DNA from: Bacilli bacterium
Lineage (GTDB): Bacteria; Bacillota_I; Bacilli_A; RF39; UBA660
NCBI GenBank assembly: GCA_017428495.1
Contig: JAFRQS010000011.1
Location: forward strand, 140,215 to 204,214
DNA: 64,000 nucleotides
Direction of reading: 5' to 3'
In this document: positions 1-64,000 of the stretch, in pieces
Layout of the letters: every line of letters starts with the position of its first letter
Position numbering within the stretch: the first letter of the stretch is position 1
Notes under the pieces: generated by a model
The model's database searches: none
The model's input: only the letters and a program-made list of their open reading frames with translations
What the model was told of the DNA's origin: nothing
Position numbers and translations under genes: made by a program

Positions 1-889
1 GATTAAAATCTTCTTTATACTTTGCATTCTTCAAATTCATTTTACCATGATGTGTAAATGCATTACCATGTCTTGCTATTCTAGTTGGTAATACACAATC
101 AAACATATCTATTCCTCTTATTACACCTTCAATAATATCAATAGGATCTCCTACACCCATTAAATATCTAGGTTTATTAGTAGGTAAATATGTTGTAGCA
201 TCTGTAATCATTTTATACATTACATCTTTTCCTTCACCTACTGATGTTCCACCAATTGTATATCCAGGAAAATCTAGCTTCACTAATTCTTCTGCACTAT
301 ACTTTCTTAAATCTGGATATTCTCCACCTTGAACAACACCAAATAGTAATTGATCAGTTTTATGAACATCTTTACCTCTCTTAGCCCATCTTAAAGTCCT
401 TTCAACACTATTCTTCATATACTCATATGTGCTTGGATATCCTGGACATTCATCAAAACTTATTATTATATCTGCTCCCAATTTTTCTTGTATCTCTATT
501 GATTTTTCTGGCGATAAAAATAACTTTTTACCATCAATTGTACTTTTAAAATGTACACCCTCTTCAGTTATATCTTTTGGCTTAGCAAGAGAAAATACTT
601 GAAATCCACCACTATCAGTAAGCATTGGACCATCATAATTCATAAATTTATGAAGTCCACCAGCTTTATAAACTATATCTTCACCTGGTCTTTCCCACAA
701 ATGATATGTATTTGCAAGTATAATTGCACTTCCACATTCTTTTACCATTTCTGGAGTAAGACCTTTAACTGTAGCTTGCGTACCAACAGGCATAAACATT
801 GGTGTGTCATACTCTTTTCCTCTTAGTTTTATTTTACCAAGTCTAGCACCAGTATCTTTTTCATTTTTAATTAATGTATATATATCCAT
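1..889 (-). CDS. tgt: queuine tRNA-ribosyltransferase (tRNA-guanine transglycosylase); 3' end runs off window
   Basis: Minus-strand translation from ATG (comp. 887-889, RBS AAGGAG 6 nt upstream) gives [43 protein letters not shown]...[12 protein letters not shown]..., typical Tgt; lies downstream of queA as in ruvAB-queA-tgt operons. Confidence 0.9.
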
Positions 890-891
890 AT

Positions 892-1917
892 TTACTCCTT
901 TATAAACATAGCATCTCCAAATGAGAAAAATCTATATTTATTTTCCACTGCTATTTTATAAGCATTCATTATATTTTCTTTACCAGCAAGTGCACTTACT
1001 AACATTATCAGTGTTGATTTAGGCAAATGAAAATTAGTAATAAGAGAATTAATCGCTTTAAATTTATACCCCGGATATATAAATATATCAGTATATCCAG
1101 AGCATTCAATAAATGTATTATATTTTGTATATATTGTTTCTAATGTTCTTGTAGTAGTAGTTCCTACACTTATTATTTTATTTCCTCTTGATTTAGCATT
1201 ATTTAAAATATCTGCTACTTCTTTATTCATAGAATAAAACTCTGAATGCATCTTATGCTTAGTTACATCTTCTACATTAACTGGCCTAAATGTACCCAAA
1301 CCAACATGCAATGTTATACTTACTACTTTTATTCCCTTTTCTTTTATTTTTTCTAATAACTCACTTGTAAAATGAAGCCCTGCTGTAGGAGCAGCTGCAC
1401 TACCTATATTCTTAGCATACACAGTTTGATACCTATCTTTATCTTTTAATTTTTCATGAATATATGGAGGAAGCGGCATCTCTCCTAATTCATCTAATAT
1501 TTCCATAAGTATCCCGTCATATATAAACTTAAAATATCTTATACCTTCATCTTTTACTTCTGTACATACTGCACTTAATCTATTACTAAACTTAATAGTT
1601 GTACCTACACTTACTCTTTTTGCAGGTTTACATAAACACTCCCATACATCATCATTTTTGTTTTTAAGCATTAATAATTCTATTACTGCTTCAGTTTTTT
1701 CTTTAATGCCTATTATTCTAGCTGGTATTACTTTTGAATCATTTACTACTAGTACATCATCTTTGTTTAAATAATCTATTATGTTATAAAAATGTTTATG
1801 CTCTATATTACCAGTTTTCTTATCTAATACTAACAATCTAGATTCATCTCTCTTTTCAATTGGTGTCTGTGCAATCAATTCTTCTGGCAAATAATAATCA
1901 AAATCATCTGTACGCAT
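892..1917 (-). CDS. queA: S-adenosylmethionine:tRNA ribosyltransferase-isomerase
   Basis: 341-aa [34 protein letters not shown]... matches QueA N-terminus and length; synteny. Confidence 0.92.
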
Positions 1918-2921
1918 TATATCAACTCCTGCTGGTGATCTATTTTTAAATGATCATACGCTTCTTTAGTAACCATTCTACCCCTACTAGTCCTCTTCAA
2001 AAATCCCATTTGGAGCAAATATGGTTCATAAACATCTTCAATAGTAGACACTTCTTCACCAATAGATGCAGATAGTGCATCTACACCAACTGGTCCACCA
2101 TTAAATTTATATATTATAGCTTTTAATAAGGCGATATCTACTTCATCAAGCCCCATCTCATCAACACCCAATCTATCCAATGCATGTTTAGTTATTTCTA
2201 AATCTATACTTCCATTTCCCTTAACAAGTGCAAAATCTCTTGTTCTTTTAAACAATCTATTTGCTATTCTTGGAGTACCTCTACTTCTTTTTGCAAGTTC
2301 TAAAGATGCATCTTCATCAATTTCCACGCCAAGAACTCTACCTGTTCTTTTTACTATTTGTTGTAATTCCTCAACCGTATAATATTGAAGTTTAGATATA
2401 ATACCAAATCTATCTCTAAGAGGACTTGATAAATCACCTACTCTAGTAGTTGCACCAACCAATGTAAATGGTGGCAAATCTATCTTTATATTTCTACTAT
2501 TTCCTTCACTACCAACAATTATATCTAATGTAAAATCTTCCATAGCCGGATATAATATTTCCTCTATAAATCTAGGCATCCTATGTATTTCATCAATAAA
2601 TAACACATCGCCAGGTTCTAATGTTGAAAGAATAGCTGCTAAATCACCTGTCTTTTCAATTGAAGGACCAGATGCCGTTTTAATATTTTTACCTAATTCA
2701 TTTGCAATTATAAACGCAAGAGTTGTTTTACCTAGTCCAGGAGGACCATATAATAAAACATGATCTAATGTTTCATCACGCATTTTAGCAGCTTCTATAA
2801 ATACTTTTAAATTTTCTTTTACTTCTTTTTGACCTATATATTCATCTATCGAATCCGGTCTTATTGAAGTCTCAAATGTATCTTCTTCCAATTCTCTATT
2901 AGTTAAAACATTTTCTTTCAT
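1917..2921 (-). CDS. ruvB: Holliday junction branch migration ATPase RuvB
   Basis: 334 aa; Walker [13 protein letters not shown]+ layout, RuvB C-terminal winged helix; overlaps queA start by 1 nt. Confidence 0.95.
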
Positions 2922-2929
2922 ATAACCTC

Positions 2930-3694
2930 CTAAAATCTTCTAATACTTCCTCTTTCTTCTTCAATTCTTCTATTCAATTCAGAAATTCTATCAACCTTTT
3001 CAGTTGTTGAACTACTCATTGAAATTTCAAACCCATTTCTATATCTAACAACAGGAATAATATCTCTTAAATCGGATGCCACTGCCCTAACGCTTTTACT
3101 TGTTCTATATAAATAATAGGTCATACCATAATCACCTTTTATTTTTCTATCACTATTATCTTCATATATATTACCATCACAAGCTTTATAAAGTCCTATC
3201 ATATACTTAGCTCTAAATCTTTTATTTAATACTCTAACTATACTATATCTACCAGTATAATCTGTATCAATAGCAATATCTAAAGCAGCATCTAAATCAT
3301 CATCTAAATACTCACTCTCTAATCCACTATCTAATGTATCACCAATTATTTTAAATACCTTATCTCTGTTTTTCATATTAGTATATACAGTTACATTAAA
3401 AGGATTTTCAGTATATCCAGTTGTAGAAAACATTATTTCAATCCCTTCTATATCCTTAACTTTATTTAAAAAAGCATTTATATTTCTTCTAGTAGAACCA
3501 TCATAATGCATTGTTATATATGGCTTATCAAATACATTATGACCATTGCAACATGCTATTGTAGGTATTTCTCTATCTATACAATACATTATTATTTTTT
3601 CTAGTAGTGGATTACCTTCAGCAATTCTAGGTACAATTATTTCTTTATTAGATTTCACTTCTTCAAATGATAGTAACTTTTCTGTATTTTGCAT
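2930..3694 (-). CDS. hypothetical protein inserted between ruvA and ruvB
   Basis: 254-aa uninterrupted ORF in 25% GC DNA, tightly packed (9-nt gaps) inside the ruvA-ruvB operon; no recognisable family. Confidence 0.6.
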
Positions 3695-3702
3695 GTATCC
3701 TC

Positions 3703-4251
3703 CTATTTTAAAAATAATTTTAGTGCTTCTTTTATTTTATTTTCTACACTTTCACTTGTAAGTTTAGGAAGAATCTTAGTAATATCACTATTTTTATAAC
3801 CTAAAGCTTGTAAAGCAAGCACTACATCATCATTCGATTCTACTTCTATTTCTTTATCAGTATGTACTTTACCTTTTAAGTCTAATACTATCTGCCTTGC
3901 TACTTTATCACCAATTTTAGGAAATTTCTTTAAATAAAGAATATTTTCTCTATTTATAGCATCTATTATTCCACTAATACTTCCTGTAGCAAGCATAGGA
4001 AGTGCCATCTTAGGACCCAATCCCTTTACTTCAATTAATTTTAAAAATAAGTCTCTTTCTTCAATATCTTTAAAACCATATAAAGAATTTTCATCTTCTC
4101 TAATATGATTATATATATATATTTTATATGTTTCATTCTCCTTATAATAAAATGGATTTGCTACAAATACTTTATATCCAATTCCATTATTATCTATTAC
4201 TACATAACTAGGTTCTATTTCTGTTATTATACCATTTATATATGCATACAT
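3703..4251 (-). CDS. ruvA: Holliday junction DNA helicase RuvA
   Basis: 182 aa; N-terminal OB domain, two HhH motifs (LIEVKGLGPKMAL...FPKIGDKVARQIVLDL), C-terminal domain III. Confidence 0.9.
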   Translation of the reverse strand: MYAYINGIITEIEPSYVVIDNNGIGYKVFVANPFYYKENETYKIYIYNHIREDENSLYGFKDIEERDLFLKLIEVKGLGPKMALPMLATGSISGIIDAINRENILYLKKFPKIGDKVARQIVLDLKGKVHTDKEIEVESNDDVVLALQALGYKNSDITKILPKLTSESVENKIKEALKLFLK

Positions 4252-4355
4252 AGTACCACCTCTTATTAATTATAACACATTTATATTATAACATTTATAA
4301 TATTGACTGTAAACATATGTTTGTATCATAAATATAAAAAATAGAAACATTGTTC

Positions 4356-5633
4356 CTATTTTATCATTTCTTTTCCACCCATATATGGTCTTAATTTCTC
4401 TGGAATAGTTATTGATCCATCTTCATTATAATTATTTTCTATTAATGCAATAAGTGCTCTTGTATTAGCAAGTACTGTATTATTTAAAGTATGCAAATAA
4501 TAATTACCATTAACCCCCTTAGCTCTTATACCTAATCTTCTTGCTTGTGCATCACCTAGTGTAGAACAAGATCCAACTTCAAAATATTTTTGTTGTCTTG
4601 GACTCCAAGCTTCTATATCACAACTTTTTACTTTTAAATCAGCTAAATCTCCACTACAACACTCCAATGTTCTTACCGGTATATTCATATTTCTAAATAT
4701 TTCAACTGTAAACTGCCACATCTTGTTATACCAATCCATTGACTCCTCTGGCTTACATAGTACTATCATTTCCTGCTTTTCAAATTGATGTACTCTATAT
4801 ATACCTCTTTCTTCTATACCATGTGCTCCTACTTCTTTTCTAAAACATGGACTATATGATGTCATTGTTATTGGTAGACTTTCTTCCTTTATAATTTGAT
4901 CCTTAAATTTACCTATCATAGAATGTTCTGATGTACCAATCAAATATAAATCTTCTCCTTCAATCTTATACATCATATTATACATTTCAGAAAAAGACAT
5001 AACACCACTAACAACATCACTTTTAATCATAAATGGTGGTATACAATATATAAAACCTTTATCAATCATATAATCTCTTGCATATGATAGCATTGCTGAA
5101 GATAACCTCGCAATATCTCCCATCAAATAATAAAAGCCATTACCACTTGTTCTACCGGAAGCATCTTTATCAAGCCCATTTAATTTATTCATTATATCTG
5201 CATGATATGGTATTTCATATGATGGTACAACTGGATCTCCAAATTTCTCTATTTCAACATTTTCAGTATCATCTTTACCAATTGGTACAGAAGAATCTAT
5301 TATGTTCGGTATCTGATACATTATTTCTTTTATTCTTTTCTCTTTTTCAAGTTCAAGAACTTCCATATCCTTTAGCTCTTCATTTATTTTTACTACTTCA
5401 TCCTTTAATTTTAAACCCTCTTCTTTTTTTCCTTCTCTCATTAAAGAACCTATTTTATCACTTATTTCATTTCTTCTTTTTCTATTATCATCTGCTTTTG
5501 TCTTTAATTCCCTGTATTCTTTATCTAAATTATAAACTTCATCTACTAATTCTAACTTTTCATCTTGAAATTTCTTCTTAATATTTTCTTTTACTAAATC
5601 TCTATTTTCTCTTATCAATTTAATATCAATCAT
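4356..5633 (-). CDS. serS: seryl-tRNA synthetase
   Basis: 425 aa; N-terminal coiled-coil arm, class II motifs ([22 protein letters not shown]). Confidence 0.93.
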
Positions 5634-5878
5634 TTTATCACCTTACTTTTTATTTTTTTTTCTTCAAACCTATATTTTTGATCTACATTTGGATATTTAT
5701 CATGATCCACCTCAGATAAAAACATATCAAGTGGTCTTACATATAAAACATTATCACCATATAATCCTCTATATAAAACCATTTTTTCTTTTGTTTCCGA
5801 GTGTATCACAACATCTTCTACTAAATATAAGTCTCCCTTAAAATGTTTATAAATTGTATTTAATTTAATCTTTCTCAT
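5630..5878 (-). CDS. DUF1653 family small protein, co-transcribed with serS
   Basis: ORF-track call trimmed to internal ATG at comp. 5876-5878, preceded by [25 protein letters not shown]...VLYRGLYGD...YVRPLDMF fits the DUF1653 pattern. Overlaps serS start. Confidence 0.65.
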
Positions 5879-5880
5879 AT

Positions 5881-6075
5881 TTCCTCCAAAAAAACAAAAA
5901 AGATGACAACCAAAGGAGCGTTTCCGCGGTGCCATCCTTAATTTTACTTAATTACTATAACGCGTTACCAAATAGCTCGGGAGTAGATTCATAAACTATT
6001 ATTATCAGTTTCCACCAAAGACTGACTCTCTATAAATAAATTATTTATTACTATGTTCCTTCATCGCTAAATAAA
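5881..6075 (-). promoter_or_regulatory. T-box riboswitch leader (Ser-specific candidate) for the DUF1653-serS transcript
   Basis: Minus-strand RNA has the T-box motif AUUAAGGAUGGCACCGCGG (UGGC would pair with tRNA-Ser GCCA end). A terminator helix GAUGGCACC/GGUUGUCAUC is followed by UUUUUUGUUUUUUU and then RBS GGAGG. An AGAGA stem-I motif lies upstream. Confidence 0.8.
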
Positions 6076-6103
6076 TAATAACTCTTATTAAATTTAATGT
6101 CAA

Positions 6104-6874
6104 TTAAAATCCTAAAAAATGTAATATAGTCATTATATCTACCCTTGTTAACAAACATATAAGTGCTGCTAAAGATAGATAAGGTCCAAACGGCAATTCA
6201 TGATTATTATTACTCTTTATTTTATCTAAAATAAGTGTCACGGGAAGTGCTATGAAAGCTGCTAAAACTATTGTAAATAAAGATATTTGCCATCCTAAAA
6301 CCATACCAAATATTAACATTAACTTAATGTCTCCGCCCCCCATTGATTCTCTTTTGAATGCCTTATCACCTAATAATTTAATAAATAACAATGCTATAAA
6401 CGGAATAATCATATTCATAAATGTTGGTAATAATATATCTATTCCACCTACTATAATTTTTAATATTAATATTAATAATCCGCAAAATATTAACAATTCA
6501 TCTGGAATTATCATGTATAAAAAATCTGAAATCATTATTATAAGCAACATAGATGCAAAAACAAGTGCAATAAACATTTCTACAGAGATCCCAAATATTT
6601 TATATATAAGTGCAAAAACTATACCTGTAAAAAGTTCAAATATAGGATAAAATATAGCTATCTTTGCTTTACAATTTTTACATTTACCACCTTGAAACAA
6701 GTATGAAAATACAGGTATTAATTCAAAAGGCCCTAATTTATGGTTACATTTAGGGCAATGAGAAGAAGGATTGATTAATGACATATTATTAGGTAGTCTA
6801 TAACCAACCACATTATAAAATGATCCAAAAATCAATCCAAATATAAAGAATACTATTAAATAATATAATTCCAT
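6104..6874 (-). CDS. pilD: type IV prepilin leader peptidase (A24 family)
   Basis: 256 aa polytopic membrane protein; N-terminal tetracysteine CPKCNHKL...CKNCKAKI and catalytic GGGDIKLM motif. Confidence 0.85.
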   Translation of the reverse strand: MELYYLIVFFIFGLIFGSFYNVVGYRLPNNMSLINPSSHCPKCNHKLGPFELIPVFSYLFQGGKCKNCKAKIAIFYPIFELFTGIVFALIYKIFGISVEMFIALVFASMLLIIMISDFLYMIIPDELLIFCGLLILILKIIVGGIDILLPTFMNMIIPFIALLFIKLLGDKAFKRESMGGGDIKLMLIFGMVLGWQISLFTIVLAAFIALPVTLILDKIKSNNNHELPFGPYLSLAALICLLTRVDIMTILHFLGF

Positions 6875-6882
6875 AAACCCAC

Positions 6883-9498
6883 CTACATTGCTGAAATATT
6901 TTGATACATATCAAACATTGGTACAACTATTGAAAGTAATATTACTCCGACAATTGCCGCTAAAATAATAATCATTACTGGTTCAATAAATGCTTTAATT
7001 TGATTTACAGCATTTTTATGCTGTTCACCATAATAATTAGCAACCTTATCCATCATAGTACCTAATTGACCTGTTTTTTCACCAGTAAGAATCATTTCAT
7101 ATGCAATATTTGGGAAAGCCCAATGATTTTTAAATGAATTAGATATTGCTTCACCTTTAGCCAAATTAGTTATTGTATCAAATATTAACATTTTATATAT
7201 TTCATTATTAGTTATTTTACTTAATACTTCCATACTATCGGTAATATATACATTATGATTTAATAAAGACGCAAATGTCTTAGTAAACATTGTTACCTCA
7301 TTGTAAATTATTATTTTACCAATTATAGGAAGATTCATAACAAAAGTTTGGACTATTGATTTAAATACTTTTATATTCTTAAATAATATTATAAATACTA
7401 TTACAAACACTAAAAATCCAAGTAATACCTTCAACCAATTACTCTGAAGGAAAGCACTAATATTTATAATTTTTTGTGTTATACCAGGCACCCCAGTTTC
7501 CATATTTGAATATATACTTACAAATTGTGGAATAACCTTTACCATAATAAATATTAATATCCCTAATGCAAATAATAATACTGCAGCTGGATATGATATA
7601 GCACTTATCATTTGCTTCCTAGTTTTATCAGTATCTCTATAATATGAAGCCATATCATCCAATGTTTCCGGCAAATCACCAGTAAGTTCTGATGTCTTAA
7701 CCATATTAATAAGCAATCTAGGGAAAATATTTCCTTGTTTTGCTAAAGCTTCACTAAAATTTTCTCCCATTGTAAGTTCATATATTATTGATTTATATAC
7801 ATTTTTATGACCACTTTTTTTACTCTGTTTTGACAAAATTTTAACTGATTCCACCAATGTCATACCTGATTTTAAAAATGTAGATAATTGAGTTAAAAAG
7901 AAATCCAACTCAGTTGCTTTAAACTTTGGTGAAAATAATGTTAAAGTCTTTGCAAAATTCTTTTGTGGAGTAATTTCATATACTTCATATCCCTCAGCCA
8001 TCAAGAATGAGTGAACATCTAATTTCGAGAAAGCTGCAAAATATCCAGTTTCTACTTTACCAGTTTCAGAATTTTTAGCAACATATTTATACATTATTTT
8101 TTCATCACTACGTATAGCATCAGCGCCATCAAAGTCAATTAATAATGTTTGTCTTTGCAATTCTCTTCTATTTTTTCTATCTTTAACTATTGATAAATTA
8201 TTATACCAATTAGAAATCTTTTCATTTAAAGTTTTTCTTTCACTTCTAGCTTTTTGTTTGCTCTCTTCTTGAGCTTTCTTAATTAATAAAGCCTTCTCTT
8301 TTCTTTCTCTTCTTGCTTGCTCTTTCTCTTTTTTTATTTTCTTGTTTTTTTCTCTTTTTTCATTTAATAAAAGAATTGCCTTATCTTCTTTTTCTTTCTT
8401 AGCCTTTGCTTGTTGCTCAAATTTTTCTTGTAATTTCTTCTTTCTTTCTTCTTCTTTCTTTTGCTTCAACAAAGCCTTCTCTTTTTCTCTATTTTCTTTT
8501 CTCTGAGCTTTTAATAATTTTTTATCTTGTAAAACACCACCATTAGTAGTAACAGTAGTAGACAAAATATCTTCTTCAGATTTCTTTCTTAATTTAGCCT
8601 CTTCTTCCGCTTGTACCTTTAATCTTTTTTCTTCGGCAATCGCTCTCTTTTTTGCTTCCTTTTCACTAATTATTTTGTTTCTTTTTGCTTCTTTTTCTGC
8701 TTTAATTCTATTTTTTTCTTCCTCTCGAGCTTTTATCTTTGCTTCTTTTTCTGCTTTAATTCTATTTTTTTCTTCCTCTCGAGCTTTTATCTTTGCTTCT
8801 TTTTCAGCAATTATTCTATTCTTTTCTTCTTCTTGAGCTCTTACCTTTGCTTCTTTTTCAGCAATTACTCTATTCTTTTCTTCTTCTTGAGCTCTTACCT
8901 TTGCTTCTTTTTCAGCAATTATTCTATTTTTTTCTTCTTCTTGAGCTCTTACCTTTGCTTCTTTTTCAGCAATTACTCTATTTTTTTCTTCTTCTTGGGC
9001 TCTTACCTTTGCTTCTTTTTCAGCAATTATTCTATTTTTTTCTTCTTCTTGAACTTTTATCTTTGCTTCTTTTTCAGCTTTATGCATTTCTTCTTGTTGC
9101 CTTTTTTTCTCGGCCTGCTCTTTTAACATTTCATCTTTTTTATCCTGAATTTTTTTCAAGAACTTAGATAAAAAAGATTCTTTTTTTACTCTAGTTTCTT
9201 TTTTACTATTAAATTCTTTTAAAGAAATTGCTGGTATGTTAGATATATCTTTAGATGAAGACTTATCATCTTCTTTATTTTTCAACGCTAATTTTTTTTG
9301 TTTTTCTTCTTTTTTATCTGCTTCAATCAATTTTTTTTCAATTAAATTTTCTATTTTTTTTCTTTGCTTTTCTATCTCTATTTTTTGTTTTCTAATCTTT
9401 AATTCTTCTTTAGTTAGATTTTTACGCACAAAAGAGGCATTTTGCTGCCTTTTATCATCATTATTATCAGAATGTGATAAAACATTATTGTTTTTCAC
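6883..9498 (-). CDS. pilC: type IV pilus / type II secretion platform protein (GspF/PilC family) with ~470-aa N-terminal K/E-rich repeat extension
   Basis: C-terminal ~400 aa is a canonical two-repeat GspF domain (KIMYKYVAKNSETGKVETGYF..., TGDLPETL, 3 TM). N-terminal 470 aa is charged, low-complexity and helical, with nine 16-aa tandem repeats AEKEAKVRAQEEEKNR(I/V)I. No in-frame stop separates the two parts. Confidence 0.82.
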   Translation of the reverse strand: MKNNNVLSHSDNNDDKRQQNASFVRKNLTKEELKIRKQKIEIEKQRKKIENLIEKKLIEADKKEEKQKKLALKNKEDDKSSSKDISNIPAISLKEFNSKKETRVKKESFLSKFLKKIQDKKDEMLKEQAEKKRQQEEMHKAEKEAKIKVQEEEKNRIIAEKEAKVRAQEEEKNRVIAEKEAKVRAQEEEKNRIIAEKEAKVRAQEEEKNRVIAEKEAKVRAQEEEKNRIIAEKEAKIKAREEEKNRIKAEKEAKIKAREEEKNRIKAEKEAKRNKIISEKEAKKRAIAEEKRLKVQAEEEAKLRKKSEEDILSTTVTTNGGVLQDKKLLKAQRKENREKEKALLKQKKEEERKKKLQEKFEQQAKAKKEKEDKAILLLNEKREKNKKIKKEKEQARRERKEKALLIKKAQEESKQKARSERKTLNEKISNWYNNLSIVKDRKNRRELQRQTLLIDFDGADAIRSDEKIMYKYVAKNSETGKVETGYFAAFSKLDVHSFLMAEGYEVYEITPQKNFAKTLTLFSPKFKATELDFFLTQLSTFLKSGMTLVESVKILSKQSKKSGHKNVYKSIIYELTMGENFSEALAKQGNIFPRLLINMVKTSELTGDLPETLDDMASYYRDTDKTRKQMISAISYPAAVLLFALGILIFIMVKVIPQFVSIYSNMETGVPGITQKIINISAFLQSNWLKVLLGFLVFVIVFIILFKNIKVFKSIVQTFVMNLPIIGKIIIYNEVTMFTKTFASLLNHNVYITDSMEVLSKITNNEIYKMLIFDTITNLAKGEAISNSFKNHWAFPNIAYEMILTGEKTGQLGTMMDKVANYYGEQHKNAVNQIKAFIEPVMIIILAAIVGVILLSIVVPMFDMYQNISAM
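8660..9100. repeat. ~9 tandem 48-bp coding repeats inside pilC N-terminal extension
   Basis: Near-identical 48-53 bp units visible directly (e.g. 8692-8744 = 8746-8798); each encodes a 16-aa AEKEAK(V/I)RAQEEEKNRxI unit. Confidence 0.85.
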
Positions 9499-9611
9499 TC
9501 AAATCACACCTCCAATAGCCAAACTCCTATACTATATAAAGTATATCATATTTTAGTAAATATTAAAACTTTTTTTTGCTTTTTTCATATAATATTTTGA
9601 GGAGTGAGAAT

Positions 9612-9899
9612 ATGTATAATCAATTTCCATATTCATATTATAATAATAGTCCTTTTATGTCATCAAATAGTTCACCAATGGGATTTCTAAATAAAAAAAA
9701 TTTTAATTGGGATTCATTTCTAAATAATGCTCAAAGGACCTTAAATGTTATAAACCAAGCAATGCCTATTTATAATCAAGTTAAACCAATGTTTAGAAAT
9801 ATGGGAACAATATTTAAAGTAATTGGTGAATTAAATGCTGCACCAACAATCAATTCAATTGATAATGTCTCAAATAACTCACCATCATTTTTTGCATAA
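9612..9899 (+). CDS. small YqfQ/VrrA-like hypothetical protein
   Basis: ORF-track call trimmed to ATG at 9612 after GGAGTGAG. MYNQFPYSYYNN...QAMPIYNQVKPMFRNMGTIFKV... has weak YqfQ-like composition and sits next to trmK-sigA as yqfQ does in B. subtilis. Confidence 0.4.
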   Translation: MYNQFPYSYYNNSPFMSSNSSPMGFLNKKNFNWDSFLNNAQRTLNVINQAMPIYNQVKPMFRNMGTIFKVIGELNAAPTINSIDNVSNNSPSFFA

Positions 9900-9940
9900 A
9901 AAAGAATTCTATTTCTTATCAATAGAATTCTTTTTTTTAT
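9899..9940. terminator. bidirectional intrinsic terminator
   Basis: AGAATTCTATT-N7-AATAGAATTCT perfect hairpin followed by T8; sits between the convergent 9612 gene and trmK. Confidence 0.7.
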
Positions 9941-10574
9941 TTAAATATTTTATTTTTCTTTTTATTTCCAATCTTTTAAATATATAATTTTTAGGAATAA
10001 CTGTTAACAATACCTTGCACTTTTTTATTTCTACTTCAATGTATTTATCTAAATCATTTCCAGAAATCATTCCTATTTCTTTTTGGAATTTGTTATATTT
10101 TCTTTTACCTCTTTTATAACTTGTTACAATATAATATATATTTCGATCTAAAACAACAGATTCATCACTAATATAAAATCCATTTTTCAAAATAAATTTT
10201 CTTACTTTTTCTGGATTTGAATTTGACTGCACAACTAATTTATTTATATTCGAATTTTTAATCTTTTTTAATATATTTATAATGGACATATAACCCATAC
10301 CAGATAATATAATTGTATTTACATCTTTACATTCTTTTAAAGGCTCTAATCCATTACCACATTTCAAAATCACTTTATTGGCATTATACTTTTTTACATT
10401 AGCGCGAGCCATATCTAAAGCACTTTCTCGCAAATCAGAAGCATAAAATACTTTTGAATATTTTTTAGATAAATAAATATCTAGTAATGCATGATCACAT
10501 CCTACATCTAAAACTATATCTTCTTTGTCTATATAACTAGCTATTTTTTCCAAGCGCTTAGATAAATTAATCAT
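9909..10574 (-). CDS. trmK: tRNA (adenine22-N1)-methyltransferase
   Basis: 221 aa; [15 protein letters not shown]...[15 protein letters not shown] resembles TrmK/YqfN; position directly downstream of sigA as in Firmicutes. Confidence 0.82.
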
Positions 10575-11649
10575 TTAAATAATCCTTAAGTTTTTTTGAT
10601 CTTGAAGGATGTCTCAATTTTCTCAATGCTTTTGCTTCTATTTGTCTTATTCTTTCTCTTGTAACTCCAAACATATTACCTACTTCCTCTAATGTCCTAC
10701 AAGTACCATCTTCAAGACCAAAACGTAACCTTAATACTTGTTCTTCTCTTTCAGTTAATGTAAGTAATACTTCAGCTATTTCATCTTTTAATTTAGAATT
10801 TATTGCATACTCTTCAGGACCCATACTACTCTCATCCTTGATAAAGTCTGCTACACATGAATCTTCATCTTCTCTAGTTGGCTTTTCTAATGATATTGGA
10901 TCAACATCAATTTTAATTATTTCTCTTATTTTATCAACTGGTAATCCCATTTTTTCAGCCAATTCTTCTTCAGTAGGTTCCCTATTAAGCTCTAATGTTA
11001 ATTGTCTTTGTGTTCTCTTTAATTTATTAATTGTTTCAACCATATGTACTGGTACTCTTATTGTCTTAGCTTGATCGGCAATAGCCCTTGTTATAGCTTG
11101 TCTTATCCACCAAGTTGCATAGGTACTAAACTTATATCCCTTTGTAGCATCAAATTTATCTACTGCTTTCATTAATCCCATATTACCTTCTTGAATCAAA
11201 TCCAAAAATGATAGATTTCTTCCAACATAACGCTTTGCTATTGAAACTACTAAACGCAAATTAGATTCTGCTAATTTGTTTTTTGCTTCAACATCGCCAT
11301 TTGCTACTTTCTCAGACAATTCTAATTCTTCGTCTAATGATAATAAGCTTATTTTACCTATTTCTTTTAAATACATTCTAACAGGATCATTAATGCTTAC
11401 TGTTTTTGGTATAGATAAATCTCCAATTACCTCTCCACCTTCAGTTTCATTACTGCCATCATCTACATCTTCACTTACAACTTCTATACCCATGTCATGA
11501 AATAAATTATATAATTCATCTAATGAATCACTATCCATCTCTAGACCTTTTAAGTTTTCAGCCAATTCTTCAAATGTAATATAACCTTTTTCTTTTCCTA
11601 TTTTAACTAATATTTTTTTTCTTTCTTCAAACGTTTTAATCTCATTCAT
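10567..11649 (-). CDS. sigA: RNA polymerase primary sigma factor
   Basis: 360 aa; regions 1.2-4 all present ([40 protein letters not shown]-like, TLEEVG...[17 protein letters not shown]). Confidence 0.95.
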
Positions 11650-11650
11650 A

Positions 11651-13366
11651 TTATACTCTCACTTTCAAATCTTGTATTTCTTTTGCTATTTCTATTTTTT
11701 TTAATGAATCTGTTTCTTTCTTAAATTCATTCATCAATCTTTCTATTTGAACTTTAATACTAAATTCATTTAATTCATTTATATAATCCATTATTTGCTC
11801 ATAAGTATAATTATCACTTATTTCCATTGTATCAATTACATTAAATGCATTTAATAATTCCTTTTTATCACTTAAATAACTCAAAAAATCAGCTACAATT
11901 AATTCACTATTTTTATCACAATAATGTACTATCTCATTTACTAAATATCTAAATTCTTGAGTTGGAAAATAACATTTATTATTTTTATATATTTTTATTA
12001 CTTCAGGATATCTAATCATATAAAAAATCAATTCTCTTTCTGATTTTTCATATTTATTTAACTTTATAATCTGTTTTTTTTCTGTTTTTGCAACATTCTT
12101 TTTGTTTTTAAGCATACCACTTATTGTAGACATACTTATATTAGTATCATCACTCAATCTTTTTATTATAATTTCCTTTACTATTGGATCTGTAACACTA
12201 GATAATTCTATAATTGCATCCTTTAAATATTTTGATACCTCATCACTATTAGAAAAATTTGTTTGTTTTTTTAATTCATCTAATTTATAATCTAGCAATG
12301 ATTTAGGATTTAACAAATAATTGTTAAACTCATCTACGCCATATTTCTTGGTAAATTCATCTGGATCACAATTATCTGGCAGCCTAATTATTTTAGGAAC
12401 TATTCCTATACTTTCTAATTCTTTTGAGCATGATAACGTAGCTTTATTACCTGCTTCATCACCATCAAAACACAATATGATATTAGTAGATAATCTTTTC
12501 AATAACTTTGCTTGTTCATTTGTAACAGCAGTTCCCATAGTTGCAACAACATTATATATACCAACCATATGAAGTGCTATTACATCCATAAATCCCTCTA
12601 CCACAACTACACATTTCTTTTTTCTGCATTCTTCTTTAGCTCTATGGTAATTATATAAAATTTTACCTTTTTTAAATATATCACTTTCCTTAGAATTCAC
12701 ATATTTTGATGAATCATCTGTTTTATATATTCTCCCACTAAATCCAATCACTTTACCATCTAAATCACTTAATGGAAACATTATCCTATTAATAAATGTA
12801 TCATGTAATCCATTATTATTAGATACTATTCCAGATTTAATCAAAATATCATCACTATATTTCTTTGCCTTTAATAATTTAGTTATCTGATTATTTGTAG
12901 ACAGTCCAACACCGAATGTCTTAATGGTTTCATCAGTAAAGCCTCTATTTTTAAGATAATTCAGTGCTTCTACTCCATCTTTAGTATGCAAATTATTTTG
13001 ATAATACTTATTAGCAATATCATAAATATTATATAAATCATCAAATTTATCTTTAATTTTATTTGGATTCTTTGAAACATCTAAATATATACCAACTTTA
13101 TTAGCAACTAATTTAAGTGCTTCTAAAAAAGTTATATTTTCATAATCCATTAAAAAGTTAAAGACATTACCATGTGCTCCGCAAACAAAACAAGTATATA
13201 TTTGCTTTTCAGGTGAAATACTCATACTAGGGTTATGGTCATCATGAAATGGGCAAACTGCAAAATAATTTCTTCCTTTACGTTCTAATGGAATATACTC
13301 TGATATTACATCAACAATATTTACACTTTTCCTTATTTCACTTATCTTATCATCATTTATTTCCAT
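11651..13366 (-). CDS. dnaG: DNA primase
   Basis: 571 aa; CHC2 zinc finger [13 protein letters not shown]...[32 protein letters not shown]; dnaG-sigA operon. Confidence 0.93.
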
Positions 13367-13540
13367 ATTTACACCCTACAAATATATTATTCTATCTTTT
13401 TATAACAATTTCCCCTAAAATTTTTAATTTTTTTACTATTATATTTTTTTTATTAAAAAAAGCAATTAAAATATCACTTTTTAATAAAAAAAGTAGATTT
13501 TTCTAATTACTCTACTTTTATATACACTTTTAACCTACTC

Positions 13541-13891
13541 TTACCCATTTATTATTCCTAATAAATAACTATTTCTTGATTGCAGTTCATTAAACTTATT
13601 ACTTATCTCAGTATTAGCTTGTTGTAAAGCATCCTCTACTTTTTTTAATTCATTATTATAATCATTTAATTTATCAAGAGACAATGAAATTTCATCATTT
13701 ATTATTGCCTCACTAGCTTGTTCATATGTTGCTAGAATATTACTGCTGCATTCACTTACAACACCTTTTAAAGCATTTACTTTACCCTTTAATGATTCTA
13801 ATTCATTCATTAAACTTATGTTACTGTTATATTCTACTATTTCTTTATTATGAAATATTTTTTTAACTACTCCAAAACCATCTTCTGCCAT
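13541..13891 (-). CDS. hypothetical coiled-coil protein
   Basis: ORF trimmed to MAEDGFGVV...; heptad-rich, no family recognised. Confidence 0.45.
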   Translation of the reverse strand: MAEDGFGVVKKIFHNKEIVEYNSNISLMNELESLKGKVNALKGVVSECSSNILATYEQASEAIINDEISLSLDKLNDYNNELKKVEDALQQANTEISNKFNELQSRNSYLLGIING

Positions 13892-13975
13892 TTTATCACT
13901 TCCTATTACATATAAATTATACCAAAACATAATATTTTATACAATATTATATATAAAAATAACTAACCAAGTTAG

Positions 13976-14191
13976 TTACATTTGTTTGTTCATAGCTTTC
14001 ATCATTTGATTAATTTGCTTTTGACTAGGAGTACGTCCCATCTGTTGCATCATAATCTTAATCATCTGTTCATTTATTGGCGGATTTTTCTTAAGGTATT
14101 TCTGCATATAATTCTTACATACAAAGAAACCAATTACACCTCCAACTATTATTCCAAATAACACTTTTAATATATCAAATAACAATTCCAT
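13976..14191 (-). CDS. UPF0154/YneF-family small membrane protein
   Basis: 71 aa; single N-terminal TM then conserved NPPINEQMIKIMMQQMGR motif typical of YneF. Confidence 0.7.
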   Translation of the reverse strand: MELLFDILKVLFGIIVGGVIGFFVCKNYMQKYLKKNPPINEQMIKIMMQQMGRTPSQKQINQMMKAMNKQM

Positions 14192-14229
14192 ATCTTCCTC
14201 CTTTATTAATTGTACTAAAAATTAATTAA

Positions 14230-14661
14230 TTATACAATACTTTCAAAATCAATTTTATTTATAAAGAAAAAATCTTGATTTTCAAAATCACATATAAATA
14301 TATTTTTATTGTATTCTTTGATTGAAGAAAAAAATGCAGAATAATTGTTATTTGTAGTAATTCTAATATGCGATTTAAAAACTTTTAAAAATGTTATTTC
14401 TTCAGAATATAAGTTCTTAATCATATGACTATTCTCTAATTTCAAGTATTCAAGTTCATTATAATGTCTTTTATATATGAAATTATCAGCATCTCTAGTT
14501 ACAAATGTTCTTGTTACTTGATTCAACAATCTATATCCTAATACTATATCATTATTCTTAAGTCTATATATTTGTTCAAGAATTTTATATAATGAATATG
14601 GCTTCTTTATATAAAAATGCATCAATGAATCTTTTATAATAAATGCATAATAAGTTCTCAT
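14230..14661 (-). CDS. hypothetical protein, possibly SirA(YneE)-like sporulation inhibitor of replication
   Basis: 143 aa; size and position (adjacent to yneF-like gene and lexA) mirror the B. subtilis sirA-yneF / lexA neighbourhood; sequence similarity not verifiable by eye. Confidence 0.4.
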   Translation of the reverse strand: MRTYYAFIIKDSLMHFYIKKPYSLYKILEQIYRLKNNDIVLGYRLLNQVTRTFVTRDADNFIYKRHYNELEYLKLENSHMIKNLYSEEITFLKVFKSHIRITTNNNYSAFFSSIKEYNKNIFICDFENQDFFFINKIDFESIV

Positions 14662-14717
14662 AATTACACCTCAATTATTATTTTAATCATAATTTGAGGC
14701 TTTTTTGTCGATTTATA

Positions 14718-14867
14718 TTATCTTACTACTTCATTCATAATATATGCATTTTTTTGCTGCATAATTTTATCATTTTCCCTTTCAACATTTGATACCCAAA
14801 ATACAGTAAAAATAACCATACATAAATAAAACATTAATAATCCTTTATTGTATTTTATAAATTCCAT
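14718..14867 (-). CDS. 49-aa small membrane protein, divergent from lexA (candidate SOS-regulated gene)
   Basis: Not in ORF track (<60 aa). ATG comp. 14865-14867 with strong RBS AGGAGGA 7 nt upstream; encodes MEFIKYNKGLLMFYLCMVIFTVFWVSNVER... with one TM. Its promoter region contains the two LexA boxes. Confidence 0.4.
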   Translation of the reverse strand: MEFIKYNKGLLMFYLCMVIFTVFWVSNVERENDKIMQQKNAYIMNEVVR

Positions 14868-14902
14868 AACTATTCCTCCTTAACTACAATTCAATATTAA
14901 CA

Positions 14903-14945
14903 CAAACAGATGTTCGAGTCAATATGTTTTTCGAACAAACGTTTG
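14903..14945 (+). promoter_or_regulatory. two LexA (Cheo-type) boxes in lexA / small-ORF divergent promoter region
   Basis: CAAACAGATGTTCG (14903-14916) and CGAACAAACGTTTG (14932-14945) vs Firmicute consensus CGAAC-N4-GTTCG, one mismatch each. Confidence 0.75.
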
Positions 14946-14988
14946 ACAAAGTGTAAAATATATGTTATATTGTAATTGGAGGTATATT

Positions 14989-15606
14989 ATGGAGGATCTT
15001 ACAAAAAGACAAAAAGAAGTTTTAAAATATATAAAAGAGTTTATGGTATCACATGGATATCCACCGACAGTAAGAGAAATTGGAGATTCACTTGGTCTTT
15101 CTTCTCCAGCTACCACTCATTCACATTTATCACAATTAGAAGAAAAAGGTTATATTAGAAAGGGTGGAAACAAAAATAGAGCTATAGAATTATTAGTAGA
15201 TAATGAATTTGAAATTAAAAATGAAGAAGTTGTAGAAGTACCTTTATTAGGAAAAATTACCGCAGGTAATCCAATTGAAGCAATCGAAAGGCCTGATGAA
15301 TATTTTTCTCTTCCTGCTTATCTTATACCTAGACAAAAAGAAGTATTTACTTTAAAAGTTAGTGGAGAAAGTATGATTAATGCTGGTATATTTGATGGAG
15401 ATATTGTAATAGTTGAAAGATGCAATGTTGCAAGAAACGGAGAAATAGTTGTTGCTATGACCGATGAAAATGAAGTAACATTAAAAACATTTTATAAAGA
15501 AAATGGATATTTTAGATTACAGCCAGAAAATGATACTATGGAGCCATTTATTTTTGAAAATATCACTATACTTGGTAAAGCTATTGGATTATATAGAAAA
15601 TTATAA
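14989..15606 (+). CDS. lexA: LexA repressor
   Basis: Start ATG 14989 after GGAGG; MEDLTKRQKEVLKYIKEFMVSHGYPPTVREIGDSLGLSSPATTHSHL..., Ala-Gly cleavage site region, Ser/Lys S24 peptidase domain (GESMINAGI...VVAM). Confidence 0.93.
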   Translation: MEDLTKRQKEVLKYIKEFMVSHGYPPTVREIGDSLGLSSPATTHSHLSQLEEKGYIRKGGNKNRAIELLVDNEFEIKNEEVVEVPLLGKITAGNPIEAIERPDEYFSLPAYLIPRQKEVFTLKVSGESMINAGIFDGDIVIVERCNVARNGEIVVAMTDENEVTLKTFYKENGYFRLQPENDTMEPFIFENITILGKAIGLYRKL

Positions 15607-15640
15607 AAAAGAGATTTATTAGATCTCTTTTAATTTATTT
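15607..15640. terminator. bidirectional terminator between lexA and divIB
   Basis: AAAGAGAT-N7-ATCTCTTT hairpin with flanking A/T runs. Confidence 0.6.
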
Positions 15641-16301
15641 CTTCAAAGAAATTGCCGGAATCTAAATATAAGATTCCTTTTTTATTTACTTTAGATAATA
15701 TTTTTAAATATTCATTTATAGCAGTAATTTTATATAAAGTTACGTACACATAATTACCATCATTCATTGTAATTAAAAATCTTTCTTTATCAATATTATT
15801 TGGATCATATTTAATTTCTGAAATCATAAATTTAATTTCATCATTTATATTTTGATATTTTTCAGAAAATTTAAATAATATATCATCATTTAAATTACCT
15901 ACTAATGAAGGAAGTTTATATTTATTATTATCTACTTGTTCACCATTTGATAATACCACTTTATTATTATATATAAAAAGAGGGGTATTTTCTTCAACAC
16001 TTATTGTTAATATATTACCAATATTCTTATTTACTTTTACTGATTTTATAAACTTATTCTTAAACAAATTATTTTTAATTTTATATTTAAATGTAAGTAT
16101 AAAACTCGGATAATTTCTTATTCCTGCTATATCTATTACCTCTTGGTCAGACAAATATTTATTATTTTCAATATATATATTATTTATTGGAGATTTAATT
16201 ACTCTATATATGTTATACCCAATTATATATGCAATTAGTAAGAACACCAATAACTTTGCAAAATTAAATCTTTTTTTTACAACTTCCTCTTCTTCTTTCA
16301 T
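15630..16301 (-). CDS. divIB: cell division protein DivIB/FtsQ (POTRA domain)
   Basis: 223 aa; cytoplasmic N-terminus, one TM, then POTRA-like region; immediately downstream of murG-murB. Confidence 0.65.
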   Translation of the reverse strand: MKEEEEVVKKRFNFAKLLVFLLIAYIIGYNIYRVIKSPINNIYIENNKYLSDQEVIDIAGIRNYPSFILTFKYKIKNNLFKNKFIKSVKVNKNIGNILTISVEENTPLFIYNNKVVLSNGEQVDNNKYKLPSLVGNLNDDILFKFSEKYQNINDEIKFMISEIKYDPNNIDKERFLITMNDGNYVYVTLYKITAINEYLKILSKVNKKGILYLDSGNFFEEIN

Positions 16302-16304
16302 ATA

Positions 16305-17207
16305 TTACTCCCAATTTACAAATTCTTGTTCTATCTTAAGTTCTACTCCCGTCTCTTCTTTTACTGTTTTCTGTACATATAATATCAAATCATGAATATC
16401 TTTTCCTGTAGCATTTCCTGTATTAATTATAAAATTAGCATGCTTTTTAGACACTTCTGCCCCACCAATTTTATAACCTTTTAATCCGCATACATCTATT
16501 AATCGCCATGCATAATCATTTTCAGGATTTCTAAATACACTACCTGCAGATGGAAATTCTAATGGTTGAGTCATTAATCTTTTTTGTCTTCTTTCCTCTA
16601 TTAATTCTTTTATTACTTTCTTATTACCCTTTTTTAACACAATGGTAGCTTCTAAGCATATATATCCCTTATTATGTTGTAAGAATGAATTTCTATATTT
16701 AAATTTTAAATCTTTATTATACATAGTTATTACTTTTAATTCTGGCGTTAATACTTTTATTTCACTAACTATGTACCCCATATCCGATTTATATGCTCCT
16801 GCATTCATATAAATAGCTCCACCAACTGTACCAGGAATACCTGTAGCAAATTCCATACCAGTAAGACCTAACTTAGCCGTTTTATTTGCAAGTGCAATTA
16901 AACTATGACCCGCACCAGCTTTTATTACAGTATCATTTATTTCACAATGATTTAACTCATTTAATTTAATTAATACTCCTTTATATGGCTTATCTGAAAA
17001 TATTAAATTTGAACCATTACCTAATATTTTATATTCAACATCATTGTCTTTCAACAATTGTAATAATTCTATTAATTTTTCAATATTTTTAGGAGATACA
17101 ATTACATCTGCTTTACCACCTGCTTTATATGTAGTACATTTTTTTAAAGATACCTTAGTATCTACTTTACCTATTCTTTTCTTTTCTATTTCCTTAACAA
17201 TATTCAT
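16305..17207 (-). CDS. murB: UDP-N-acetylenolpyruvoylglucosamine reductase
   Basis: 300 aa; FAD-binding GGKADVIVSPKN...LGNGSNLI, catalytic C-terminal domain. Confidence 0.9.
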   Translation of the reverse strand: MNIVKEIEKKRIGKVDTKVSLKKCTTYKAGGKADVIVSPKNIEKLIELLQLLKDNDVEYKILGNGSNLIFSDKPYKGVLIKLNELNHCEINDTVIKAGAGHSLIALANKTAKLGLTGMEFATGIPGTVGGAIYMNAGAYKSDMGYIVSEIKVLTPELKVITMYNKDLKFKYRNSFLQHNKGYICLEATIVLKKGNKKVIKELIEERRQKRLMTQPLEFPSAGSVFRNPENDYAWRLIDVCGLKGYKIGGAEVSKKHANFIINTGNATGKDIHDLILYVQKTVKEETGVELKIEQEFVNWE

Positions 17208-18275
17208 TTATTCACCTACTATTTCATTTATTAACTTGTATATCTTTGATGCACTATTATTAACACTCATCATAGACAAATTATTTTTAATTAAATTTAT
17301 TTTTTCTTTATCACTTATTAAATTATCAATACTATCTATCAATGTATCACTACTTAAATCTTTTTCTTCGATTAATAACGCTGATTTCTTTTCTACTAAA
17401 TTCATTGCATTTTTATATTGATGATTATCTGTCACATATGGACTAGGTATTAATATTGATGGTACTTTAAACGATATTATTTCAGACATTGTAGTTGCAC
17501 CAGCCCTTGTTACAAGTACATCTGTCTTTTTAAATACCCTTTTTAAATTATTTATAAATGGTACAATCTTTATATTTTTATTTAATTTTAAATTATTAAA
17601 TTCTTCATAATAATCATTTCCTGTTATAAATAACACTTCATAATTTTTGTCATTAAATTTAGGTAATATTTTTTTCATCTTATCATTTACTACCTTAGAT
17701 CCTAAGGAACCCATAACTATTAAAACCAATTTTTTATCATCTGATAACTTAAATTCTTTCTTATCAAATATACTATTATCATCTTCACTACTTGGATTAC
17801 CAGTATATACTACTTTTTTTGCTTTTACTTTAGTATCTGGGAAAGATATACATACTGCATCTACATATTTAGACAAAAATTTATTGGTCATTCCAAGTAT
17901 ACTATTTTGTTCATGTATTATAGTTTTTATCTTTAACTTATGTGCAGCATATATTACAGGTGCTGTAACATATCCTCCTACTCCTATTACTATATCTGGT
18001 TTAAACTCTTTCATCAGCTTTTTAACTTCTTTAACTGCTGTAATAAAATATTTAACTGTTCTTATATTATCTAGTGATAATTTTCTATCTAATCCTCTAA
18101 TTTTAATAGCATGATACTTTATATTATATTTAGGTACTATATCTTTTTCCATTCTATTGGTTGTACCAATGTATAATATATCAGCATTTTTATCTTTCTC
18201 TTTTATTTTATTTACAATAGACAATGCTGGATATATATGTCCTCCTGTACCACCTGCGCTTATTATAACACGCAT
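17208..18275 (-). CDS. murG: UDP-N-acetylglucosamine--N-acetylmuramyl-(pentapeptide) pyrophosphoryl-undecaprenol N-acetylglucosamine transferase
   Basis: 355 aa; MRVIISAGGTGGHIYPALSI glycine-rich GT28 N-terminus. Confidence 0.92.
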   Translation of the reverse strand: MRVIISAGGTGGHIYPALSIVNKIKEKDKNADILYIGTTNRMEKDIVPKYNIKYHAIKIRGLDRKLSLDNIRTVKYFITAVKEVKKLMKEFKPDIVIGVGGYVTAPVIYAAHKLKIKTIIHEQNSILGMTNKFLSKYVDAVCISFPDTKVKAKKVVYTGNPSSEDDNSIFDKKEFKLSDDKKLVLIVMGSLGSKVVNDKMKKILPKFNDKNYEVLFITGNDYYEEFNNLKLNKNIKIVPFINNLKRVFKKTDVLVTRAGATTMSEIISFKVPSILIPSPYVTDNHQYKNAMNLVEKKSALLIEEKDLSSDTLIDSIDNLISDKEKINLIKNNLSMMSVNNSASKIYKLINEIVGE

Positions 18276-18279
18276 ATTA

Positions 18280-18825
18280 TCACCTCAATTTATATATTTT
18301 AATAAATGTTTTACCATACTTTCTATCTTTGATTAATTCTAAATTTCCATAATTTTCTTCTAAAATCTCTTTTTCATACTCACATACTAATAAAGCATTA
18401 GGCATCAATATATCATATTTTAATATTTCATCTATTACTTCCTTAATCTTTATTTTACCATATGGTGGATCTATAAAAATTATATCAAATTTAATACCAT
18501 TATTACTAAATTTTTTTAATGCAGATGTATAATTATCATTAATAACCTCATAATCTGTCGAATCCAACTTACTTAAATTGGATTTAGTAGTATCTATTGC
18601 AATTTTCATCTTATCTACAAAATACACACGTTTTGAATAATTACTTAATGCTTCTATTCCAATAGAACCTGTACCAGAAAACAAATCTAAACAGATTGAA
18701 TCTTTTACAGAGTCATTAATCATTGCAAACAATGATTCCTTAACCTTATCCATAGTAGGTCTTATACCTTCAATATCATATCCGTTTAAAATTGTCCTCT
18801 TATACTTACCACTAATTACTCTCAT
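18280..18825 (-). CDS. rsmD: 16S rRNA (guanine966-N2)-methyltransferase
   Basis: Start trimmed to MRVISGKYKR; LDLFSGTGSIGIEALS SAM motif and DPPYGK catalytic motif. Confidence 0.82.
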   Translation of the reverse strand: MRVISGKYKRTILNGYDIEGIRPTMDKVKESLFAMINDSVKDSICLDLFSGTGSIGIEALSNYSKRVYFVDKMKIAIDTTKSNLSKLDSTDYEVINDNYTSALKKFSNNGIKFDIIFIDPPYGKIKIKEVIDEILKYDILMPNALLVCEYEKEILEENYGNLELIKDRKYGKTFIKIYKLR

Positions 18826-19072
18826 TATTACACACCTTATCATCAATTAATTTATTTATTTCTTTATTAAAATAATATATATGTAAATCTAATATATTCT
18901 GATTCTCTATATACCTATGAACTGTTGGATTATTATATAATTCTCTTACATTAGAACTATTGATTAAATTATTAACTTTTATTTCTTCTTTCAATTCATA
19001 CATATTTTTAACAAAATCAGTAGATTTAAATATATCTATCAGTTTATCAACTTCTTCTATCACTTCTATCAT
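18812..19072 (-). CDS. hypothetical protein (possibly YlbF/YmcA-family)
   Basis: ORF trimmed to MIEVIEEVDKL...; helical small protein located where ylbF sits relative to ylbD/ylbE/rsmD in B. subtilis. Confidence 0.3.
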   Translation of the reverse strand: MIEVIEEVDKLIDIFKSTDFVKNMYELKEEIKVNNLINSSNVRELYNNPTVHRYIENQNILDLHIYYFNKEINKLIDDKVCNNESN

Positions 19073-19076
19073 ACAA

Positions 19077-19298
19077 TCACTCCAACACTTGTAATAATGA
19101 TTCAATCATTTCTAATTTTTGCCCTAATCTTTCCAATTTATCACTTGTATTTAATTTATATTTATCTTTCATTTCACTAATCATTTCATCTATTCTTGAT
19201 GGATCCCTATTTAATATTTTATACCAATATGAATTTTCTCTCAAATACTTATGCAATAATTCATTATTAAATATTTTATATTGTAAAGATATATCCAT
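19077..19298 (-). CDS. YlbE-like small protein
   Basis: 73 aa; ...YLRENSYWYKILNRDPSRI... resembles the YlbE family; synteny with ylbD-like gene. Confidence 0.45.
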   Translation of the reverse strand: MDISLQYKIFNNELLHKYLRENSYWYKILNRDPSRIDEMISEMKDKYKLNTSDKLERLGQKLEMIESLLQVLE

Positions 19299-19627
19299 TA
19301 ATCTTCAAACCTTTTATATATAGGCCTTGGTTCATAACTTTCTACTACATCATCTTTTTTTACAAAATCTTGCAATAATTTTATACCTTTTTCAATATTA
19401 CTTAAATTTTTCTTTACACTATCCATATTTATATTTCTAATACTATTTATTACATTAGATAAATCATTTGTAACTACTGTTTTATATTTAGAAAACACAG
19501 AATCATCATCACCATACATATCCCATAATTCATATAATTCTTGCCATGTAGTGGCCTTATTTTGTACATAAGTTGCAAATGATGGATACTTACGTACAAA
19601 AGCTTTAAACTCTTCTTTTTTATCCAT
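19298..19627 (-). CDS. YlbD-like putative spore coat protein
   Basis: 109 aa; EEFKAFVRKYPSF...TWQELYELWDMYGDDDSVF resembles the YlbD_coat family signature. Confidence 0.5.
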   Translation of the reverse strand: MDKKEEFKAFVRKYPSFATYVQNKATTWQELYELWDMYGDDDSVFSKYKTVVTNDLSNVINSIRNINMDSVKKNLSNIEKGIKLLQDFVKKDDVVESYEPRPIYKRFED

Positions 19628-19651
19628 AATATCACCACTACATTATATTCA

Positions 19652-22180
19652 TTATGAATTAAAATCTTTCAAAAAATCATCTATTGTTAATATTTTATTA
19701 TCAATTTCCTCTAATGATATACTTTCTTTAGTAATCACTTTTTCTACTACTTCTACATCCATTGAATTTTTATTTTCCATACCTTTAACTATAAATGCAT
19801 CAGTTATAGATTTAGCAATATTAGAGCCTGTACTTAACCTATCCATAATAGGCATTTCAGTATTTTTAATAAAATCAATATCATTATTATTTTTAATACC
19901 TATTAATTCTTTTTTTACTTTAAATACCCTAAGTACTCTATGTGGATTAGTTTTAACTTCCCTAATTATTAACATACCTCTTCTTGCTCTTGCACTCATC
20001 TCTATATCAGATATTCTTAGTCTTTTTGCAGTACCTTTATTAGTAATAATTGCAATATGTTCAAAGCTTCCATCTAAAAGCAATCCACTTACAACATAAT
20101 CATCTTTTAACTTAATTGATTTAACTCCTGCTGATTTAATACCAGTTACTGGTACTTCACTCATATTAAACATTAAAGAATATCCAGTATTTGTTACTAT
20201 TAAAGCATTATTATATGGTTCACATGTTACATCTACTACTACATCTTCTTCTTTTAATTTTATATTTACTACAGGTTTTGAATAACGTTGTAATTTGTAA
20301 TCAGATAATAACGTTCTTTTTATCATACCCATTTTTGTAAATGTTGTTATATACATTTCCTTATCAAAATCATAAACAGGTATAGAAGATATTATTTCTT
20401 CACCCTCTCTTAAAGGTATTATATTACTTATATGTTTACCTAATTCCTTCCATTTAGAATCAGGAAGTTCATATACAGGAACATACAAATAATTACCCAA
20501 ATTAGTAAACATAAGTATTGTATCAGTAGTATTAACTTCATACATACCTATTACATAATCGCCATCTTTCATAGAAGTGTCTTCATCCTTACTAGAAGAA
20601 TAACTTCTTAAAGATACTCTTTTTACATAACCTTCCTTAGTAACCACTACTACTACATCTTCTTTAGGTATTAAATCTTCTTTATCAATATTTATCTCAG
20701 TTATTTCATCTTTTATTTCAGTCTTTCTATCAGTTGCATATTCTTTCTTTATTTTCTTCAATTCATCTTTCATGAATCCTTTTAATTTCTCTTCATCATT
20801 TAAAATACCTCTCAATGTATTTATAATAATACCAAGATTTTTCATTTCTTCTTGTAATTCAGTAATATCTGTATTAGATAATCTATATAATTGTAATTCA
20901 ACTATTGCTTTAGCTTGTTTTTCAGTAAATCCAAATTTAGCTACTAAATTAGCTTCTGAATCTGCTCTATTCTTACTACTCCTAATAGTTGCTATTACTT
21001 CATCTAATATACTTATTGCTTTAATTAAACCTTCTACAATATGCATACGAGCTTCCGCATGAAGAAGATCAAATTCATTTTTCTTTATTGTTACTTCTTT
21101 TTTATGAGCAATATAAGCATCCAACATATCAAGTAATCCCAATAATTTAGGCCTTCTACTTTCTATACCAATCATATTAAAGCCATATGATACTTGAAGT
21201 TCAGTATTTTTATATAAATAATTAAGTATTAAATCAGTATTAGCATCCTTTTTAACATCTATTACAATTCGAATACCTTCTCTATCTGATTCATCTCTTA
21301 TTTCAACCATACCATCTATTTTTTTATCCACTCTTATTTCATCAATAGATTTAACAAGCATAGCTTTATTTACTTCAAATGGTATTTCATCAATTATAAT
21401 ACTTGTCTTACCTTTAACAGTTTCAACTCTTACTTTAGATTTAATTATTATCTTACCTTTACCAGATTCATAAGCCTTCCTAATACCATCTATTCCTTCA
21501 ACTATACCACCTGTAGGAAAATCAGGTCCCTTAATTATATTCATTATTGTTTCTAACTTGCTATTCGGATATTCTATTCTATAAATAGTTGCATCTATTA
21601 CTTCACCCAAGTTATGAGGTGGAATATTAGTAGCATATCCAGCACTTATACCTGTTGCACCATTTACTAATAAATTAGGAAATCTAGCTGGTAATATTGT
21701 GGGCTCAAGTAATGAATCATCATAATTTGGTGCAAATACTACTGTATCTTTATCGATATCTTTAAGCATTTCACCTGCTATTTTACTAAGCCTTGCTTCA
21801 GTATAACGCATTGCAGCTGGTGAGTCTCCATCTATAGAACCATTATTACCATGCATATCAACAAATGGTGTATTACTCTTCCACCATTGAGATAATCTTA
21901 CCAAAGCATCATATATAGAACTATCACCATGTGGATGATATTTGCCCATAATATCACCAACACTTCTAGCACTCTTTCTATAAGGTTTTTCAAATGTATT
22001 CTTCTCTTTATACATTGAATACAATATTCTTCTTTGAACAGGCTTTAAACCATCTCTAACATCAGGTATAGCTCTGTCTTGAATTATATATTTTGAATAT
22101 CTTCCAAATCTTTCACCCATTATTTCTTCTAAAGAATATTCATATATTTTCTGTATTACATCTTTCATATGCTTCACCAA
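19652..22180 (-). CDS. parC: DNA topoisomerase IV subunit A (GyrA/ParC family)
   Basis: 842 aa; EIMGERFGRYSKYIIQDRAIPDVRDGLKPVQRRILY, active-site region MRYTEARL, C-terminal beta-pinwheel; no parE/gyrB adjacent; true start may be the MKDV Met 4 codons in. Confidence 0.85.
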   Translation of the reverse strand: MVKHMKDVIQKIYEYSLEEIMGERFGRYSKYIIQDRAIPDVRDGLKPVQRRILYSMYKEKNTFEKPYRKSARSVGDIMGKYHPHGDSSIYDALVRLSQWWKSNTPFVDMHGNNGSIDGDSPAAMRYTEARLSKIAGEMLKDIDKDTVVFAPNYDDSLLEPTILPARFPNLLVNGATGISAGYATNIPPHNLGEVIDATIYRIEYPNSKLETIMNIIKGPDFPTGGIVEGIDGIRKAYESGKGKIIIKSKVRVETVKGKTSIIIDEIPFEVNKAMLVKSIDEIRVDKKIDGMVEIRDESDREGIRIVIDVKKDANTDLILNYLYKNTELQVSYGFNMIGIESRRPKLLGLLDMLDAYIAHKKEVTIKKNEFDLLHAEARMHIVEGLIKAISILDEVIATIRSSKNRADSEANLVAKFGFTEKQAKAIVELQLYRLSNTDITELQEEMKNLGIIINTLRGILNDEEKLKGFMKDELKKIKKEYATDRKTEIKDEITEINIDKEDLIPKEDVVVVVTKEGYVKRVSLRSYSSSKDEDTSMKDGDYVIGMYEVNTTDTILMFTNLGNYLYVPVYELPDSKWKELGKHISNIIPLREGEEIISSIPVYDFDKEMYITTFTKMGMIKRTLLSDYKLQRYSKPVVNIKLKEEDVVVDVTCEPYNNALIVTNTGYSLMFNMSEVPVTGIKSAGVKSIKLKDDYVVSGLLLDGSFEHIAIITNKGTAKRLRISDIEMSARARRGMLIIREVKTNPHRVLRVFKVKKELIGIKNNNDIDFIKNTEMPIMDRLSTGSNIAKSITDAFIVKGMENKNSMDVEVVEKVITKESISLEEIDNKILTIDDFLKDFNS

Positions 22181-22231
22181 TAATATTTTATCATAAAATA
22201 ATAAAAAAAGCCAAAAATGGCTTAAAATTTA

Positions 22232-23395
22232 CTATTTTTTATACATTATATTCATATCTACAAACCCATTTATACCATCTACTATTCCATTACTACATTG
22301 TTGCCATATTACATACTCACCTTTATAATCAGACTTACCATCTATATAATGTGCAAGCCAAACAGGATAAGAACTTCTCCATATTTTTTCTAAATAAAAC
22401 TTACTACCATATAACATTGCTTTATAACCATTTTCTTCAATTGTATCCATAAAAACATTAGCTATTTCATTAATATCATGAAAACTAATCTTATATTCAT
22501 TCCAATACTTCCAATTTTCCCAATCAAAAGTAACACCAAGTTCCAATTCTTCACCATTTAATTTATCAATTACCCATAAAGCCTGTTTTTTTGCATCATC
22601 TATATTATCAGTAATAGAATATAAATAAACGCCTACTTTTAATCCTGCTTCTTTAGCTTTCTTAATATTATCTAAATATTTTCCATCTAATTTCGGTTCA
22701 TCATCATTAGTTTGTACACCAATTCTAATAATAACAAAAGCAACACCTGAATCCTTTACTTTAACAAAATCTATGTTACCCTGCCATTCAGATACATCAA
22801 TACCAATTTCATTATTATCATCTTTATACAATTCGAACATCTCAGATATAGGAGTAGTTAAATTATTATGATATGTACTACTATTAATTTTATCTACAAC
22901 ATTCAAAGTAACATTTACACTAGTAGTATTATTACTACTATCCGATATATTATAAATCAAATTATATGTACCTATTTTATTAATATCATATTTTCCATCT
23001 ATTACACATTTTAAATCTCCAGTATAATTATCACCATATGTAATTAAATTACACAAATCTTTATCATAACCTTTTAAAACAGTCCTATTTGTACCACTAA
23101 ATACAAGTGGATATTCTGTATCAACCACATTTATAATAAATTTATACAAAAAATTCTTTTTATCACTTTTAAATATAATTTCATATTCACTACTTTCAAC
23201 TAAATCTGTATCAATTTTATAATTATCACTTATTATTTCAATATCATCTATATTACTTAATAAATCATATAAATATACATCACTATATACTTCAACAGTA
23301 TTATTAATATTAAAAGAAATACTATCTATTTCATTAACCTTCTCTTTACAACCAGATAGCAAAAAAATACTAAGTAAAAATACTATTATCTTCAT
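22232..23395 (-). CDS. GH25-family muramidase (lysozyme) lipoprotein
   Basis: Lipobox LLSGC; C-terminal GIDVSEWQGNIDF...VIIRIG...GVYLY... TIM-barrel GH25 signature; N-terminal Ig-like region. Confidence 0.8.
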   Translation of the reverse strand: MKIIVFLLSIFLLSGCKEKVNEIDSISFNINNTVEVYSDVYLYDLLSNIDDIEIISDNYKIDTDLVESSEYEIIFKSDKKNFLYKFIINVVDTEYPLVFSGTNRTVLKGYDKDLCNLITYGDNYTGDLKCVIDGKYDINKIGTYNLIYNISDSSNNTTSVNVTLNVVDKINSSTYHNNLTTPISEMFELYKDDNNEIGIDVSEWQGNIDFVKVKDSGVAFVIIRIGVQTNDDEPKLDGKYLDNIKKAKEAGLKVGVYLYSITDNIDDAKKQALWVIDKLNGEELELGVTFDWENWKYWNEYKISFHDINEIANVFMDTIEENGYKAMLYGSKFYLEKIWRSSYPVWLAHYIDGKSDYKGEYVIWQQCSNGIVDGINGFVDMNIMYKK

Positions 23396-23466
23396 AATAT
23401 CACCATTTAAATTATAATTTATAAATAAAACAATAGCAATATATAATTACTATTGTTTATTATCTA

Positions 23467-24780
23467 TTATTCTGCAAACACATATGGATCTTCAGTTGTT
23501 CCAGATCCTTTCATTTGAACTCCAGAGATTAGATATACTGAAGGCCTTACGCCTGGAGTGCCTTTCGCATGTGTGTGAGTACTACGACTTGTGGTCGCAT
23601 ACCACACGCTAAAAGCCATAGAAGATGGAAGCGCTGGGGAAATTGTCCATCCATAATTACTCATCCAGTTACTACCACAAAAACCAGTGACATTTAATAT
23701 ATTTGTTGCACACTTACTACTCCCAGATGCATATCCAAAATCACTTGGATATATTAATCCCACTTTGCCTATCCATTCAAATGTTCTTACTACCTCATCA
23801 TCACAATATGTTCCCGATGTGCACTCCTTCCCTTGTGTCCCCCTTTCATCTGCATATGCTCTTGCTAAGGTTACTATGCTAGTCACTGTTACTTCACTTG
23901 TATACCATGTTGCATCCCCTATTAACTCTTTAGAACTTAATTTTAGTACGTAATCTTTGTTGAAATTTCCGTCTCCTATTGCATTGTTTTCACCATTATA
24001 CCAATTTGCATTTGTAGATAATGTTGAGTTTAAATAATCACTATTTAATTCTTTCATTATATCTGCGCCTTCATATGTTCCAGATGGCCCCCATTGATTT
24101 ATTCCATATCCGCTATTTGCATTGCTTGTATCCCATGAAAAGCTTCCTATCGAATCTTTTCTTACCAATTTTACTCTTCCATCAAATAATCCTACTATTC
24201 TCCATACTTCACATGTACTACTTGTTGGATTACTATTGTCCGCACAATTAAAATATGCATAATTATTTGGATTACTTCCTTGATATCTATACTCTACTGC
24301 TGTATATTTCTCATTTTGTGTTTTATCATGTTCTACTTTTATTAGTCCTTCACTATTTGTTCCATTATTATATTTACTTATCAATAACTCTGCTGCATCT
24401 GTATATCCACTTATACAATTTATATTATCTTTAGTTCCTCTACATGTTATTCCATTAAATTTACCACCACTTGCGCCTTTTAACTTTACAGTTGCTATAC
24501 CATCACTATCATATGTAATACTACAACTAGAATAATCATCATTTAACTTTGCTACATCAGTGCATGGTATACTTGTTGCATTATAATTTGAATTTATTGT
24601 TTGTTGTGCCAAATAATCTTTTTCTGCATTTGTTGCTATTAATTTTGCACTATCTCCCATAGTTTTTAATTTTGTTTCTTTTATTGTATTCATTATTTGA
24701 GGTACTGCTATTATTAATATTACTGCTAATATTACTATTACTGCTAATAATTCTACTAATGTAAATCCTTTCTTTTCCAT
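23467..24780 (-). CDS. large (437 aa) type IV pilin-like protein
   Basis: Start trimmed to MEKKGFTLVELLAVIVILAVILIIAVPQI (RBS GGAGGAG). Class III prepilin signal G|FTLVE with hydrophobic alpha1, Cys-rich ~400-aa globular part. Paralogue of 25027 and 39116 genes. Confidence 0.8.
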   Translation of the reverse strand: MEKKGFTLVELLAVIVILAVILIIAVPQIMNTIKETKLKTMGDSAKLIATNAEKDYLAQQTINSNYNATSIPCTDVAKLNDDYSSCSITYDSDGIATVKLKGASGGKFNGITCRGTKDNINCISGYTDAAELLISKYNNGTNSEGLIKVEHDKTQNEKYTAVEYRYQGSNPNNYAYFNCADNSNPTSSTCEVWRIVGLFDGRVKLVRKDSIGSFSWDTSNANSGYGINQWGPSGTYEGADIMKELNSDYLNSTLSTNANWYNGENNAIGDGNFNKDYVLKLSSKELIGDATWYTSEVTVTSIVTLARAYADERGTQGKECTSGTYCDDEVVRTFEWIGKVGLIYPSDFGYASGSSKCATNILNVTGFCGSNWMSNYGWTISPALPSSMAFSVWYATTSRSTHTHAKGTPGVRPSVYLISGVQMKGSGTTEDPYVFAE

Positions 24781-24818
24781 AATACACTCCTCCATATTCT
24801 ACAATTTTATTATATCAC

Positions 24819-24918
24819 AAAAAAATACTAAGTAAAAATATTATTATCTTCATAATATCACCAATTAAATTATAATTTATAAACAAAACAATAGCAATAA
24901 CTTAATTACTATTGTTTA
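24819..24918. repeat. ~100-bp direct repeat (copy B) of the GH25 promoter/5' end (copy A at 23361-23458)
   Basis: ~90% identical strings seen directly. Copy B retains a remnant ORF MKIIIFLLSIFL-stop of the lipoprotein signal peptide. The two copies flank the pilin gene 23467-24780. Confidence 0.75.
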
Positions 24919-24962
24919 ATTTATTACTTTATAAGTACTATAGTAAAATTTTATTATACAAA

Positions 24963-24992
24963 TAAAAAAATAGAGTTTAATACTCTATTTTG
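24963..24992. terminator. terminator downstream of pilin 25027
   Basis: AAAATAGAGT-TTAAT-ACTCTATTTT hairpin. Confidence 0.6.
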
Positions 24993-25026
24993 ACCATTCA
25001 AATTAATTGATTAGCATTACTTATAT

Positions 25027-26121
25027 TTATTTAACAGCATTACCCCCTGGATCAGGTGCAAATGGATTAGGCGCATATTGTAGTTTCTCGCCTACCCAAC
25101 CACGCGAATCAATCATATATCCTTCACCATCATATGTACACATAACAGTTCCTAATTCATCTAGAATACAGGAATATAAACCATCTGACGCTCCAATACT
25201 TTTAACTGGTGCAGGTGCACTTACTGCATATACATTTTCTATTCCTAATACTTTATTAAGAAATGAATCTTTTAATGCTAATGAACCAACATCATTTCCT
25301 GTACACTTATCTTTTCCAAATACATCTGCTAAGTGTTGTTTTTCATATTCATAATTATCATATTCAAAGCAATTAATTTCATTACTAGTGTTTCCTTGAT
25401 ACTTTATACATACACTTTTTGGTGTTAAATCATCATATCTTGATTCTCCTTTTGGCAATTTTACAAATACATTACTATTTAAACTATTATAATCTGTTAT
25501 TTGCTCATATTCATAATTTACATTGGTTACTATTCCTTCATCAATTAATACAGTATCGCCATGTAATAAATCCTCTCTTAGACTAAAACCAGCAGGTGCT
25601 ACTTGGTCCGTACAATATGGTTCTCTATCTTCTTCCTTAAAATTTAATTCAGCCATTTCCATACACTTATCATAATTAATATTATATGTTAAATTTGTAA
25701 TTTGTGGAATTCCTAATGCATATATTGATTCAGAATCAGTAAGACCTTGTCTACAATCCATATTATCGATTGTACCAATACATGTCATTCCTTTAAATTT
25801 TCCAGTTGCTGTTCCTTTTAAATTAATATATGCTTCTCCTTCTGGTGATACTTCTACACGACATCTTGAGTACTCATCTTTTGAAATCTTAACTATTTCA
25901 TCACAATCCATGACTTCAAAAGATAAATCTGTTTTACCCATATTTTTTGCTATATACTCTTTTTCTGCTCTTTTTAATATTAATTTAGCACTACCTTCCA
26001 TTGTTTTTAATCTTGATGTTTTTATTGTATTCATTATTTGTGGCATTGCTATTATTAATATTACTGCTAATATTACTATTACTGCTAATAATTCTACTAA
26101 TGTAAATCCTTTCTTTTCCAT
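25027..26121 (-). CDS. large (364 aa) type IV pilin-like protein
   Basis: Same prepilin N-terminus MEKKGFTLVELLAVIVILAVILIIAMPQI and ~45 bp of identical 5'UTR as 23467 gene; divergent Cys-rich C-terminal region. Confidence 0.8.
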   Translation of the reverse strand: MEKKGFTLVELLAVIVILAVILIIAMPQIMNTIKTSRLKTMEGSAKLILKRAEKEYIAKNMGKTDLSFEVMDCDEIVKISKDEYSRCRVEVSPEGEAYINLKGTATGKFKGMTCIGTIDNMDCRQGLTDSESIYALGIPQITNLTYNINYDKCMEMAELNFKEEDREPYCTDQVAPAGFSLREDLLHGDTVLIDEGIVTNVNYEYEQITDYNSLNSNVFVKLPKGESRYDDLTPKSVCIKYQGNTSNEINCFEYDNYEYEKQHLADVFGKDKCTGNDVGSLALKDSFLNKVLGIENVYAVSAPAPVKSIGASDGLYSCILDELGTVMCTYDGEGYMIDSRGWVGEKLQYAPNPFAPDPGGNAVK

Positions 26122-26189
26122 AATACACTCCTCCATATTCTATAATTTTATTATATCACACAAAAAAATAATTGCATTTTAAAATAATA

Positions 26190-26226
26190 AAAAATACAAA
26201 TCTAGACAATTAAATTTGTATTTTTA
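26190..26226. terminator. terminator downstream of rplT
   Basis: AATACAAAT-N12-ATTTGTATT hairpin followed by T-run on minus strand. Confidence 0.6.
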
Positions 26227-26248
26227 CTTTTATTTAATTAATAAAATA

Positions 26249-26803
26249 TTATTTTTCTTCTTTTTTTGTAGTTTTCTTTGTTGTAGATTTTTTTGTTGTT
26301 GTAGTTTTCTTTGCTGCTTCTTTTTTAACAGGCTCTTTTTCTTCTTTTTTAGTTGCTGTTTTCTTTGCAGCTGGTTTCTTTTCTTCTACTTTTTCTACTT
26401 TTGTAGTTTTCTTTTCTAAAGCAACTTTAGCTGGTTTATATTCTTTACCAGTTAAAGCATCTTTTGCTATATCAACTAAATCTGTAAATGCTTTTGGATT
26501 ATCTATAGCAAGTTCTGCTAACATCTTTCTATTTATTGTTAATCCTGCTTTATTAAGTCCATTTATGAATTTAGAATAGCTAATTTCATTTTCTCTACAA
26601 GCAGCATTAATTCTTGTAATCCATAATTTTCTAAAGTCTCTCTTCTTTTGTCTTCTATCTCTATAAGCATAAACACCAGAATGTAAAAGTTGTTCTTTTG
26701 CAGTTTTATAAAGTCTATGTTTACTTCCAAAGTAACCTTTAGCTTCTTTTAAAATTTTCTTTCTTCTAGCTCTTGCTACTGTTCCACCTTTAACTCTTGC
26801 CAT
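26249..26803 (-). CDS. rplT: 50S ribosomal protein L20 with ~65-aa lysine-rich C-terminal extension
   Basis: [19 protein letters not shown]...[24 protein letters not shown] is canonical L20 (~118 aa); then [30 protein letters not shown]... tail. Confidence 0.9.
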
Positions 26804-26814
26804 GACAAACCTCC

Positions 26815-27009
26815 TTAGTTATATTTTACAGTTTTTAATCTCTTTGCATCAGAATGACTTAAAACTGATCCTTTTCTGTTTTTTCTATTTACATTTGCAT
26901 TTTTCTTACCAGTATTGTGTCTACTTCCTGGTCTTCCAATTGATATAGTTCCACCTTTACGAACCTTTAATACTTTCTTTGTACCTTTATGTGTCTTTAA
27001 TTTTGGCAT
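26815..27009 (-). CDS. rpmI: 50S ribosomal protein L35
   Basis: 64 aa [20 protein letters not shown]... Confidence 0.9.
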
Positions 27010-27021
27010 AATATTTCCTCC

Positions 27022-27543
27022 TTATTTTTTTGGTGCTAAAACCATAAACATAGATTTAAATTCAAATTTAGGACTACTTTCTACTTCACTTACATCACTA
27101 AGTCCATCTGCAAATCTATTTAATACTTCTTCACCAAGTTCAGTATGTGCAAGTTGTCTTCCTTTAAATCTTATTGACGCTTTTACTTTATTTCCTTTTA
27201 ATAAATGCTTTTTTGCATTATTCATCTTAGTTTCAAAATCATGTTTATCGATTGTTACAGATAATCTAAACTCTTTAACTTCAAAACTAGTTTCTCTTTG
27301 CTTTTTATCATTTTCTTTTTGCTTTTTCTTTTTCTCATACTTATATTTTTTATAGTCCATTAGTTTTGCAACTGGTGGATTTCCATTTTCATTAATAAGT
27401 ACTAGATCAAATCCAGCATAATCTGCTAATGTTAAAGCATCACTCTTTGATTTTACTCCTAATTGTTCTCCTTTTGGACCAATTACAAGCATTTGATTAC
27501 ATCTTATCTCACCATTTATAGGTAAGTCTCTTTCCATTGCTAT
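27022..27543 (-). CDS. infC: translation initiation factor IF-3 (non-AUG ATA start inferred)
   Basis: ...IAMERDLPINGEIRCNQMLVIGPKGEQLGV... IF-3 N and C domains. RBS GGAGGTG sits 6 nt before an ATA codon (comp. 27541-27543), the usual rare-start arrangement for infC. The ORF-track N-terminal extension lies upstream of the RBS and is rejected. Confidence 0.85.
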   Translation of the reverse strand: MAMERDLPINGEIRCNQMLVIGPKGEQLGVKSKSDALTLADYAGFDLVLINENGNPPVAKLMDYKKYKYEKKKKQKENDKKQRETSFEVKEFRLSVTIDKHDFETKMNNAKKHLLKGNKVKASIRFKGRQLAHTELGEEVLNRFADGLSDVSEVESSPKFEFKSMFMVLAPKK

Positions 27544-27559
27544 AGTAAGCACCTCCATT

Positions 27560-27713
27560 AAAAAAGCAGATACAATGTATCCACTATTAAAACTCATAAA
27601 CATATTATATTATGGCTTTATACCTAGAACTATTCGCTCTCAGGTGGATGTGGACACATCTCTTTCCTTTTTCTTACGCATTAAATTATATTATAAATAT
27701 ATGTTATTGTCAA
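27560..27713 (-). promoter_or_regulatory. sigma-A promoter plus L20-leader-like 5'UTR of infC-rpmI-rplT
   Basis: Minus strand TTGACA (comp. 27708-27713), 17 nt, TATAAT (comp. 27685-27690). ~120-nt structured leader (GUGUCCACAUCCACCUGAGAGCG...) lies where Firmicutes carry the L20-binding autoregulatory leader. Confidence 0.55.
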
Positions 27714-28511
27714 CTATTTTTTCTCTTTTTTCTTTTCTTTATCAGGTTGTTTTATTAATCTAGTTAATTTTATCATATTTTCTTCCATTATTTCTACGGC
27801 CTCATATAAATCCGATTCATAGTAATCATCATATTCATAACCTGAATCACTATACATTTTATAAGATACTCCACCTTGAATGACATCTTGCGATATACAC
27901 AATCCTGTAGTATTATCTACCCAAAATCTTACAGGTTCAATTTCAAATGTTGCAACATCACCACAATTAAATATCTCATCACCTATTCTAGTACACAAAC
28001 TATATATTGGATATTCAATAAAATAAATATTGGAATTAGGATTTACATATACAGGAAATTCTCTAAATTCAGACTTACTTAGCGCTTTATCTGATATTGG
28101 TAATTTTATTTTTACACCTGTATCTTCTTTAATAATTTGTTTTTTAATTAAGCTTTTAGGATAATATCCATATTCCATAATAGATAAATCTCTATTTACT
28201 ATTTGACCATCTAATATTAATTTTGTATCAAGATCAGGTGTACTAATAGCTGGTCTTACTCCAATTAAATATTTATCAGCTTTTGATGAATATCTATATA
28301 TTCCATCTTCTGTTACTCTAATGATTTGGGAATATGATATTTCATTAGTATCATTTACAAAATAACTTGAACATATCATATGATCTTTATTTGCAAAACT
28401 TATAAGTCCTGTTGCAAGTGAAAATTGAGTTGGGCATGCTATTTTACCGATATAATGACTAAATAGTTTCATATCCTCTAATTCTCTTTTTTCTAATACA
28501 ATAAGTGACAT
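27714..28511 (-). CDS. hypothetical protein
   Basis: 265-aa clean ORF, acidic/aromatic C-terminus (DDYYESDLYEAVEIME) and KEKKKEKK tail; no family recognised. Confidence 0.55.
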   Translation of the reverse strand: MSLIVLEKRELEDMKLFSHYIGKIACPTQFSLATGLISFANKDHMICSSYFVNDTNEISYSQIIRVTEDGIYRYSSKADKYLIGVRPAISTPDLDTKLILDGQIVNRDLSIMEYGYYPKSLIKKQIIKEDTGVKIKLPISDKALSKSEFREFPVYVNPNSNIYFIEYPIYSLCTRIGDEIFNCGDVATFEIEPVRFWVDNTTGLCISQDVIQGGVSYKMYSDSGYEYDDYYESDLYEAVEIMEENMIKLTRLIKQPDKEKKKEKK

Positions 28512-28588
28512 AACATCCCCTCACTTTAGAGGTTATTATACTTATATTTGAAATTATGTCAAATAATAAAATAGTAATTTATATATTA

Positions 28589-28640
28589 AAAAATAGAACA
28601 TATGAGTTTAAAAACTTATTTTTTTGTTCTATTTTTTTGT
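28589..28640. terminator. terminator downstream of glyQS
   Basis: AAAAATAGAACA...TGTTCTATTTTTT long-loop hairpin with T-run. Confidence 0.6.
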
Positions 28641-28650
28641 ATTATCAGTT

Positions 28651-30012
28651 TTAAAATTTAATTCTTTCACTTATATATGATACTATATCATCTACTTTTA
28701 TTACTACTTGTTCCATGGTATCTCTATCACGTATTGTTACTATATTATTGTTTAATGTTTCATCATCTATTGTTATACAGAAAGGTGTTCCAATAGCATC
28801 ACTTCTTCTATATCTTTTTCCAATACTTGATGAATCATCATAACTTGTCATAAAATTTTTAGATAACATAGTATATATTTCTTTTGCTTTTTCACTATGT
28901 ACTTTTTTTACTAAAGGAAGCACTGTTAACTTATATGGTGCAAGATAAGGATGTAATTTTAATACTTCTCTTTCTGTACCATCTTCTAATGTTTCTTTAT
29001 TATATGCTTCAAAAAGAAATGCAAGTACACTTCTATCAAGTCCATATGTTGATTCAATAATATATGGAATATATTTTTCATTTGTTTCTGGATCTAAATA
29101 CTCTTGTCTAATACCACTATACTCTGTATGACGTGTCAAATCATAGTTAGTTCTATTATGGGTACCATTAATTTCTCCCCATCCAAATGGAAAGTTATAT
29201 TCTATATCACATGCTTCCTTAGCATAATGAGCTAATTTTTCATGATCATGGAATCTTAAATTAGATTCTTTTATACCTAAATCCATGTAGAACTTTTTAC
29301 CATATTCTTTAAAATAATTATATAAATCAGAATCAGTACCTTCTTTGCAGAATGTCTGAAACTCCATTTGTTCAAATTCAATTGTTCTAAAAGTAAAATT
29401 ACCAGGTGTAATCTCATTTCTAAATGCTTTACCTATTTGACCAATTGAAAATGGTAATTTACATCTCATACTTCTTAGTACATTTAAATAATTAACATAT
29501 TCACCTTGAGCATTTTCTGGTCTTAAATAAATAATACTTTTTGAATCATTAGTAACTCCTCTATATGTTTGAAACATAAGATTAAATTGTCTTATATCAG
29601 TAAAATCACTCTTACCACATTTTGGACATGGTACCTTATTAGTACGTATATATTCCATTAGCTCATCCTGACTCATTCCATCAGCATGACTATTTGGATC
29701 ATAATCTTCTACTAAGTTATCTGCTCTATGTCTTGTCTTACAATGCTTACAATCTATTAAAGGATCAGAAAAACTTTGTACATGGCCAGAAGCTTCCCAT
29801 ACCCTTGGATGCATCAATATATCTGCATCTACTTCATAGCTATTACTTCTTTCTTGAATAAATCTTTTTCTCCAAGCATCCTTAATATTATTTTTAAGTC
29901 TACTACCTAAAGGTCCATAATCCCATGTATTTGCAAGTCCTCCATATATTTCACTACCTTGAAATATAAATCCATATTGCTTACAAAAATTTACCATATC
30001 TTCCATTTTCAT
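28651..30012 (-). CDS. glyQS: glycyl-tRNA synthetase (dimeric alpha2 type)
   Basis: 453 aa; MKMEDMVNFCKQYGFIFQGSEIYGGLANTWDYGPLG... class II motifs and anticodon-binding C-terminus. Confidence 0.9.
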   Translation of the reverse strand: MKMEDMVNFCKQYGFIFQGSEIYGGLANTWDYGPLGSRLKNNIKDAWRKRFIQERSNSYEVDADILMHPRVWEASGHVQSFSDPLIDCKHCKTRHRADNLVEDYDPNSHADGMSQDELMEYIRTNKVPCPKCGKSDFTDIRQFNLMFQTYRGVTNDSKSIIYLRPENAQGEYVNYLNVLRSMRCKLPFSIGQIGKAFRNEITPGNFTFRTIEFEQMEFQTFCKEGTDSDLYNYFKEYGKKFYMDLGIKESNLRFHDHEKLAHYAKEACDIEYNFPFGWGEINGTHNRTNYDLTRHTEYSGIRQEYLDPETNEKYIPYIIESTYGLDRSVLAFLFEAYNKETLEDGTEREVLKLHPYLAPYKLTVLPLVKKVHSEKAKEIYTMLSKNFMTSYDDSSSIGKRYRRSDAIGTPFCITIDDETLNNNIVTIRDRDTMEQVVIKVDDIVSYISERIKF

Positions 30013-30764
30013 TTAAATTCCTCCATTCTATATTGTAATCTTTTGCACTTTGCTTTTTCTTCTTTCAAACTTTCTACTTTTTTGTCAGTATCATAAATAA
30101 ATGGCCACAATTCCTTGCCTACTACTAAATATACCTCTTTACCATCTTTTTTTATTTTATACACGCTAGAAAAACAATCTCTTGTACTTGCACAATATCT
30201 TATTTCTTCTATATCAGATAGCATTCTATTTAAAAATTGTTTATCATAATCACTTAAGTGATTATAAAAACCAAACGCAATGCACTTATTGTTACTTAAA
30301 GCAGTTGGAAGACCTTGCAGCATACGTTGAAATTCATCAATAATACCCACTGAATAATCTACTTTTTTATAACCAAATCCAATATTTTCTGCTACCCAAT
30401 AAAAATCAACGTCACTATTAGCATAAGCATCCATCCTATCAATATAAAACTTTTCTTTTATTTCTTTTATTAATTCTTTACTTAATGCATGTTTTCTAGA
30501 AATCCTTAATTCAATATCATCAATAGATTTGATTACCACTTCTTGTGGCCCTTCATATATCATTGCTATTTTATGACTTCTTAAAAAATATCTTATAATT
30601 TCTTCAATTTTAAATTGATCACTTTTGCCTTTTAAACTTTTAGTAAGAGGTTCACTTACTTTTATGGCATTTTTATAATAATTACCATGAATATTTATAT
30701 TATCCATAATAGATATTTTAGTATAATTATTTGAATTTAATACATTCGCTCCATTTATTCTCAT
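30009..30764 (-). CDS. hypothetical protein co-transcribed with glyQS
   Basis: ORF trimmed to MRINGANV (RBS GGAGGG 5 nt upstream); 4-nt overlap with glyQS start; no recognisable family. Confidence 0.55.
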   Translation of the reverse strand: MRINGANVLNSNNYTKISIMDNINIHGNYYKNAIKVSEPLTKSLKGKSDQFKIEEIIRYFLRSHKIAMIYEGPQEVVIKSIDDIELRISRKHALSKELIKEIKEKFYIDRMDAYANSDVDFYWVAENIGFGYKKVDYSVGIIDEFQRMLQGLPTALSNNKCIAFGFYNHLSDYDKQFLNRMLSDIEEIRYCASTRDCFSSVYKIKKDGKEVYLVVGKELWPFIYDTDKKVESLKEEKAKCKRLQYRMEEFK

Positions 30765-30780
30765 AAAACCCTCCATAAAA

Positions 30781-30905
30781 AACAAAAACTCCTAGATATA
30801 AGGGTCCATATGGACGGTTCCACCTTACTTATTCTAGAAGAATCACTCTTTAATATTGCTAGAAGTTGCCAACCTTCATCATCGCATTCATATAACATTT
30901 AAAGT
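30781..30905 (-). promoter_or_regulatory. T-box riboswitch leader (Gly-specific candidate)
   Basis: Minus-strand RNA GUAAGG-UGGAACC-GUCCAUAUGGAC-CCUUAU forms the textbook antiterminator (A1 AAGG:CCUU, 7-nt bulge UGGA pairing tRNA-Gly UCCA, A2 hairpin). A competing terminator CUAGAAUAAG.../CUUAUAUCUAG is followed by GAGUUUUUGUUUUUU. Confidence 0.65.
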
Positions 30906-30989
30906 ATATACCAAACTTGGATATAAGTCAATAATTTGACAAAAATGTAAAAATGTGTATAATATAGGCCATAAAAAGAAGGGGTTATT

Positions 30990-32018
30990 ATGGAAATATT
31001 TGATTTTATTGGGGAAAAAAGTAATGATATGTTATCTAAGATGAGTGAAAAAGATAAACATGAATTACTAGAATTATTAAAAATTTATAGAATTTCTTTA
31101 AGAGATAGATTAGCATTAGATCCTAATGTTACTTTTGGTCTTGAATTTGAATTTGGTACAGATAATCCAAGTAAGGTTGAAAGTGGTACAAAAACATTAA
31201 ATTATAAATGGCTAATGGAAAAAAGATTAAATGGTTCTTGGTATGATTTCAAAAAAGAAACTTCTTCTACTGATGGATATGAAATAAGTAGCCCAATTCT
31301 TATTGATAGTATTGAAACATGGAAACAAGTAAAAGAAATATGTTCTTTAATTGAAAGTAATAAATGTAGAATAGATGAAAGAGATGCTGGTCACATTCAC
31401 TTTGGTACTCAAATTATTGGAAATAATCCAGATGAATGGTTAACATTCTTTAGATTATATTGTTTATATGAAAACATTATATATAGATTTAGTTATGGAG
31501 AATTTGAAAAAGAAAGATCTTTTGTTAGCACATATGCAGCGCCTCTTGCAAAAGAATATACTCACCGATTAGATAAATTGGATGAAGGTATAATAACTCC
31601 AAGCATAAGGAAAATATTTACTACACTTGCTGTACCACATAAAAAATGTGCTATGCAGTTTTATAAAGTTAGTGAAGGTGGTACATCTTTCGAAAAGAAT
31701 AGAACATTTGAATTTAGGATGCCTAATGCTTCAACTAATCCAGTTATATGGCAGAACAATGTTAACTTCTTCGCCCACTTTGTAAGTAGCGTTAAAAGTG
31801 GTAAACTGGATATTGAATTGCTAAAAAGAAAAACAAAAGAGAAATTAGATGAATTGAGTAAATTATCAAGATATAATTTAATAAGTATAGATGAAGCATT
31901 AGAACTAGCCGATTTAATATTTGATAATAACTTAGATAAAATTAATTTTTTAAGACAATATATGAAAGAATTTGAAACTACTGATGAATTTAGAAAAAGT
32001 GAATCATTTACAAAATGA
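30990..32018 (+). CDS. putative amidoligase-family enzyme (glutamine-synthetase-like carboxylate-amine ligase fold)
   Basis: 342 aa; N-terminal GLEFEFG motif typical of the amidoligase_2/GCS2 families; -35 TTGACA / -10 TATAAT at ~30933-30963. Confidence 0.45.
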   Translation: MEIFDFIGEKSNDMLSKMSEKDKHELLELLKIYRISLRDRLALDPNVTFGLEFEFGTDNPSKVESGTKTLNYKWLMEKRLNGSWYDFKKETSSTDGYEISSPILIDSIETWKQVKEICSLIESNKCRIDERDAGHIHFGTQIIGNNPDEWLTFFRLYCLYENIIYRFSYGEFEKERSFVSTYAAPLAKEYTHRLDKLDEGIITPSIRKIFTTLAVPHKKCAMQFYKVSEGGTSFEKNRTFEFRMPNASTNPVIWQNNVNFFAHFVSSVKSGKLDIELLKRKTKEKLDELSKLSRYNLISIDEALELADLIFDNNLDKINFLRQYMKEFETTDEFRKSESFTK

Positions 32019-32097
32019 AAATATTGATATATAAATTATTATATGCTATATTAAAAATGGATACACTTAAATCAAGTGCTTCCAATAAGTTGGATAT

Positions 32098-32131
32098 GCA
32101 CCTAATCAATGATTAGGTGCTATTTTTATTT
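32098..32131. terminator. terminator of amidoligase-like gene
   Basis: GCACCTAATC-AAT-GATTAGGTGC perfect 10-bp stem then TATTTTTATTT. Confidence 0.7.
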
Positions 32132-32203
32132 ATATAGTAAGGTGATTACTATGAAAAATAATAGTAATATTATAATAAATTGAGTTCTTTCTCTTTTTGT
32201 CAT
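32126..32203 (-). CDS. candidate 25-aa hydrophobic peptide (type I toxin-like?)
   Basis: MTKRERTQFIIILLLFFIVITLLYK; weak RBS AAAGG; 10-mer GCACCTAATC of the neighbouring terminator is repeated in its 5' region (32238-32247). Confidence 0.2.
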   Translation of the reverse strand: MTKRERTQFIIILLLFFIVITLLYK

Positions 32204-32405
32204 AATACCACCGCCTTTCCATCTAAAATAGAAGGAAGCACCTAATCTATGTATCCGCATAATTTATATCAAATATATAAATACCTATCAAATTACAAAA
32301 AAGTCCTTTTTAATGAAAATACGTAACAAAAAAAAGATACAATGTTATAACTAAATTATAATTTTTGTATCTTTTTATTTCTTATAATCTTATTTTTGTA
32401 ATTAT

Positions 32406-33515
32406 TTATTTTCTCATATATCTATTAAATCTACTAAATTCAATACCTGTTTCTAAATCAGTTTTAGATAACCTATTTATTAAATCTTTTTGTTCTCTAT
32501 CTAATTTATTAGGAGTTATAACATTTAATATTACATACATATCTCCTTTTCTACCATTATTAGGATTTTCTATACCTTTACCTTTTAATCTTTGCTTTTC
32601 ACCACTTTGAGTACCAGATGATATTGATAATGTTACATTACCATATAAAGTAGGTATATCTTTTTTACATCCTAATATAGCTTCTGTTATAGTAAGTGGT
32701 AAATTAAGAACTATATCATACTGATCTCTTTTAAATAATTCATGTTCACCAACTATAAATTCCACATAAGCATCTCCTGCTTCTCCTCCATTTGAACCAG
32801 GCATTCCATAACCAGGTATTCTTAGTTGATTACCAGTATCAATTCCAGCAGGTATTCTTAGTTTTTTCTTACCTTTTTCTTTTACTACACCTTTACCTCT
32901 ACATTTAGAACATTCTTCTTTATAACTAGTACCTACTCCTTTACAATATGGACATGTAGTTCTAGACATAAATGATCCTAAAATTGTTCTTTGTTCTTGA
33001 GTTATAGTACCAGATCCATGGCAGTATTTACAAGTTTCTGCATTAAATCCACCTTTACCATCACATTTATCACATTCTACATAGTGCTCAAGTTCTACTT
33101 CTTTTTCACAACCATATACTGCTTCATCAAACGTAATCTTCATCGATAAACTTATATCATTACCACGTCTACCTCTATTTGAAGATGTTCTTCTATTTGA
33201 AAAGCCAAAAGAAGATCCAAACAAATCATCAAATATATCAGAAAAATCAAAGCCACTAAAATCAAAGCCGCCTGCTCCACCACCCATATTACCATTGAAT
33301 GCTTGGTGTCCAAATCTATCATATTGAGCTCTTTTTTCTTTGTCTGACAACACAGCATAAGCTTCTTGTGCTTCTTTAAATTTTTCTGCTGCATCAGGTT
33401 CTTTTGATACATCAGGATGATATTTTTTAGCTAGTTTTCTAAATGCACTTTTAATATCATCTTCACTTGCATCTTTAGAAACTCCTAATACCTCATAATA
33501 ATCTTTTTTATTCAT
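32406..33515 (-). CDS. dnaJ: chaperone DnaJ
   Basis: J-domain with HPD (KYHPDVSK), G/F region, four CxxCxGxG zinc repeats ([32 protein letters not shown]). Confidence 0.94.
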
Positions 33516-33525
33516 ACTTCACCTT

Positions 33526-35289
33526 CTAGTTTTTATATTCTTTTATAAGTTTATCAAATAATCTTAATGCCTCATTTACTGCATCGGATATATTTATTCC
33601 CATCTTTTCTACTAAATTAGTTGGATAATCATTTGATCCACTAGATAAGAATTTTAAATACTTATCTAACATATCTTTATCTCCATTTGATATTTTAGTA
33701 GCAATAGCTATTGCAATTGATAAACCTGTTGCATATTGATATACATAAAATGGTGTATAAAAATGTGGTATTCTACTCCATTCATATTTTATATCAGTAT
33801 CTACTACTGCACCTTTATGATATTTTTTTACTAAATCATAATATATATTATTTAATTTTTCACCATTTAATGTTTCACCATTAAAACATCTATTATGAAT
33901 ATCTAACTCAAACTCTGCAAACATAGTTTGTCTAAATATAGTATTTTTAATATCATCTAACATTTCGTTAATAATACTCTTCTTTAACTTATTATCACCA
34001 TTTTTAAGCATATATAAGTTTAATAATGTTTCATTAACTGTAGATGCAATCTCTGCAACAAATATTTGGTTATCACTATAGAAATAATCTTGACTTCTAT
34101 TAGAATAAAATCTATGCATAGCATGTCCCATTTCATGTGCAAGTGTACTTACATCATTATATTTACCTTGATAATTTAAAAGTACATATGGATGTGCATT
34201 ATAACATCCCCATGAATATGCCCCACTTCTTTTACCATCATTTTCATATACATCTATCCATCCACTATTAAATCCATTATTTAAATCTTTTATATAATTA
34301 TCTCCTAATACACTTAATGCCTTAGAAACTAATTCTTTAGCTTCATTAAATGTATAATTAGAATCTTCTTCATCACTTAATTTAACAGCCATATCATACA
34401 TATGAATAGATGACAATTTTAATTCTTTTTTCTTTAAATCTATATAATTTTTCATTTTATCCAAATTAGAATTAACTGATTTAATTAAATCATAATAAAT
34501 ATTTGTATCTATTTTATTACTATCTAAATATAAGTTAATAGGACTATCGTATTTCCTTGTTTTAGTTAAAAATGTACTTGTTTGCAAATTAGAATTTAAT
34601 ATACTTGCAAATGTATTATTTAACTCTTTATATTTTTTATATAAAGTATTAAATGCACTCTTTCTTACCTTTCTATCTTTAGAAGTAGTAAATGGATAAT
34701 AATTACCTTTAGTAAGTCTTACTTTTTTACCTTTTTCATCCTTAATATAATCGAACACTAAATCAGCATCATTCAAATTAGAAAACACATTATCTGGAGT
34801 ACTTAATATATTGCCAGTACGTGATAATACCTCTTCTATTTCTTTACTTAATATATGATCTTTTTCATTAAATATCATTTCTAATAAAAACTCAAATCTT
34901 TTTAAATCTTTATTATCACTTATATATTCCTTAATTTTATTATAATCACATTCTAATAATTCAGGAATAAAGAATGAAGTCTTCTCATTTATTACTGATA
35001 ATATTATATCTAAATTACCAGATAATTCTTGATATTTACCCACTCTTGTATCTTCATGTAATCTCATATTTATAAATACATAAAGTTTATTAGTAATCAT
35101 ATCTATTTTTTCATTTAGCAATAATACTTCTAATAACGTTTTAGAATCTTTTGTTACTTTACCTTTATAAGTAACTAATTCTTCTACCAATTTAGAAAGT
35201 TTTTCTATATCTTTATTATAATCTTCTATAGTACTATATAAATCTTCTAATTTCCATTTATATTTATCATCAATCTTATTTCTTTCCAT
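33526..35289 (-). CDS. pepF: oligoendopeptidase F (M3B family) inserted between dnaK and dnaJ
   Basis: 587 aa; zinc site LAHEMGHAMH, PepF length and layout. Confidence 0.82.
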   Translation of the reverse strand: MERNKIDDKYKWKLEDLYSTIEDYNKDIEKLSKLVEELVTYKGKVTKDSKTLLEVLLLNEKIDMITNKLYVFINMRLHEDTRVGKYQELSGNLDIILSVINEKTSFFIPELLECDYNKIKEYISDNKDLKRFEFLLEMIFNEKDHILSKEIEEVLSRTGNILSTPDNVFSNLNDADLVFDYIKDEKGKKVRLTKGNYYPFTTSKDRKVRKSAFNTLYKKYKELNNTFASILNSNLQTSTFLTKTRKYDSPINLYLDSNKIDTNIYYDLIKSVNSNLDKMKNYIDLKKKELKLSSIHMYDMAVKLSDEEDSNYTFNEAKELVSKALSVLGDNYIKDLNNGFNSGWIDVYENDGKRSGAYSWGCYNAHPYVLLNYQGKYNDVSTLAHEMGHAMHRFYSNRSQDYFYSDNQIFVAEIASTVNETLLNLYMLKNGDNKLKKSIINEMLDDIKNTIFRQTMFAEFELDIHNRCFNGETLNGEKLNNIYYDLVKKYHKGAVVDTDIKYEWSRIPHFYTPFYVYQYATGLSIAIAIATKISNGDKDMLDKYLKFLSSGSNDYPTNLVEKMGINISDAVNEALRLFDKLIKEYKN

Positions 35290-35327
35290 AACCTAAATAA
35301 AGGGGTAAGTTTACCCCTTAACCTTTC

Positions 35328-37473
<2,146 letters not shown>

Positions 37474-37477
<4 letters not shown>

Positions 37478-37986
37478 TCACTTACCTTTACCATAGCAGG
37501 ACGTATTACTTTATCTTTGTACATATATCCCTTTTGTAATACTTCTAATACTATATTTGGCCCTCTATCATCTTTCACAGTAAATACCGCTTGATGATAC
37601 TTCGGATCAAATTCCTTATTAAGAGCATCAATTTCTTTAACCTCAAAATCATCTAATATCTTCTTTAATCTTGTATAAATCATCTTAAATCCACTTAAAA
37701 ATTTAGATACTTCATCATCAAGAATATTATCATCTAAAGAAATTGCTCTTTCAAAATCATCAACTATAGTAAGTATTGGAATAATCATATCACTATTCGC
37801 ATACTTTAACATATTAGATACTTCATCATCTTTTCTCTTCCTATAATTAATTAATTCTGCATCTTTATAAAGAATCTTCTCTTCTAATTCTTTTATTCTA
37901 CTCTTTAGTGTTTCAATCTCTTTACTATTTTTATCATGCTTTTTCTTCTTTTCAATTTTAACATCTTCCATAATCACATCATCCAT
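37474..37986 (-). CDS. grpE: nucleotide exchange factor GrpE
   Basis: Coiled-coil N-terminus (ELEEKILYKDAELINYRKR) plus GrpE C-terminal beta domain (VLQKGYMYKDKVIRPAMVKV). Confidence 0.85.
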
Positions 37987-37988
37987 AT

Positions 37989-38981
37989 CTACTTTTCTAT
38001 CTCTCCTTTAATATATTCGAGCATACCAATAACTTTATCATACTTCATTCTCTTTGGACCAATAATAGCAATTGTACCCTCTTCACCATTAACAATATAT
38101 TTTGTCTTAATAACTGTCACATCACTATCTATATTAGACTCATCACCAATATAAACATTTATGCCACTACTTGTTTCCTCTATACTAGAAATAACATCTT
38201 TATCCTCAAGTTTATCAACTATACTTCTAACTTTATCAGCAGAATCAAATTCTGGAGCTTTCAAAAAATTAGTCTTACCACTAAAATGATAATTATCTTT
38301 CTTAGATGTCATTTCATTAAAGGCATTATAAAACATATTATATATCGCTTCTTGTTGTTTAATGTATTTACCAATAATTGGCTTTATTTCAAATTCTAAC
38401 TTCTTATTAACTTCATCAATCAATGTACCCACCAATAAATTATTAATCAAATCTACCATCTTTCTAATTTCATCAACACTTATATTTTCATTAATAGCAA
38501 TAGTTTTATTCTCAATATGACCTTTATCAGTAATTATTATTGCTATCACACTATTATCACTTATAGGTACAACCTCTACTTTTTTAAGTCTATTATCACT
38601 AATAGAACTACCAAGTACAAGTGAAGTATAATTTGTTAACTCTGAAATTATTTCCATACTCTTAGTAATAGCATCAGATAATTCTAATGACTGATTAGAC
38701 AATATAGTTTGTAAAGTAAGAACTTCTTCACCAGTTAATTCTTTTGGTTTCATAAGATTATCCACATAATACCTATAACCAAGCTCACTAGGAACTCTAC
38801 CACTAGATGTATGAGTCTTCTCTAAATAACCAATATCTTCTAAATAAGCCATTTCATTTCTAACAGTAGCAGAAGAACAATTAAGACTATCACAAATAGA
38901 TTTAGAACCAACTGGCTTAGCTGTCTTAATATACTCTTCAACAATTATTTTCAACATTTCATTTTGCCTTTTACCTAGCAT
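37989..38981 (-). CDS. hrcA: heat-inducible transcription repressor HrcA
   Basis: Start trimmed to MLGKRQNEMLKIIVEEYIKTAKPVGSK (ORF-track extension would overlap CIRCE); winged-helix N-terminus and HrcA C-domain. Confidence 0.88.
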   Translation of the reverse strand: MLGKRQNEMLKIIVEEYIKTAKPVGSKSICDSLNCSSATVRNEMAYLEDIGYLEKTHTSSGRVPSELGYRYYVDNLMKPKELTGEEVLTLQTILSNQSLELSDAITKSMEIISELTNYTSLVLGSSISDNRLKKVEVVPISDNSVIAIIITDKGHIENKTIAINENISVDEIRKMVDLINNLLVGTLIDEVNKKLEFEIKPIIGKYIKQQEAIYNMFYNAFNEMTSKKDNYHFSGKTNFLKAPEFDSADKVRSIVDKLEDKDVISSIEETSSGINVYIGDESNIDSDVTVIKTKYIVNGEEGTIAIIGPKRMKYDKVIGMLEYIKGEIEK

Positions 38982-39026
38982 GATATCACCTCTTTTTAAG
39001 GTCCAAGTAAATATTAACACTAACTT

Positions 39027-39053
39027 TTAGCATTGTCAATAGTTGAGTGCTAA
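39027..39053. promoter_or_regulatory. CIRCE operator (HrcA binding site) with embedded -35
   Basis: TTAGCATTG-TCAATAGTT-GAGTGCTAA vs consensus TTAGCACTC-N9-GAGTGCTAA; on the minus strand TTGACA lies inside it and TAATAT follows after 17 nt. Confidence 0.85.
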
Positions 39054-39065
39054 TTTATTTACAAA

Positions 39066-39090
39066 ATAATAGAGAGAAGCCTCTCTACTA
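39066..39090. terminator. terminator downstream of pilin 39116
   Basis: AGAGAG-AAGC-CTCTCT hairpin followed by T-rich run on the minus strand. Confidence 0.6.
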
Positions 39091-39115
39091 TTTAATATAT
39101 GAATTTTAAAATAAA

Positions 39116-40468
39116 TTATTCTGCAAAAACATATGGATTAGATAATGTCCCAGAACCTTTCATTTGTACTCCTGGTATTAGATATACAGAAGGTCTAACT
39201 GCTGTAGTATTATCTGCATTATTTTTTACAATATGTCCACTAAAAGTGTACCAAACGCCACGAGCATCTGAAGATGTAGGGGCAGATGAAAGTAACCACC
39301 CATAATTCCCCATCCAGTCTGTATCACAATAAGTATTACTAGATGATATGTTGTCTATAGTACAATTACTATTTCCTGATGCGTATCCAAAGTCACTTGG
39401 ATAAACTAATCCAACTTTACCCACCCATTCAAATGTTCTTATAACAGTATCGTTACAAAAACCACCAGATGAGCATAACTTTCCTATTGTTCCCCTTTCA
39501 GCAGCATAAGCATCCGCTAATGTTATTATACCATTATATGGTATTGCTCCTAAGTACCATATTGCATCTCCAATTAGTTCTTGCGCACTTTCTTTTAATG
39601 CATAATTCTTATTAAAATTACCACTCCCTAAATTATTATTATTTCCACTATACCAGTTAGCATTTGCTAACAGTGTTGGGTCTAAATAATCTGTATTTAG
39701 TTCTCTCATCAAATCTGCACCAGTATATGTCCCAGAGGGCCCCCATTGATTTATTCCATATCCACCATTAGCTGAACCCGCTCCAGTTTTAGGGCTTGTA
39801 TCCCATGAGAAACTTCCTATTGAATCTCTTCTTACTAATTTTACTCTTCCATCAAATAATCCCACTATTCTCCATACTTCGCATGTACTACTTGTTGGAT
39901 TATTATTATTTGTGCAATTAAAATATACATAATTATTTGGATTACTTCCTTGGTATCTATATTCCACTGCTGTAGCTTTTGGTATTGCACTTGTATCATG
40001 TTCCACCTTTATTAATCCTTCACCATTTGTTCCGTTATTATATTTACTCATTAATAATTCTACTGCATCAGAGTATCCTGGAAGTGGTGTTATTTCAGTA
40101 CAATTCATTTCATCTTTTGTACCAGTACATTTGATTTTGCCGAATTTACCACCACTTGCTCCTTTTAATTTTACTGTTGCTACTCCATTACTATCATATG
40201 TAATGCTACAACTTGAATAATCATCACTTAATTTAGCCACATCTGTACATGGTATACTTGTTGCATTATAATTAGCGTTTACTGCTTGTTGACTTAAATA
40301 GTCTTTTTCTGCATTTGTTGCTATTAGTTTTGCGCTGTCTTCCATAGTCTTTAATTTTGTTTCTTTTATTGTTTTCATTATCTGTGGTACTGCTATTATA
40401 AGTATTACTGCTAATATTAGTATTACTGCTAATAATTCTACTAATGTAAATCCTTTTCTATTCTTCAT
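39116..40468 (-). CDS. large (450 aa) type IV pilin-like protein
   Basis: MKNRKGFTLVELLAVILILAVILIIAVPQI prepilin N-terminus; >70% identical to 23467 gene over N- and C-terminal thirds (…RPSVYLIPGVQMKGSGT…PYVFAE), divergent middle. Confidence 0.8.
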   Translation of the reverse strand: MKNRKGFTLVELLAVILILAVILIIAVPQIMKTIKETKLKTMEDSAKLIATNAEKDYLSQQAVNANYNATSIPCTDVAKLSDDYSSCSITYDSNGVATVKLKGASGGKFGKIKCTGTKDEMNCTEITPLPGYSDAVELLMSKYNNGTNGEGLIKVEHDTSAIPKATAVEYRYQGSNPNNYVYFNCTNNNNPTSSTCEVWRIVGLFDGRVKLVRRDSIGSFSWDTSPKTGAGSANGGYGINQWGPSGTYTGADLMRELNTDYLDPTLLANANWYSGNNNNLGSGNFNKNYALKESAQELIGDAIWYLGAIPYNGIITLADAYAAERGTIGKLCSSGGFCNDTVIRTFEWVGKVGLVYPSDFGYASGNSNCTIDNISSSNTYCDTDWMGNYGWLLSSAPTSSDARGVWYTFSGHIVKNNADNTTAVRPSVYLIPGVQMKGSGTLSNPYVFAE

Positions 40469-40503
40469 ATATTACTCCTATATTTTAATCATTCTTAATA
40501 CTA

Positions 40504-41340
40504 TTATTTTTCAAACTTAAAACTTACTAATTTATATATATCATTTTCTTTTTCAAATGTATAAATATATTTATGTAATTTATTTTTATATAATTCATAA
40601 TTATTTTCTATTTCCTTTATAGCATAACCATCTACATTTATATCTGTATTATTAAGTATATTATAGTTAACACTTGGTACTTCTATTTCAAATAAAGCAT
40701 TTTGTTTATCTATTGAATCATTATATGATGCATATCCAGTATTTGTATATCCCTCTCTAGTATAAGTATTCCATATGTAAGATACTTTTATTACATATAT
40801 ATCATTCTTTTTATCTACACTTAAAACTTTAGTATAATATGGATAAGCTTCATATATTGGATGTGCAGTATGTTCTAAATTATATTTATATGAATTTGTT
40901 TCTTCATCATATATATATAATTTTTCTTCACATGAACATAATATGTCTTTTTTATTAAAATAAATTTTATCTTTAAAATTATCTTTAAAATAACTATCTA
41001 ATAATGTTGCATCTATTTTGTCATCATATTTATAATTAGTGTCTTTTAATACTTTACTAAATGACATATTAAGTTTTATTTCATTACTAGCTGTATTAAT
41101 ATTGTCTATAGTTTTTTCATGTTTTGCTAATTCAATTAAATTATTATTTATAATTATATTTTTTAATTCATCAATTATATCTTTATCTGTTACCTTAACA
41201 TATATACTATCTTTTACATCATCTTTTAATGGTTCTTCAAAGAAAAATACAAAATATACTATCGCAGAACTTATTATAAACAATAATGAAACTACTGTTA
41301 CTATTACAATATTATTTTTTTCATAACTCATACTACTCAC
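40504..41340 (-). CDS. bitopic membrane protein upstream of pilin (candidate pilus-associated protein)
   Basis: 278 aa, one N-terminal TM then Tyr/Asn-rich extracytoplasmic domain; 8-nt overlap with rnfB remnant. Confidence 0.55.
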   Translation of the reverse strand: MSSMSYEKNNIVIVTVVSLLFIISSAIVYFVFFFEEPLKDDVKDSIYVKVTDKDIIDELKNIIINNNLIELAKHEKTIDNINTASNEIKLNMSFSKVLKDTNYKYDDKIDATLLDSYFKDNFKDKIYFNKKDILCSCEEKLYIYDEETNSYKYNLEHTAHPIYEAYPYYTKVLSVDKKNDIYVIKVSYIWNTYTREGYTNTGYASYNDSIDKQNALFEIEVPSVNYNILNNTDINVDGYAIKEIENNYELYKNKLHKYIYTFEKENDIYKLVSFKFEK

Positions 41341-41587
41341 CTAAATACTTTAATATTTTTTCTTTGTCTTTTAATGGCCTACACTTTTTTACTGCTTCTT
41401 TATCATTTAATATTGCTTCAGCCATACCTTTACAACTTCCAAATCCACAGCTACCACAATTGTATCCTGGTAACATTTCTTCTATTTTAGACAATTTTTC
41501 ATCTTTATTAAACAAATATCCATTTAAAAATACTATTAATATAGAAAATATAAATGCTATAAATGTAAATAGTACTACACCTATCAT
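41333..41587 (-). CDS. rnfB: RnfB N-terminal Fe-S domain only (truncated RnfB)
   Basis: 84 aa: membrane anchor plus PGYNCGSCGFGSCKGMAEAI...KKCRP cluster-binding motif; lacks the C-terminal ferredoxin-like 2x[4Fe-4S] domains of normal RnfB. Confidence 0.6.
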   Translation of the reverse strand: MIGVVLFTFIAFIFSILIVFLNGYLFNKDEKLSKIEEMLPGYNCGSCGFGSCKGMAEAILNDKEAVKKCRPLKDKEKILKYLGE

Positions 41588-41687
41588 TTTTTCACCTCAC
41601 ATTTATTACATAAACTACAATTACTAGATTTATTCTTTTTATATAAAATTATTGTAATTATCATAAGTATTAAAATAAATATGTAAC

Positions 41688-42251
41688 TCATACTAACCTA
41701 CCAAATATTAAAGCCATAATTCCAGCAGTTATAAGTGCTATTGGAATTCCTTTAAATGATTTTATTATATTATTTTTTTCTATCCTATCTCTTAATAATG
41801 CAAATATATATAATACTAAAACAAATCCCAAACTACTACCCAATGCATTAAATATTGATTCTATAAAATTATAATCTGATCTTATATTTGTAAGAATGAT
41901 TCCTAATACTGCACAATTTGTAGTTATAAGCGGTAAGTATATACCTAAAGATTTATATAAAGATTTAAAATATCTTTTAATTACTAATTCTGTTATTTGG
42001 ACAAAACATGCAATTACTAATATAAATGTTATTGTTTGTAAATATGTACTATTTGTAGGTATAAGTATATATTTATTTATTAAATATGTAAGGATTGTTG
42101 AAACAAGTACAACAAATGTAACTGATATACCCATTCCAATTGCATTTTTCTCTTTATTGCTTGTACCTAAAAAAGAACAAATTCCTAAAAACTTAGTAAG
42201 TATTACATTCTCTGTGACAAGTGCTGTTATAAATATTGTAAATATACTCAT
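41688..42251 (-). CDS. rnfA: Rnf complex subunit A
   Basis: 187 aa, six TM, LGICSFLG motif. Confidence 0.85.
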   Translation of the reverse strand: MSIFTIFITALVTENVILTKFLGICSFLGTSNKEKNAIGMGISVTFVVLVSTILTYLINKYILIPTNSTYLQTITFILVIACFVQITELVIKRYFKSLYKSLGIYLPLITTNCAVLGIILTNIRSDYNFIESIFNALGSSLGFVLVLYIFALLRDRIEKNNIIKSFKGIPIALITAGIMALIFGRLV

Positions 42252-42868
42252 ACTTCACCCCTTCTTCCATTAATTATTCCTATTAATATACCAAGAAGTA
42301 TGAATGCACCACCACTAGTTAAGAATAATTTATTTGGTATAACAGAATTATTAAAGACATGAATTATTTCTCTATAACCAGTTATACTTGAAATATCATT
42401 CATTATAGTAATTGTACCATTACCAAATAATTCTCTTAAAAAGCCAATTATAGATATAGCAATTAAATAACCTATTCCAGACTTAAAACCATCTTTTATA
42501 CTATCAAAAACTTTATTTTTGGAAGCAAATGCAAGAGCTCTGCCAAGTATAATACAATTTACAACAATCAATGGTAAATATATCCCAAAAGCATCATATA
42601 AAGGCTTACTATATTTGTTTAATATAATTTCTATTAATGTTACTAATGTAGATATTATTATTATATATACTGGTATTCGAATTTCTTCACTTACTATTTT
42701 TCTTATTAATGATACTAAAAAATTTGAAATAACAAGAATTATAAGTACAACTATACCCATCATATATGATTTTTCAAAAGTAGTAGTTACAGCAAGTACA
42801 GAGCATATTCCTAATACAAGTACAAATACAGGATTTTCTTTAAATAAATAATTTAATACTTTTTTCAT
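42248..42868 (-). CDS. rnfE: Rnf complex subunit E
   Basis: Start trimmed to MKKVLNYLFKENPVF (RBS GGAGG 5 nt upstream); LVLGICSVLAVTT motif, NqrD/RnfE topology. Confidence 0.85.
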   Translation of the reverse strand: MKKVLNYLFKENPVFVLVLGICSVLAVTTTFEKSYMMGIVVLIILVISNFLVSLIRKIVSEEIRIPVYIIIISTLVTLIEIILNKYSKPLYDAFGIYLPLIVVNCIILGRALAFASKNKVFDSIKDGFKSGIGYLIAISIIGFLRELFGNGTITIMNDISSITGYREIIHVFNNSVIPNKLFLTSGGAFILLGILIGIINGRRGEV

Positions 42869-42950
42869 AAGAACCTCCACACTATATATATAAGAGATGA
42901 ACAAACAAAAGCTGTTAGAGTTAATACTAATATATTCTTTAATTTATCTT

Positions 42951-44381
42951 TCATTTCAATTCCTCACTTAATACTTTTTTTACTATATTTTTTAATGCAT
43001 TAGATGAGAAAGTACTTCCACTTACTGCATCTAAATTATTAATATCTTTTTGATTTGTTATAACTTTATATATATAATTTTCTTTTTCTATTTCTGACCA
43101 TTGTGTTTCACCAGTTTTATCAGTTACTATAATTGATTTTATTTCTTTATCTACTACTTCTACTTCAGCTTTAATAACTCCCCAACCTTTTGATGTAACT
43201 ATATAAGTTGTTTTATTACCATCTTTTTTAGTTTCAGTTATTGTAACTTTATTACCAACATCATCTACAGTATTATTTTTACTATTATTAACATTACTAA
43301 TAATAGTTAATACTAATACTACAACTAAAATTAAATATATAATAATTGGAATATATATCTTTTTAAACGCATATTTTAATTTTACACCAATCTTATCAAA
43401 TAAAGGCACAAGCATATTCATAAATAATATACTTGTCATAACACCTTCTGGATATGGTGTTAAAAATCTTATAGCTACAGTGAGTATTCCTAAACTTATT
43501 CCATGAAGTACTTGGCCTATTTGAGTAACAGGACTTGTAACAGGATCTGTTGCCATAAATACCGCTCCAAACAACAATCCACCACTTAATACATGAAATA
43601 ATGGATACCATAAACCCAAACCTATTCCGTAACCTATAATTGCAGTAAGTATAAACACAGTAAGAATATATGTAATTGGAATTCTCCACTTAATTGTTTT
43701 AGTTATAGCTAAATATAAAAATCCTACTAATATTAGTAATTTAGATACTTCTCCTATTGCACCTGGTATAGTTCCTGTAAAAAAATTAAGAAGTGAACCA
43801 TAACTACCAACAACAGAATCATATACTCCATAATACCCTAAACTAGTTAAATTAGTTAATGGTGTAGCACCAGCAAGTGCATCAAGTTCATAAGCATTTA
43901 AAGGGCTTCCTAGCAAACTATTATAAGATACACTTATAAATAAATATCCTATTAAAGCAGGATTAAATACATTTTGACCAAATCCACCATATAACATTTT
44001 ACCAACTATAGTGCCACAAAATGCACCAAAAGCTACTACCCAAAGTGGTACATTAGTAGGTAATACTAATGAAAGTAATAAACCAGGTATTATACTAAAA
44101 GACTTTTTTGTTTCTTTGATACTATTATTAAAACTTTTTTTAAGTACAAATTTAAACCATAAAACTTCAGATACTAAAGATACACATACACCTGTTATTA
44201 TCATGAATAACGGATGAAGAGAACTAAAAAATGATTGGCTTGTAAAAAAGTATACTAAAATTGTATTTTTAAATATTGCATAACAAACTATTGGAATAAG
44301 AGCAATTAAAACTCTAGTCATTATTTTACTACTATTATCATCACTTTTTATATGTGGACCATTTTCTTTTATAAATTTCAT
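42951..44381 (-). CDS. rnfDG: fused RnfD-RnfG subunit
   Basis: 476 aa. First ~325 aa is polytopic RnfD/NqrB-like. Then a TM (IYIPIIIYLILVVVLVL) and a periplasmic FMN-binding domain ending DAVSGSTFSS (flavinylation motif). Confidence 0.75.
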   Translation of the reverse strand: MKFIKENGPHIKSDDNSSKIMTRVLIALIPIVCYAIFKNTILVYFFTSQSFFSSLHPLFMIITGVCVSLVSEVLWFKFVLKKSFNNSIKETKKSFSIIPGLLLSLVLPTNVPLWVVAFGAFCGTIVGKMLYGGFGQNVFNPALIGYLFISVSYNSLLGSPLNAYELDALAGATPLTNLTSLGYYGVYDSVVGSYGSLLNFFTGTIPGAIGEVSKLLILVGFLYLAITKTIKWRIPITYILTVFILTAIIGYGIGLGLWYPLFHVLSGGLLFGAVFMATDPVTSPVTQIGQVLHGISLGILTVAIRFLTPYPEGVMTSILFMNMLVPLFDKIGVKLKYAFKKIYIPIIIYLILVVVLVLTIISNVNNSKNNTVDDVGNKVTITETKKDGNKTTYIVTSKGWGVIKAEVEVVDKEIKSIIVTDKTGETQWSEIEKENYIYKVITNQKDINNLDAVSGSTFSSNALKNIVKKVLSEELK

Positions 44382-45664
44382 TGTCTCACCTTTCCTTTAG
44401 CTTTTACTACAAAATCTCTAACACCCAATTTAGATGGGCAAACATATGAACATAATCCACATTCCACACATAATTCTGGATGTAATTTCTTCAACTCATT
44501 TACATTATCTATATTTTTCATTATAAGCACTGGACACAACTTTGCAGGACAAACATTCACACATTTAGAGCAACTAATACATTCATTTTTATAATCTTCT
44601 GTATCACTAATAATAGTTACTGCGCCTAAATTATTAGATACAACTATATGGTCAGAAGATAATGCAGTACCCATCATAGGACCACCAGCTATAAATTTTA
44701 ACTTTTCGCCCTTATATTTACCTATCTTCTTAATTATAGATGACATATCTGTTCCTACTTTTACTAACACATTTATTGGCTCAGTAAAACCCTCACCAGT
44801 AATTGTTACAATTCTCTTAGTAATATTCCTTTGAAATTTCAATGCTTTATATATAGCAAATATAGTAGAAACATTATTAACTATTACACCAACTTCACTA
44901 GGATATCTTTCATATTCTAAGTTAAGTACACTTTTAACCAAATGACGTTCCCATCCCATCGGATATATATTTTTCACAGGGCTTAAAACTATATCTTCAT
45001 ACCTACCTATATATTCTAAAAAAGCATTCCTTACTATATCATTATTCTCTTTAAAGGCAATAAAACATTTTTTTATATTATTTATCTTTCTAATAGCATC
45101 AATACTCTCTAATATAGCTTCTGCTTTTAATTTAACAAGCATCATATCTGCTGTTAAATACGGTTCACATTCCACAGCATTAACTATCAAAAATGATGCA
45201 TCACTTTTATACTTAAAAAAAGTAGGAAAATCACTACCACCCATACCAGTAACAGCGCATTTCTTTAGTAATTCTACAAATTCTTCTTTTGTATATTTAG
45301 CAATATCATCTACTAAAACTTTTTTAAGCACAGTTTCCTTTTTGTCATTCTCTATTACTACACAAGGTACTTCCTCACCATTTAAATATAAACATTTATC
45401 AATATCAACAACAATACCACTTACAGGTGATAAAACAGGAAAATCCATATTTTTTCTAATTCCAATTACAGTACCTTTCTTTACTTTTTTTCCTTTTTTT
45501 ACTAAGCAATCACAAGGTGTATTATTATTCATTAATGGGACATATACTTTATCTGGAGAAGAAAAATCTATTATTTCTTCAGATAATGACATTTCTTTTT
45601 TACCATCTATTTTTAAACCTCTAATCATATATCCTCCTATCATATTAATGATATCATTTTTCAT
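44378..45664 (-). CDS. rnfC: Rnf complex subunit C
   Basis: 428 aa; two ferredoxin motifs CISCSKCVNVCP / CVECGLCSYVCP, NADH/FMN-binding middle domain. Confidence 0.85.
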   Translation of the reverse strand: MKNDIINMIGGYMIRGLKIDGKKEMSLSEEIIDFSSPDKVYVPLMNNNTPCDCLVKKGKKVKKGTVIGIRKNMDFPVLSPVSGIVVDIDKCLYLNGEEVPCVVIENDKKETVLKKVLVDDIAKYTKEEFVELLKKCAVTGMGGSDFPTFFKYKSDASFLIVNAVECEPYLTADMMLVKLKAEAILESIDAIRKINNIKKCFIAFKENNDIVRNAFLEYIGRYEDIVLSPVKNIYPMGWERHLVKSVLNLEYERYPSEVGVIVNNVSTIFAIYKALKFQRNITKRIVTITGEGFTEPINVLVKVGTDMSSIIKKIGKYKGEKLKFIAGGPMMGTALSSDHIVVSNNLGAVTIISDTEDYKNECISCSKCVNVCPAKLCPVLIMKNIDNVNELKKLHPELCVECGLCSYVCPSKLGVRDFVVKAKGKVRQ

Positions 45665-45718
45665 AATAAAAATAAAGATATTGGATCTTTATTTTTATAT
45701 TCTATCATAGTATTTATT

Positions 45719-46720
45719 TTAAATTAATCTATCTCTTGTATGAATATCCACACCATTTGGCATATAAATTTCAAAAATAGTATCATTACTGATTTTTATA
45801 AAACACAAACCTTCTATTACTAAATCTTGTCCCTCTAATACCTTGATTTTTGTATACTCTAAATCTTTATACTTTAAATTATTATCCATATTAGCTTTAT
45901 CAATATCTATATTATTAGATATATATATGGATATATTACTATCATTTAATACATTTATCCTACCAATATTATCTAATACCAAAGAAACTTTATCTTTAAC
46001 TTGATATATTTTTGGATTTATTTCATGTTTAATATTTATATGTTTTACTAAATCCTCCGGTAATTTAGTTATTATATCACCACTATATACTATTCCTGGA
46101 GTATCTAACAATGTTAAATCTTCATTTATTTTGATTGATATTACATTTAATGTAGTAGAAGGCATACAACTAGTTACAATAAATGAATTCTTATCAGTAT
46201 AATTTTTTATCATCTTATTTATAAAAGAACTCTTTCCTGCATTTGTATTACCTAATACATATACTTCATTACTACTTTTATATTTCATCATAAGCATCAA
46301 TAATTCATCCATATGATAGTTCTTATCACTACTTATAGCTATAACATCAACATATTTTGGATATCTTTTTTTAAAATATTCAATTAATTTATTTTCATTT
46401 ATACTTTTAGGAAATATATCAATCTTTGAAATAACAAGTATTGCTTTTGAATATATCTTACTATATATTTCATCCATATTACCCATATTAAAAATATCTA
46501 CTATATGTACAACTAATTCATCCATCCTAAAGATTTCTTTTATTATTCCCTTATAAAAAGAATTTGATTTATTTGTAACCTTATATTCACCATAATGTTT
46601 TAATCTAAAACATCTTCTACACATTATAGTTTTTTCAAACATTTCAGGATTCACATAACCATCTTCATATGGATCTTCACATTGAAGAGTTATTCCACAA
46701 CCAATACATTTCTTATTCAT
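45719..46720 (-). CDS. yqeH: ribosome biogenesis GTPase YqeH
   Basis: N-terminal CIGCG...CRRC zinc finger, circularly permuted GTPase (GNTNAGKSSFIN, LLDTPG). Confidence 0.8.
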   Translation of the reverse strand: MNKKCIGCGITLQCEDPYEDGYVNPEMFEKTIMCRRCFRLKHYGEYKVTNKSNSFYKGIIKEIFRMDELVVHIVDIFNMGNMDEIYSKIYSKAILVISKIDIFPKSINENKLIEYFKKRYPKYVDVIAISSDKNYHMDELLMLMMKYKSSNEVYVLGNTNAGKSSFINKMIKNYTDKNSFIVTSCMPSTTLNVISIKINEDLTLLDTPGIVYSGDIITKLPEDLVKHINIKHEINPKIYQVKDKVSLVLDNIGRINVLNDSNISIYISNNIDIDKANMDNNLKYKDLEYTKIKVLEGQDLVIEGLCFIKISNDTIFEIYMPNGVDIHTRDRLI

Positions 46721-47249
46721 AATATTCGCCCCTCTTAAATATTCCCTTTTTTCTCATTTTCTTTATAACATGTTTTTCATATATTCTATTACATTTAGTC
46801 CATATTGGTTCTCTACTTGAAATAGGATTAACTAAAACAGTAAATATTCCCACCCTATTTCCACCATATATATCCATAGGAATTTGGTCACCTATTATTG
46901 CAACTTCACTTTCAGAATACTTATACTCTTTTAGTACTTTCTTAAATTTTTTAGAAAATGGTTTATGACTTGATGCAGAACAATCCAATTCCAATATATC
47001 TTTAAATGGGACAAGCCTTTTTTTAGTAGAATTAGAAAACAATATAACTTTAAATCCTAAATCTTTTAAATTTTCTATAAAATCTTTTATTTTTCTTGTT
47101 GGTCTACTTCTATAATATGGTACAAGAGTATTATCTAAATCAAATAAAATACACTTTATGCCAAAAGATTTCAATTTTTTATAATCAATAGAATAAATAT
47201 CTTTTTTATACATATCTGGTTTATATAATTCAATCATAATCAACCTCAC
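46713..47249 (-). CDS. yqeG: YqeG-family HAD phosphatase
   Basis: ILFDLDNTL HAD motif I, upstream partner of yqeH as in B. subtilis. Confidence 0.7.
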   Translation of the reverse strand: MRLIMIELYKPDMYKKDIYSIDYKKLKSFGIKCILFDLDNTLVPYYRSRPTRKIKDFIENLKDLGFKVILFSNSTKKRLVPFKDILELDCSASSHKPFSKKFKKVLKEYKYSESEVAIIGDQIPMDIYGGNRVGIFTVLVNPISSREPIWTKCNRIYEKHVIKKMRKKGIFKRGEYYE

Positions 47250-47348
47250 TACTTACAATATAAGTATACTATATTTTTCTTAATAAATAAATAATAAAAG
47301 AGTTTATTTGCCATAAACTCTATTTAATTATAATTTATATAAATATCT

Positions 47349-47600
47349 TTATTCCTCATTATTCAATTCTCTGTCTGCAAAAGATACAACCAATTGATAA
47401 AGCAAAGTTGGATCAGTTATCTTTCTAACTTTATTATTTACTGAATCATAAAACATTATTTTTACATTATTAGTAATTTCATCTTTAACAGAATCTATTT
47501 CACCAATCATAATAAAATTATTATTATCCATCATTAAACTATCTAATACATAATATTCTTTATCATCATCTAATTTTATTATTGTATCTTCTTTTATCAT
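47349..47600 (-). CDS. DUF1292-like small protein
   Basis: 83 aa, DDDKEYYVLDSL...IMIGEID pattern typical of DUF1292. Confidence 0.5.
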   Translation of the reverse strand: MIKEDTIIKLDDDKEYYVLDSLMMDNNNFIMIGEIDSVKDEITNNVKIMFYDSVNNKVRKITDPTLLYQLVVSFADRELNNEE

Positions 47601-48610
47601 CTAGACCTTCCCCTTTCGGCTTTTTCAGCCTCTACTTCTTCTTTAGTTTTACCTATATTCATAATTGTTTCTACAACTTTCTTTATTCCCTGTCCAAATG
47701 CACCTGGAGGATTAAATTTGCCTTCCTTAATTTGATGAGCTAACACCAAATATCCTCCAATTAATGGAATAGAGAATGTAGAAGTAAGCATTACTGTTAA
47801 AACTATTATTCCTGATTTCAAGAAGAAGTTCTTTACTTTTCCTTTACCTTTTTTTAATCTTTCTATTCTTTCTGGTGATGCATCCACATGTCTTACATCA
47901 CTATCTTGTTCTGCACTTCCCATATTTCTTGCTGTGTTCTCATAATCAGCTTCAGTCTGTGGTTCACTTTTAGGCCCTGAACCTTGATGCGAATTTGAAG
48001 TGCTATTTGATCTAGTATGTGTAGTAGAAGAATTTCCACCAACCACTGTACGTTCTCCACCTTTATGTGAATATTCACCATCAACTTTTTCAGGATTTGA
48101 TTTTTCTTCAGTAGAAGTGCTTGTTTCTTTCTTTTCTTCTTTTTTAGGTTCCTCTTTTTTATCTACTGGTTTTTCTTCAGCAGCAGAGCCTTTCTCTTTT
48201 TTATCTACTGGTTTTTCTTCAACTGGTTTTTCATGTTTAATATCTTCAAATATTCTTTCTGTATATTCTTCACCAATTGATTTACTTTCAAAATCATAAT
48301 ATCTTTCGACCATATCATCATTCATAAGCATTACAGCATCGCCATACTTATATTCACCATTTTTGAAAGTAATTACCGATAAAAATTTTCTTTTTTCTTC
48401 TAATGTATGCTCTATCTTTTCCTCTTTTTTCTTAATTAGTCTACCTAAAAACTCATTCACTTCAGCTTCATCAATATCATTGTCACTTGCATATGAATGA
48501 ACTCTTTTTAAAACTGTTTCTTCATCCCAATTGCCCATTTCATATAGCATTGCTACCATACTAAAATAGTCATATTTTTCTTCCTCAGCACCACTATGTG
48601 TATTTGCCAT
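47597..48610 (-). CDS. hypothetical membrane-anchored protein with EKPVDKKE repeats
   Basis: 337 aa; C-terminal TM (IIVLTVMLTSTFSIPLIGGYLVL); repeated EEKPVDKKE units also visible as DNA repeats ~48150-48240. Confidence 0.55.
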   Translation of the reverse strand: MANTHSGAEEEKYDYFSMVAMLYEMGNWDEETVLKRVHSYASDNDIDEAEVNEFLGRLIKKKEEKIEHTLEEKRKFLSVITFKNGEYKYGDAVMLMNDDMVERYYDFESKSIGEEYTERIFEDIKHEKPVEEKPVDKKEKGSAAEEKPVDKKEEPKKEEKKETSTSTEEKSNPEKVDGEYSHKGGERTVVGGNSSTTHTRSNSTSNSHQGSGPKSEPQTEADYENTARNMGSAEQDSDVRHVDASPERIERLKKGKGKVKNFFLKSGIIVLTVMLTSTFSIPLIGGYLVLAHQIKEGKFNPPGAFGQGIKKVVETIMNIGKTKEEVEAEKAERGRSR

Positions 48611-48715
48611 AATATCACATCCTCACATATTAATGTTAACATAAAGATAGTTCAAAGTCAATTTTATAGTTATATTCCTTTGCAATTTTGAGTAAACTTT
48701 ATTAGGGTGTGAATT

Positions 48716-49054
48716 ATGATTGAATTATTTACTATTTTAATAAAAAATATGCTATTAACAGGTGCATATCAAAATCAAGTATTTAAAGATCCTCTTAGTG
48801 AAGAAGAAGAGAAATATCATATTAAAGAAATGGGTAATGGTAGTATTAAATCTAGGGAAATACTTATTGAACATAATCTTAGATTAGTTGCGCATATAGT
48901 TAAAAAATATGGTGAAAAAGGAGATAGCTTAGATGATTTAATAAGTATTGGTACAATTGGATTAATTAAAGGAATTGATTCTTTTTCAAAAAGTAATGGT
49001 GCAAAATTAACAACTTATTGTGCAAGATGTATTGAAAATGCACACCTCACATAA
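48716..49054 (+). CDS. sigK: sporulation sigma factor SigK, N-terminal half only (spoIVCB-like; gene interrupted)
   Basis: MIELFTILIKNMLLTGAYQNQVF pro-sequence, then ILIEHNLRLVAHIVKKYGEKGDSLDDLISIGTIGLIKGIDSF...YCARCIEN, near-identical to B. subtilis pro-sigma-K region 2. Reading frame ends 4 codons past CIEN, where B. subtilis sigK is split by skin. Confidence 0.8.
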   Translation: MIELFTILIKNMLLTGAYQNQVFKDPLSEEEEKYHIKEMGNGSIKSREILIEHNLRLVAHIVKKYGEKGDSLDDLISIGTIGLIKGIDSFSKSNGAKLTTYCARCIENAHLT

Positions 49055-49536
49055 TGGACATAAGAGAGTCAATAACACTAGTAAATAATGTTCTTAAAAG
49101 TTTCAATTTAATAAATGATACATATACATTATTTGTTAAAGATGATATTAAAACAATTAACATTGATGAAAATAGTACATTAGGAAACCAAATTAAATAT
49201 GCTAGACAATTAAAAGGAATCACGCAAGAAGAATTAGCTAGAACACTTGGTGTAGATTCATGTACTATTAAACAAATTGAAAATAAAACTTACAAACAAT
49301 TGCATAATACAACAATAATAACTAATATAATTAATTATCTAGATATTAGGGATAAAATAAAAATAAATGATGATTACTTGGAATTTATACTAAAGAAAAA
49401 ACAACACGAAATATTTGATTTTAGAATCAAGTACAATATTGCACTTATAGATTTTGCAAATATGATAGATGTTTATCCTAAAACAATCATTAAATGGGAA
49501 AAAGATCAATCAACTATATCTAGAAAAAAAATTTGA
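49054..49536 (+). CDS. XRE-family HTH transcriptional regulator
   Basis: LGNQIKYARQLKGITQEELARTLGVDSCTIKQIENKT is a Cro/C1-type HTH; start ATG overlaps sigK-fragment stop. Confidence 0.7.
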   Translation: MDIRESITLVNNVLKSFNLINDTYTLFVKDDIKTINIDENSTLGNQIKYARQLKGITQEELARTLGVDSCTIKQIENKTYKQLHNTTIITNIINYLDIRDKIKINDDYLEFILKKKQHEIFDFRIKYNIALIDFANMIDVYPKTIIKWEKDQSTISRKKI

Positions 49537-49807
49537 AAAATATATCGAAATAAAAAATTGTTTTGAAAACAAAAGAAAATTAGATAATAGTATATTTGAA
49601 TATTATAATTTTATAAATAGTGATGTACCCTATTTAATAAAAAATTATATAAAAAAAGAAAACATAACAACAATTGATTTTGCAAAAAGAATGAATACAA
49701 ATATTAATTCAATTAGAAATATCATTAATGGTAAAAAAATAATAACAAAAAAACAATATTTTAAATTTAAAGAATTACTCGATAACAGTCACTCTCTCCA
49801 CAATTAA
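49469..49807 (+). CDS. second HTH-containing ORF, +1 frame relative to 49054 gene across an A8 tract (possible frameshifted continuation)
   Basis: ITTIDFAKRMNTNINSIRNIINGKK HTH-like segment; ORFs overlap 68 nt; homopolymer AAAAAAAA at 49527-49534 lies exactly at the frame change. Confidence 0.45.
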   Translation: MFILKQSLNGKKINQLYLEKKFEKYIEIKNCFENKRKLDNSIFEYYNFINSDVPYLIKNYIKKENITTIDFAKRMNTNINSIRNIINGKKIITKKQYFKFKELLDNSHSLHN

Positions 49808-49820
49808 TAGAAAATAAGAA

Positions 49821-50045
49821 TTAATAGGCAATCTCGATACCTTTTTTCTTATTTTCTTTTTCTTCTTTTAAGGCGTCTTCTTTAGCTTTTTGAACTAAAG
49901 TTCTTATTACCTTCTTTTTAGATTCAGAACTTATATCTAAATCTTCAACTGCCTTTAAGACTAGTGTTGCATGGACTTGTGCAACAGCTTTATTTAATTC
50001 TCTTATACCTTCTTCATCTTTTGGATAGTTTACAAAAACTTCCAT
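49821..50045 (-). CDS. small hypothetical protein
   Basis: 74-aa ORF with RBS; helical, K/E-rich. Confidence 0.45.
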   Translation of the reverse strand: MEVFVNYPKDEEGIRELNKAVAQVHATLVLKAVEDLDISSESKKKVIRTLVQKAKEDALKEEKENKKKGIEIAY

Positions 50046-50144
50046 CCAACACCTCCTTTTACTTTATTAAATTATATGTATTAAAAAATATAATTGAACT
50101 AAAAAAATCTACATCAATTTGTAGATTTTAAATTCCCATTATCA

Positions 50145-51152
50145 TCAATTTTTAATATATGAATCTAAGTGACTTCCAAATGAATATATTTTCCAATTAT
50201 TTCCATATTTTACCAAACTAATTTCATAATTTTCAGGTATAATATGTGGAGTTGAAATACTAAAAGTACCTTCAACATTAGGCATAATTCTTACATATGC
50301 CATATCATGTTTTTTATTATACCTTACCTTTGTGCTTAATCCAGGATTATTTATAGATTCATAAAAACTTTTAGCTTCTAAAAAATTCCCCCAATCTTTT
50401 TTCGTACTAGGATATATTAAATTATCTAAAAATGAAATATTGAGATTGATTTCTTTTATATTAGTTATAAATTGATAACATATATATAATATTTGTATAT
50501 CTTCGTATTCTGAATCATTTATTATACTTTCTAAATCTTCCATCGAACAATCTTTGCCATATAAATTTGACCAATATTTAGAATTAGTAATTGATTGAGT
50601 ATTATTTAAGCTATCGCCCAAATAAATTATTGATGCTCTTTCATTAAAATTATATTTGTTATTAAAATCGTAATATTTAATTAAAATATCATATGTTTTT
50701 AAAATGATAGTTTCAAAATCTTCAACATATTTTCTTACACATGTAAATCTTAAATTCTCATCTGAAGATATTAATCTTTTAATCTTATCAAAATCAGCAT
50801 GCAAATACACACCATACATAACATCCTCTATAGTTTCATATAAACTACACTTTGTCCCATCAGACAACACAAATTGAATATTCTGTTTTTCCACATTTTC
50901 ATAATCTATCAACAATTTATTTAATTTTTCCTTCTCATCTGGATATTTATCAATCATTAAATTTAGGATTTTTTTAATATATACATTTTCACCATAAACA
51001 GCATATTTTCTTAATAGCATTAATTTTGTATTTATTTCAACATAATCCTCATCATTAAATGAATCAATTAAATTATGTTTAATTAACTTTTTTGAAAACT
51101 TTTTATATTCATTTACTGTATATACAAACAACCATAATACATCTAATTCCAT
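50145..51152 (-). CDS. hypothetical protein (element cargo)
   Basis: 335-aa clean ORF directly downstream of the P-loop ATPase gene. Confidence 0.55.
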   Translation of the reverse strand: MELDVLWLFVYTVNEYKKFSKKLIKHNLIDSFNDEDYVEINTKLMLLRKYAVYGENVYIKKILNLMIDKYPDEKEKLNKLLIDYENVEKQNIQFVLSDGTKCSLYETIEDVMYGVYLHADFDKIKRLISSDENLRFTCVRKYVEDFETIILKTYDILIKYYDFNNKYNFNERASIIYLGDSLNNTQSITNSKYWSNLYGKDCSMEDLESIINDSEYEDIQILYICYQFITNIKEINLNISFLDNLIYPSTKKDWGNFLEAKSFYESINNPGLSTKVRYNKKHDMAYVRIMPNVEGTFSISTPHIIPENYEISLVKYGNNWKIYSFGSHLDSYIKN

Positions 51153-51211
51153 AACTAACCTCTTACTATTACTATTGATTTAATTATCAAAGTTTAATTA
51201 ATATTATATAC

Positions 51212-53311
51212 TTAAAATCCTAAATTTTTATAAATTTTTATACTATTATTATCTACTTCTATATAAAAATCATCTGATGAAAGATTATTAATTTGTTCTT
51301 TTATTAAATCTTTTATATCATTATTTACTTTTATTTCACAATGCATAATAAAATTATCTATTGGATATTTAATATCAAAAGTATAACCTTCTAATATATT
51401 AGATATATTTTCAACAATGTCCTTATATAATTCTTTATATTCATCATAAAAAGAATCTACATTTTCATTTGAAGATTCTTCTTTTCTATACTTTTGTCTA
51501 TTAACTCTTTTATTTAAATTCTCTACTGTATAATAGGTATAAGACATATCTTTTAAAGCTCTTATATCTCTAGTTATTTCACCCTTTTTATAACATGCAA
51601 ATTTCTTATATATAACTGTATCTCTAAATACTGGATAACCTTTAATTGGAAATATAATAGTTTTAAAATAAAGTTGTTTTACTTCTTCTGGTGTCATTAA
51701 ATCTCTGCCCATCAAAGAAGTAGATCTATTCCCATTAAAATCACTTTTGGAAATAGATTGACTAACTGAATTTGATTCTATTGTCTTCTTACCTAATCTT
51801 TTAGATATCGCTTCAGCAGTTTCTTGTGTATTAGTCTTTAAATAAACTAAACCACAGTTATCTAATATTGTTTGAGCTACATCTTTACCATATACATTAT
51901 CTAATTGAGCAAAAGATTGTATAAAAAACTGAAATCTCATACCTCTACTTCTTGCTACTGAAATAATAGTACTAATATCTTCAAGTGGTGGACAGTTAGC
52001 AAATTCATCTAATAACCAATCAATTTGTACTGGTAATATTTTTTCAGGGATATTGTTGGCAATTTTTACCAATTCCTTATATAATAATCCAACTATTATA
52101 GTAACAAGTTTATAATAAGTCTTATCTTCATCTGGAACAATTATATACATTGCTGTAGGTTCTTTACCTAAAATACCAAAATCAAAATCACTTGTTGATG
52201 TAATATTTGATACATTAACATCATCAAATAAACTCATCTTTTCTGAAAAAGTTGCAGTTATACTTTTATATGTATTTTCTGCACTAGAAAAAATAGATGT
52301 TAATGTATCCTTGCTTTTTAGTCCATAAGGTTTACTATCTACATAAGTAGTAAGAATAGGAAAATTATTTTCATTCATAGATGAATTTTGAAATTTCTTA
52401 ATACTTGTTAGAGTTATTTTTTCTCTATCAATTTTCCCATCCTTATATTCTTCTAAAAATAAACCAATTAATCCTTCTAATAAATTCTTAGCAGAATTAT
52501 TCCAAAATGGATCTTTCTCTAATCCTTTATCATTCATAATCATTGCTGAAATAGAAGTAATTAGCTTATTACATTCAGCAAGATGTCTCATAGCATTATT
52601 TTTATATAAAGTTAAATTAGGTTCAATCTCTTTTAATTCATTCTCTTTTAAAATAATTTCATTTTCTTTATCATTATAATTTAATCCTTCCTTTTTCATT
52701 AACTCTATATCTTCTTTTAACATTTCAATACCACTATATAAATAGTTAATATCTGATTCAACATTAATAGCTAATTTATCATATTTCATATATTCTTCAT
52801 ACTCATTAATAATTGGCTCAAGTAAATTTATTTTATTAGATAATTCTGGATTTCTAAAATCAATTGTAATTATATTATATGAATTATCTTTAAACATTTT
52901 TGAAGTAGTATTAAATATTTCACCTTTTGGATCTGTTATAAATACACTTCTTTTTTTAGTTGCAGTAGCAATAAAACTACACATTGGAATAACTGCTGTA
53001 ACAGACTTACCACTTCCAGTAGAACCTAAAAAACACCAATGAGGTGTTTCTCTATCAAACCATACATATTTCTTATTTCTACTATACCATATAGGAAATC
53101 CAACCTCATTAATATTTTTTATTTCTTCTTTATTATAAATGCTATTTATTTCTTTAAATGTAGCAAATCTTGCACTTCCATATTCATTACTATTATTTAC
53201 ATCTTTAAATAAAACAATATAAATATTTTCAACATTATTAAAAATTATTGTATATGGATTATCTTTACTTTTTTTAATCCTTAATTTAATCATAACTATT
53301 CCTCCTATCAA
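51212..53311 (-). CDS. TraG/VirD4/FtsK-like P-loop ATPase (type IV coupling-protein-like)
   Basis: 699 aa; Walker A FLGSTGSGKS, DPKGE, Walker B WLLDEFAN, RSRGMRF motifs characteristic of coupling-protein ATPases; no N-terminal TM seen. Confidence 0.65.
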   Translation of the reverse strand: MIGGIVMIKLRIKKSKDNPYTIIFNNVENIYIVLFKDVNNSNEYGSARFATFKEINSIYNKEEIKNINEVGFPIWYSRNKKYVWFDRETPHWCFLGSTGSGKSVTAVIPMCSFIATATKKRSVFITDPKGEIFNTTSKMFKDNSYNIITIDFRNPELSNKINLLEPIINEYEEYMKYDKLAINVESDINYLYSGIEMLKEDIELMKKEGLNYNDKENEIILKENELKEIEPNLTLYKNNAMRHLAECNKLITSISAMIMNDKGLEKDPFWNNSAKNLLEGLIGLFLEEYKDGKIDREKITLTSIKKFQNSSMNENNFPILTTYVDSKPYGLKSKDTLTSIFSSAENTYKSITATFSEKMSLFDDVNVSNITSTSDFDFGILGKEPTAMYIIVPDEDKTYYKLVTIIVGLLYKELVKIANNIPEKILPVQIDWLLDEFANCPPLEDISTIISVARSRGMRFQFFIQSFAQLDNVYGKDVAQTILDNCGLVYLKTNTQETAEAISKRLGKKTIESNSVSQSISKSDFNGNRSTSLMGRDLMTPEEVKQLYFKTIIFPIKGYPVFRDTVIYKKFACYKKGEITRDIRALKDMSYTYYTVENLNKRVNRQKYRKEESSNENVDSFYDEYKELYKDIVENISNILEGYTFDIKYPIDNFIMHCEIKVNNDIKDLIKEQINNLSSDDFYIEVDNNSIKIYKNLGF

Positions 53312-53645
53312 TTTGTTTTTTTAATTCAAATTGATAAAAGGGGGGTCCTCTAATTAGATATAAAAAAAAAGTGACTTTTGTCCCAAAATAATTGTAACAA
53401 AAATCACCTTTTAATAATAATCCAATTATTTCAATCATATATAAAATCCTTTAAGCAAAATAAAATTCAATTTGAATCTTATAATTGCAAATATAAAATA
53501 ATAAAAAATGATATTTTTATTTAATTAAAGTATAATTTTATATATTAAAGAATAAAAGTGAGAAATATGCACATTAGTAACATATGAAATGCAATAATGG
53601 ACTAAAATTAATATTTTTGTTATAATATGAGTAAGGAGAAAAAAT

Positions 53646-54815
53646 ATGTTAAATTACTTTAAAAAAAAATTAAATATTATTTTTTTAATAATATTACTTA
53701 CTATTCCATTTAAGATAAATGCAAGTACTTATGATATTTTTGGTTTAGAATTTAAAATTAATAATACTGATTTCAATACATTTATAAAAGATAATATTAA
53801 TAGAGCACAATTAGATGTTGATTTTCTAAATTTTATAGATGCTGTTTTCAATGATGGTGGATTTTTATATGCTACAAATAATGATACATCAAAAGAAATA
53901 TTTATTTATGCTTATGAATATAATGATATTAATTTGAATGTACAAAGCAAAGAAAATATTAAAAAATTTGAAAATATAATTTTATATCAAAATAGTGCTG
54001 AAAATCATGATATCTATGAAATTAATAATTATAAATATATTTTTTTTCAATATAACTATGAAAACTTATTTATAATTGACTACTATACTATAATGAATGG
54101 ATATGTTTTTTTAATTAGATTTCAACAAAGCAGCAATTTTACAGTTCAAGAAAAGCAAGATATAAAATCGTTAATTGACAATATTAATTATATTAATTAT
54201 CAAAAGGTATATAAGATTTTTGATTTAACATTAAATTATAATGAATTTGGATGGTTTTATTTTACTAGAGATAATTTCAAAAATAATCCATCATTAAATA
54301 CCCTAGGAATTAATTACGAACACATTAATAATTTTTTTAATAATAATAAAGATTGTTATATGAATGCAGTTAAAATAACAGATAATTTAAAAGAAGAATT
54401 TTTTATAATTGCTAAAGATAACAATAATTATAAAAATTTAAATGCAGAATCGAATAAAAATATAAATAAATATATAGAAGAAATCTCACAATTAACAAAT
54501 AGCAAAAATATATATACATATGAATTTAATAATTTCAAATATATTTTTGCTGAATACTATGACAAAAACCTTAATTATAATATAATAGATTATTATACTA
54601 TTTTTGATAAAAAAGTATATATAATTAAATTTCAACAAGAAAAAAAATTTAGCGCAGTTCAAAAAGAAAACATAAAAAAAATAATTGATAGTATATATTT
54701 TAAAAATGACAATGAATCTTTAATTGTAAATAATTATTATTTATTATATTTTTGCATAATTATTGTATTAATTACATCATTTTTCAAAATTTTAATAAAA
54801 AAAAGAAAGCACTAA
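53646..54815 (+). CDS. secreted/membrane-anchored protein with internal two-domain duplication
   Basis: Signal peptide MLNYFKKKLNIIFLIILLTIPFKINAS, two homologous ~100-aa modules (…IDYYTIMNGYVFLIRFQQ… / …IDYYTIFDKKVYIIKFQQ…), C-terminal TM. Confidence 0.6.
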   Translation: MLNYFKKKLNIIFLIILLTIPFKINASTYDIFGLEFKINNTDFNTFIKDNINRAQLDVDFLNFIDAVFNDGGFLYATNNDTSKEIFIYAYEYNDINLNVQSKENIKKFENIILYQNSAENHDIYEINNYKYIFFQYNYENLFIIDYYTIMNGYVFLIRFQQSSNFTVQEKQDIKSLIDNINYINYQKVYKIFDLTLNYNEFGWFYFTRDNFKNNPSLNTLGINYEHINNFFNNNKDCYMNAVKITDNLKEEFFIIAKDNNNYKNLNAESNKNINKYIEEISQLTNSKNIYTYEFNNFKYIFAEYYDKNLNYNIIDYYTIFDKKVYIIKFQQEKKFSAVQKENIKKIIDSIYFKNDNESLIVNNYYLLYFCIIIVLITSFFKILIKKRKH

Positions 54816-54842
54816 GAATAACATATTATTCTTAGTGCTTTT

Positions 54843-55688
54843 TTATTCAATTATTTTAATTATTTCATTTATATATTTTGAAACACTTATTATTTTTTCG
54901 TGTTCTTTTTTATACAATAATTCATAATTATTACTTGGCAATAATTTTAGCCATTCCCCATTATCAGCTATCCATTGTCCATTAGCAATTTTATGCCATG
55001 TATAATTTGAATCTGTATTTGTCTCTAAATCATTATATATTCCATTTTCTTTCACATAGCCTAATATTGTAGATTGTAAATTAGGATTATCTCTAACGCG
55101 AAGATTGGATACCATTACTATTAATTGATCATTATTTTCATTTCTTTTGACATCTTGTGTAATCATAATATTCCCTACTTTCTTCCATAAATATTTGCTA
55201 TATTTTATTATTGTTTCATTGTTTATAAACAATGCATTAAATGGTTCTATGGTGTTTTTTAATTTATAAACATTTCCTACTTTTTCATTAATATAAATAT
55301 ATTCAGTTGGCATTACAAATTTGCCTCTCTGAACTTCTAAGTGGCAATGCTTTGACACACCTCCTGCTGTCCCCATATTGGAATATGTTTCTCCTTGTTT
55401 AAATCTTGAACCCACTTTTGGTGGATTATTATCATGACCAGTCCATAATGTCATATAATCAATAGTACCATTTGCATACTTCACCTTTTCATTACTTTGA
55501 AATGCTATGCCTCCACCATATTTTTGTGGGTCAACATGAACTATAGTACCATCAAAAGGTGCAATTAAATTTGTCACATAATAAGGCTTCAAAATACCAA
55601 AGTCAATTGCTTTAGTACTCTTATGGCTTCCAACATTCATTTCTTGACTTATCCATGTTTTAGAAATAGGAAAAATTGCACATTGCAT
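54843..55688 (-). CDS. M23-family peptidoglycan peptidase with SH3b-like C-terminal domain (endolysin-like)
   Basis: HxxxD (HKSTKAID) and HxH (HCHLEV) zinc motifs; C-terminal YTWHKIANGQWIADNGEWL SH3b-like wall-binding segment. Confidence 0.72.
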   Translation of the reverse strand: MQCAIFPISKTWISQEMNVGSHKSTKAIDFGILKPYYVTNLIAPFDGTIVHVDPQKYGGGIAFQSNEKVKYANGTIDYMTLWTGHDNNPPKVGSRFKQGETYSNMGTAGGVSKHCHLEVQRGKFVMPTEYIYINEKVGNVYKLKNTIEPFNALFINNETIIKYSKYLWKKVGNIMITQDVKRNENNDQLIVMVSNLRVRDNPNLQSTILGYVKENGIYNDLETNTDSNYTWHKIANGQWIADNGEWLKLLPSNNYELLYKKEHEKIISVSKYINEIIKIIE

Positions 55689-55689
55689 A

Positions 55690-56052
55690 TTATCCTATTC
55701 CTATCTCTGTTTCTTTTTCATATTCTTTTTCCTTAAAATCAACTTTTATTGTAAACATTTCTTTTAATTTAATCAAATCGTTGTATCCATATAATGAAAT
55801 TCCACTTATAAAAATTACCTTCATTCCATCAATTAAATTAAGATTATTTCCATCTATAGATATAATTAATATATTAGGATTTAAATAACTACATAAATAT
55901 AATAAAATGCAACTTATAATTATAAAAAAAGCCTTAAATAATCCATTTAAAAATTTATTTTTGTTCCACTCTTTCTTTATTGTTGCAAGTGAACAACCCA
56001 ATAATACATTTGAAATCATGACACAAATTAAACCAATAATTATTTTTATCAC
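55690..56052 (-). CDS. small polytopic membrane protein (holin/antiholin or toxin-immunity candidate)
   Basis: 120 aa, 3 predicted TM, translationally coupled to flanking genes. Confidence 0.5.
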   Translation of the reverse strand: MIKIIIGLICVMISNVLLGCSLATIKKEWNKNKFLNGLFKAFFIIISCILLYLCSYLNPNILIISIDGNNLNLIDGMKVIFISGISLYGYNDLIKLKEMFTIKVDFKEKEYEKETEIGIG

Positions 56053-56342
56053 TTTAAATCTCCTTTTAAATTTGGCAATTCATAAATTTTATTAACCATG
56101 GAAGTTATCATTCCATTTCCACCAAGTTTATGGTAACTTCTATAAATTTCTTCTATATTTTCTTTTATATAACTAGGACAATAACCAAAATCAATGTATA
56201 GTTCATACATTCTAATAATCTCATTACTAAGTAAGGCTTTGATTCCGTTTTTTAATCCCATATATTGTTTAAAAATATATATTATTAAAGAAGTTATCAT
56301 AGTGAACAAAAATTCTATCCAATATTTTAATATAAAATTCAT
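56049..56342 (-). CDS. small membrane protein (holin-like or Rhs-toxin immunity candidate)
   Basis: ~97 aa, N-terminal TM, YHKLGGNG motif; first gene after the Rhs toxin, directly upstream of the M23 peptidase. Confidence 0.5.
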   Translation of the reverse strand: MNFILKYWIEFLFTMITSLIIYIFKQYMGLKNGIKALLSNEIIRMYELYIDFGYCPSYIKENIEEIYRSYHKLGGNGMITSMVNKIYELPNLKGDLK

Positions 56343-56422
56343 ATATATTTCCACCTTTTACTTTATATTAAAATGAATTAATAATAATAATAATATTATT
56401 ACTAACCCATTTCAATACTATT

Positions 56423-59400
56423 TTAATTATTAATATCCCATTTAATTGATTCATATGTGCCAGGATTATAATATGGTCCAAGTTTATCATCAATATAATT
56501 TCTCATTCCATTTATACTACTAGAAAAACTATTATTTATTATATTTGATGCAACACCTTTGAAAATTGTCTTACCCGATACTTCTTTTATTATATCTTTT
56601 CTAATTTTAGTAGTATTTGATTTGAATACAGCACTATAACTATTTCTACCAGTAGTAATTTTTGGTGCCTTTATTGCTGGTACAGCTGAAATTGTTCCAA
56701 TAGCTGCATCAACAGCAGTATCTTTCATAATGTCCTTAAAAGGTCTTTTTTCCTCTCTTCCAATATTTTTTAAACCTTCAGATGTTAATCTAGACACTGC
56801 AGCAGAACCACCTCCAACTAGCAATGGATTTGCTGTAACTAAAGATATTCCAGTTCCTACTGAACCTCCAACACCTGATCCTACATAATCTTGCCATGGA
56901 GATACCTTCAATTCTCCAGACATTACACTATTGACTCCATCACTTATAGCTTGGCCTGCTAAACCAGCCAATGCTCCTACTCCTAATAACAATAATATTC
57001 CACCAATTACACTTTTACCATAATTGTCTATGTCATTTATAGGATTATTATTGCAATAAGTGTATAAATTGCAACTGATTATATCATTATTTTCACTAAC
57101 TAAACCATCTAAATTAATAAATCTACATAATTCAGGTGAATAATATCTGTTATTCAAATAATATAAAGATGTTTCGTTATCATAGTAATAACTTCTATAT
57201 CTAAATGAATTTATATGTGCTACACTAGTACTATCATTAATAATTGCCCCACTACCATCTGTTATTGAAATAATATTTCCATATGCGTCATAATTATATC
57301 TCGCTATTATATTATTTGTATCATTTAAAATTGCTATTATATCTCCAAATAAATTTTTTAAATAATAATAAATACTACCATTATATTTAAATCCAATTAA
57401 ATCTCCAACACCATTTCTTATATAAAATATTGTATTATTATTTGTTGTTTCACTAACAATCTTACTTCCCTCTAATTTATACGTGGTTTCAATATCATTT
57501 ACAATCTTCTTTTCACGTACACCATTAAAGTCGTATTTATAAGTAACAGATACTGTATTATCACTATAACTACTTAGTTGTCTACCATTTATCCAAGTTA
57601 AAACTTTATTTCCAATTGAAGTTGGATTACCAATATTATCATAAGTTATAAGTTGATTATTAAATTTAGTTAATTGATTTTTCCAATTACTATTTTGATA
57701 TTTATATATTTGTTGTGATATCTGATTATATGTATTAATATAATATGTTTTTTTAGAAATCACATTACCATAATTGTCGTATTTATAACGAAATGTTGTA
57801 TTTAGTAAATAATTATGATCAGTTACTAATTGATTATAAATATCATAAATATATTCATTCTGTAATTCATTATTATAATAAATTTTAACGATATTTCCTA
57901 AACTATCATACTCATAATCATATTTTTCATTATTTAATATAATACTTTTAATTTTTGTAGAATTCCTATATCCATTAGATAAATATTTATATTCTATATT
58001 AAAAGTATTATTAATTCTTTTATTTGTTAATCTGCCAATCTCATCATAAATATAATCAATTATTTTTGTATCAAATTCAGTTTGTATAATAGAATCCTCA
58101 GAATTATAAGTATTTTCTACTTTTTCCCTATTATTTCCTATTATATATTCTTTACTAGTTATATTATCATTTAAATCATAATTATATATAATTTTAAAAT
58201 TGTCTGTTATATATTTGGATAATCTCTTAGCCAAGTCATAAATAAACTTTTTATATCCACTATTATCAACTATTTTAACTAACTCTCCATTATTATCATA
58301 ATAATACCTATATGTATTATCAGATTTTACAACTTCTTTTATTCTATTAAAATCGTCATAATTATATAAAATACTATTGTTATTACCATATGATGAAGAA
58401 TATAAATTACCATTGTTAATTTCATAATCATTATTTATTAGAGTTATATTATTTCCAATCTTTACACTTGTCAAATTACTAAAATTATCATATAAAAAAT
58501 TATATTCAATATTGCCATCAAAAACTTTTGTAAGCAAATTCTGATTATAAGAAAACTCTAAAAATTTATTATTGTTTTTTATTTTTACTAATTGTTTTTT
58601 GTTGTTATACTCATACTCTATTTTACAACCATTAGCATTAGTAATGTAGTTTAGCAATCCTGTTACATCATCAATATTATAAGAAGTCTTATTAAACAAT
58701 GAATCTATAATTTGTGTTAAATATTTTCCACTTGTATCATATTTAGCATCATTTTCAATAAATAATTTGTTAAAATTTTCTATATAAAAATTATAATTAT
58801 CATTATTATCTTCCAAATTATCTAATACAATGCTATTGTTAATTATTTTTAAATATTTTCCATTTGATTTTGATTGAATTTTATAACTTCCATTATTATT
58901 TTTTATCAAAGAAAACAAAGAGTTATCACCATCATAAGAGCTCAAAATTAAATTTGAATTAGATACAGTAAAATATTTATTATTAATTATAGAATGATTT
59001 ATTGTGTAATAAGAACCACTTGACTCAAAATACCATTTATCATGACCGCATTTATCAACATCTACATTAAGTTGATTATTAATTAATCTGAAGTAATTAT
59101 CAGTTCCTTTTTGTCTTATCCTATACAAAGCATTTGTAATTTCTTCTAAATTTTCTTTTGCTATTTTAGTGCAAATTGGATTACCATATACATCACAATT
59201 AACAATATTTGATATACCAGAATTACTTATTCCTCTAATCATTCTATTTGTTATTATATTATCATATTCAAAACAGTAGTTTTTACCTAATGGATTAGTT
59301 ACTTCTATTAGTTGATTATTTTTGTCATATTTAAACTCATTTAAATCATTATTTAAACCTCGAGATAAAATAATGTTTCCATTATCATCATAGTCATAAG

Positions 59401-62400
59401 AAATAGAGCCTATATTCTTAAACAAATTTATATCTGTTATATAGAATTCATTAGCATTTAGTTCTTGATCTAAAAATAATGTAAATGAGTTATAATCTGC
59501 TGCTGCAACAAAATTTACTGAAAAATATTGCCATTCGGTTTCATTTGGAATAAATGATTTACTTTGTAAAATTGGTCCATAAGGATTACTTCCTTCGACA
59601 TAATCGAAGTCCATATCAATTACATTATAAAAAAATGCACCCATTCCATAGTCAGAAACTATTCCTTTATTTTTATACCATAATGATAATGTATAAACAT
59701 CACCAGCAGCACCTGAAATATTAAATGTTTTACTGAATTTTGTAATAATATCCGGATTCATATTAATTTTTAATGCGGTTTTACCAGTGCTTAATGTAAC
59801 TGTTTCAAATAAGTTACTTAAATTTATTGTTGGATAATCAGTAGGATCTGCAAAATTATAAATAACATCATGATAATCTGCACTTACATTCCAATCTGCA
59901 TAACCACTTGAAAAATCTGAATTTTCAACTAAATTATAGTCATTTGCAACTTCACCTTTTTCTAACTGAATTGCATCTACATATGTTGTACCAGAATCAG
60001 TAATAATTTCTAATATTAAATTACCTGTAGCAGTTGTAGGATAATTAATAGTTACATCACTTCTATAGAAATCAGTATTATCGTCAACTTCATTTCCATA
60101 AACTCTTACTACTTCATTACTTGAATCAATATAACTAAGTGCTACTTTTGCTATATTACCTGTTTTTAAATATGCACTAAATGTATAATCATTACCTTTT
60201 GAAACAGATATATTTCTAGATATAATACTACCAATATTATTTGAAATAATTTTAAGAGATTTTTTACCTATATATGCTTCATCTTGTGACAATGAAAGTG
60301 ATACTCCTGATGGGGCTGAAAAATCAATAGTTGTAGATTCAAAATTACTATTAGTAACATAGTTTTTTACTGATTGAATAGGTATATAATCTTCCATTAA
60401 TTTATTTGAATATTTAGTAAATGTTGTACCAACAGCTTCACCATAGTTAATGCTTTTCCCATAAGCATCACCTACATCCTCTCTAGCCTTTAATGAAGAA
60501 GTTGACTCCAATGTGCCATTATCTTTAAATGTCATAGTAGTTGTTTTTCCATCATTATCAGTTATAGTTGTTGAATTAAATTGATATAACACATTATAGT
60601 ATCTTCCTAATGTATTATTATACCCATATTCAGATACTTTCTTTATTCTAAATGGTGAAATTTCATAATATTCATATGCAATTTTTGTTTGATCAATATC
60701 AACAATTTCGGTAATTATATTATTTGCATTATAAGAAAATGACATAGTACCTAAATATGACACAATACTAGTAATCTTATTATTTGATAAATTAATTGTT
60801 CTATTACCATCTGGATTGGTTACTACAATATTATTGTTATTATATACAATGCTTATTTGAGCATTATCTGCATCTACTATTGTAGTAATTCTATTATTAT
60901 TATCATAACTTATTGTAATAGTATTATCTTTTACATCTCTAATTTCTGATAAATAACCAACACCATTAGATTTTATGAATTTCATTTTATTTCCATCTTT
61001 ATCCTCTAATAGATAGTAGTTAGTATTATCAGTAATTATTAAATTAAGTCCATCTTCATCCTTATAAATACCATCATCTAAATAAAAATAATGGATTGTA
61101 CTATCATCATCTATATATTTTAAATATAAAATTTCATTTATTGTCTCTTCCTCAATTGTTTGAGATAAGTTAAGTCTCCAACCAAGCCCATAACCAATAT
61201 TATTATTTGATATCACATCATTTGTATTATAAACTAAGTTTAAATTAGCCGGTAATTTACCTCCTATAGTTTTTCCTATATCAAATAGACCAACTAAATT
61301 TCCATTATAATTATTAACATATGTATTTCCAATATTAAAGCTTTGTTTGAAATAATTCATATAGTTTTCTAAACCATTTTGATTTCTGTATATTATTACC
61401 AAATAAGGTGTACTATTACTTTCTCTTGATGAAAATGTTGGAACTACAGAATTTTTATACTCTTCTGTATTTTGTTTTATCATCAAGCCATTATTAACTT
61501 TATCTGTGTACCAGTGTTTAACTATATTTGTTATATCACTAGTTAACAAATTAAATTGTGAATTATCTGACCCTAATAATGGCATCAAATCACAATCACT
61601 TACACCTTCAATTCTAGATTCATAATTACTATTCATATTATTCCAATTAGCAGTAGATTCATTCCAATCAGTTGTAATTGGATGTAGAGCAAATACTACA
61701 TGTTTAAAATCAGATGCTGGAAAATTTGTTTCATATCCTGTTAAATTTAATTGAGCAGATACAACTTGATCTCCAGTAGATAAAGGTGGTAAGTTAAATT
61801 TTATTAAAGCTCTATTTGGAACATCTACTCCATTAACTTTTTCAACACCAATTTTAAAATAGCTTAGACTTCCTCTACTAATATTGGTATCTCCTGGATA
61901 AATATATGTATCTTTAACTGATGTACTTTGATTATCTAATATTATCGTTGGATCAATAATAACCGGATATTCAGCCTTATTTAGCCAATCTTTATTTACA
62001 TTTAGTTCTAATAAATATTGTCCATCTTTTTCATCTATATTATAAAAAATATCACAACATTCATTAGTTTTATTATCAATCATAAAAGGCGCTTCAAATC
62101 TAAATATTTCATTATCATCTTTCGAAGCAATTATACTTTTATCTTCTTTTAAATTTAATTTTAAATTAGTATCAACATTAAATACTATTTTTTGATCTAT
62201 ACTACTTTTATCATTTATTACTATATTTTCTTTTATTTTACCATTTATCAATTTATATTCAATATCAATACCATTTAATATATTCAAATATTTAAATAAA
62301 TACTTATTTATATCAATCTTATCAATTTTACTATTAAGCAACTTTAATTTTAAATAATAATTATCTTGCTCAATTTCTAATAAATTATTTGTTTCTTTTT

Positions 62401-62602
62401 TATTAAATTTAACACTATAAGAATTGCTTTTATTAACATAAAAGTCATCTTGTTCTATAAGTGTATTATCAATTTCTACATATTTGTCATTTTTTAAATA
62501 ATGGATATCTTCGTTATAAAGACATACTTTAACAGTTCCATCTTCTCTTAAAAAATGTTTTTCTCTTGGTTTTCTTTTCTCTAATAGTTCTATTTCTTTC
62601 AT
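56423..62602 (-). CDS. Rhs/YD-repeat polymorphic toxin with ricin-B-like lectin module and glycine-zipper C-terminal domain
   Basis: Start trimmed to MKEIELLEKRK (RBS AAAGGAG). Many YD repeats (YEYDSLGNIVKI, YNYDAYGNII). Rhs core end YYLNNRYYSPELCRFINLDG...DIDNYGKS. QxW-like beta-trefoil region (DKWYFESSG...). 190-aa C-terminal tip rich in GxxxG (GGILLLLGVGALAGLAGQ...). Confidence 0.85.
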   Translation of the reverse strand: MKEIELLEKRKPREKHFLREDGTVKVCLYNEDIHYLKNDKYVEIDNTLIEQDDFYVNKSNSYSVKFNKKETNNLLEIEQDNYYLKLKLLNSKIDKIDINKYLFKYLNILNGIDIEYKLINGKIKENIVINDKSSIDQKIVFNVDTNLKLNLKEDKSIIASKDDNEIFRFEAPFMIDNKTNECCDIFYNIDEKDGQYLLELNVNKDWLNKAEYPVIIDPTIILDNQSTSVKDTYIYPGDTNISRGSLSYFKIGVEKVNGVDVPNRALIKFNLPPLSTGDQVVSAQLNLTGYETNFPASDFKHVVFALHPITTDWNESTANWNNMNSNYESRIEGVSDCDLMPLLGSDNSQFNLLTSDITNIVKHWYTDKVNNGLMIKQNTEEYKNSVVPTFSSRESNSTPYLVIIYRNQNGLENYMNYFKQSFNIGNTYVNNYNGNLVGLFDIGKTIGGKLPANLNLVYNTNDVISNNNIGYGLGWRLNLSQTIEEETINEILYLKYIDDDSTIHYFYLDDGIYKDEDGLNLIITDNTNYYLLEDKDGNKMKFIKSNGVGYLSEIRDVKDNTITISYDNNNRITTIVDADNAQISIVYNNNNIVVTNPDGNRTINLSNNKITSIVSYLGTMSFSYNANNIITEIVDIDQTKIAYEYYEISPFRIKKVSEYGYNNTLGRYYNVLYQFNSTTITDNDGKTTTMTFKDNGTLESTSSLKAREDVGDAYGKSINYGEAVGTTFTKYSNKLMEDYIPIQSVKNYVTNSNFESTTIDFSAPSGVSLSLSQDEAYIGKKSLKIISNNIGSIISRNISVSKGNDYTFSAYLKTGNIAKVALSYIDSSNEVVRVYGNEVDDNTDFYRSDVTINYPTTATGNLILEIITDSGTTYVDAIQLEKGEVANDYNLVENSDFSSGYADWNVSADYHDVIYNFADPTDYPTINLSNLFETVTLSTGKTALKINMNPDIITKFSKTFNISGAAGDVYTLSLWYKNKGIVSDYGMGAFFYNVIDMDFDYVEGSNPYGPILQSKSFIPNETEWQYFSVNFVAAADYNSFTLFLDQELNANEFYITDINLFKNIGSISYDYDDNGNIILSRGLNNDLNEFKYDKNNQLIEVTNPLGKNYCFEYDNIITNRMIRGISNSGISNIVNCDVYGNPICTKIAKENLEEITNALYRIRQKGTDNYFRLINNQLNVDVDKCGHDKWYFESSGSYYTINHSIINNKYFTVSNSNLILSSYDGDNSLFSLIKNNNGSYKIQSKSNGKYLKIINNSIVLDNLEDNNDNYNFYIENFNKLFIENDAKYDTSGKYLTQIIDSLFNKTSYNIDDVTGLLNYITNANGCKIEYEYNNKKQLVKIKNNNKFLEFSYNQNLLTKVFDGNIEYNFLYDNFSNLTSVKIGNNITLINNDYEINNGNLYSSSYGNNNSILYNYDDFNRIKEVVKSDNTYRYYYDNNGELVKIVDNSGYKKFIYDLAKRLSKYITDNFKIIYNYDLNDNITSKEYIIGNNREKVENTYNSEDSIIQTEFDTKIIDYIYDEIGRLTNKRINNTFNIEYKYLSNGYRNSTKIKSIILNNEKYDYEYDSLGNIVKIYYNNELQNEYIYDIYNQLVTDHNYLLNTTFRYKYDNYGNVISKKTYYINTYNQISQQIYKYQNSNWKNQLTKFNNQLITYDNIGNPTSIGNKVLTWINGRQLSSYSDNTVSVTYKYDFNGVREKKIVNDIETTYKLEGSKIVSETTNNNTIFYIRNGVGDLIGFKYNGSIYYYLKNLFGDIIAILNDTNNIIARYNYDAYGNIISITDGSGAIINDSTSVAHINSFRYRSYYYDNETSLYYLNNRYYSPELCRFINLDGLVSENNDIISCNLYTYCNNNPINDIDNYGKSVIGGILLLLGVGALAGLAGQAISDGVNSVMSGELKVSPWQDYVGSGVGGSVGTGISLVTANPLLVGGGSAAVSRLTSEGLKNIGREEKRPFKDIMKDTAVDAAIGTISAVPAIKAPKITTGRNSYSAVFKSNTTKIRKDIIKEVSGKTIFKGVASNIINNSFSSSINGMRNYIDDKLGPYYNPGTYESIKWDINN

Positions 62603-62634
62603 TTTTTCTCCTTTCAATGTGTAAAAAAGAACAA

Positions 62635-63888
62635 TTAAGCTGTTCTTTTCCACATATAAACTTCGTATCTTAAAGGTGTTACAGAGTGAGTATGGTTTCC
62701 AAGTGTATGAGTATGTGAACTAAGTGTATGAGTATGTGAACTAAGTGTATGAGTATGTCCTTTACCTCCACCTGTATTTTGGTTGGTTGCAGTAGCATTA
62801 GCAGTATAATATGTTGAAACTCCAGCTTGTGCATTATAACCTGACGCATGACCAACATAACTATCTTTAGGAGTTACATTCATCCAAGTATCTGAATGCT
62901 GTGCATGTCTATGTGCATTTTGAACATGAGTATGACTAGGCATTTGTTCAATAGTTATTGCAGTACTTCCAGATGTATTTGTACTTGGTCCACCGGATGT
63001 ATTTGTACTTGGTCCACCAGATGTATTTGTACTTGGTGTCCCAGATGTATTGCTTCCAGCAGTATTTCCCCCAGTTCCTGCATATAAATAATATCCATTT
63101 ATTCTCTGCCATGTACCACCAAATAGTGTCGCAGGACTAGTGTTTAATATGGACATATAAATACTTCCCACTGGATATATTAAATCACATATTGTTTGTT
63201 CATCTATAATTCCTGATGAACCATTTGTAGTAATTGAATTAACAACTAAATTACCATTTGCATCTAAACTAAATTTATTATTTTTCGATGTTAAACATTC
63301 TGCCTCCAAATTATCAATCTCAAGATTTAATTTATTTTGAGTTTTTGTAAAGGCATCTTTAAAATATATATCATCTTTAGTTAATGCTCTTTTATCCCTT
63401 TGTCCATTGAAAATACCACTTGATAAATACATTTTATTTTCATCTGTATCTTTCAAAAATATTGCTGTTATTTCGATATTTGAATAGTTTGTATAAATAT
63501 AGTTAGTTCCATCAAATAATACTATATCAGCTATGTCTAATTCTTCCTCTACTGGTTCTAATAACTCACTTGTTCCATCACTACTAATTTTTCTAATTAC
63601 TTTTGATATTAATAGCGAATCATTTTCTACTACATTAACCTCTTGTAATAATTCATCACCTGTGCCATTGTAATACCTTAATATATCGTCTAAATTAAAT
63701 ACATATTGCTTCCTTTCTGAAGTAGGATTTGATGAGGCTGCTTTATCAACATATACAATTAAATCATTTGTATTAGGAGCTACTGTATTACTTTTCATTT
63801 TTAAATTTAATCTAAACAAAGATGCACTTAATGCATTTTGTATAATTATTTCATTTTGACCTGTTACTGTTTGGTCTGTTAAATTCAT
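62635..63888 (-). CDS. phage tail-fibre/collar-like protein with His-rich tandem repeats
   Basis: 417 aa; IYPVGSIYMS...FGGTWQRI tail-collar-like motif; TNTSGGPS x3 and HTHTLSS x3 repeats (24-bp and 21-bp DNA repeats at ~62985-63060 and ~62690-62755). Confidence 0.55.
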   Translation of the reverse strand: MNLTDQTVTGQNEIIIQNALSASLFRLNLKMKSNTVAPNTNDLIVYVDKAASSNPTSERKQYVFNLDDILRYYNGTGDELLQEVNVVENDSLLISKVIRKISSDGTSELLEPVEEELDIADIVLFDGTNYIYTNYSNIEITAIFLKDTDENKMYLSSGIFNGQRDKRALTKDDIYFKDAFTKTQNKLNLEIDNLEAECLTSKNNKFSLDANGNLVVNSITTNGSSGIIDEQTICDLIYPVGSIYMSILNTSPATLFGGTWQRINGYYLYAGTGGNTAGSNTSGTPSTNTSGGPSTNTSGGPSTNTSGSTAITIEQMPSHTHVQNAHRHAQHSDTWMNVTPKDSYVGHASGYNAQAGVSTYYTANATATNQNTGGGKGHTHTLSSHTHTLSSHTHTLGNHTHSVTPLRYEVYMWKRTA

Positions 63889-63947
63889 TTTTAATCATCC
63901 TTTCTTTTTCTAAAATTTTTATTTTCTCAACTATATCATTAAACAGT

Positions 63948-64000
63948 TATTTGCTAGGTAACTTCATAGGAATTTCACCTTCTTGTAACATCAAGACAGT
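63948..64000 (-). CDS. 3' end of an upstream minus-strand gene (partial, unknown)
   Basis: Open frame ending ...EGEIPMKLPSK-stop before the RBS of the tail-fibre-like gene. Confidence 0.3.

Follow-up and report, generated by a model that had tools for sequence, protein, structure and literature searches.

A long, charged and length-variable N-terminal arm on the PilC/GspF-type platform protein of a Bacilli clade

The window analysed here, a stretch of 64,000 nucleotides from a Bacilli bacterium, carries a platform protein gene next to a prepilin peptidase gene, together with three large pilin-like genes. These genes and the sites upstream of pilC are as follows.

6104..6874 (-), pilD, prepilin peptidase (Pfam A24_N_bact and Peptidase_A24)
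6883..9498 (-), pilC, 871-aa platform protein comprising arm and core (ORF list; coordinates include the stop codon)
9509..9513 (-), GGAGG ribosome-binding site, 10 nt before the GTG start (read from the sequence)
9531..9560 (-), promoter-like TTTACT-18-TATAGT (consensus scan, 9/12 positions; weak)
23467..24795 (-), large pilin-like gene, 442 aa (KGFTLVELL motif; TIGR02532, PF07963)
25027..26136 (-), large pilin-like gene, 369 aa (motif and profile matches)
39116..40468 (-), large pilin-like gene, 450 aa (motif and profile matches)

pilC is one uninterrupted open reading frame whose product is identical to MBQ6282249.1, annotated 'type II secretion system F family protein [Bacilli bacterium]'. 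It starts with a GTG codon at 9498, and the N-terminus MKNNNVLSHS is kept in sister species. The promoter-like site sits within the 77-nt gap that separates pilC from a divergent yqfQ-like ORF; a consensus scan of the pilC upstream region found no excess of such sites over shuffled sequence. pilD lies 8 nt downstream, the two genes are probably co-transcribed, and they are adjacent in 80/80 related loci. The upstream flank holds dnaG-sigA-trmK and the yqfQ-like ORF and the downstream flank DUF1653 and serS, a gene order that agrees with the sigA-trmK and serS neighbours named in the initial annotation and adds dnaG, the yqfQ-like ORF and DUF1653 to them; the synteny dnaG-sigA-trmK-yqfQ-pilC-pilD is kept across related loci. 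The 442-aa pilin-like protein is a likely PilD substrate, and the N-termini of the window pilins weakly resemble ComGC.

The C-terminal part of the protein is the region by which it can be assigned to a family.

6886..8094 (-), canonical PilC/GspF core, aa 469-871 (Pfam, NCBIfam, hydrophobic segments, PDB profile matches)

Here, Pfam identified two T2SSF (PF00482) stretches, of which aa 534-657 matched best, with E 2e-49 and 167 bits (cut-off 25.2). A Kyte-Doolittle scan gave three hydrophobic segments (629-666, 682-718 and 830-867), in line with the family's three transmembrane segments flanking a pair of cytoplasmic domains. Because positions 1-401 of the NCBIfam GspF profile align with aa 470-868 (276.7 bits), the canonical core begins at about residue 470, where the initial annotation had placed the GspF domain; positions 4-405 of the PilC profile align with aa 470-869. 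Both profile scores fall under their equivalog cut-offs (424 for GspF and 700 for PilC), so the core belongs to the T2SSF family without being a named equivalog. A profile search of the PDB matched only the core (3JC8 PilC, 2WHN, 3C1Q).

Ahead of the core lies an arm of 468 residues with the following features.

9265..9411 (-), aa 30-78, first predicted long helix (AlphaFold, pLDDT ~80-89)
9208..9249 (-), aa 84-97, conserved short motif D[IT]S.IP.[IV].LK.F (per-sequence alignment)
9145..9186 (-), aa 105-118, conserved amphipathic helix KKESFLSKFLKKIQ (hydrophobic moment)
8701..9078 (-), aa 141-266, seven near-perfect 54-bp (18-aa) tandem units (TRF and unit listing)
8593..8700 (-), aa 267-302, two degenerate repeat units (unit listing)
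8527..8565 (-), aa 312-324, hinge LSTTVTTNGGVLQ (non-helical, pLDDT <50)
8095..8478 (-), aa 341-468, basic helix and core-adjoining motif (conservation, dN/dS)

The arm is composed of 23% K, 18% E and 8% R, has 53% charged residues and only 1 Pro and 3 Gly, and bears a net charge of +42, its positive charge being concentrated in aa 325-450. The longest charged run in the pilC product spans 416 aa, against at most 143 aa in all other window proteins. Pfam searches at E up to 1 gave nothing meaningful for aa 1-470, 300-470 or 1-126, sequence and profile searches of the PDB gave no match to the arm, and it contains no Walker motif. It can be divided into a head (aa 1-125), a shaft (aa ~126-340) with the hinge at its distal end, and a basic segment (aa 341-468). 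Within the head, the first helix is moderately conserved (0.4-0.6 among 36 homologs), the short motif falls inside a low-confidence non-helical stretch (aa 77-110, pLDDT <50), and the amphipathic helix, with a hydrophobic moment of 0.52 against an arm median of 0.21 and an equivalent segment in most close homologs, is a candidate membrane or partner contact. The hinge is the sole Gly/Thr-rich break in the arm, and comparable breaks are found at the same place in other species. The core-adjoining motif, WYNNLSxVKDRKNRRELQRQTLLIDFDG, is present clade-wide.

The PilC frame contains no stop over the 468 arm codons, whereas the other two same-strand frames contain 37 and 68, and the probability of no stop calculated from local base composition is ~2e-20; the long open run is not due to chance, as had been argued at the outset. 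Since the frame is open, under purifying selection and conserved throughout the clade, the arm is translated together with the core; this sequence evidence establishes a single 871-aa PilC/GspF-type inner-membrane platform protein, and the original proposal of a repeat region fused to PilC without a stop stands. An internal start at Met469 that would yield a PilC of normal length was considered and rejected: no Shine-Dalgarno-like sequence lies upstream, and the preceding 130 codons have a dN/dS of 0.02. A start there may nevertheless give an additional product.

Selection is unevenly distributed along the gene. Compared with a sister species (L087), dN/dS was 0.27 for aa 1-125, 0.02 for aa 341-468 and 0.02 for the core; six further relatives showed the same pattern with saturated dS. 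The repeat zone gave the highest values in the gene (0.4-0.7). Among 36 homologs, conservation of aa 341-468 (0.65-0.91) is level with that of the core, and the most conserved part of the arm is the non-repetitive 130 aa adjoining the core. The repeat zone is missing in most close homologs (occupancy 0.1-0.3).

A homolog search covering 1.84 billion representatives (clusters at 50% identity) returned ~38 clusters with matches of at least 476 aa at at least 45% identity, ranging over 476-839 aa and always with the core at the C-terminus; shorter matches at this identity resemble fragments. Beyond the arm-bearing clusters identity falls to 27-33%, the matches being 400-aa proteins in which residue 3-5 aligns to residue 469-470 here, and the long-arm proteins are sharply set apart from canonical 400-aa PilCs. 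An in-frame arm was present in 72/72 relatives whose loci were uncut by a contig end, with lengths of 146-498 aa (median 250; 498 aa in L055). The arm is not peculiar to one genome and defines a whole clade. Its sequence and length vary freely among species, several of which have independently reached ~430-460 aa ahead of the core, and in three relatives (L014, L017, L018) it has almost no charged segment. Hydrophobic segments open the arm in 65/72 relatives; in the present subgroup the head is without them and has the amphipathic helix only. Members of the arm-bearing clade are common across metagenomes from gut and rumen, and the present host is an uncultured gut or rumen bacterium.

TRF resolved the tandem repeat at 8684..9078 into 7.3 copies with a 54-bp period and 94% match, encoding an 18-aa unit, AEKEAKVRAQEEEKNRII. 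TRF and direct listing thus replace the 16-aa, 48-bp unit of the initial annotation, and of the nine near-perfect repeats described there just seven are near-perfect and two are degenerate. About 126-160 residues, roughly one third of the 468 in the arm, belong to repeats, and the remainder is non-repetitive and K/E-rich. The suggestion that repeat number varies was borne out by comparing independent assemblies of the same species, in which the protein is 871 or 853 aa long, the gap being exactly one 18-aa unit (P0124 and P0123 carry one unit fewer); another 871-aa version has the repeat variants in a different order. Every indel is a whole in-frame unit. In-frame tandem repeats have arisen recurrently and independently in other lineages (120 bp x 4.4 in L055, 156 bp x 2.7 in L019 and 132 bp x 3.6 in L012), and degenerate, species-specific repeats occur in P0003, P0012 and P0037; a crude self-periodicity scan, whose scoring scheme introduces a bias, served only to confirm that near-perfect repeats occur in the present species alone.

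A stop or frameshift separating the repeats from the GspF domain in independent data had been named as evidence against the fusion. Three independent assemblies have a continuous ORF (871, 871 and 853 aa) with the repeats fused to the core, and the single frameshift, in L081 (one of four same-species assemblies), affects only the head. There, a 23-to-12-nt replacement cuts off the first 107 residues, leaving a 730-aa protein that starts at Met126 and in which the repeats are still fused to the core; if the lesion is real, that strain can do without the head. Of the five same-species cluster members, two are incomplete, namely L081 with this local frameshifting replacement and P0121, which is annotated as partial. 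The species-representative contig (L001) ends within the arm, ~65 codons downstream of the repeats; this break is not attributed to them.

AlphaFold predicted helices at aa 30-78, 109-218, 226-311 and 325-419 with pLDDT 70-90, in a whole model that is poor (pTM 0.29, shallow alignment of 36 sequences). Long charged helices are a common default in structure prediction. Relative to shuffled sequences, opposite-charge pairs at i/i+4 are enriched (E-to-K/R, z +4.3; K/R-to-E, z +4.1) and same-charge pairs are depleted (z -4.8), a pattern that holds outside the repeats too. Hydrophobic periodicity at 3.5-3.67 residues in the repeats is 0.48 against a shuffle mean of 1.29, with 99% of shuffles higher; aa 325-419 give a weak 3.5-residue heptad signal (p ~0.04), and heptad periodicity is absent from the repeats and the other shaft segments. 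A coiled coil was ruled out for the repeats because this hydrophobic periodicity is missing. We infer that the shaft is an ER/K-type single alpha-helix which, going by the published properties of such helices (PMC5347031, PMC4183817), would act as a semi-rigid spacer or constant-force tether rather than a coiled coil. The helices may instead pack as a helical hairpin or an oligomeric coiled coil.

The initial annotation stated that no assembly ATPase gene is nearby, and the window agrees: within these 64 kb, part of a 206-kb contig, neither a Walker-A regular expression nor tblastn with the L055 PilB detected a T2SSE-type ATPase, the sole Walker-A match being a TraG/VirD4-like protein. None was found in the ~10 kb past the far window end in another assembly either; of the two sides past the window, one yielded short contigs and the other a mobile element. 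However, 15 more distant arm-bearing relatives (e.g. L055) have a gene for a PilB/GspE-type ATPase immediately after pilD, on the other strand and convergent with it, and this PilB is without the N-terminal part of the GspE profile. The genomic surroundings of the pilC core include an adjacent PilD and three pilin-like genes in the window; an adjacent ATPase was seen in the 15 relatives. Because arm-bearing relatives have PilB, the missing adjacent gene reflects the gene order of this subgroup, with serS after pilD, and is no evidence for an ATPase-free machine.

Residues 470-871 can be aligned over their whole extent to the GspF and PilC profiles. With canonical PilC/GspF/HofC proteins (M. 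xanthus 3JC8/3JC9, T. thermophilus 2WHN, V. cholerae EpsF 3C1Q) the locus shares two T2SSF domains, three hydrophobic segments, a prepilin peptidase neighbour and pilins in the window. The differences are that canonical proteins have ~400 aa rather than 871, at 27-33% identity, and start 3-5 residues ahead of the point matching residue 469; that the present core scores under all NCBIfam equivalog cut-offs; and that aa 1-468 are covered by no solved structure or Pfam family. ComGB of the Firmicutes competence pilus shares a monoderm host, a minimal machine without visible pilMNO and, weakly, ComGC-like pilin N-termini; in contrast, its profile NF041012 matches here from residue 533 only (160.7 bits, cut-off 240) and is outscored over the full length by the GspF and PilC profiles, and the comGA-comGG operon arrangement is missing. 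The GspE N-terminal part binds GspL. With PilM-PilN and GspL, the arm of most relatives would share, by analogy, the position of a membrane-anchored cytoplasmic element beside the ATPase docking site; it has no sequence or predicted fold similarity to them and is fused to PilC rather than a separate protein, and the relatives' PilB does not have the GspE N-terminal part that binds GspL-type partners. A further parallel is with single alpha-helix (SAH) domains such as myosin VI/X levers, INCENP and the CAF-1 KER (PMC5347031, PMC4183817, PMC10335832), which show the same E/K/R richness, excess of i/i+4 opposite charges, lack of a hydrophobic seam (here in the repeats), long uninterrupted predicted helices and placement between two functional protein parts; the arm differs in its ~340 predicted helical residues, far longer than characterised SAHs, its bacterial membrane-protein setting and its weak heptad character in aa 325-419.

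The first PilC domain is cytoplasmic in GspF/PilC topology, and no hydrophobic segment lies between it and the arm; we therefore infer that the arm is cytoplasmic. We favour, at somewhat better than even odds, a model in which it serves as a semi-rigid tether or spacer in the cytoplasm, with a length that can evolve. The weakly conserved head contributes a short motif and an amphipathic helix, followed by a variable, highly charged, predicted helical shaft whose middle was extended recently by in-frame 54-bp tandem duplications and still varies by whole units between strains. The mechanism is the least certain part of the model. In most relatives a hydrophobic, membrane-type head would hold the shaft at both ends so that it loops under the platform, where the PilB hexamer docks; in the present subgroup the anchor appears reduced to the amphipathic helix, and because the hydrophobic head is missing, double anchoring of the shaft has its weakest case here. 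Functional contact would be made by the conserved basic segment on the core side, with the repeats merely setting length. The arm may keep the ATPase, or some other partner in the cytoplasm, tethered or corralled at the platform, a role performed elsewhere by PilM-PilN or GspL; it would supplement the ATPase rather than replace it. A bolder version, which we regard as doubtful, is that PilC took over the missing PilM/N/O or GspL role, with arms forming struts or a cage around PilB, their length tuned by duplication. Membrane-anchored head, ER/K single-helix shaft and basic segment would then all be fused to PilC, and PilB would be held there without its usual N-terminal docking domain, in the setting of an uncultured, genome-reduced Bacilli lineage.

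The most serious competitor to the tether model, although we think it unlikely, is that the K/E-rich shaft and its repeats especially are tolerated filler, produced near-neutrally by AT bias (AAA/GAA codons) and slippage in a reduced genome. The low occupancy and high dN/dS of the repeat zone, the variable copy number and the freely differing arms of other species are as expected from filler, as are the 54% A of the coding strand and the 70-aa K/E/T-rich tail of ribosomal protein L20 in the window; since this AT-rich genome makes other such tails, part of the arm may indeed be filler. Yet none of 72 complete clade members has lost the arm, aa 341-468 are constrained like the core, aa 1-125 have a dN/dS of 0.27, the charge pattern is non-random even outside the repeats, several species arrived independently at similar lengths, and the indels are all whole in-frame units. 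Alternatively, the net-basic arm (+42) could resemble the Lys/Glu/Arg-rich single helix of CAF-1 and contact DNA or RNA on the cytoplasmic side of a pilus machine of the competence type. The clustering of positive charge in aa 325-450, the ComGC-like pilin N-termini and the precedent of a KER single helix documented as a DNA-binding spacer (PMC10335832) are in keeping with this, but the core scores as PilC/GspF and not ComGB, no com genes were seen nearby, and arms nearly without a charged segment exist (L014, L017, L018), which makes it improbable.

Slippage could also act as a switch, with the repeats or the numerous A7-A8 runs in the arm DNA toggling PilC and piliation as a phase-variable contingency locus. 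Copy number does differ between samples and one assembly is frameshifted; however, since a 54-bp unit is 18 codons and divisible by three, gaining or losing copies changes the protein's length but keeps the frame, as in the observed variant that differs by 18 aa, the L081 lesion is a replacement rather than a homopolymer slip, and restart at Met126 would be possible after a frameshift in the head. We give this explanation little credence, and slightly less to the initial suggestion that the arm stands in for an assembly or retraction ATPase or PilM in a pilD-pilC module without a motor: the absence of a T2SSE ATPase from the window and the ~10 kb beyond would fit, but the window is only 64 kb of the contig, the arm has no Walker motif or recognisable domain, and the PilB/GspE-type genes beside pilD in arm-bearing relatives speak against the substitution. 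Least credible of all is an artefact of assembly or annotation, whether mis-assembled repeats, a false fusion or two genes read as one. Assemblers often go wrong in tandem repeats, two of five cluster members are incomplete and L001 terminates within the arm; against this stand three continuous independent assemblies, the fusion in dozens of species and the joined repeats and core of L081.

Of the core parts of type IV filament machines, PilC/GspF is understood least, and debate continues over the way in which it links the movement of the ATPase to the extraction of pilins. The core family is already known, and the literature searched yielded no published description of a PilC that bears such an arm. 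The arm is invisible in databases because the annotation reads just "type II secretion system F family protein". With its constant PilC arm of 150-500 aa, in which a conserved core-side segment is combined with a shaft of freely evolving length, the clade offers a natural experiment on what lies between the platform, the membrane and the motor when a monoderm machine is minimal. It also supplies, from a bacterial membrane protein, a very long candidate single alpha-helix that changes in length between strains by whole repeat units. If arms did form struts or a cage around PilB, a minimal type IV filament machine would have found a new solution in its architecture.

The pilC and pilD genes are co-oriented, with pilD starting 8 nt past the pilC stop codon, and a small yqfQ-like ORF diverges from pilC:

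6883..9498, minus strand: pilC, 871 aa, GTG start
10 nt upstream of the pilC GTG: GGAGG
6104..6874, minus strand: pilD, 256 aa
9576..9899, plus strand: yqfQ-like ORF (Pfam YqfQ, 26.0 bits versus a cut-off of 27)

The gene order dnaG-sigA-trmK-(divergent yqfQ-like)-pilC-pilD is common to the related set, and the small ORF is kept at this site in most related loci. PilD contains two A24 peptidase domains (Pfam). In PilC, two T2SSF domains occupy the C-terminal half (Pfam, E 2e-49), and full-length alignments to the NCBIfam GspF and PilC profiles cover residues 470-869, in agreement with the initial annotation, which had placed the start of the PilC/GspF domain at about residue 470. The protein scores under every NCBIfam equivalog cut-off, with the ComGB profile lower than GspF/PilC, and its database name is T2SS F family protein only. 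When a profile of 36 homologs was compared with the PDB, it matched PilC/GspF chains alone (3JC8, 2WHN, 2VMA, 3C1Q, 5NBG) and only through the core. These matches indicate that residues 469-871 form a complete, ordinary platform protein and that residues 1-468, the arm, are extra.

The arm consists of 23% Lys, 18% Glu and 8% Arg, has a net charge of +42 with one Pro and three Gly, and matched neither a Pfam family nor a solved structure. Its 468 codons contain no stop in the PilC frame, compared with 37 and 68 in the other frames of the same strand; the chance probability of such a frame is ~2e-20, which upholds the earlier argument that it could not be accidental. Against the 88% identical protein of a sister species (L087), dN/dS was 0.27 for aa 1-125 and 0.10 for aa 301-340, and for aa 341-468 it equalled that of the core (both 0.02). 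Six relatives more distant than L087 gave an identical ranking, but with saturated dS. No other charged run in the window approaches the 416 aa of PilC; that of DnaK comes second with 143 aa. Another charged low-complexity extension in this genome, a K/E/T/A-rich tail of ~70 aa, was observed on a housekeeping protein:

26249..26803, minus strand: ribosomal protein L20, 184 aa, Pfam L20 domain at residues 3-109

Relatives were scanned using one genome per species, yielding 80 loci with core identities from 55% to 100%. Their titles are those of uncultured Bacilli, Mollicutes, Tenericutes, Erysipelotrichaceae and "Clostridium sp. CAG:1193"; Muribaculaceae titles on some are probably binning errors. 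All 72 loci without contig-end truncation carry in-frame codons before the core (146-498, median 250). The best 120 matches from a search of 5.8 billion proteins span 603-901 aa (median 746). An exhaustive search of 1.84 billion representatives gave, at ≥45% identity and ≥476 aa, ~38 clusters of 476-839 aa, each with the core at the C-terminus; shorter matches at this identity resemble fragments. Among full-length matches the score then drops abruptly from ≥389 bits to about ≤230 bits, and the matches past this drop are 400-aa proteins of 27-33% identity, their residue 3-5 corresponding to residue 469-470 of the window protein. A motif adjoining the core, W(Y/F)NNLSFVKDRKNRRE..RQ.LLIDFEG.DA.RSE, is common to all members, and in the window's subgroup (L004-L007, L023) aa 341-468 are conserved at core level (0.65-0.91). 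The middle of the arm is a charged region that differs widely across the clade in both sequence and length. In-frame tandem repeats have arisen there independently in L055 (120 bp x 4.4), L019 (156 bp x 2.7), L012 (132 bp x 3.6, 96% identity), and L004 and L006 (42 bp), and related proteins P0003, P0012 and P0037 have degenerate repeats, each species-specific.

At the N-terminus of the arm, 65 of the 72 relatives have membrane-type hydrophobic segments. None was found in the window's subgroup, where the head instead carries a conserved short motif at aa 84-97, D[IT]S.IP.[IV].LK.F, in a low-confidence non-helical stretch, and a conserved amphipathic helix at aa 105-118, KKESFLSKFLKKIQ (hydrophobic moment 0.52, arm median 0.21). 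In L011:4831-6000, L012:4783-6000 and L018:5128-6000 the arm is nearly all Lys-periodic hydrophobic/aromatic repeat, e.g. FKYLFIGIYKLLYYVFKYLIFGFKY, which could form either transmembrane hairpins or in-plane helices.

The window's own array lies at 8684..9078 (TRF: period 54 bp, 7.3 copies, 94% matches). A codon-by-codon listing resolved it into seven near-perfect 18-aa units at aa 141-266, AEKEAKVRAQEEEKNRII and the variant AEKEAKIKAREEEKNRIK, followed directly by two degenerate units. The initial annotation had miscounted these as nine copies of 16 aa (48 bp), although the consensus it wrote down already has 18 residues. An exact copy of the window PilC, MBQ6282249.1, sits on a 206-kb contig, and its 90% cluster holds four further versions from independent assemblies. 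P0121 is partial. In P0122 (871 aa) the VRAQ...II and IKAR...IK unit variants are reordered relative to the window at aa 190-235; either gene conversion between units or mis-phasing of short reads could account for this. P0124 (853 aa) is shorter by exactly one IKAR-type unit, which is also missing from P0123, whose start is at Met126. The suspected variability in repeat number is thus borne out by same-species versions of 871 and 853 aa, exactly one unit apart. At the P0123 locus (L081:2930-2960), 23 nt corresponding to window ~9185-9207 are replaced by 12 unrelated nt, splitting pilC into a 107-aa N-terminal ORF and a 730-aa ORF from Met126. Whether it reflects strain variation or a scaffolding error, this replacement leaves the repeats fused to the core. 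Sister species (75-88% identity) have one to three degenerate units only, which marks the array as a recent expansion confined to the window species.

An AlphaFold model from 36 homologs was globally poor (pLDDT 61.8, pTM 0.29); within it, long helices are predicted at 30-78, 109-218, 226-311 and 325-419 (pLDDT 70-90), with breaks at 79-108 and a hinge at 312-324. Compared with composition-preserving shuffles, opposite charges at i/i+4 are enriched in the arm (z +4.3 and +4.1) and like charges depleted (z -4.8); without the repeats the values are +2.4, +3.3 and -2.6. This charge pairing, together with the absence of a hydrophobic seam from the repeats, is the signature of ER/K-type stable single alpha-helices, known to serve as spacers of some rigidity and as constant-force springs (PMC5347031, PMC4183817, PMC5812594). 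For the repeats, a coiled coil does not fit: they lack hydrophobic periodicity at 3.5-3.67 residues (0.48 versus 1.29 +/- 0.40 in shuffles). A marginal heptad signal was detected at aa 325-419 (p 0.04). Since an ideal alpha-helix completes exactly five turns in 18 residues, gain or loss of a unit would change the length by ~2.7 nm without rotating the parts beyond.

No T2SSE ATPase was found in the 64-kb window, which extends the earlier remark that pilD-pilC has no assembly ATPase nearby. Fifteen relatives, among them L055 with its 498-aa arm, carry an ATPase gene (450-560 aa) immediately downstream of pilD and convergent with it on the other strand; serS occupies this position in the window's subgroup. 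The location in the relatives' loci is:

~8000-9700, minus strand: PilB-type ATPase (other coordinates in L034, L066, L070 and L075)

These ATPases have the Walker A sequence GATGSGKSTT and match GspE/PilB profiles only from about position 105/177 on, and thus lack the N-terminal docking part. PilB-type ATPases without the GspE N-terminal part were recorded in L033, L034, L043, L050, L052, L055-L059, L062, L066, L070 and L075. They share LKLIELDDDD..DLK.AL.YT, followed by a variable 60-170-aa C-terminal tail that is Pro/Thr/Gln-rich or acidic; an acidic PilB tail might face the basic PilC arm. L018 and L057 have small and large pilin genes directly after pilD, and no pilM/N/O-like genes were seen by eye in the limited flanks of these clusters. 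The window itself encodes pilin-like proteins:

23467..24795, 25027..26136 and 39116..40468, minus strand: large pilin-like genes, KGFTLVELL class III signal (TIGR02532, PF07963)
22232..23395, minus strand: predicted lipoprotein with GH25 lysozyme and Ig-like domains, adjoining the two tandem pilin-like genes

The three proteins have 369-450 aa, two with almost identical N-termini, and their 300-400-aa C-terminal parts matched nothing in Pfam. By analogy with Streptococcus sanguinis PilB, a modular pilin (PMC8179133), they may be modular pilins. Given the ATPase in relatives and the pilins in the window, pilC-pilD is apparently part of a dispersed, complete minimal type IV filament system. Elsewhere, the window and L085 contain a mobile-element-like block, flanked in another assembly by a serine recombinase and HTH regulators:

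50145..63888: mobile-element-like block
51212..53311: TraG/VirD4-type coupling protein
56423..62653: 2076-aa protein, faint RHS/YD-shell matches recorded for the L085 homolog
62635..63888: phage Gp10_C-like protein

We lean, with modest confidence, towards the arm being a tether or spacer. The shaft would be a single-helix spacer of evolvable length, and the head, hydrophobic in most relatives, would contact the membrane or a partner. The whole arm might then tether or corral an ATPase or other cytoplasmic partner at the platform, possibly compensating for absent PilM-PilN or GspL-type parts. A specific strut or cage is rather improbable. The main competing explanation, in which the shaft would be low-complexity filler that the protein tolerates, is a lesser but serious prospect: sequence turns over freely in the shaft and other K/E-rich tails exist in the same genome, yet the arm is present in every complete clade member and its charge pattern is non-random.

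A basic helix binding nucleic acid, for which the CAF-1 KER helix (PMC10335832) is the analogue, is improbable, and on/off phase variation very unlikely. Less probable again is the earlier idea that the arm replaces the ATPase, which is contradicted by the coexistence of arm and PilB-type ATPase in 15 relatives. Least probable of all is an artefact; from its open frame and the selection on it, the arm is real, translated, constrained and clade-specific, it is probably cytoplasmic, and it combines a conserved basic segment beside the core with a charged shaft predicted to be helical.

Full-text literature searches turned up no account of a PilC/GspF protein bearing an arm of this kind, and none of pilus machinery in the lineage. 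The core is ordinary; for the arm and its conservation across the clade we found no earlier description.

Follow-up and report, generated by a model that had tools for sequence, protein, structure and literature searches.

The site between rplT and a GH25 lipoprotein gene is a strain-variable slot for modular type IV pilin genes. The best joint explanation, to which we give a probability of about 0.7, is that the genes encode bimodular type IV pilins, probably minor subunits, that the rplT-GH25 intergenic region (termed R) was duplicated by a crossover in microhomology, and that the slot varies among strains with reshuffling of pilin modules. In the 64 kb stretch of DNA analysed, here called the window, pilin1 and pilin2 are adjacent and pilin3 is 13 kb distant. 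The features of the locus, together with pilin3, are as follows.

22232..23395 (-), GH25 lipoprotein gene, 387 aa, lipobox LLSGC (Pfam Glyco_hydro_25, 2.2e-26); downstream neighbour of the slot, its start duplicated
23360..23458 (-), R-down, the functional copy of R: hairpin terminating pilin1, GH25 promoter and RBS, first 12 codons of the intact GH25 gene
23467..24780 (-), pilin1, ORF of 437 aa, bimodular type IV pilin; class III signal and pilin module at 24415-24780, predicted DUF6273-like C-type-lectin-like C module at 23467-24414
24604-24825 and 25945-26166 (-), D1 repeat, 222 nt, 90% identical, with a 96-nt exact core
24781..24817 (-), U, the pilin1 5'UTR and promoter core: extended -10 TGATATAAT, RBS GGAGGAG; the promoter parts are consensus matches only
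24815-24853 (-), dead mini-ORF inside R-up, ending in TGA
24818..24827 (-), recombination junction TATTTTTTTG, a 10-mer defined by pairwise alignments and by junction variants in other strains
24818..24918 (-), R-up, the duplicated rplT-GH25 intergenic copy: terminator hairpin, GH25 promoter and RBS, GH25 codons 1-12
24963..24992 (-), pilin2 terminator hairpin (predicted fold -8.8 kcal/mol), followed by a spacer of ~45 nt and then R-up
25027..26121 (-), pilin2, ORF of 364 aa, bimodular type IV pilin; pilin module at 25753-26121, C module (241 aa) at 25027-25752
26249..26803 (-), rplT, ribosomal protein L20 with a Lys-rich tail; upstream neighbour of the slot
39116..40468 (-), pilin3, 450 aa, full-length paralogue of pilin1 (73% aa identity)

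Pilin1, pilin2 and pilin3 are bimodular type IV pilins, a kind that is already known (Raynaud et al., 2021, PMC8179133). All three begin with M(E/KN)(K/R)KG|FTLVELLAVI, and they score above the cut-offs of both Pfam N_methyl (26-31 bits; cut-off 21.2 bits) and TIGR02532 (25-27 bits; cut-off 16.3 bits). A sequence-only reading had proposed three prepilin-signal genes of 364-450 aa, and the reading frames and profile scores agree with it; a six-frame motif scan of the whole 64 kb found no further prepilin-like starts. Each gene is monocistronic and the three are in dispersed housekeeping loci, pilin3 being flanked by hrcA and a gene for a 278-aa protein and having a 5'UTR unlike that of pilin1. 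The host is an uncultured, Erysipelotrichaceae-like rumen bacterium with 26% GC.

Pilin1 is bracketed by the two copies of R. R-up and R-down (101 vs 99 nt) are identical at 94/101 aligned positions (93%), and their longest shared exact word is 23 nt. R-up encodes MKIIIFLLSIFL, 12 codons followed by TGA, and the intact GH25 gene begins MKIIVFLLSIFLLSGC. Thus the direct repeats of ~100 bp around 23467-24780 and the dead GH25 start upstream, both proposed earlier, are present as described. The D1 repeat, which takes in the pilin 5'UTR together with ~177 nt from the start of the coding sequence, had not been noticed in that reading. The longest exact repeat across the region is 96 nt; in fifty dinucleotide shuffles it averaged 13.6 nt and reached at most 18. 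U is near-identical to positions 26122-26160 upstream of pilin2. The -35 of the pilin1 promoter (TTTACT) is provided by GH25 codons 6-7 of R-up, and a promoter-like site with a TG extension is found at 24836-24809; both are consensus matches only.

The TATTTTTTTG 10-mer recurs in GH25 codons 9-12 (23360-23369) and directly 5' of the pilin2 5'UTR (26161-26170). R is homologous to the rplT-GH25 spacer of a sister species (L008), and judged by its sequence it is the native rplT-GH25 intergenic region, the hairpin in it being the terminator of rplT. The junction itself shows, at the nucleotide level, that R was duplicated by a crossover, unequal or illegitimate, within the 10-nt microhomology. The GH25 codons 9-12 copy of TATTTTTTTG crossed over with the copy adjacent to a pilin 5'UTR, so that a second pilin unit (5'UTR, gene and R) became joined behind pilin2, with duplication of R and of the pilin 5' region as well. 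The partners might have been sister chromosomes, in which case a tandem duplication would have been followed by exchange of the gene body for another, or they might have been two different alleles, one of them perhaps on incoming DNA. The earlier proposal of a pilin inserted into the 5' end of the lipoprotein gene with duplication is therefore right in placing the pilin1 unit between duplicated GH25 5' ends, but the crossover lies in a 10-nt microhomology and the unit is not a mobile cassette. Homology-facilitated illegitimate recombination in naturally transformable bacteria and microhomology-mediated tandem duplication are reportedly treated as a concept in one study. The present locus resembles microhomology-mediated duplication in its 10-nt junction, in the duplication of intervening DNA and in the extended homology that anchors one side; it differs from such models in that a sister chromosome and a foreign allele are indistinguishable as substrate. 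Another tandem pilin pair, independent of this one and located elsewhere, is accompanied by a duplicated neighbour-gene fragment of 77 nt at 95% identity, consisting of the 3' end of an upstream kinase-like (Pfam APH) gene and its terminator, plus a 300-nt 5' repeat.

Other genomes show the site in different states of occupancy. On comparison of sequences, rplT-GH25 is a strain-variable pilin slot with no pilin in the sister species (rplT-R-GH25), one in the conspecific strain L021 (rplT-pilin2-R-GH25) and two in the window strain. Precisely the stretch bracketed by the repeats (23459-24818) is missing from L021; the sequence-only reading had suggested a search for its absence. L021 retains one repeat copy, identical to R-up. 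It is close to the window strain on the GH25/parC side (flanks 99% identical in nucleotides, ParC 99.8% aa, dS 0.04) and about 95% identical on the rplT-pilin2 side, with a pilin2 that differs by 13% aa. Since the single R of L021 is 100% of R-up type, an ancestral unoccupied site is favoured, at the sequence level, over recent deletion by recombination between the repeats. In strains L013-L015 the second position of the slot (slot 2) has pilin4 in place of pilin1; slot 2 thus holds pilin1 or the unrelated mosaic pilin4, depending on the strain. Contig L007, which would support an allele with pilin1 only, may be chimeric.

Three other accounts of the repeats have to be weighed against the crossover. 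It might be argued that mis-assembly of paralogous pilin genes created the repeat and the tandem, as the source is a metagenome scaffold, the 96-nt exact repeat between pilin 5' regions could mislead short-k assemblers, and the short contig L007 looks chimeric. However, the novel junction, in which GH25 codon 12 is fused to U, turns up again in assemblies made independently, at least five of them and from at least six other samples depending on the count, k141 MEGAHIT contigs included, and has strain-specific variants. It is found in L003, L004, L005, L013-L015 and L022, which are assemblies from other samples, and the repeats are therefore real and an artefact, the possibility flagged in the earlier reading, is hardly credible. 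Insertion of a mobile genetic element or by a site-specific integrase, the ~100-bp repeats being target-site duplications or attachment sites, is nearly as improbable. Direct repeats do flank the inserted unit, and genes for a type IV coupling protein (T4CP), an RHS repeat protein and Gp10_C are present at 47-64 kb of the window. Yet 23459-24817 contains no transposase or integrase ORF and no terminal inverted repeats, and a 100-bp duplication that spans a promoter and 12 codons far exceeds any known target-site duplication. In addition, the left end of the 'insert' also repeats the region upstream of pilin2, and the two repeats meet in the 10-nt microhomology, which argues for unequal recombination rather than a mobile element; the second tandem pair has a different duplicated flank.

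More weight, though still little, can be given to a programmed ON/OFF or cassette switch, in which RecA-dependent recombination of R-up with R-down excises pilin1 at appreciable frequency within a clone and re-insertion or exchange restores it, with phase or antigenic variation as the outcome. We consider this quite unlikely. Repeats that are 93% identical over ~100 nt, a strain that is exactly the predicted deletion product, different pilins in slot 2 and a slot-2 promoter whose -35/-10 spacer is 16, 17 or 18 nt among strains (T7/T8 and (TG)1/2 tracts) are what such a switch might produce. But the single R of L021 is of R-up type at 7/7 diagnostic positions, so that a deletion crossover would be confined to the last 23 shared nt, and the 13% aa divergence of its pilin2 marks L021 as a separate lineage and not a switch variant. 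Both repeats are present in all contigs from samples with the window haplotype, and no heterogeneity at the slot is visible within samples. Recombinase or invertase genes and promoterless silent cassettes are absent from the window, as judged by its ORFs and a motif scan, and deletion is irreversible without a donor copy. What stands of the ON/OFF or cassette-exchange idea is the variation between strains: the absence of pilin1 from L021 and the pilin4 of L013-L015 amount to presence/absence and cassette-type variation at the population level; the absence of recombinase, silent cassettes and within-sample heterogeneity goes against the remainder.

Variation of pilin genes at a fixed locus has precedents. 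In Pseudomonas aeruginosa, pilA groups I-V are allelic cassettes with accessory genes, situated between pilB and tRNA-Thr. There, as here, unrelated or mosaic pilin genes in varying number occupy one conserved locus across strains of a species, presumably exchanged by homologous recombination in the flanks; those are major pilins beside assembly genes, whereas here the pilins are modular, their neighbours are rplT and a lysozyme-family lipoprotein gene, and the duplication has left a visible scar. In Neisseria pilE/pilS antigenic variation and in shufflon/invertase pilin switching it is the exposed C-terminal part that varies. The conserved N-terminal part as homology anchor and the variable C-terminal part are shared with the present genes. 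Unlike those systems, the window lacks promoterless silent cassettes, invertible segments and any G4 or recombinase element; each copy is a complete expressed-type gene, and the variation is between strains, not within a clone.

The modular construction of the proteins is evident from alignments and models. Pilin1 and pilin3 are homologous end to end, and pilin2 shares with them residues 1-123 only, identity beyond this being 21-24% (noise). Conserved N- and C-terminal thirds around a variable middle, as once suggested, do not describe the family. The AF2 model of pilin1 (pLDDT 90.3) places the alpha1 helix at residues 8-62, and the 4-strand sheet after it extends to residue 124. The pilin module is thus predicted to be a 123-aa unit in which a long alpha1 helix precedes a four-stranded sheet, with two Cys pairs; its N-terminal helix matches solved pilins, Streptococcus sanguinis PilE1 among them, and a short linker tethers the C-terminal module to it. 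The N module is a lineage-specific pilin module, present in 370 cluster representatives at E<=1e-10. Protein lengths are ~79-769 aa among the 150 representatives listed, the shortest of which may be fragments. Stand-alone proteins of 123-130 aa exist, and the N module is also fused to DUF285, BspA-LRR, Flg_new and PT-HINT modules. In pilin4 the N module is 92% identical to that of P0004, 83% to that of pilin1 and only 55% to that of pilin2, and the C module is 56% identical to that of pilin2 and 21% to that of pilin1. The module phylogenies are incongruent, and therefore N and C modules have been reshuffled. Pairwise dN/dS in the C module of pilin2 alleles is below 1 (0.46-0.62), with no sign of positive selection in these whole-module comparisons.

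With the pilin1 model, Foldseek gave as top match the Thomasclavelia ramosa IgAse structure 9qa6 (E=1.2e-7, probability 1.0, 302 aligned columns). In IgAse, the N-terminal domain belongs to DUF6273 and is an enlarged C-type-lectin-like domain (PMC12402451, PMC12237041). Sub-threshold DUF6273 matches occur in 5/101 family members, and the window proteins give no score with Pfam DUF6273. From the relatives' matches and the absence of an HExxH motif we infer that the aligned domain is the N-terminal one. The C module of pilin1 and pilin3 is accordingly modelled, on one structural match and the relatives' weak matches, as a putative DUF6273-like domain of ~315 aa. Like the IgAse/ThomasA domain, it is roughly double a canonical C-type-lectin-like domain in size, and both come from Erysipelotrichaceae-related gut bacteria; sequence identity is just 15%, without a Pfam-level match for the window proteins. 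It should be pointed out that IgAse is a metalloprotease anchored by sortase and that IgA cleavage does not require its N-terminal domain (PMC12237041, PMC12402451). As that domain's own function is not known, the match speaks for a fold and not for a ligand. The C module of pilin2 (AF2 pLDDT 77) matched no fold in the PDB or BFVD libraries, and pilin2 has only about 14 close full-length relatives; any role for this module is a guess, since its fold is unrecognisable. The grafted C modules are probably extra binding domains, and the model, the match and the module alignments uphold the earlier view of modular pilins with large grafted domains.

Two genes for pilus assembly are found in the window, paired and 14 kb from the pilin1/pilin2 locus.

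6104..6874 (-), prepilin peptidase, PilD/ComC type (Pfam A24_N_bact 2.2e-33, Peptidase_A24 6e-15)
6883..9498 (-), PilC/GspF-like platform protein, 871 aa (T2SSF 2e-49)

The platform protein has an N-terminal 470-aa Lys/Glu-rich repeat extension, and NCBIfam GspF/PilC models match its residues 470-868 below curated cut-offs (TIGR02120 GspF, 276.7 bits vs 424 bits). Within the 64 kb there is neither a PilB-type assembly ATPase nor PilM/N/O nor a small major pilin, so that a complete machinery in this genome can only be assumed. The pilins had been placed in housekeeping loci far from any assembly operon, which fits the missing ATPase but not the nearby pilD and PilC/GspF-like genes.

Perhaps pilin1-3 are not pilus subunits, and their class III signal and hydrophobic helix serve only, after processing by PilD, to anchor them in the membrane or to direct export. 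Adhesin or enzyme domains would then be displayed on the cell surface, as in the archaeal sugar-binding bindosome or a short pseudopilus. This is unlikely, though the least unlikely of the alternatives. It gains from the many unrelated surface modules borne by one N module, which are typical of wall-less or thin-walled Bacillota, from the dispersed, monocistronic genes outside any pilus operon, and from a window without PilB ATPase or major pilin. On the other hand, the N module is predicted to be a complete pilin fold, more than a helix, it occurs alone at the size of a major pilin, and pilD is paired with a PilC-type platform gene. Moreover, S. sanguinis PilB and PilC, of the same architecture, enter filaments (PMC8179133, PMC9934059).

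These modular pilins of S. sanguinis, PilB with a vWA module and PilC with a lectin module (Raynaud et al., 2021, PMC8179133; Shahin et al., 2023, PMC9934059), are the closest counterparts. Shared features are the class III signal, a monoderm host, a size of ~40-50 kDa and a layout in which a short linker connects the small pilin module with a bulky C module that is also found in non-pilus proteins. The modules themselves differ: in S. sanguinis they are vWA and a concanavalin-type lectin, in the present proteins a DUF6273-like C-type-lectin-like module and an unrecognised fold. Nor do the present genes sit within a pil operon; they are scattered among housekeeping loci as monocistronic units. 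Unlike in S. sanguinis, too, the same carrier module serves many different partner modules, and a genome has many such paralogues. Filament incorporation is known for PilB and PilC and is only predicted for pilin1-3.

With pilin1-3 read as pilus subunits, the prepilin peptidase at 6104-6874 is likely the processing enzyme and would cut their class III signal. By analogy with PilB and PilC they would probably be minor subunits, the filament body being formed by stand-alone ~125-aa versions of the N module, with pilin1-3 incorporated, probably at the tip. The expected role, on the same analogy, would be the presentation of ligand-binding modules on the filament.

The genes considered here lie on the minus strand, with two pilin genes in the interval between rplT and the GH25 lipoprotein gene and a third at a separate site:
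26249–26803, minus strand: rplT, first in order of transcription
25027–26121, minus strand: pilin2, 364 aa, second
23467–24780, minus strand: pilin1, 437 aa, third
22232–23395, minus strand: GH25 lipoprotein gene, after pilin1 and before parC
minus strand: parC, 3′ of the GH25 gene and last in this order
39116–40468, minus strand: pilin3, 450 aa

A class III prepilin signal consists of a basic leader with Gly at −1, Phe at +1, Glu at +5 and a hydrophobic helix of about 20 residues (PF07963/TIGR02532). All three pilins start with a short basic leader and Gly, followed by FTLVELLAVI, and the signal is MEKKG↓FTLVELLAVIVILAVILIIA. The curated thresholds are passed in each case, with 26.3–31.2 bits for the Pfam N_methyl model (cut-off 21.2) and 25.3–27.5 bits for TIGR02532 (cut-off 16.3). 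A GGAGGAG ribosome-binding site is situated 8 nt 5′ of the second ATG, and therefore the start coordinates assigned to these prepilin-signal genes in the sequence-only reading are right. A six-frame motif scan of the 64 kb showed no additional prepilin starts.

It had been suggested that the proteins share conserved N- and C-terminal thirds around a variable middle. This is rejected by alignment of the proteins, by nucleotide identity in sliding windows and by the identities of the single modules. Pilin1 and pilin3 are homologous from end to end (73% amino acid identity); pilin2 has only residues 1–123 in common with them (57% and 51% identity), and beyond residue 123 it is unrelated to both (21–24%). 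The pilin fold is defined by an extended α1 helix packed against an antiparallel β-sheet. The AF2 model of pilin1, made with a 101-sequence alignment (pLDDT 90.3), displays a 55-residue α1 helix (residues 8–62) and strands at 83–90, 96–102, 111–115 and 121–124, with a pLDDT of 83–92 in the pilin module, and Foldseek gives weak matches to Shewanella and Acinetobacter pilins. Residues up to 124 are thus a pilin fold, by prediction and not by experiment.

In the same model the pilin fold is followed by a separate α/β module of ~315 residues. The sole significant PDB match found with Foldseek is 9qa6, the IgA protease of Thomasclavelia ramosa (E = 1.2e-7, 302 aligned columns). The N-terminal domain of this protease (residues 31–322) is DUF6273; it has a C-type-lectin-like core of twice the usual size, the enzyme cleaves IgA without it, and its role is reported as unknown (PMC12402451, PMC12237041; both 2025). 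The HExxH motif is absent, and therefore the match is presumably not to the catalytic domain. Pfam DUF6273 (PF19789) has a gathering threshold of 23.5 bits, and the C modules of the window pilins do not match it even at E ≤ 10. Sub-threshold matches at the C-terminal end are seen in 5 of 101 relatives (E ≤ 0.01), the best of which (P0119) scores 22.0 bits over profile positions 116–171 only; a PDB sequence search with one relative returned pilin helices only. Because the window proteins have no DUF6273 sequence match, the C module of pilin1 and pilin3 is termed DUF6273-like by fold only, i.e. on the basis of predicted structural similarity. For pilin2 the model is less confident (pLDDT 77), searches of PDB and BFVD gave no match to the C module of 241 residues, and only ~14 close relatives of pilin2 are found.

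Modular pilins combine a pilin module with a C-terminal domain that is not specific to pilus biology (Raynaud et al. 2021). According to the model, pilin1 and pilin3 belong here, as their C module appears to share its fold with a domain of the IgA protease, a sortase-anchored protein; pilin2 has an extra C module, with the domain undefined. The design is that of PilB and PilC of S. sanguinis, which are modular pilins. Such proteins are reported to be widespread, with >1,200 proteins and 264 architectures (PMC8179133).

Pilin1-type proteins are found by the thousands in metagenomes, mostly in ‘Bacilli bacterium’ MAGs, and the N module alone retrieves 370 cluster representatives at E ≤ 1e-10. 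Among the 150 listed, lengths range from ~79 to 769 aa, and the shortest may be fragments. Stand-alone forms of 123–130 aa end just past the last Cys of the module and are plausible major pilins. In other relatives the N module is fused to DUF285, BspA-type LRR (LRR_5), Listeria-Bacteroides repeat (Flg_new) or pretoxin-HINT domains. The original idea that these are modular pilins is right. A metagenome protein from outside the window, P0163, joins the pilin N module to a pretoxin-HINT domain (PF07591, 8e-19), which suggests that polymorphic-toxin-type cargo is possibly borne on a pilin. Another metagenome relative (P0037, 674 aa) aligns over the full length of pilin1 with 42% identity and has a precomputed Gp10_C (PF21939) annotation.

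Paralogues are scattered singly or as pairs amid housekeeping genes. On a further scaffold of this sample the arrangements are murT/gatD–pilin–ftsW and kinase-like (Pfam APH) gene–pilin–pilin–LysR, and in another organism a paralogue is located 3′ of uppS. The remark that the pilins occupy housekeeping loci therefore holds. The accompanying statement, that they are far from any assembly operon, holds only in part: a prepilin peptidase gene (pilD, 6104–6874) and a PilC/GspF-like gene (6883–9498, minus strand) form a two-gene unit amid housekeeping genes 14 kb from the pilin pair. No PilB ATPase gene was found in the 64-kb window. The pilD gene directly follows the PilC/GspF-like gene, and the pair is positioned between trmK/rpoD/dnaG and serS. 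The PilC/GspF-like protein (871 aa) has a 470-aa N-terminal extension before the conserved core, with ~8 Lys/Glu-rich tandem repeats (EKEAKVRAQEEEKNRxIA). A type IV pilin in the full sense is cleaved by prepilin peptidase, N-methylated and polymerized by PilB/PilC into a filament. The window pilins would be processed by PilD and may enter filaments as minor, probably tip-located, subunits, with the C modules perhaps acting in ligand binding.

At the far end of the window, the region 47000–64000 looks like a mobile or phage-like island:
51212–53311: type IV coupling protein
56423–62653: RHS-repeat protein, 2076 aa, with a ricin-type lectin domain
62635–63888: protein with a Gp10_C baseplate domain
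within 47000–64000: holin-like ORF

Pilin1 is flanked by direct repeats of ~100 bp (R), at 24818–24918 and 23360–23458, with 94 of 101 aligned positions identical. The longest exact match is 23 nt in R and 96 nt region-wide, compared with ≤18 nt in shuffled sequence; the repeats are real and well above background. The copy at the GH25 gene (R-down) is functional, and the upstream copy (R-up) encodes MKIIIFLLSIFL followed by TGA, a dead remnant as had been proposed. A second direct repeat (D1), overlooked in the sequence-only reading, consists of the pilin 5′UTR and first ~177 coding nt; the pilin1 copy (24604–24825) is 90% identical to that of pilin2 (25945–26166), with an exact core of 96 nt. 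The junction is found again in other samples that were assembled independently (L003, L004, L005, L013–L015 and L022), which excludes an assembly artefact; a JGI metagenome scan with the R-up mini-ORF returned only an already known contig.

The origin of R is seen in a sister species (MAG RUG12915, ParC 94% identical), where a hairpin and a promoter come directly after rplT and lead to the start of GH25. This spacer is homologous to R and pilin genes are absent, and R is therefore the native rplT–GH25 spacer. Ribosomal protein L20, the rplT product, is 184 aa long in the window because of a Lys/Thr-rich repetitive C-terminal tail of ~65 aa; the sister-species protein (198 aa) has a tail of another length and sequence.

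R-up stops after GH25 codon 12 (...AGTATTTTTTTG) and continues straight into the pilin 5′UTR (TGATATAATAAAATT.TAGAATATGGAGGAGTGTATTATG). The sequence TATTTTTTTG is present in GH25 codons 9–12 (23360–23369), directly 5′ of the UTR of pilin2 (26161–26170) and at the junction itself (24818–24827). In a microhomology-mediated tandem duplication or unequal crossover, the new junction lies inside a short sequence common to both parental sites, and both flanks are duplicated directly. The pilin1 junction has these properties: the duplicated sequences on its two sides are R and D1, in direct orientation, and they meet in the microhomology of 10 nt. Such a structure is the mark left by a crossover, unequal or illegitimate, in which all between two sites is duplicated. 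The bracketed segment has no transposase, integrase or terminal inverted repeats. Thus the proposal of an insertion with duplication had the outcome right, and the event is best read as a microhomology crossover.

As a result of the fusion, pilin1 has a promoter-like site at the junction, with the −35 TTTACT from GH25 codons 6–7 and the extended −10 from the pilin promoter core (U), and the duplicated GH25 promoter farther upstream; both are consensus matches only. A terminator scan found none because the hairpins are AT-rich, and these were folded directly instead. It should be pointed out that the spacer between the −35 and extended −10 of the promoter at the second pilin position (window 24809–24836) is 16, 17 or 18 nt among strains, as a result of T7/T8 and (TG)1/2 tracts situated where the crossover joined the sequences. 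When the tract is compared near the R-up junctions of L013, L014, L015 and L022, the near-identical L013/L014 and L015 differ. The T/TG tract may be slippage-prone, with an effect on pilin expression.

An ON/OFF or cassette-exchange mechanism had also been envisaged, and several known systems can be compared. In pilE/pilS, promoterless, 5′-truncated silent copies feed one expression locus. Here all three window pilins have a start codon, RBS and signal peptide, two of the three have a promoter-bearing 5′UTR in common, and a motif scan and BLAST found no partial pilin copies in the window. Invertases and shufflons require inverted repeats around the variable segment and a site-specific recombinase gene; the window repeats are direct, its inverted repeats are terminator hairpins only, and the neighbours of the pilin pair are rplT, GH25 and parC. 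Diversity-generating retroelements act on CLec/DUF6273 variable proteins through a ~90% template repeat of the gene 3′ end and a nearby reverse transcriptase. The window has no template repeat for pilin1; the 3′ region of this gene matches nothing else there but pilin3, at ~76% across the whole gene. Presence/absence and cassette-type variation between strains is real; a programmed switch is not supported.

The search for strains without the pilin1 segment was positive. L021 (MAG GCA_016282445.1) has exactly the predicted structure, rplT–pilin2–R–GH25, and is close to the window sequence (99% nt identity on the GH25/parC side, ~95% on the rplT–pilin2 side, ParC 99.8% at the protein level). Its single R is of the R-up type at all seven diagnostic sites and reads on into GH25. 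The shared part of R that lies 3′ of the last diagnostic site amounts to no more than its final 23 nt, and a site that was unoccupied in the ancestor is therefore more probable than a deletion.

L013–L015 have kept R-up, and the second position is occupied by a 363-aa pilin4, followed by an R-down of their own and a GH25 gene with a diverged 5′ end. In the N module, pilin4 shows 92% identity to a relative, P0004, and 83% to pilin1; in the C module it is akin to pilin2 alone (56%). Recombination of modules has therefore taken place. A long BLAST HSP had given the impression of a pilin1 N module joined to a pilin2-like C module exactly at the domain boundary. Codon-level comparison ruled this out, with N modules only 83% identical and a dS of 0.44; relative to pilin1 the whole gene is replaced from the start codon, and only the 5′UTR is common. 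Alleles of pilin2 differ by up to 18% of amino acids in the C module in strains with ParC 0.2% apart, with no sign of positive selection in whole-module pairwise estimates (C-module dN/dS 0.46–0.62). The pilin4 strains also have extra 123-aa and 637-aa genes without Pfam domains (L013 56–1969; L014 1256–3549), between glyS and a 265-aa ORF, which are absent from the window.

A second tandem pair is present on another scaffold of the same sample (L018, 6860–8654). P0011 (427 aa, DUF6273-like) and P0158 (266 aa), which carries another C module, unlike P0011, share a 5′ repeat of 300 nt, and the 3′ end of the kinase-like (Pfam APH) gene upstream of them is duplicated together with its terminator, over 77 nt with 95% identity. 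Duplication of the same kind occurred here independently, and this kind of event has thus taken place at least two times. The pilin3 site is also a variable junction, as judged from two other arrangements. In the sister species (L008 6200–6335) a 278-aa gene (window 40504–41340) directly adjoins the infC promoter; the two are separated in the window by a 12.9-kb block (27604–40503), which begins exactly with pilin3 and contains hrcA-grpE-dnaK-dnaJ, glyS and the 265-aa ORF. In L025 the 278-aa gene is followed by a pilin3 allele that is diverged (P0002), and the genes beyond it are different.

The partners in the crossover might have been sister chromosomes, whereby the pilin2 unit was duplicated in tandem and the gene body then replaced, or two different alleles. 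The contig L007 (1870 bp; stretch concerned 1–470) suggests an rplT–U–pilin1–R allele, but its 5′ end is unrelated: an internal DUF285/BspA-like ORF fragment on the opposite strand is joined to the last 58 nt of rplT, followed by the rplT terminator, the pilin 5′UTR and pilin1. L007 may be a real haplotype, rearranged or pilin1-only, or an assembly chimera formed via the 96-nt repeat.

Protein architecture, junction, origin of R and between-strain polymorphism are established. A broader reading is that the 123-aa pilin module and its portable promoter/5′UTR constitute a lineage-wide, recombination-competent carrier cassette, with the conserved 5′ part as homology anchor. We consider this unlikely, at a probability of roughly 0.15. 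If true, rumen Bacilli would move, duplicate and swap surface modules (lectin-like, BspA repeats, pretoxin-HINT) between loci and strains, a pilus counterpart to the diversification seen with polymorphic toxins or shufflons, and the rplT–GH25 interval, the second tandem pair and the variable pilin3 junction would be snapshots of the process. DNA uptake is also a capability of type IV filaments, so a carrier-cassette system could promote its own diversification.

Simple filaments are believed to gain many functions through modular pilins; to our knowledge few have been studied, every one in cultured pathogens. Both the type of protein and the type of event (unequal recombination) have been described before. 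What is new lies in the individual modules, in how widely an uncultured rumen lineage reuses a single carrier module, and in a polymorphic site that is well resolved. In this lineage the conserved pilin carrier is joined to many different surface modules, among them a predicted lectin-like domain that also heads a gut IgA protease. Should the module bind a ligand when carried on a pilus, the same ligand may explain the role of DUF6273 in IgA proteases. The junction represents a clean, datable case of a new putative adhesin gene gained via a microhomology crossover that copied a neighbour's promoter. Natural strains differ in the number and identity of pilins at a given chromosomal site, and the rplT–GH25 locus offers candidate adhesins for colonization studies.

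Follow-up and report, generated by a model that had tools for sequence, protein, structure and literature searches.

The window (the whole 64,000-nucleotide stretch of DNA that was analysed) carries one minus-strand operon in which the gene for a fibre-like protein is followed by that for a giant Rhs protein, two genes for small membrane proteins, and a gene for an M23/SH3b hydrolase. The operon and its surroundings have the following features.

48716..49040, plus strand: 5′ half of sigK, left element boundary (NCBIfam SigK model positions 3-113)
54806..54841, minus strand: strong intrinsic terminator at the operon end (16-bp stem and T-run)
54843..55688, minus strand: predicted peptidoglycan hydrolase, 281 aa (M23-like domain; PHROG endolysin, 1.5e-11)
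55690..56052, minus strand: predicted holin, 120 aa (Phage_holin_4_1, TIGR01593, TM segments)
56049..56342, minus strand: accessory membrane protein, 97-101 aa, one TM helix, YH.LGGNG motif (phrog_4105, 8e-18)
56423..62602, minus strand: Rhs/YD-repeat polymorphic toxin, 2,059 aa (RHS_repeat, Rhs_assc_core)
56426..57010, minus strand: C-terminal tip (residues 1865-2059), Gly-rich, with six helices; putative membrane-inserting toxin
57017..57292, minus strand: Rhs-associated core end, residues 1771-1862, degenerate cleavage motif DIDNYGKS (TIGR03696, 8.6e-17)
58673..59152, minus strand: beta-trefoil module, within residues 1151-1310 (Pfam RicinB_lectin_2 and PDB profile)
59936..60364, minus strand: CBM-like beta-sandwich (GTA head-spike-fibre domain), residues 747-889 (NF048003, 2.5e-13)
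61394..61915, minus strand: DNRLRE domain, residues 230-403 (NCBIfam NF033679, 1.6e-23)
62620..62654, minus strand: hairpin and U-run over the fibre stop codon (sequence, RNAfold, equivalents in related loci L017 and L025)
62635..63888, minus strand: fibre-like protein, 417 aa (Pfam Gp10_C, 2.5e-14; PHROG tail protein, 1.4e-17)
63964..64000, minus strand: 3′ part of a pemK RNA motif (Rfam RF02913), operon leader (from the match in contig L001)

The ORFs and coordinates agree with those of an earlier, sequence-only reading of this DNA. It had also proposed a giant 2,059-aa Rhs/YD protein (now matched by Pfam RHS_repeat at 5.4e-25 and Rhs_assc_core at 8.6e-17), a tail-collar gene directly preceding it (Gp10_C, 2.5e-14), and two small membrane proteins with an M23 endolysin-like gene after it, all of which were recovered here. 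The 32-nt gap between the fibre and Rhs genes and the hairpin AAAGAACA-GCTTAAT-TGTTCTTT plus TTT spanning the fibre TAA stop were likewise found in the sequence. RNAfold lengthens the stem of this hairpin to 15 bp (−14.6 kcal/mol, z −5.3), and the diverged loci L017 and L025 have a hairpin at the equivalent site with stems of different sequence; it resembles a leaky terminator or an attenuator placed before the Rhs gene. Gaps within the operon are short, and the only strong terminator lies downstream of the hydrolase gene.

The window end cuts through the pemK motif, the complete form of which corresponds to window-equivalent positions 63964-64041. It was located at positions 9848-9925 of L001 (47.1 bits versus a gathering score of 34.8; window position = 73889 − L001 position), an independent metagenome contig that is identical to the window sequence throughout the cassette, with all cassette ORFs intact. 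A small sigma-70-like regulator and the pemK-type leader lie just past the window end. All six loci that have this sigma-like regulator carry the motif ahead of the fibre gene; a literature search on the pemK RNA motif returned nothing useful.

The cassette is located inside a 22.4-kb element that splits sigK. A 10-bp att core, ATTGAAAATG, is present at both element ends (window 49031-49040 and L001 2482-2491), and rejoining the 5′ half with the 3′ half from L001 yields a SigK with 304.8 bits (cut-off 252), the match covering model positions 8-233 of 235. The sigK 3′ half is adjoined by a large serine recombinase gene (Resolvase, Recombinase, and Zn_ribbon_recom domains). Split sigK, repeats, and recombinase together bear out the proposal of a skin-like element. 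Apart from the recombinase and the toxin cassette, the element contains a UmuC-like polymerase gene, small regulators, and VirD4. Genes for tail sheath, tube, baseplate, or tape measure were found neither in the 22.4 kb nor recurrently in related loci, and therefore the PBSX-like context also proposed does not hold. Megablast of the region against phage genomes gave no match.

The skin element of Bacillus subtilis is a 48-kb, PBSX-like, sigK-intervening defective prophage with tail genes that is excised by a large serine recombinase and carries a phage lysis cassette; its YqcG/YqcF pair comprises an LXG nuclease of the T7SS type and, next to it, the immunity function. Both elements thus interrupt sigK and combine a large serine recombinase, a polymorphic toxin, and a phage lysis cassette. 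The window element differs from skin in its size (22.4 kb), in having no tail module and no recognisable immunity gene, and in pairing an Rhs toxin with a fibre partner.

The Rhs ORF starts with MKEIELL behind a strong GGAG ribosome-binding site. Its YD/Rhs shell repeats match RHS_repeat (5.4e-25), TIGR01643, and the Rhs structures 8h8a (3e-25) and 7q97 in the PDB. Its first 60 aa are charged (maximal 15-aa hydropathy, 0.11), and Pfam and NCBIfam searches of the protein revealed no signal peptide, PAAR/VgrG, LXG/WXG, SpvB, LysM, or LPXTG features. The DNRLRE domain is predicted to be a module of the surface- or carbohydrate-binding type, and NF048003 matches a second CBM-like stretch after residues 747-889. 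A ricin-B-like beta-trefoil had been suggested from sequence; RicinB_lectin_2 is sub-threshold (1.4e-4, 22.9 bits versus a cut-off of 25.6), and a profile of residues 1151-1310 (A7) retrieves beta-trefoils exclusively from the PDB (best 8e-5), which supports the assignment. As to the supposed defining Rhs core ending, the core domain is present (TIGR03696, 8.6e-17), but the canonical DPxGL is degenerate (DNYGK): where PxxxxDPxGL is expected, the window reads NNNPINDIDNYGKS, with D..G kept and P and L replaced. In the alignment, this core end falls on ...IDPKGL, the motif at which Tse15 is cleaved. The core retains both aspartates (in YYYDNET and INLDG) that we take, from the TcC and Rhs literature, to be catalytic, at positions aligned with Tse15, TcC, and SGS1.

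The C-terminal tip belongs to a large uncharacterised toxin family without a Pfam model. An exhaustive HMMER search assigned to the family at least 367 cluster representatives, C-terminal in every case, on Rhs and WXG100-Rhs proteins, so that other toxin scaffolds also bear it. Pfam detected no domain in the tip even at E ≤ 1, including Pre-toxin TG (PT-TG), and a PDB profile search returned ClyA alone (E 0.23). The structure prediction called for by the sequence-only reading (AF2) yielded a confident six-helix bundle with likeness to membrane proteins only, but Foldseek found no significant PDB match for it. The first 90 aa contain 21% Gly versus 6% in the whole protein, and helix 1 is the sole strongly hydrophobic helix (Kyte-Doolittle [KD] 1.41). 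Strict GxxxG occurs 3 times versus 3.3 in composition shuffles, and [GAS]xxxGxxx[GAST] 4 times versus 2.8 expected; since the GxxxG count does not exceed the shuffles, describing the tip as dominated by glycine zippers was an overstatement. The polymorphic-toxin reading itself stands: relatives end in unrelated tips, and the break falls precisely behind ...GKS, where the core ends. In L016, which has the same element type as the window (recombinase 100%, fibre 95%, and Rhs core 68% identical), an unrelated tip begins directly after ...GKS; L003, L020, and L021 bear GIY-YIG-like tips, and L005, L018, and L032 others.

The fibre-like protein has a C-terminal Gp10_C/tail-collar domain with HxH repeats, its closest solved relative being T4 gp10 (PDB 2fkk, 4e-4). 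Its N-terminal ∼170 aa are homologous to a stand-alone 114-aa ORF in L003. In 23 other loci (33-92% identity), the Rhs gene is directly preceded by one to four copies of a Gp10_C-like gene. The fibre gene is more than co-oriented: it is the conserved upstream partner of this Rhs subfamily.

Downstream, a holin and a peptidoglycan hydrolase are encoded in one operon with the signal-less Rhs cargo. In the window, these assignments are close to or below thresholds: Phage_holin_4_1 scores 22.9 bits versus a 22.2 cut-off (marginal), the match to TIGR01593 (toxin-secretion/lysis holin) is weak (E 0.002), and Peptidase_M23 is sub-threshold (E 1.3e-3, 19.4 bits versus 28.7). The hydrolase has no signal peptide, and its C terminus was judged SH3b-like by eye. 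Related loci match lysis families more strongly (holin phrog_199, 2e-24; M23, 2e-20, plus LysM).

Whether the two small membrane ORFs are holins or cognate immunity proteins had been left undecided; the genomic comparisons now largely settle this question in favour of a place in the lysis cassette. The 101-aa family adjoins holin and endolysin in true phages having no Rhs, is unrelated to the membrane proteins encoded behind homologous tips, and persists in L016 despite the replaced tip; in L021, the 101-aa gene comes after an inserted immunity-like gene. Comparison of tips and downstream ORFs thus confirmed that tips swap, but the 101-aa gene stays and does not swap with them. A tip-specific immunity function of this ORF is rejected in view of its occurrence in phages without Rhs and its retention across the tip change, and the immunity role proposed for the small ORFs was not borne out. 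A second candidate, a 389-aa membrane protein encoded on the plus strand (53646-54815), is unlikely as well: its architecture differs, and its gene is split by a 48-nt insertion in L001, the contig being otherwise identical.

A 68-nt gap separates the Rhs stop from the 101-aa gene, with no immunity gene between. No recognisable immunity gene and no homologue of the membrane proteins following related tips was found at the window locus. In seven relatives (L003, L019, L020, L021, L024, L025, and L029), a cognate immunity gene lies directly downstream; homologues of the candidate immunity proteins of L011, L019, L024, L018, L005, and L020 were found in none of the window, L001, L015, and L016. 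The sigK-embedded versions lack immunity genes across three tips (window/L015, L013/L014, and L016). A missing immunity gene is unusual for an antibacterial polymorphic toxin.

The same gene set was found again in many gut bacteria, in MAGs labelled uncultured Bacilli or Tenericutes. Most of the longer loci additionally encode a small sigma-like regulator together with a peptidoglycan hydrolase and a holin; holin and hydrolase genes adjoin Rhs in about 10 of the 14 loci with enough sequence, and lysis genes were not seen within the sequence available for L020 and L028. The lysis cassettes are of two unrelated types, each paired with its own sigma-like protein. Gene junctions are tight or overlapping, fibre copy number is expanded, and the loci are flanked by housekeeping genes (IleS/ValS-type and TyrS tRNA synthetases, ABC transporters). 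T7SS genes were found neither in the element nor in related loci, and an IMG/VR scan with the Rhs N-terminal profile gave zero matches. Our literature search returned no description of a tail-collar/fibre, Rhs, and holin combination in Gram-positives.

The analysis shows which genes the locus contains and in what order, the identity of their domains, how the operon is punctuated, that tips are polymorphic, that the module recurs, and that it lies in the sigK element; we infer from this that release depends on lysis, that fibre and Rhs form a complex, that the Rhs protein cleaves itself, and that the tip is toxic to membranes. Our best reading, to which we give somewhat better than even odds (about 0.55), is that the operon encodes a fibre-associated Rhs toxin with a membrane-inserting tip that is released by lysis in a T10SS-like manner, i.e., a self-contained phage-derived production and release cassette. 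The small sigma-70-like regulator and the pemK-type RNA leader would control the whole operon, giving rise to a trimeric fibre-like protein, the 2,059-aa Rhs cage toxin, the lysis accessory protein, the holin, and the M23/SH3b hydrolase. The Rhs protein would be made in the cytoplasm without an export signal, its tip shielded within the Rhs shell, until holin and hydrolase open the producer cell and release it, as a type 10 secretion system does. Outside, the DNRLRE, CBM-like, and beta-trefoil modules would bind the target surface, probably with the fibre partner; the Rhs aspartyl autoprotease would free the C-terminal ∼195-aa helical module, which may then insert into the target membrane and dissipate the membrane potential. 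Points against this model are the marginal holin and M23 matches, the non-canonical DNYGK, the missing immunity gene, the lack of GxxxG enrichment, the strong hydrophobicity of helix 1 alone, and the lysis genes not seen in the available sequence of L020 and L028.

Phage late operons normally end in fibre, holin, and endolysin genes, and the linkage seen here could therefore reflect descent rather than function. The locus might then be a decayed prophage end in which Rhs is a 'moron' cargo between tail-fibre gene and lysis cassette, with fibre and lysis genes that are functionless relics as far as the toxin is concerned. That the fibre, 101-aa protein, holin, and hydrolase all have phage homologues in late-operon order fits such an origin, as does the mosaic nature of the element with its VirD4, UmuC-like genes, and gene fragments. 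We nevertheless consider it improbable, given that the pairing recurs in 23 other loci at identities as low as 33%, with tight or overlapping junctions, fibre copy expansion, and two lysis cassettes plus regulators; that these loci have housekeeping flanks without head or tail genes and zero IMG/VR matches; and that all ORFs are intact and the cassette sequence is identical in an independent metagenome contig.

Alternatively, the Rhs protein could be a contact-dependent toxin exported by a conventional machinery encoded elsewhere (Sec plus wall anchoring like WapA, or T7SS), with the lysis genes serving the element only. The characterised Gram-positive Rhs toxins do use Sec plus wall anchoring (WapA; PMC12704120) or T7SS, and the tip family also occurs on WXG100-Rhs proteins, but the window protein has no signal peptide, LysM, LPXTG, WXG, or LXG, and neither the element nor the related loci contain T7SS genes, so that we regard this as rather unlikely. 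Very unlikely, in our estimate, is a satellite in which fibre and Rhs are structural add-ons that re-target the particle of a phage or tailocin encoded elsewhere: late-gene-style regulation and a separable N-terminal fibre module, as in baseplate-attaching fibres, would suit it, but helper genes are linked in none of the loci, phage databases hold no homologue of the subfamily-specific N-terminus, and a 2,059-aa protein containing an Rhs cage makes an unusual fibre. More speculatively, and with little confidence, fibre-Rhs-holin-hydrolase-sigma cassettes may represent a distinct, so far undescribed delivery class of Gram-positive Rhs toxins, in which the trimeric fibre docks the Rhs cage on target cells and lysis is programmed; sigK copies would perhaps be expressed in the terminally differentiating mother cell and the toxin released together with the spore, making self-protection unnecessary.

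The proposed lysis-dependent release has parallels in known systems. The Tc toxin of Yersinia entomophaga, in which TcB/TcC form an Rhs cage, is released through T10SS lysis (PMC10847048, PMC10847046). It shares with the window a signal-less giant Rhs/YD cage with the C-terminal toxin inside and adjoining phage-derived holin/endolysin genes. The Tc system is Gram-negative, needs a spanin and the pentameric TcA injector, and targets insects; the window cassette, in contrast, lacks both TcA and SpvB, encodes a trimeric fibre-like partner in their place, and belongs to a Gram-positive genome, with bacterial-type immunity genes accompanying its tip family in relatives. The PaLoc of Clostridioides difficile encodes the TcdR sigma factor, the TcdE holin, and the endolysin remnant TcdL (PMC12485765, PMC12150058). 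In both cases, a low-GC spore former encodes at one locus a large toxin without a signal sequence, its dedicated small sigma-like regulator, and a holin and hydrolase of phage type; the window holin also shows a weak match to TIGR01593, a family of the TcdE type. The PaLoc toxins are glucosyltransferases unrelated to the window Rhs cage, and PaLoc has no fibre gene.

The tip can be likened, by described features (an Rhs cage or polymorphic scaffold plus a Gly-rich helical tip), to Tse5 and the Gram-positive glycine-zipper T7SS toxins TelE, EsxX, and TspA, in which a small helical Gly-rich C-terminal domain depolarises or permeabilises membranes and the immunity proteins are often polytopic membrane proteins (PMC9637101, PMC10684867, PMC10434224, PMC12744356); Tse5, from Pseudomonas aeruginosa, is itself an Rhs protein whose C-terminal domain forms pores (PMC9637101). 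These toxins are delivered by T6SS or T7SS, unlike the route proposed here, and the class of TelE, EsxX, TspA, and Tse5-CT is marked by an extended GxxxG zipper in a hydrophobic helix that is essential for activity; the window tip is Gly-rich with a hydrophobic helix 1, and its strict GxxxG count is not above chance. WapA of Bacillus subtilis and Streptococcus suis is likewise a Gram-positive Rhs polymorphic toxin, with DNRLRE in S. suis as well, and mediates contact-dependent inhibition by means of a Sec signal peptide and LysM/CWB wall-binding domains (PMC12704120), neither of which the window Rhs possesses.

How an Rhs toxin of such size gets across the Gram-positive envelope is a standing question even in the case of WapA (PMC12704120). 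The operon, its sigK-element setting, and its recurrence suggest an undescribed Gram-positive release route for such toxins, because a signal-less Rhs, a fibre partner, and a lysis cassette share one operon and the set recurs. The conserved cassette, which couples a signal-less Rhs toxin to a sigma-like regulator of its own, a wall hydrolase, and a holin, makes one route across the envelope concrete enough to test; this route parallels the release of the Tc toxin and the large clostridial toxins, and the conserved fibre partner suggests a targeting principle taken from phage receptor binding. That copies without immunity genes sit in a sigK element excised during development invites the question of a link between sporulation and the release of the toxin.

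The fibre-like, Rhs, 97- to 101-amino-acid, holin and hydrolase genes lie in this order in one tight run on the minus strand of the window, which has a G+C content of ∼25%:

62635-63888, minus strand, fibre-like protein of 417 amino acids
56423-62602, minus strand, Rhs protein of 2,059 amino acids
56049-56342/56354, minus strand, protein of 97 to 101 amino acids with one transmembrane (TM) helix
55690-56052, minus strand, holin of 120 amino acids
54843-55688, minus strand, hydrolase of 281 amino acids
63964-64000 and on to window-equivalent 64041, minus strand, pemK RNA leader (9848-9925 in the overlapping metagenome scaffold L001)

The sole strong intrinsic terminator of the run is located at 54806-54841, directly 3′ of the hydrolase gene. 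The 32-nt gap between the fibre and Rhs genes that was described in the sequence-only reading is present, and so is the hairpin that spans the stop codon of the fibre gene. The hairpin has a folding energy of −14.6 kcal/mol (z −5.3), and diverged loci have hairpins at the same site with different stem sequences; it probably acts as a leaky terminator, which would keep expression of the Rhs gene below that of the fibre gene. The leader that separates the fibre gene from the sigma-like gene scores 41 to 50 bits for Rfam RF02913, "pemK RNA" (gathering threshold, 34.8), and follows a strong terminator and a promoter-like TTGACA site. The motif was found in 6/6 loci with the same sigma-like regulator (L001, L015, L016, L017, L021, and L030) and in none of the loci with the other regulator type.

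The fibre protein matches Pfam Gp10_C (2.5e-14), PHROG tail families and T4 gp10. In some loci, its gene is present as two to four tandem paralogues (L019, 8186-9975; L032, 8753-9979; L029, 9703-10332), and L029 has a second copy immediately upstream of the hydrolase gene, which hints at hetero-trimeric or exchangeable fibres. The Rhs protein contains RHS repeats (5.4e-25), an Rhs-associated core (residues 1771-1862, 8.6e-17), a DNRLRE domain (residues 230-403), and two CBM-like beta-sandwiches starting at residue 747, and it matches solved Rhs cages. In an alignment with Tse15, TcC, and mosquito SGS1, its core end retains both candidate catalytic aspartates and reads DNYGK in place of DPxGL. 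The beta-trefoil proposed earlier is below threshold in Pfam; in the PDB, a 16-homologue profile of residues 1151-1310 matched solely beta-trefoils (MITSUBA-1 at 8e-5, Symfoil, and FGF1/2).

The assignment as a polymorphic toxin was borne out, since genomic and metagenomic relatives share the core end (...NLYxYxxNNP....D..G..) and differ beyond it, so that variable tips sit on a kept core. The L015 tip is 92% identical to the window tip (residues 1865-2059); L016, which is the same element type (recombinase 100% and fibre 95% identical), has an unrelated tip that starts right after ...GKS. GIY-YIG-like tips were found in L003, L020, and L021, and tips of other kinds in L005, L018, and L032. 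Pfam has no model of the window tip; an exhaustive HMMER search recovered 367 cluster representatives of its family at E ≤ 1e-3 and 91 at E ≤ 1e-10. The match invariably ends at or near the C terminus of the host protein, with hosts comprising long Rhs proteins (some with signal peptides), WXG100-DUF6531-Rhs proteins, proteins of ∼350 to 400 amino acids without a Pfam match, and stand-alone ORFs of ∼190 amino acids. Glycine accounts for 21% of the N-terminal 90 amino acids of the tip, and helix 1 is its only clearly hydrophobic helix. The strict GxxxG count does not exceed that of shuffled sequences, so the earlier description of the tip as dominated by glycine zippers is too strong. The tip is best read as a putative toxin that inserts into membranes and depolarises them. 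The GIY-YIG-like tips (L003, ∼15650-15760; L020 and L021, Rhs C termini) likewise open with a hydrophobic Gly-rich helix after the core end, and SGS1 aligns across the same stretch of core end plus helix; this helix may be a general aid to membrane translocation in the subfamily.

In six of the seven informative cases, the gene 3′ of related tips encodes a protein of 160 to 280 amino acids whose N-terminal part has two to four TM helices and whose tail is soluble. Immunity proteins of this build are to be expected where the toxin acts on membranes, as with EsxX/ExiCD (PMC12744356) and CDI ionophores (PMC11630599). No recognisable immunity gene was found in the window locus. Arrays of paralogous immunity-like genes are present downstream of the Rhs gene in L024 (16320-21007; proteins of 276 to 283 amino acids with four TM helices each) and L003 (16048-18761), and a soluble immunity-like family of 337 amino acids occurs in L003, L020, L021, L025, and L029. 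In L024, toxin tip and immunity ORFs have the C-terminal peptide KVKAFFKKLFS in common, which looks like a recombination scar.

The two small ORFs downstream of the Rhs gene had been read as either holins or immunity genes, and the data favour lysis-cassette genes over immunity genes for both. The 101-amino-acid family matches phrog_4105 (8e-18). In Rhs-free phages of Faecalibacterium, Dorea, Bifidobacterium, and Clostridium, its genes adjoin those for holin and endolysin, and these phage proteins have the YH.LGGNG motif in common with the window protein. Its gene is kept beside the holin gene in L016 despite the replaced tip; in L021, an immunity-like gene lies between the Rhs gene and the 101-amino-acid gene, which is followed by a different holin type. 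The profile of the 101-amino-acid protein is unrelated to those of the immunity candidates (hhalign probability, 0.1%), and it was rejected as an immunity protein. The 120-amino-acid protein is a Phage_holin_4_1-type holin; its match in the window is marginal, as is the M23 match of the hydrolase.

Scaffold L001, an ENA metagenome sequence, equals the window over the overlap except for one 48-nt indel and carries the locus past the window end. The 5′ half of sigK ends at 49040, and the 3′ half lies with a large serine recombinase gene ∼22.4 kb further. Because ATTGAAAATG is present at both junctions and the rejoined SigK protein passes the SigK model (304.8 bits versus a cut-off of 252), the earlier placement in a skin-like element is correct. 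The element contains the serine recombinase, a UmuC-like polymerase, small ORFs without assignment and an XRE regulator, a 158-amino-acid protein with sigma-70 region 4, the fibre-Rhs-lysis operon, a membrane protein, and a VirD4-like gene with an HTH gene; no head or tail module was found in it.

Past the window end, at 4334-6234 of L001, lies the gene for the UmuC-like polymerase (Y family, Pfam IMS), with a small ORF downstream of it; L015 has a short matching fragment only, and in L016 the gene is split into three ORFs. The 389-amino-acid protein (53646-54815, plus strand) is internally duplicated, and both of its termini bear a signal or anchor. Its gene is one ORF in the window and two in L001 (19074-20291; 204 and 194 amino acids) due to the 48-nt insertion (window ∼54215), the sole difference across 11.3 kb. 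The first ∼60 residues encoded by the VirD4/TraG-like ORF (51212-53311, minus strand) resemble the N terminus of the 158-amino-acid sigma-like protein (KRRK..DNPY...), and at the corresponding spot, L015 (19314-19879) has a sigma-like ORF of its own next to a fragment of a serine recombinase. This points to a second regulatory unit of conjugative-element origin that has fused or decayed.

When the subfamily-specific Rhs N terminus (residues 1-460) was used as a profile, 24 loci were found in metagenomes and none in IMG/VR, and three further loci were found in genomes (counts from pattern-seeded scans). One to four Gp10_C-like genes precede the Rhs gene, either immediately or at up to ∼450 nt, in 23 loci besides the window's contig; the only loci lacking one are three distant matches (27 to 30% identity). 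A holin and a peptidoglycan hydrolase adjoin the Rhs gene in ∼10 of the 14 loci with enough sequence, either as the 101-amino-acid protein, holin, and M23/SH3b hydrolase with a sigma-like gene upstream, or as an M23-LysM hydrolase, a holin (phrog_199, 2e-24), and then a 171-amino-acid protein that matches sigma-70 models in three of five members. The flanks of the other loci are tRNA synthetase genes with T-box leaders and ABC transporter genes, with no prophage genes. From the recurrence, the lysis genes, and the flanks, we therefore conclude that fibre, Rhs toxin, lysis genes, and a dedicated regulator travel jointly as an autonomous cassette, and the window copy is cargo of the sigK element. 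The bona fide Anaeroplasmataceae phage NatCom_34063 (L009, 63 kb) encodes, amid replication genes, a 1,836-amino-acid protein (8098-13608) whose Rhs core end is 31% identical to that of the window protein; Rhs toxins are thus also phage cargo in related hosts.

In the functional steps that we infer for the cassette, the producer would lyse through the holin and the signal-less hydrolase encoded in the shared operon and so release the Rhs toxin. No signal peptide and no LXG, WXG, PAAR, or SpvB domain was found in the Rhs protein, whose operon also encodes the holin and the hydrolase; lysis-mediated release is the most economical mechanism. Conventional export, a decayed prophage end, and a satellite fibre serving a helper phage all fit the recurrence and the flanks less well than release by lysis. 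Release by lysis has precedents in the Rhs-cage Tc toxins of Y. entomophaga (PMC10847048), which resemble the proposed cassette in both cage and release, and in the large clostridial toxins, whose TcdR, TcdE, and TcdL (PMC12485765) parallel the regulator, holin, and hydrolase of the cassette. Tse5 carries a pore-forming tip on an Rhs cage (PMC9637101, PMC10684867), as proposed for the window tip. Three features appear undescribed in the literature searched: the link between a lysis cassette and an Rhs toxin in a Gram-positive, an obligate fibre partner of an Rhs toxin, and immunity-less Rhs copies in sigK elements.
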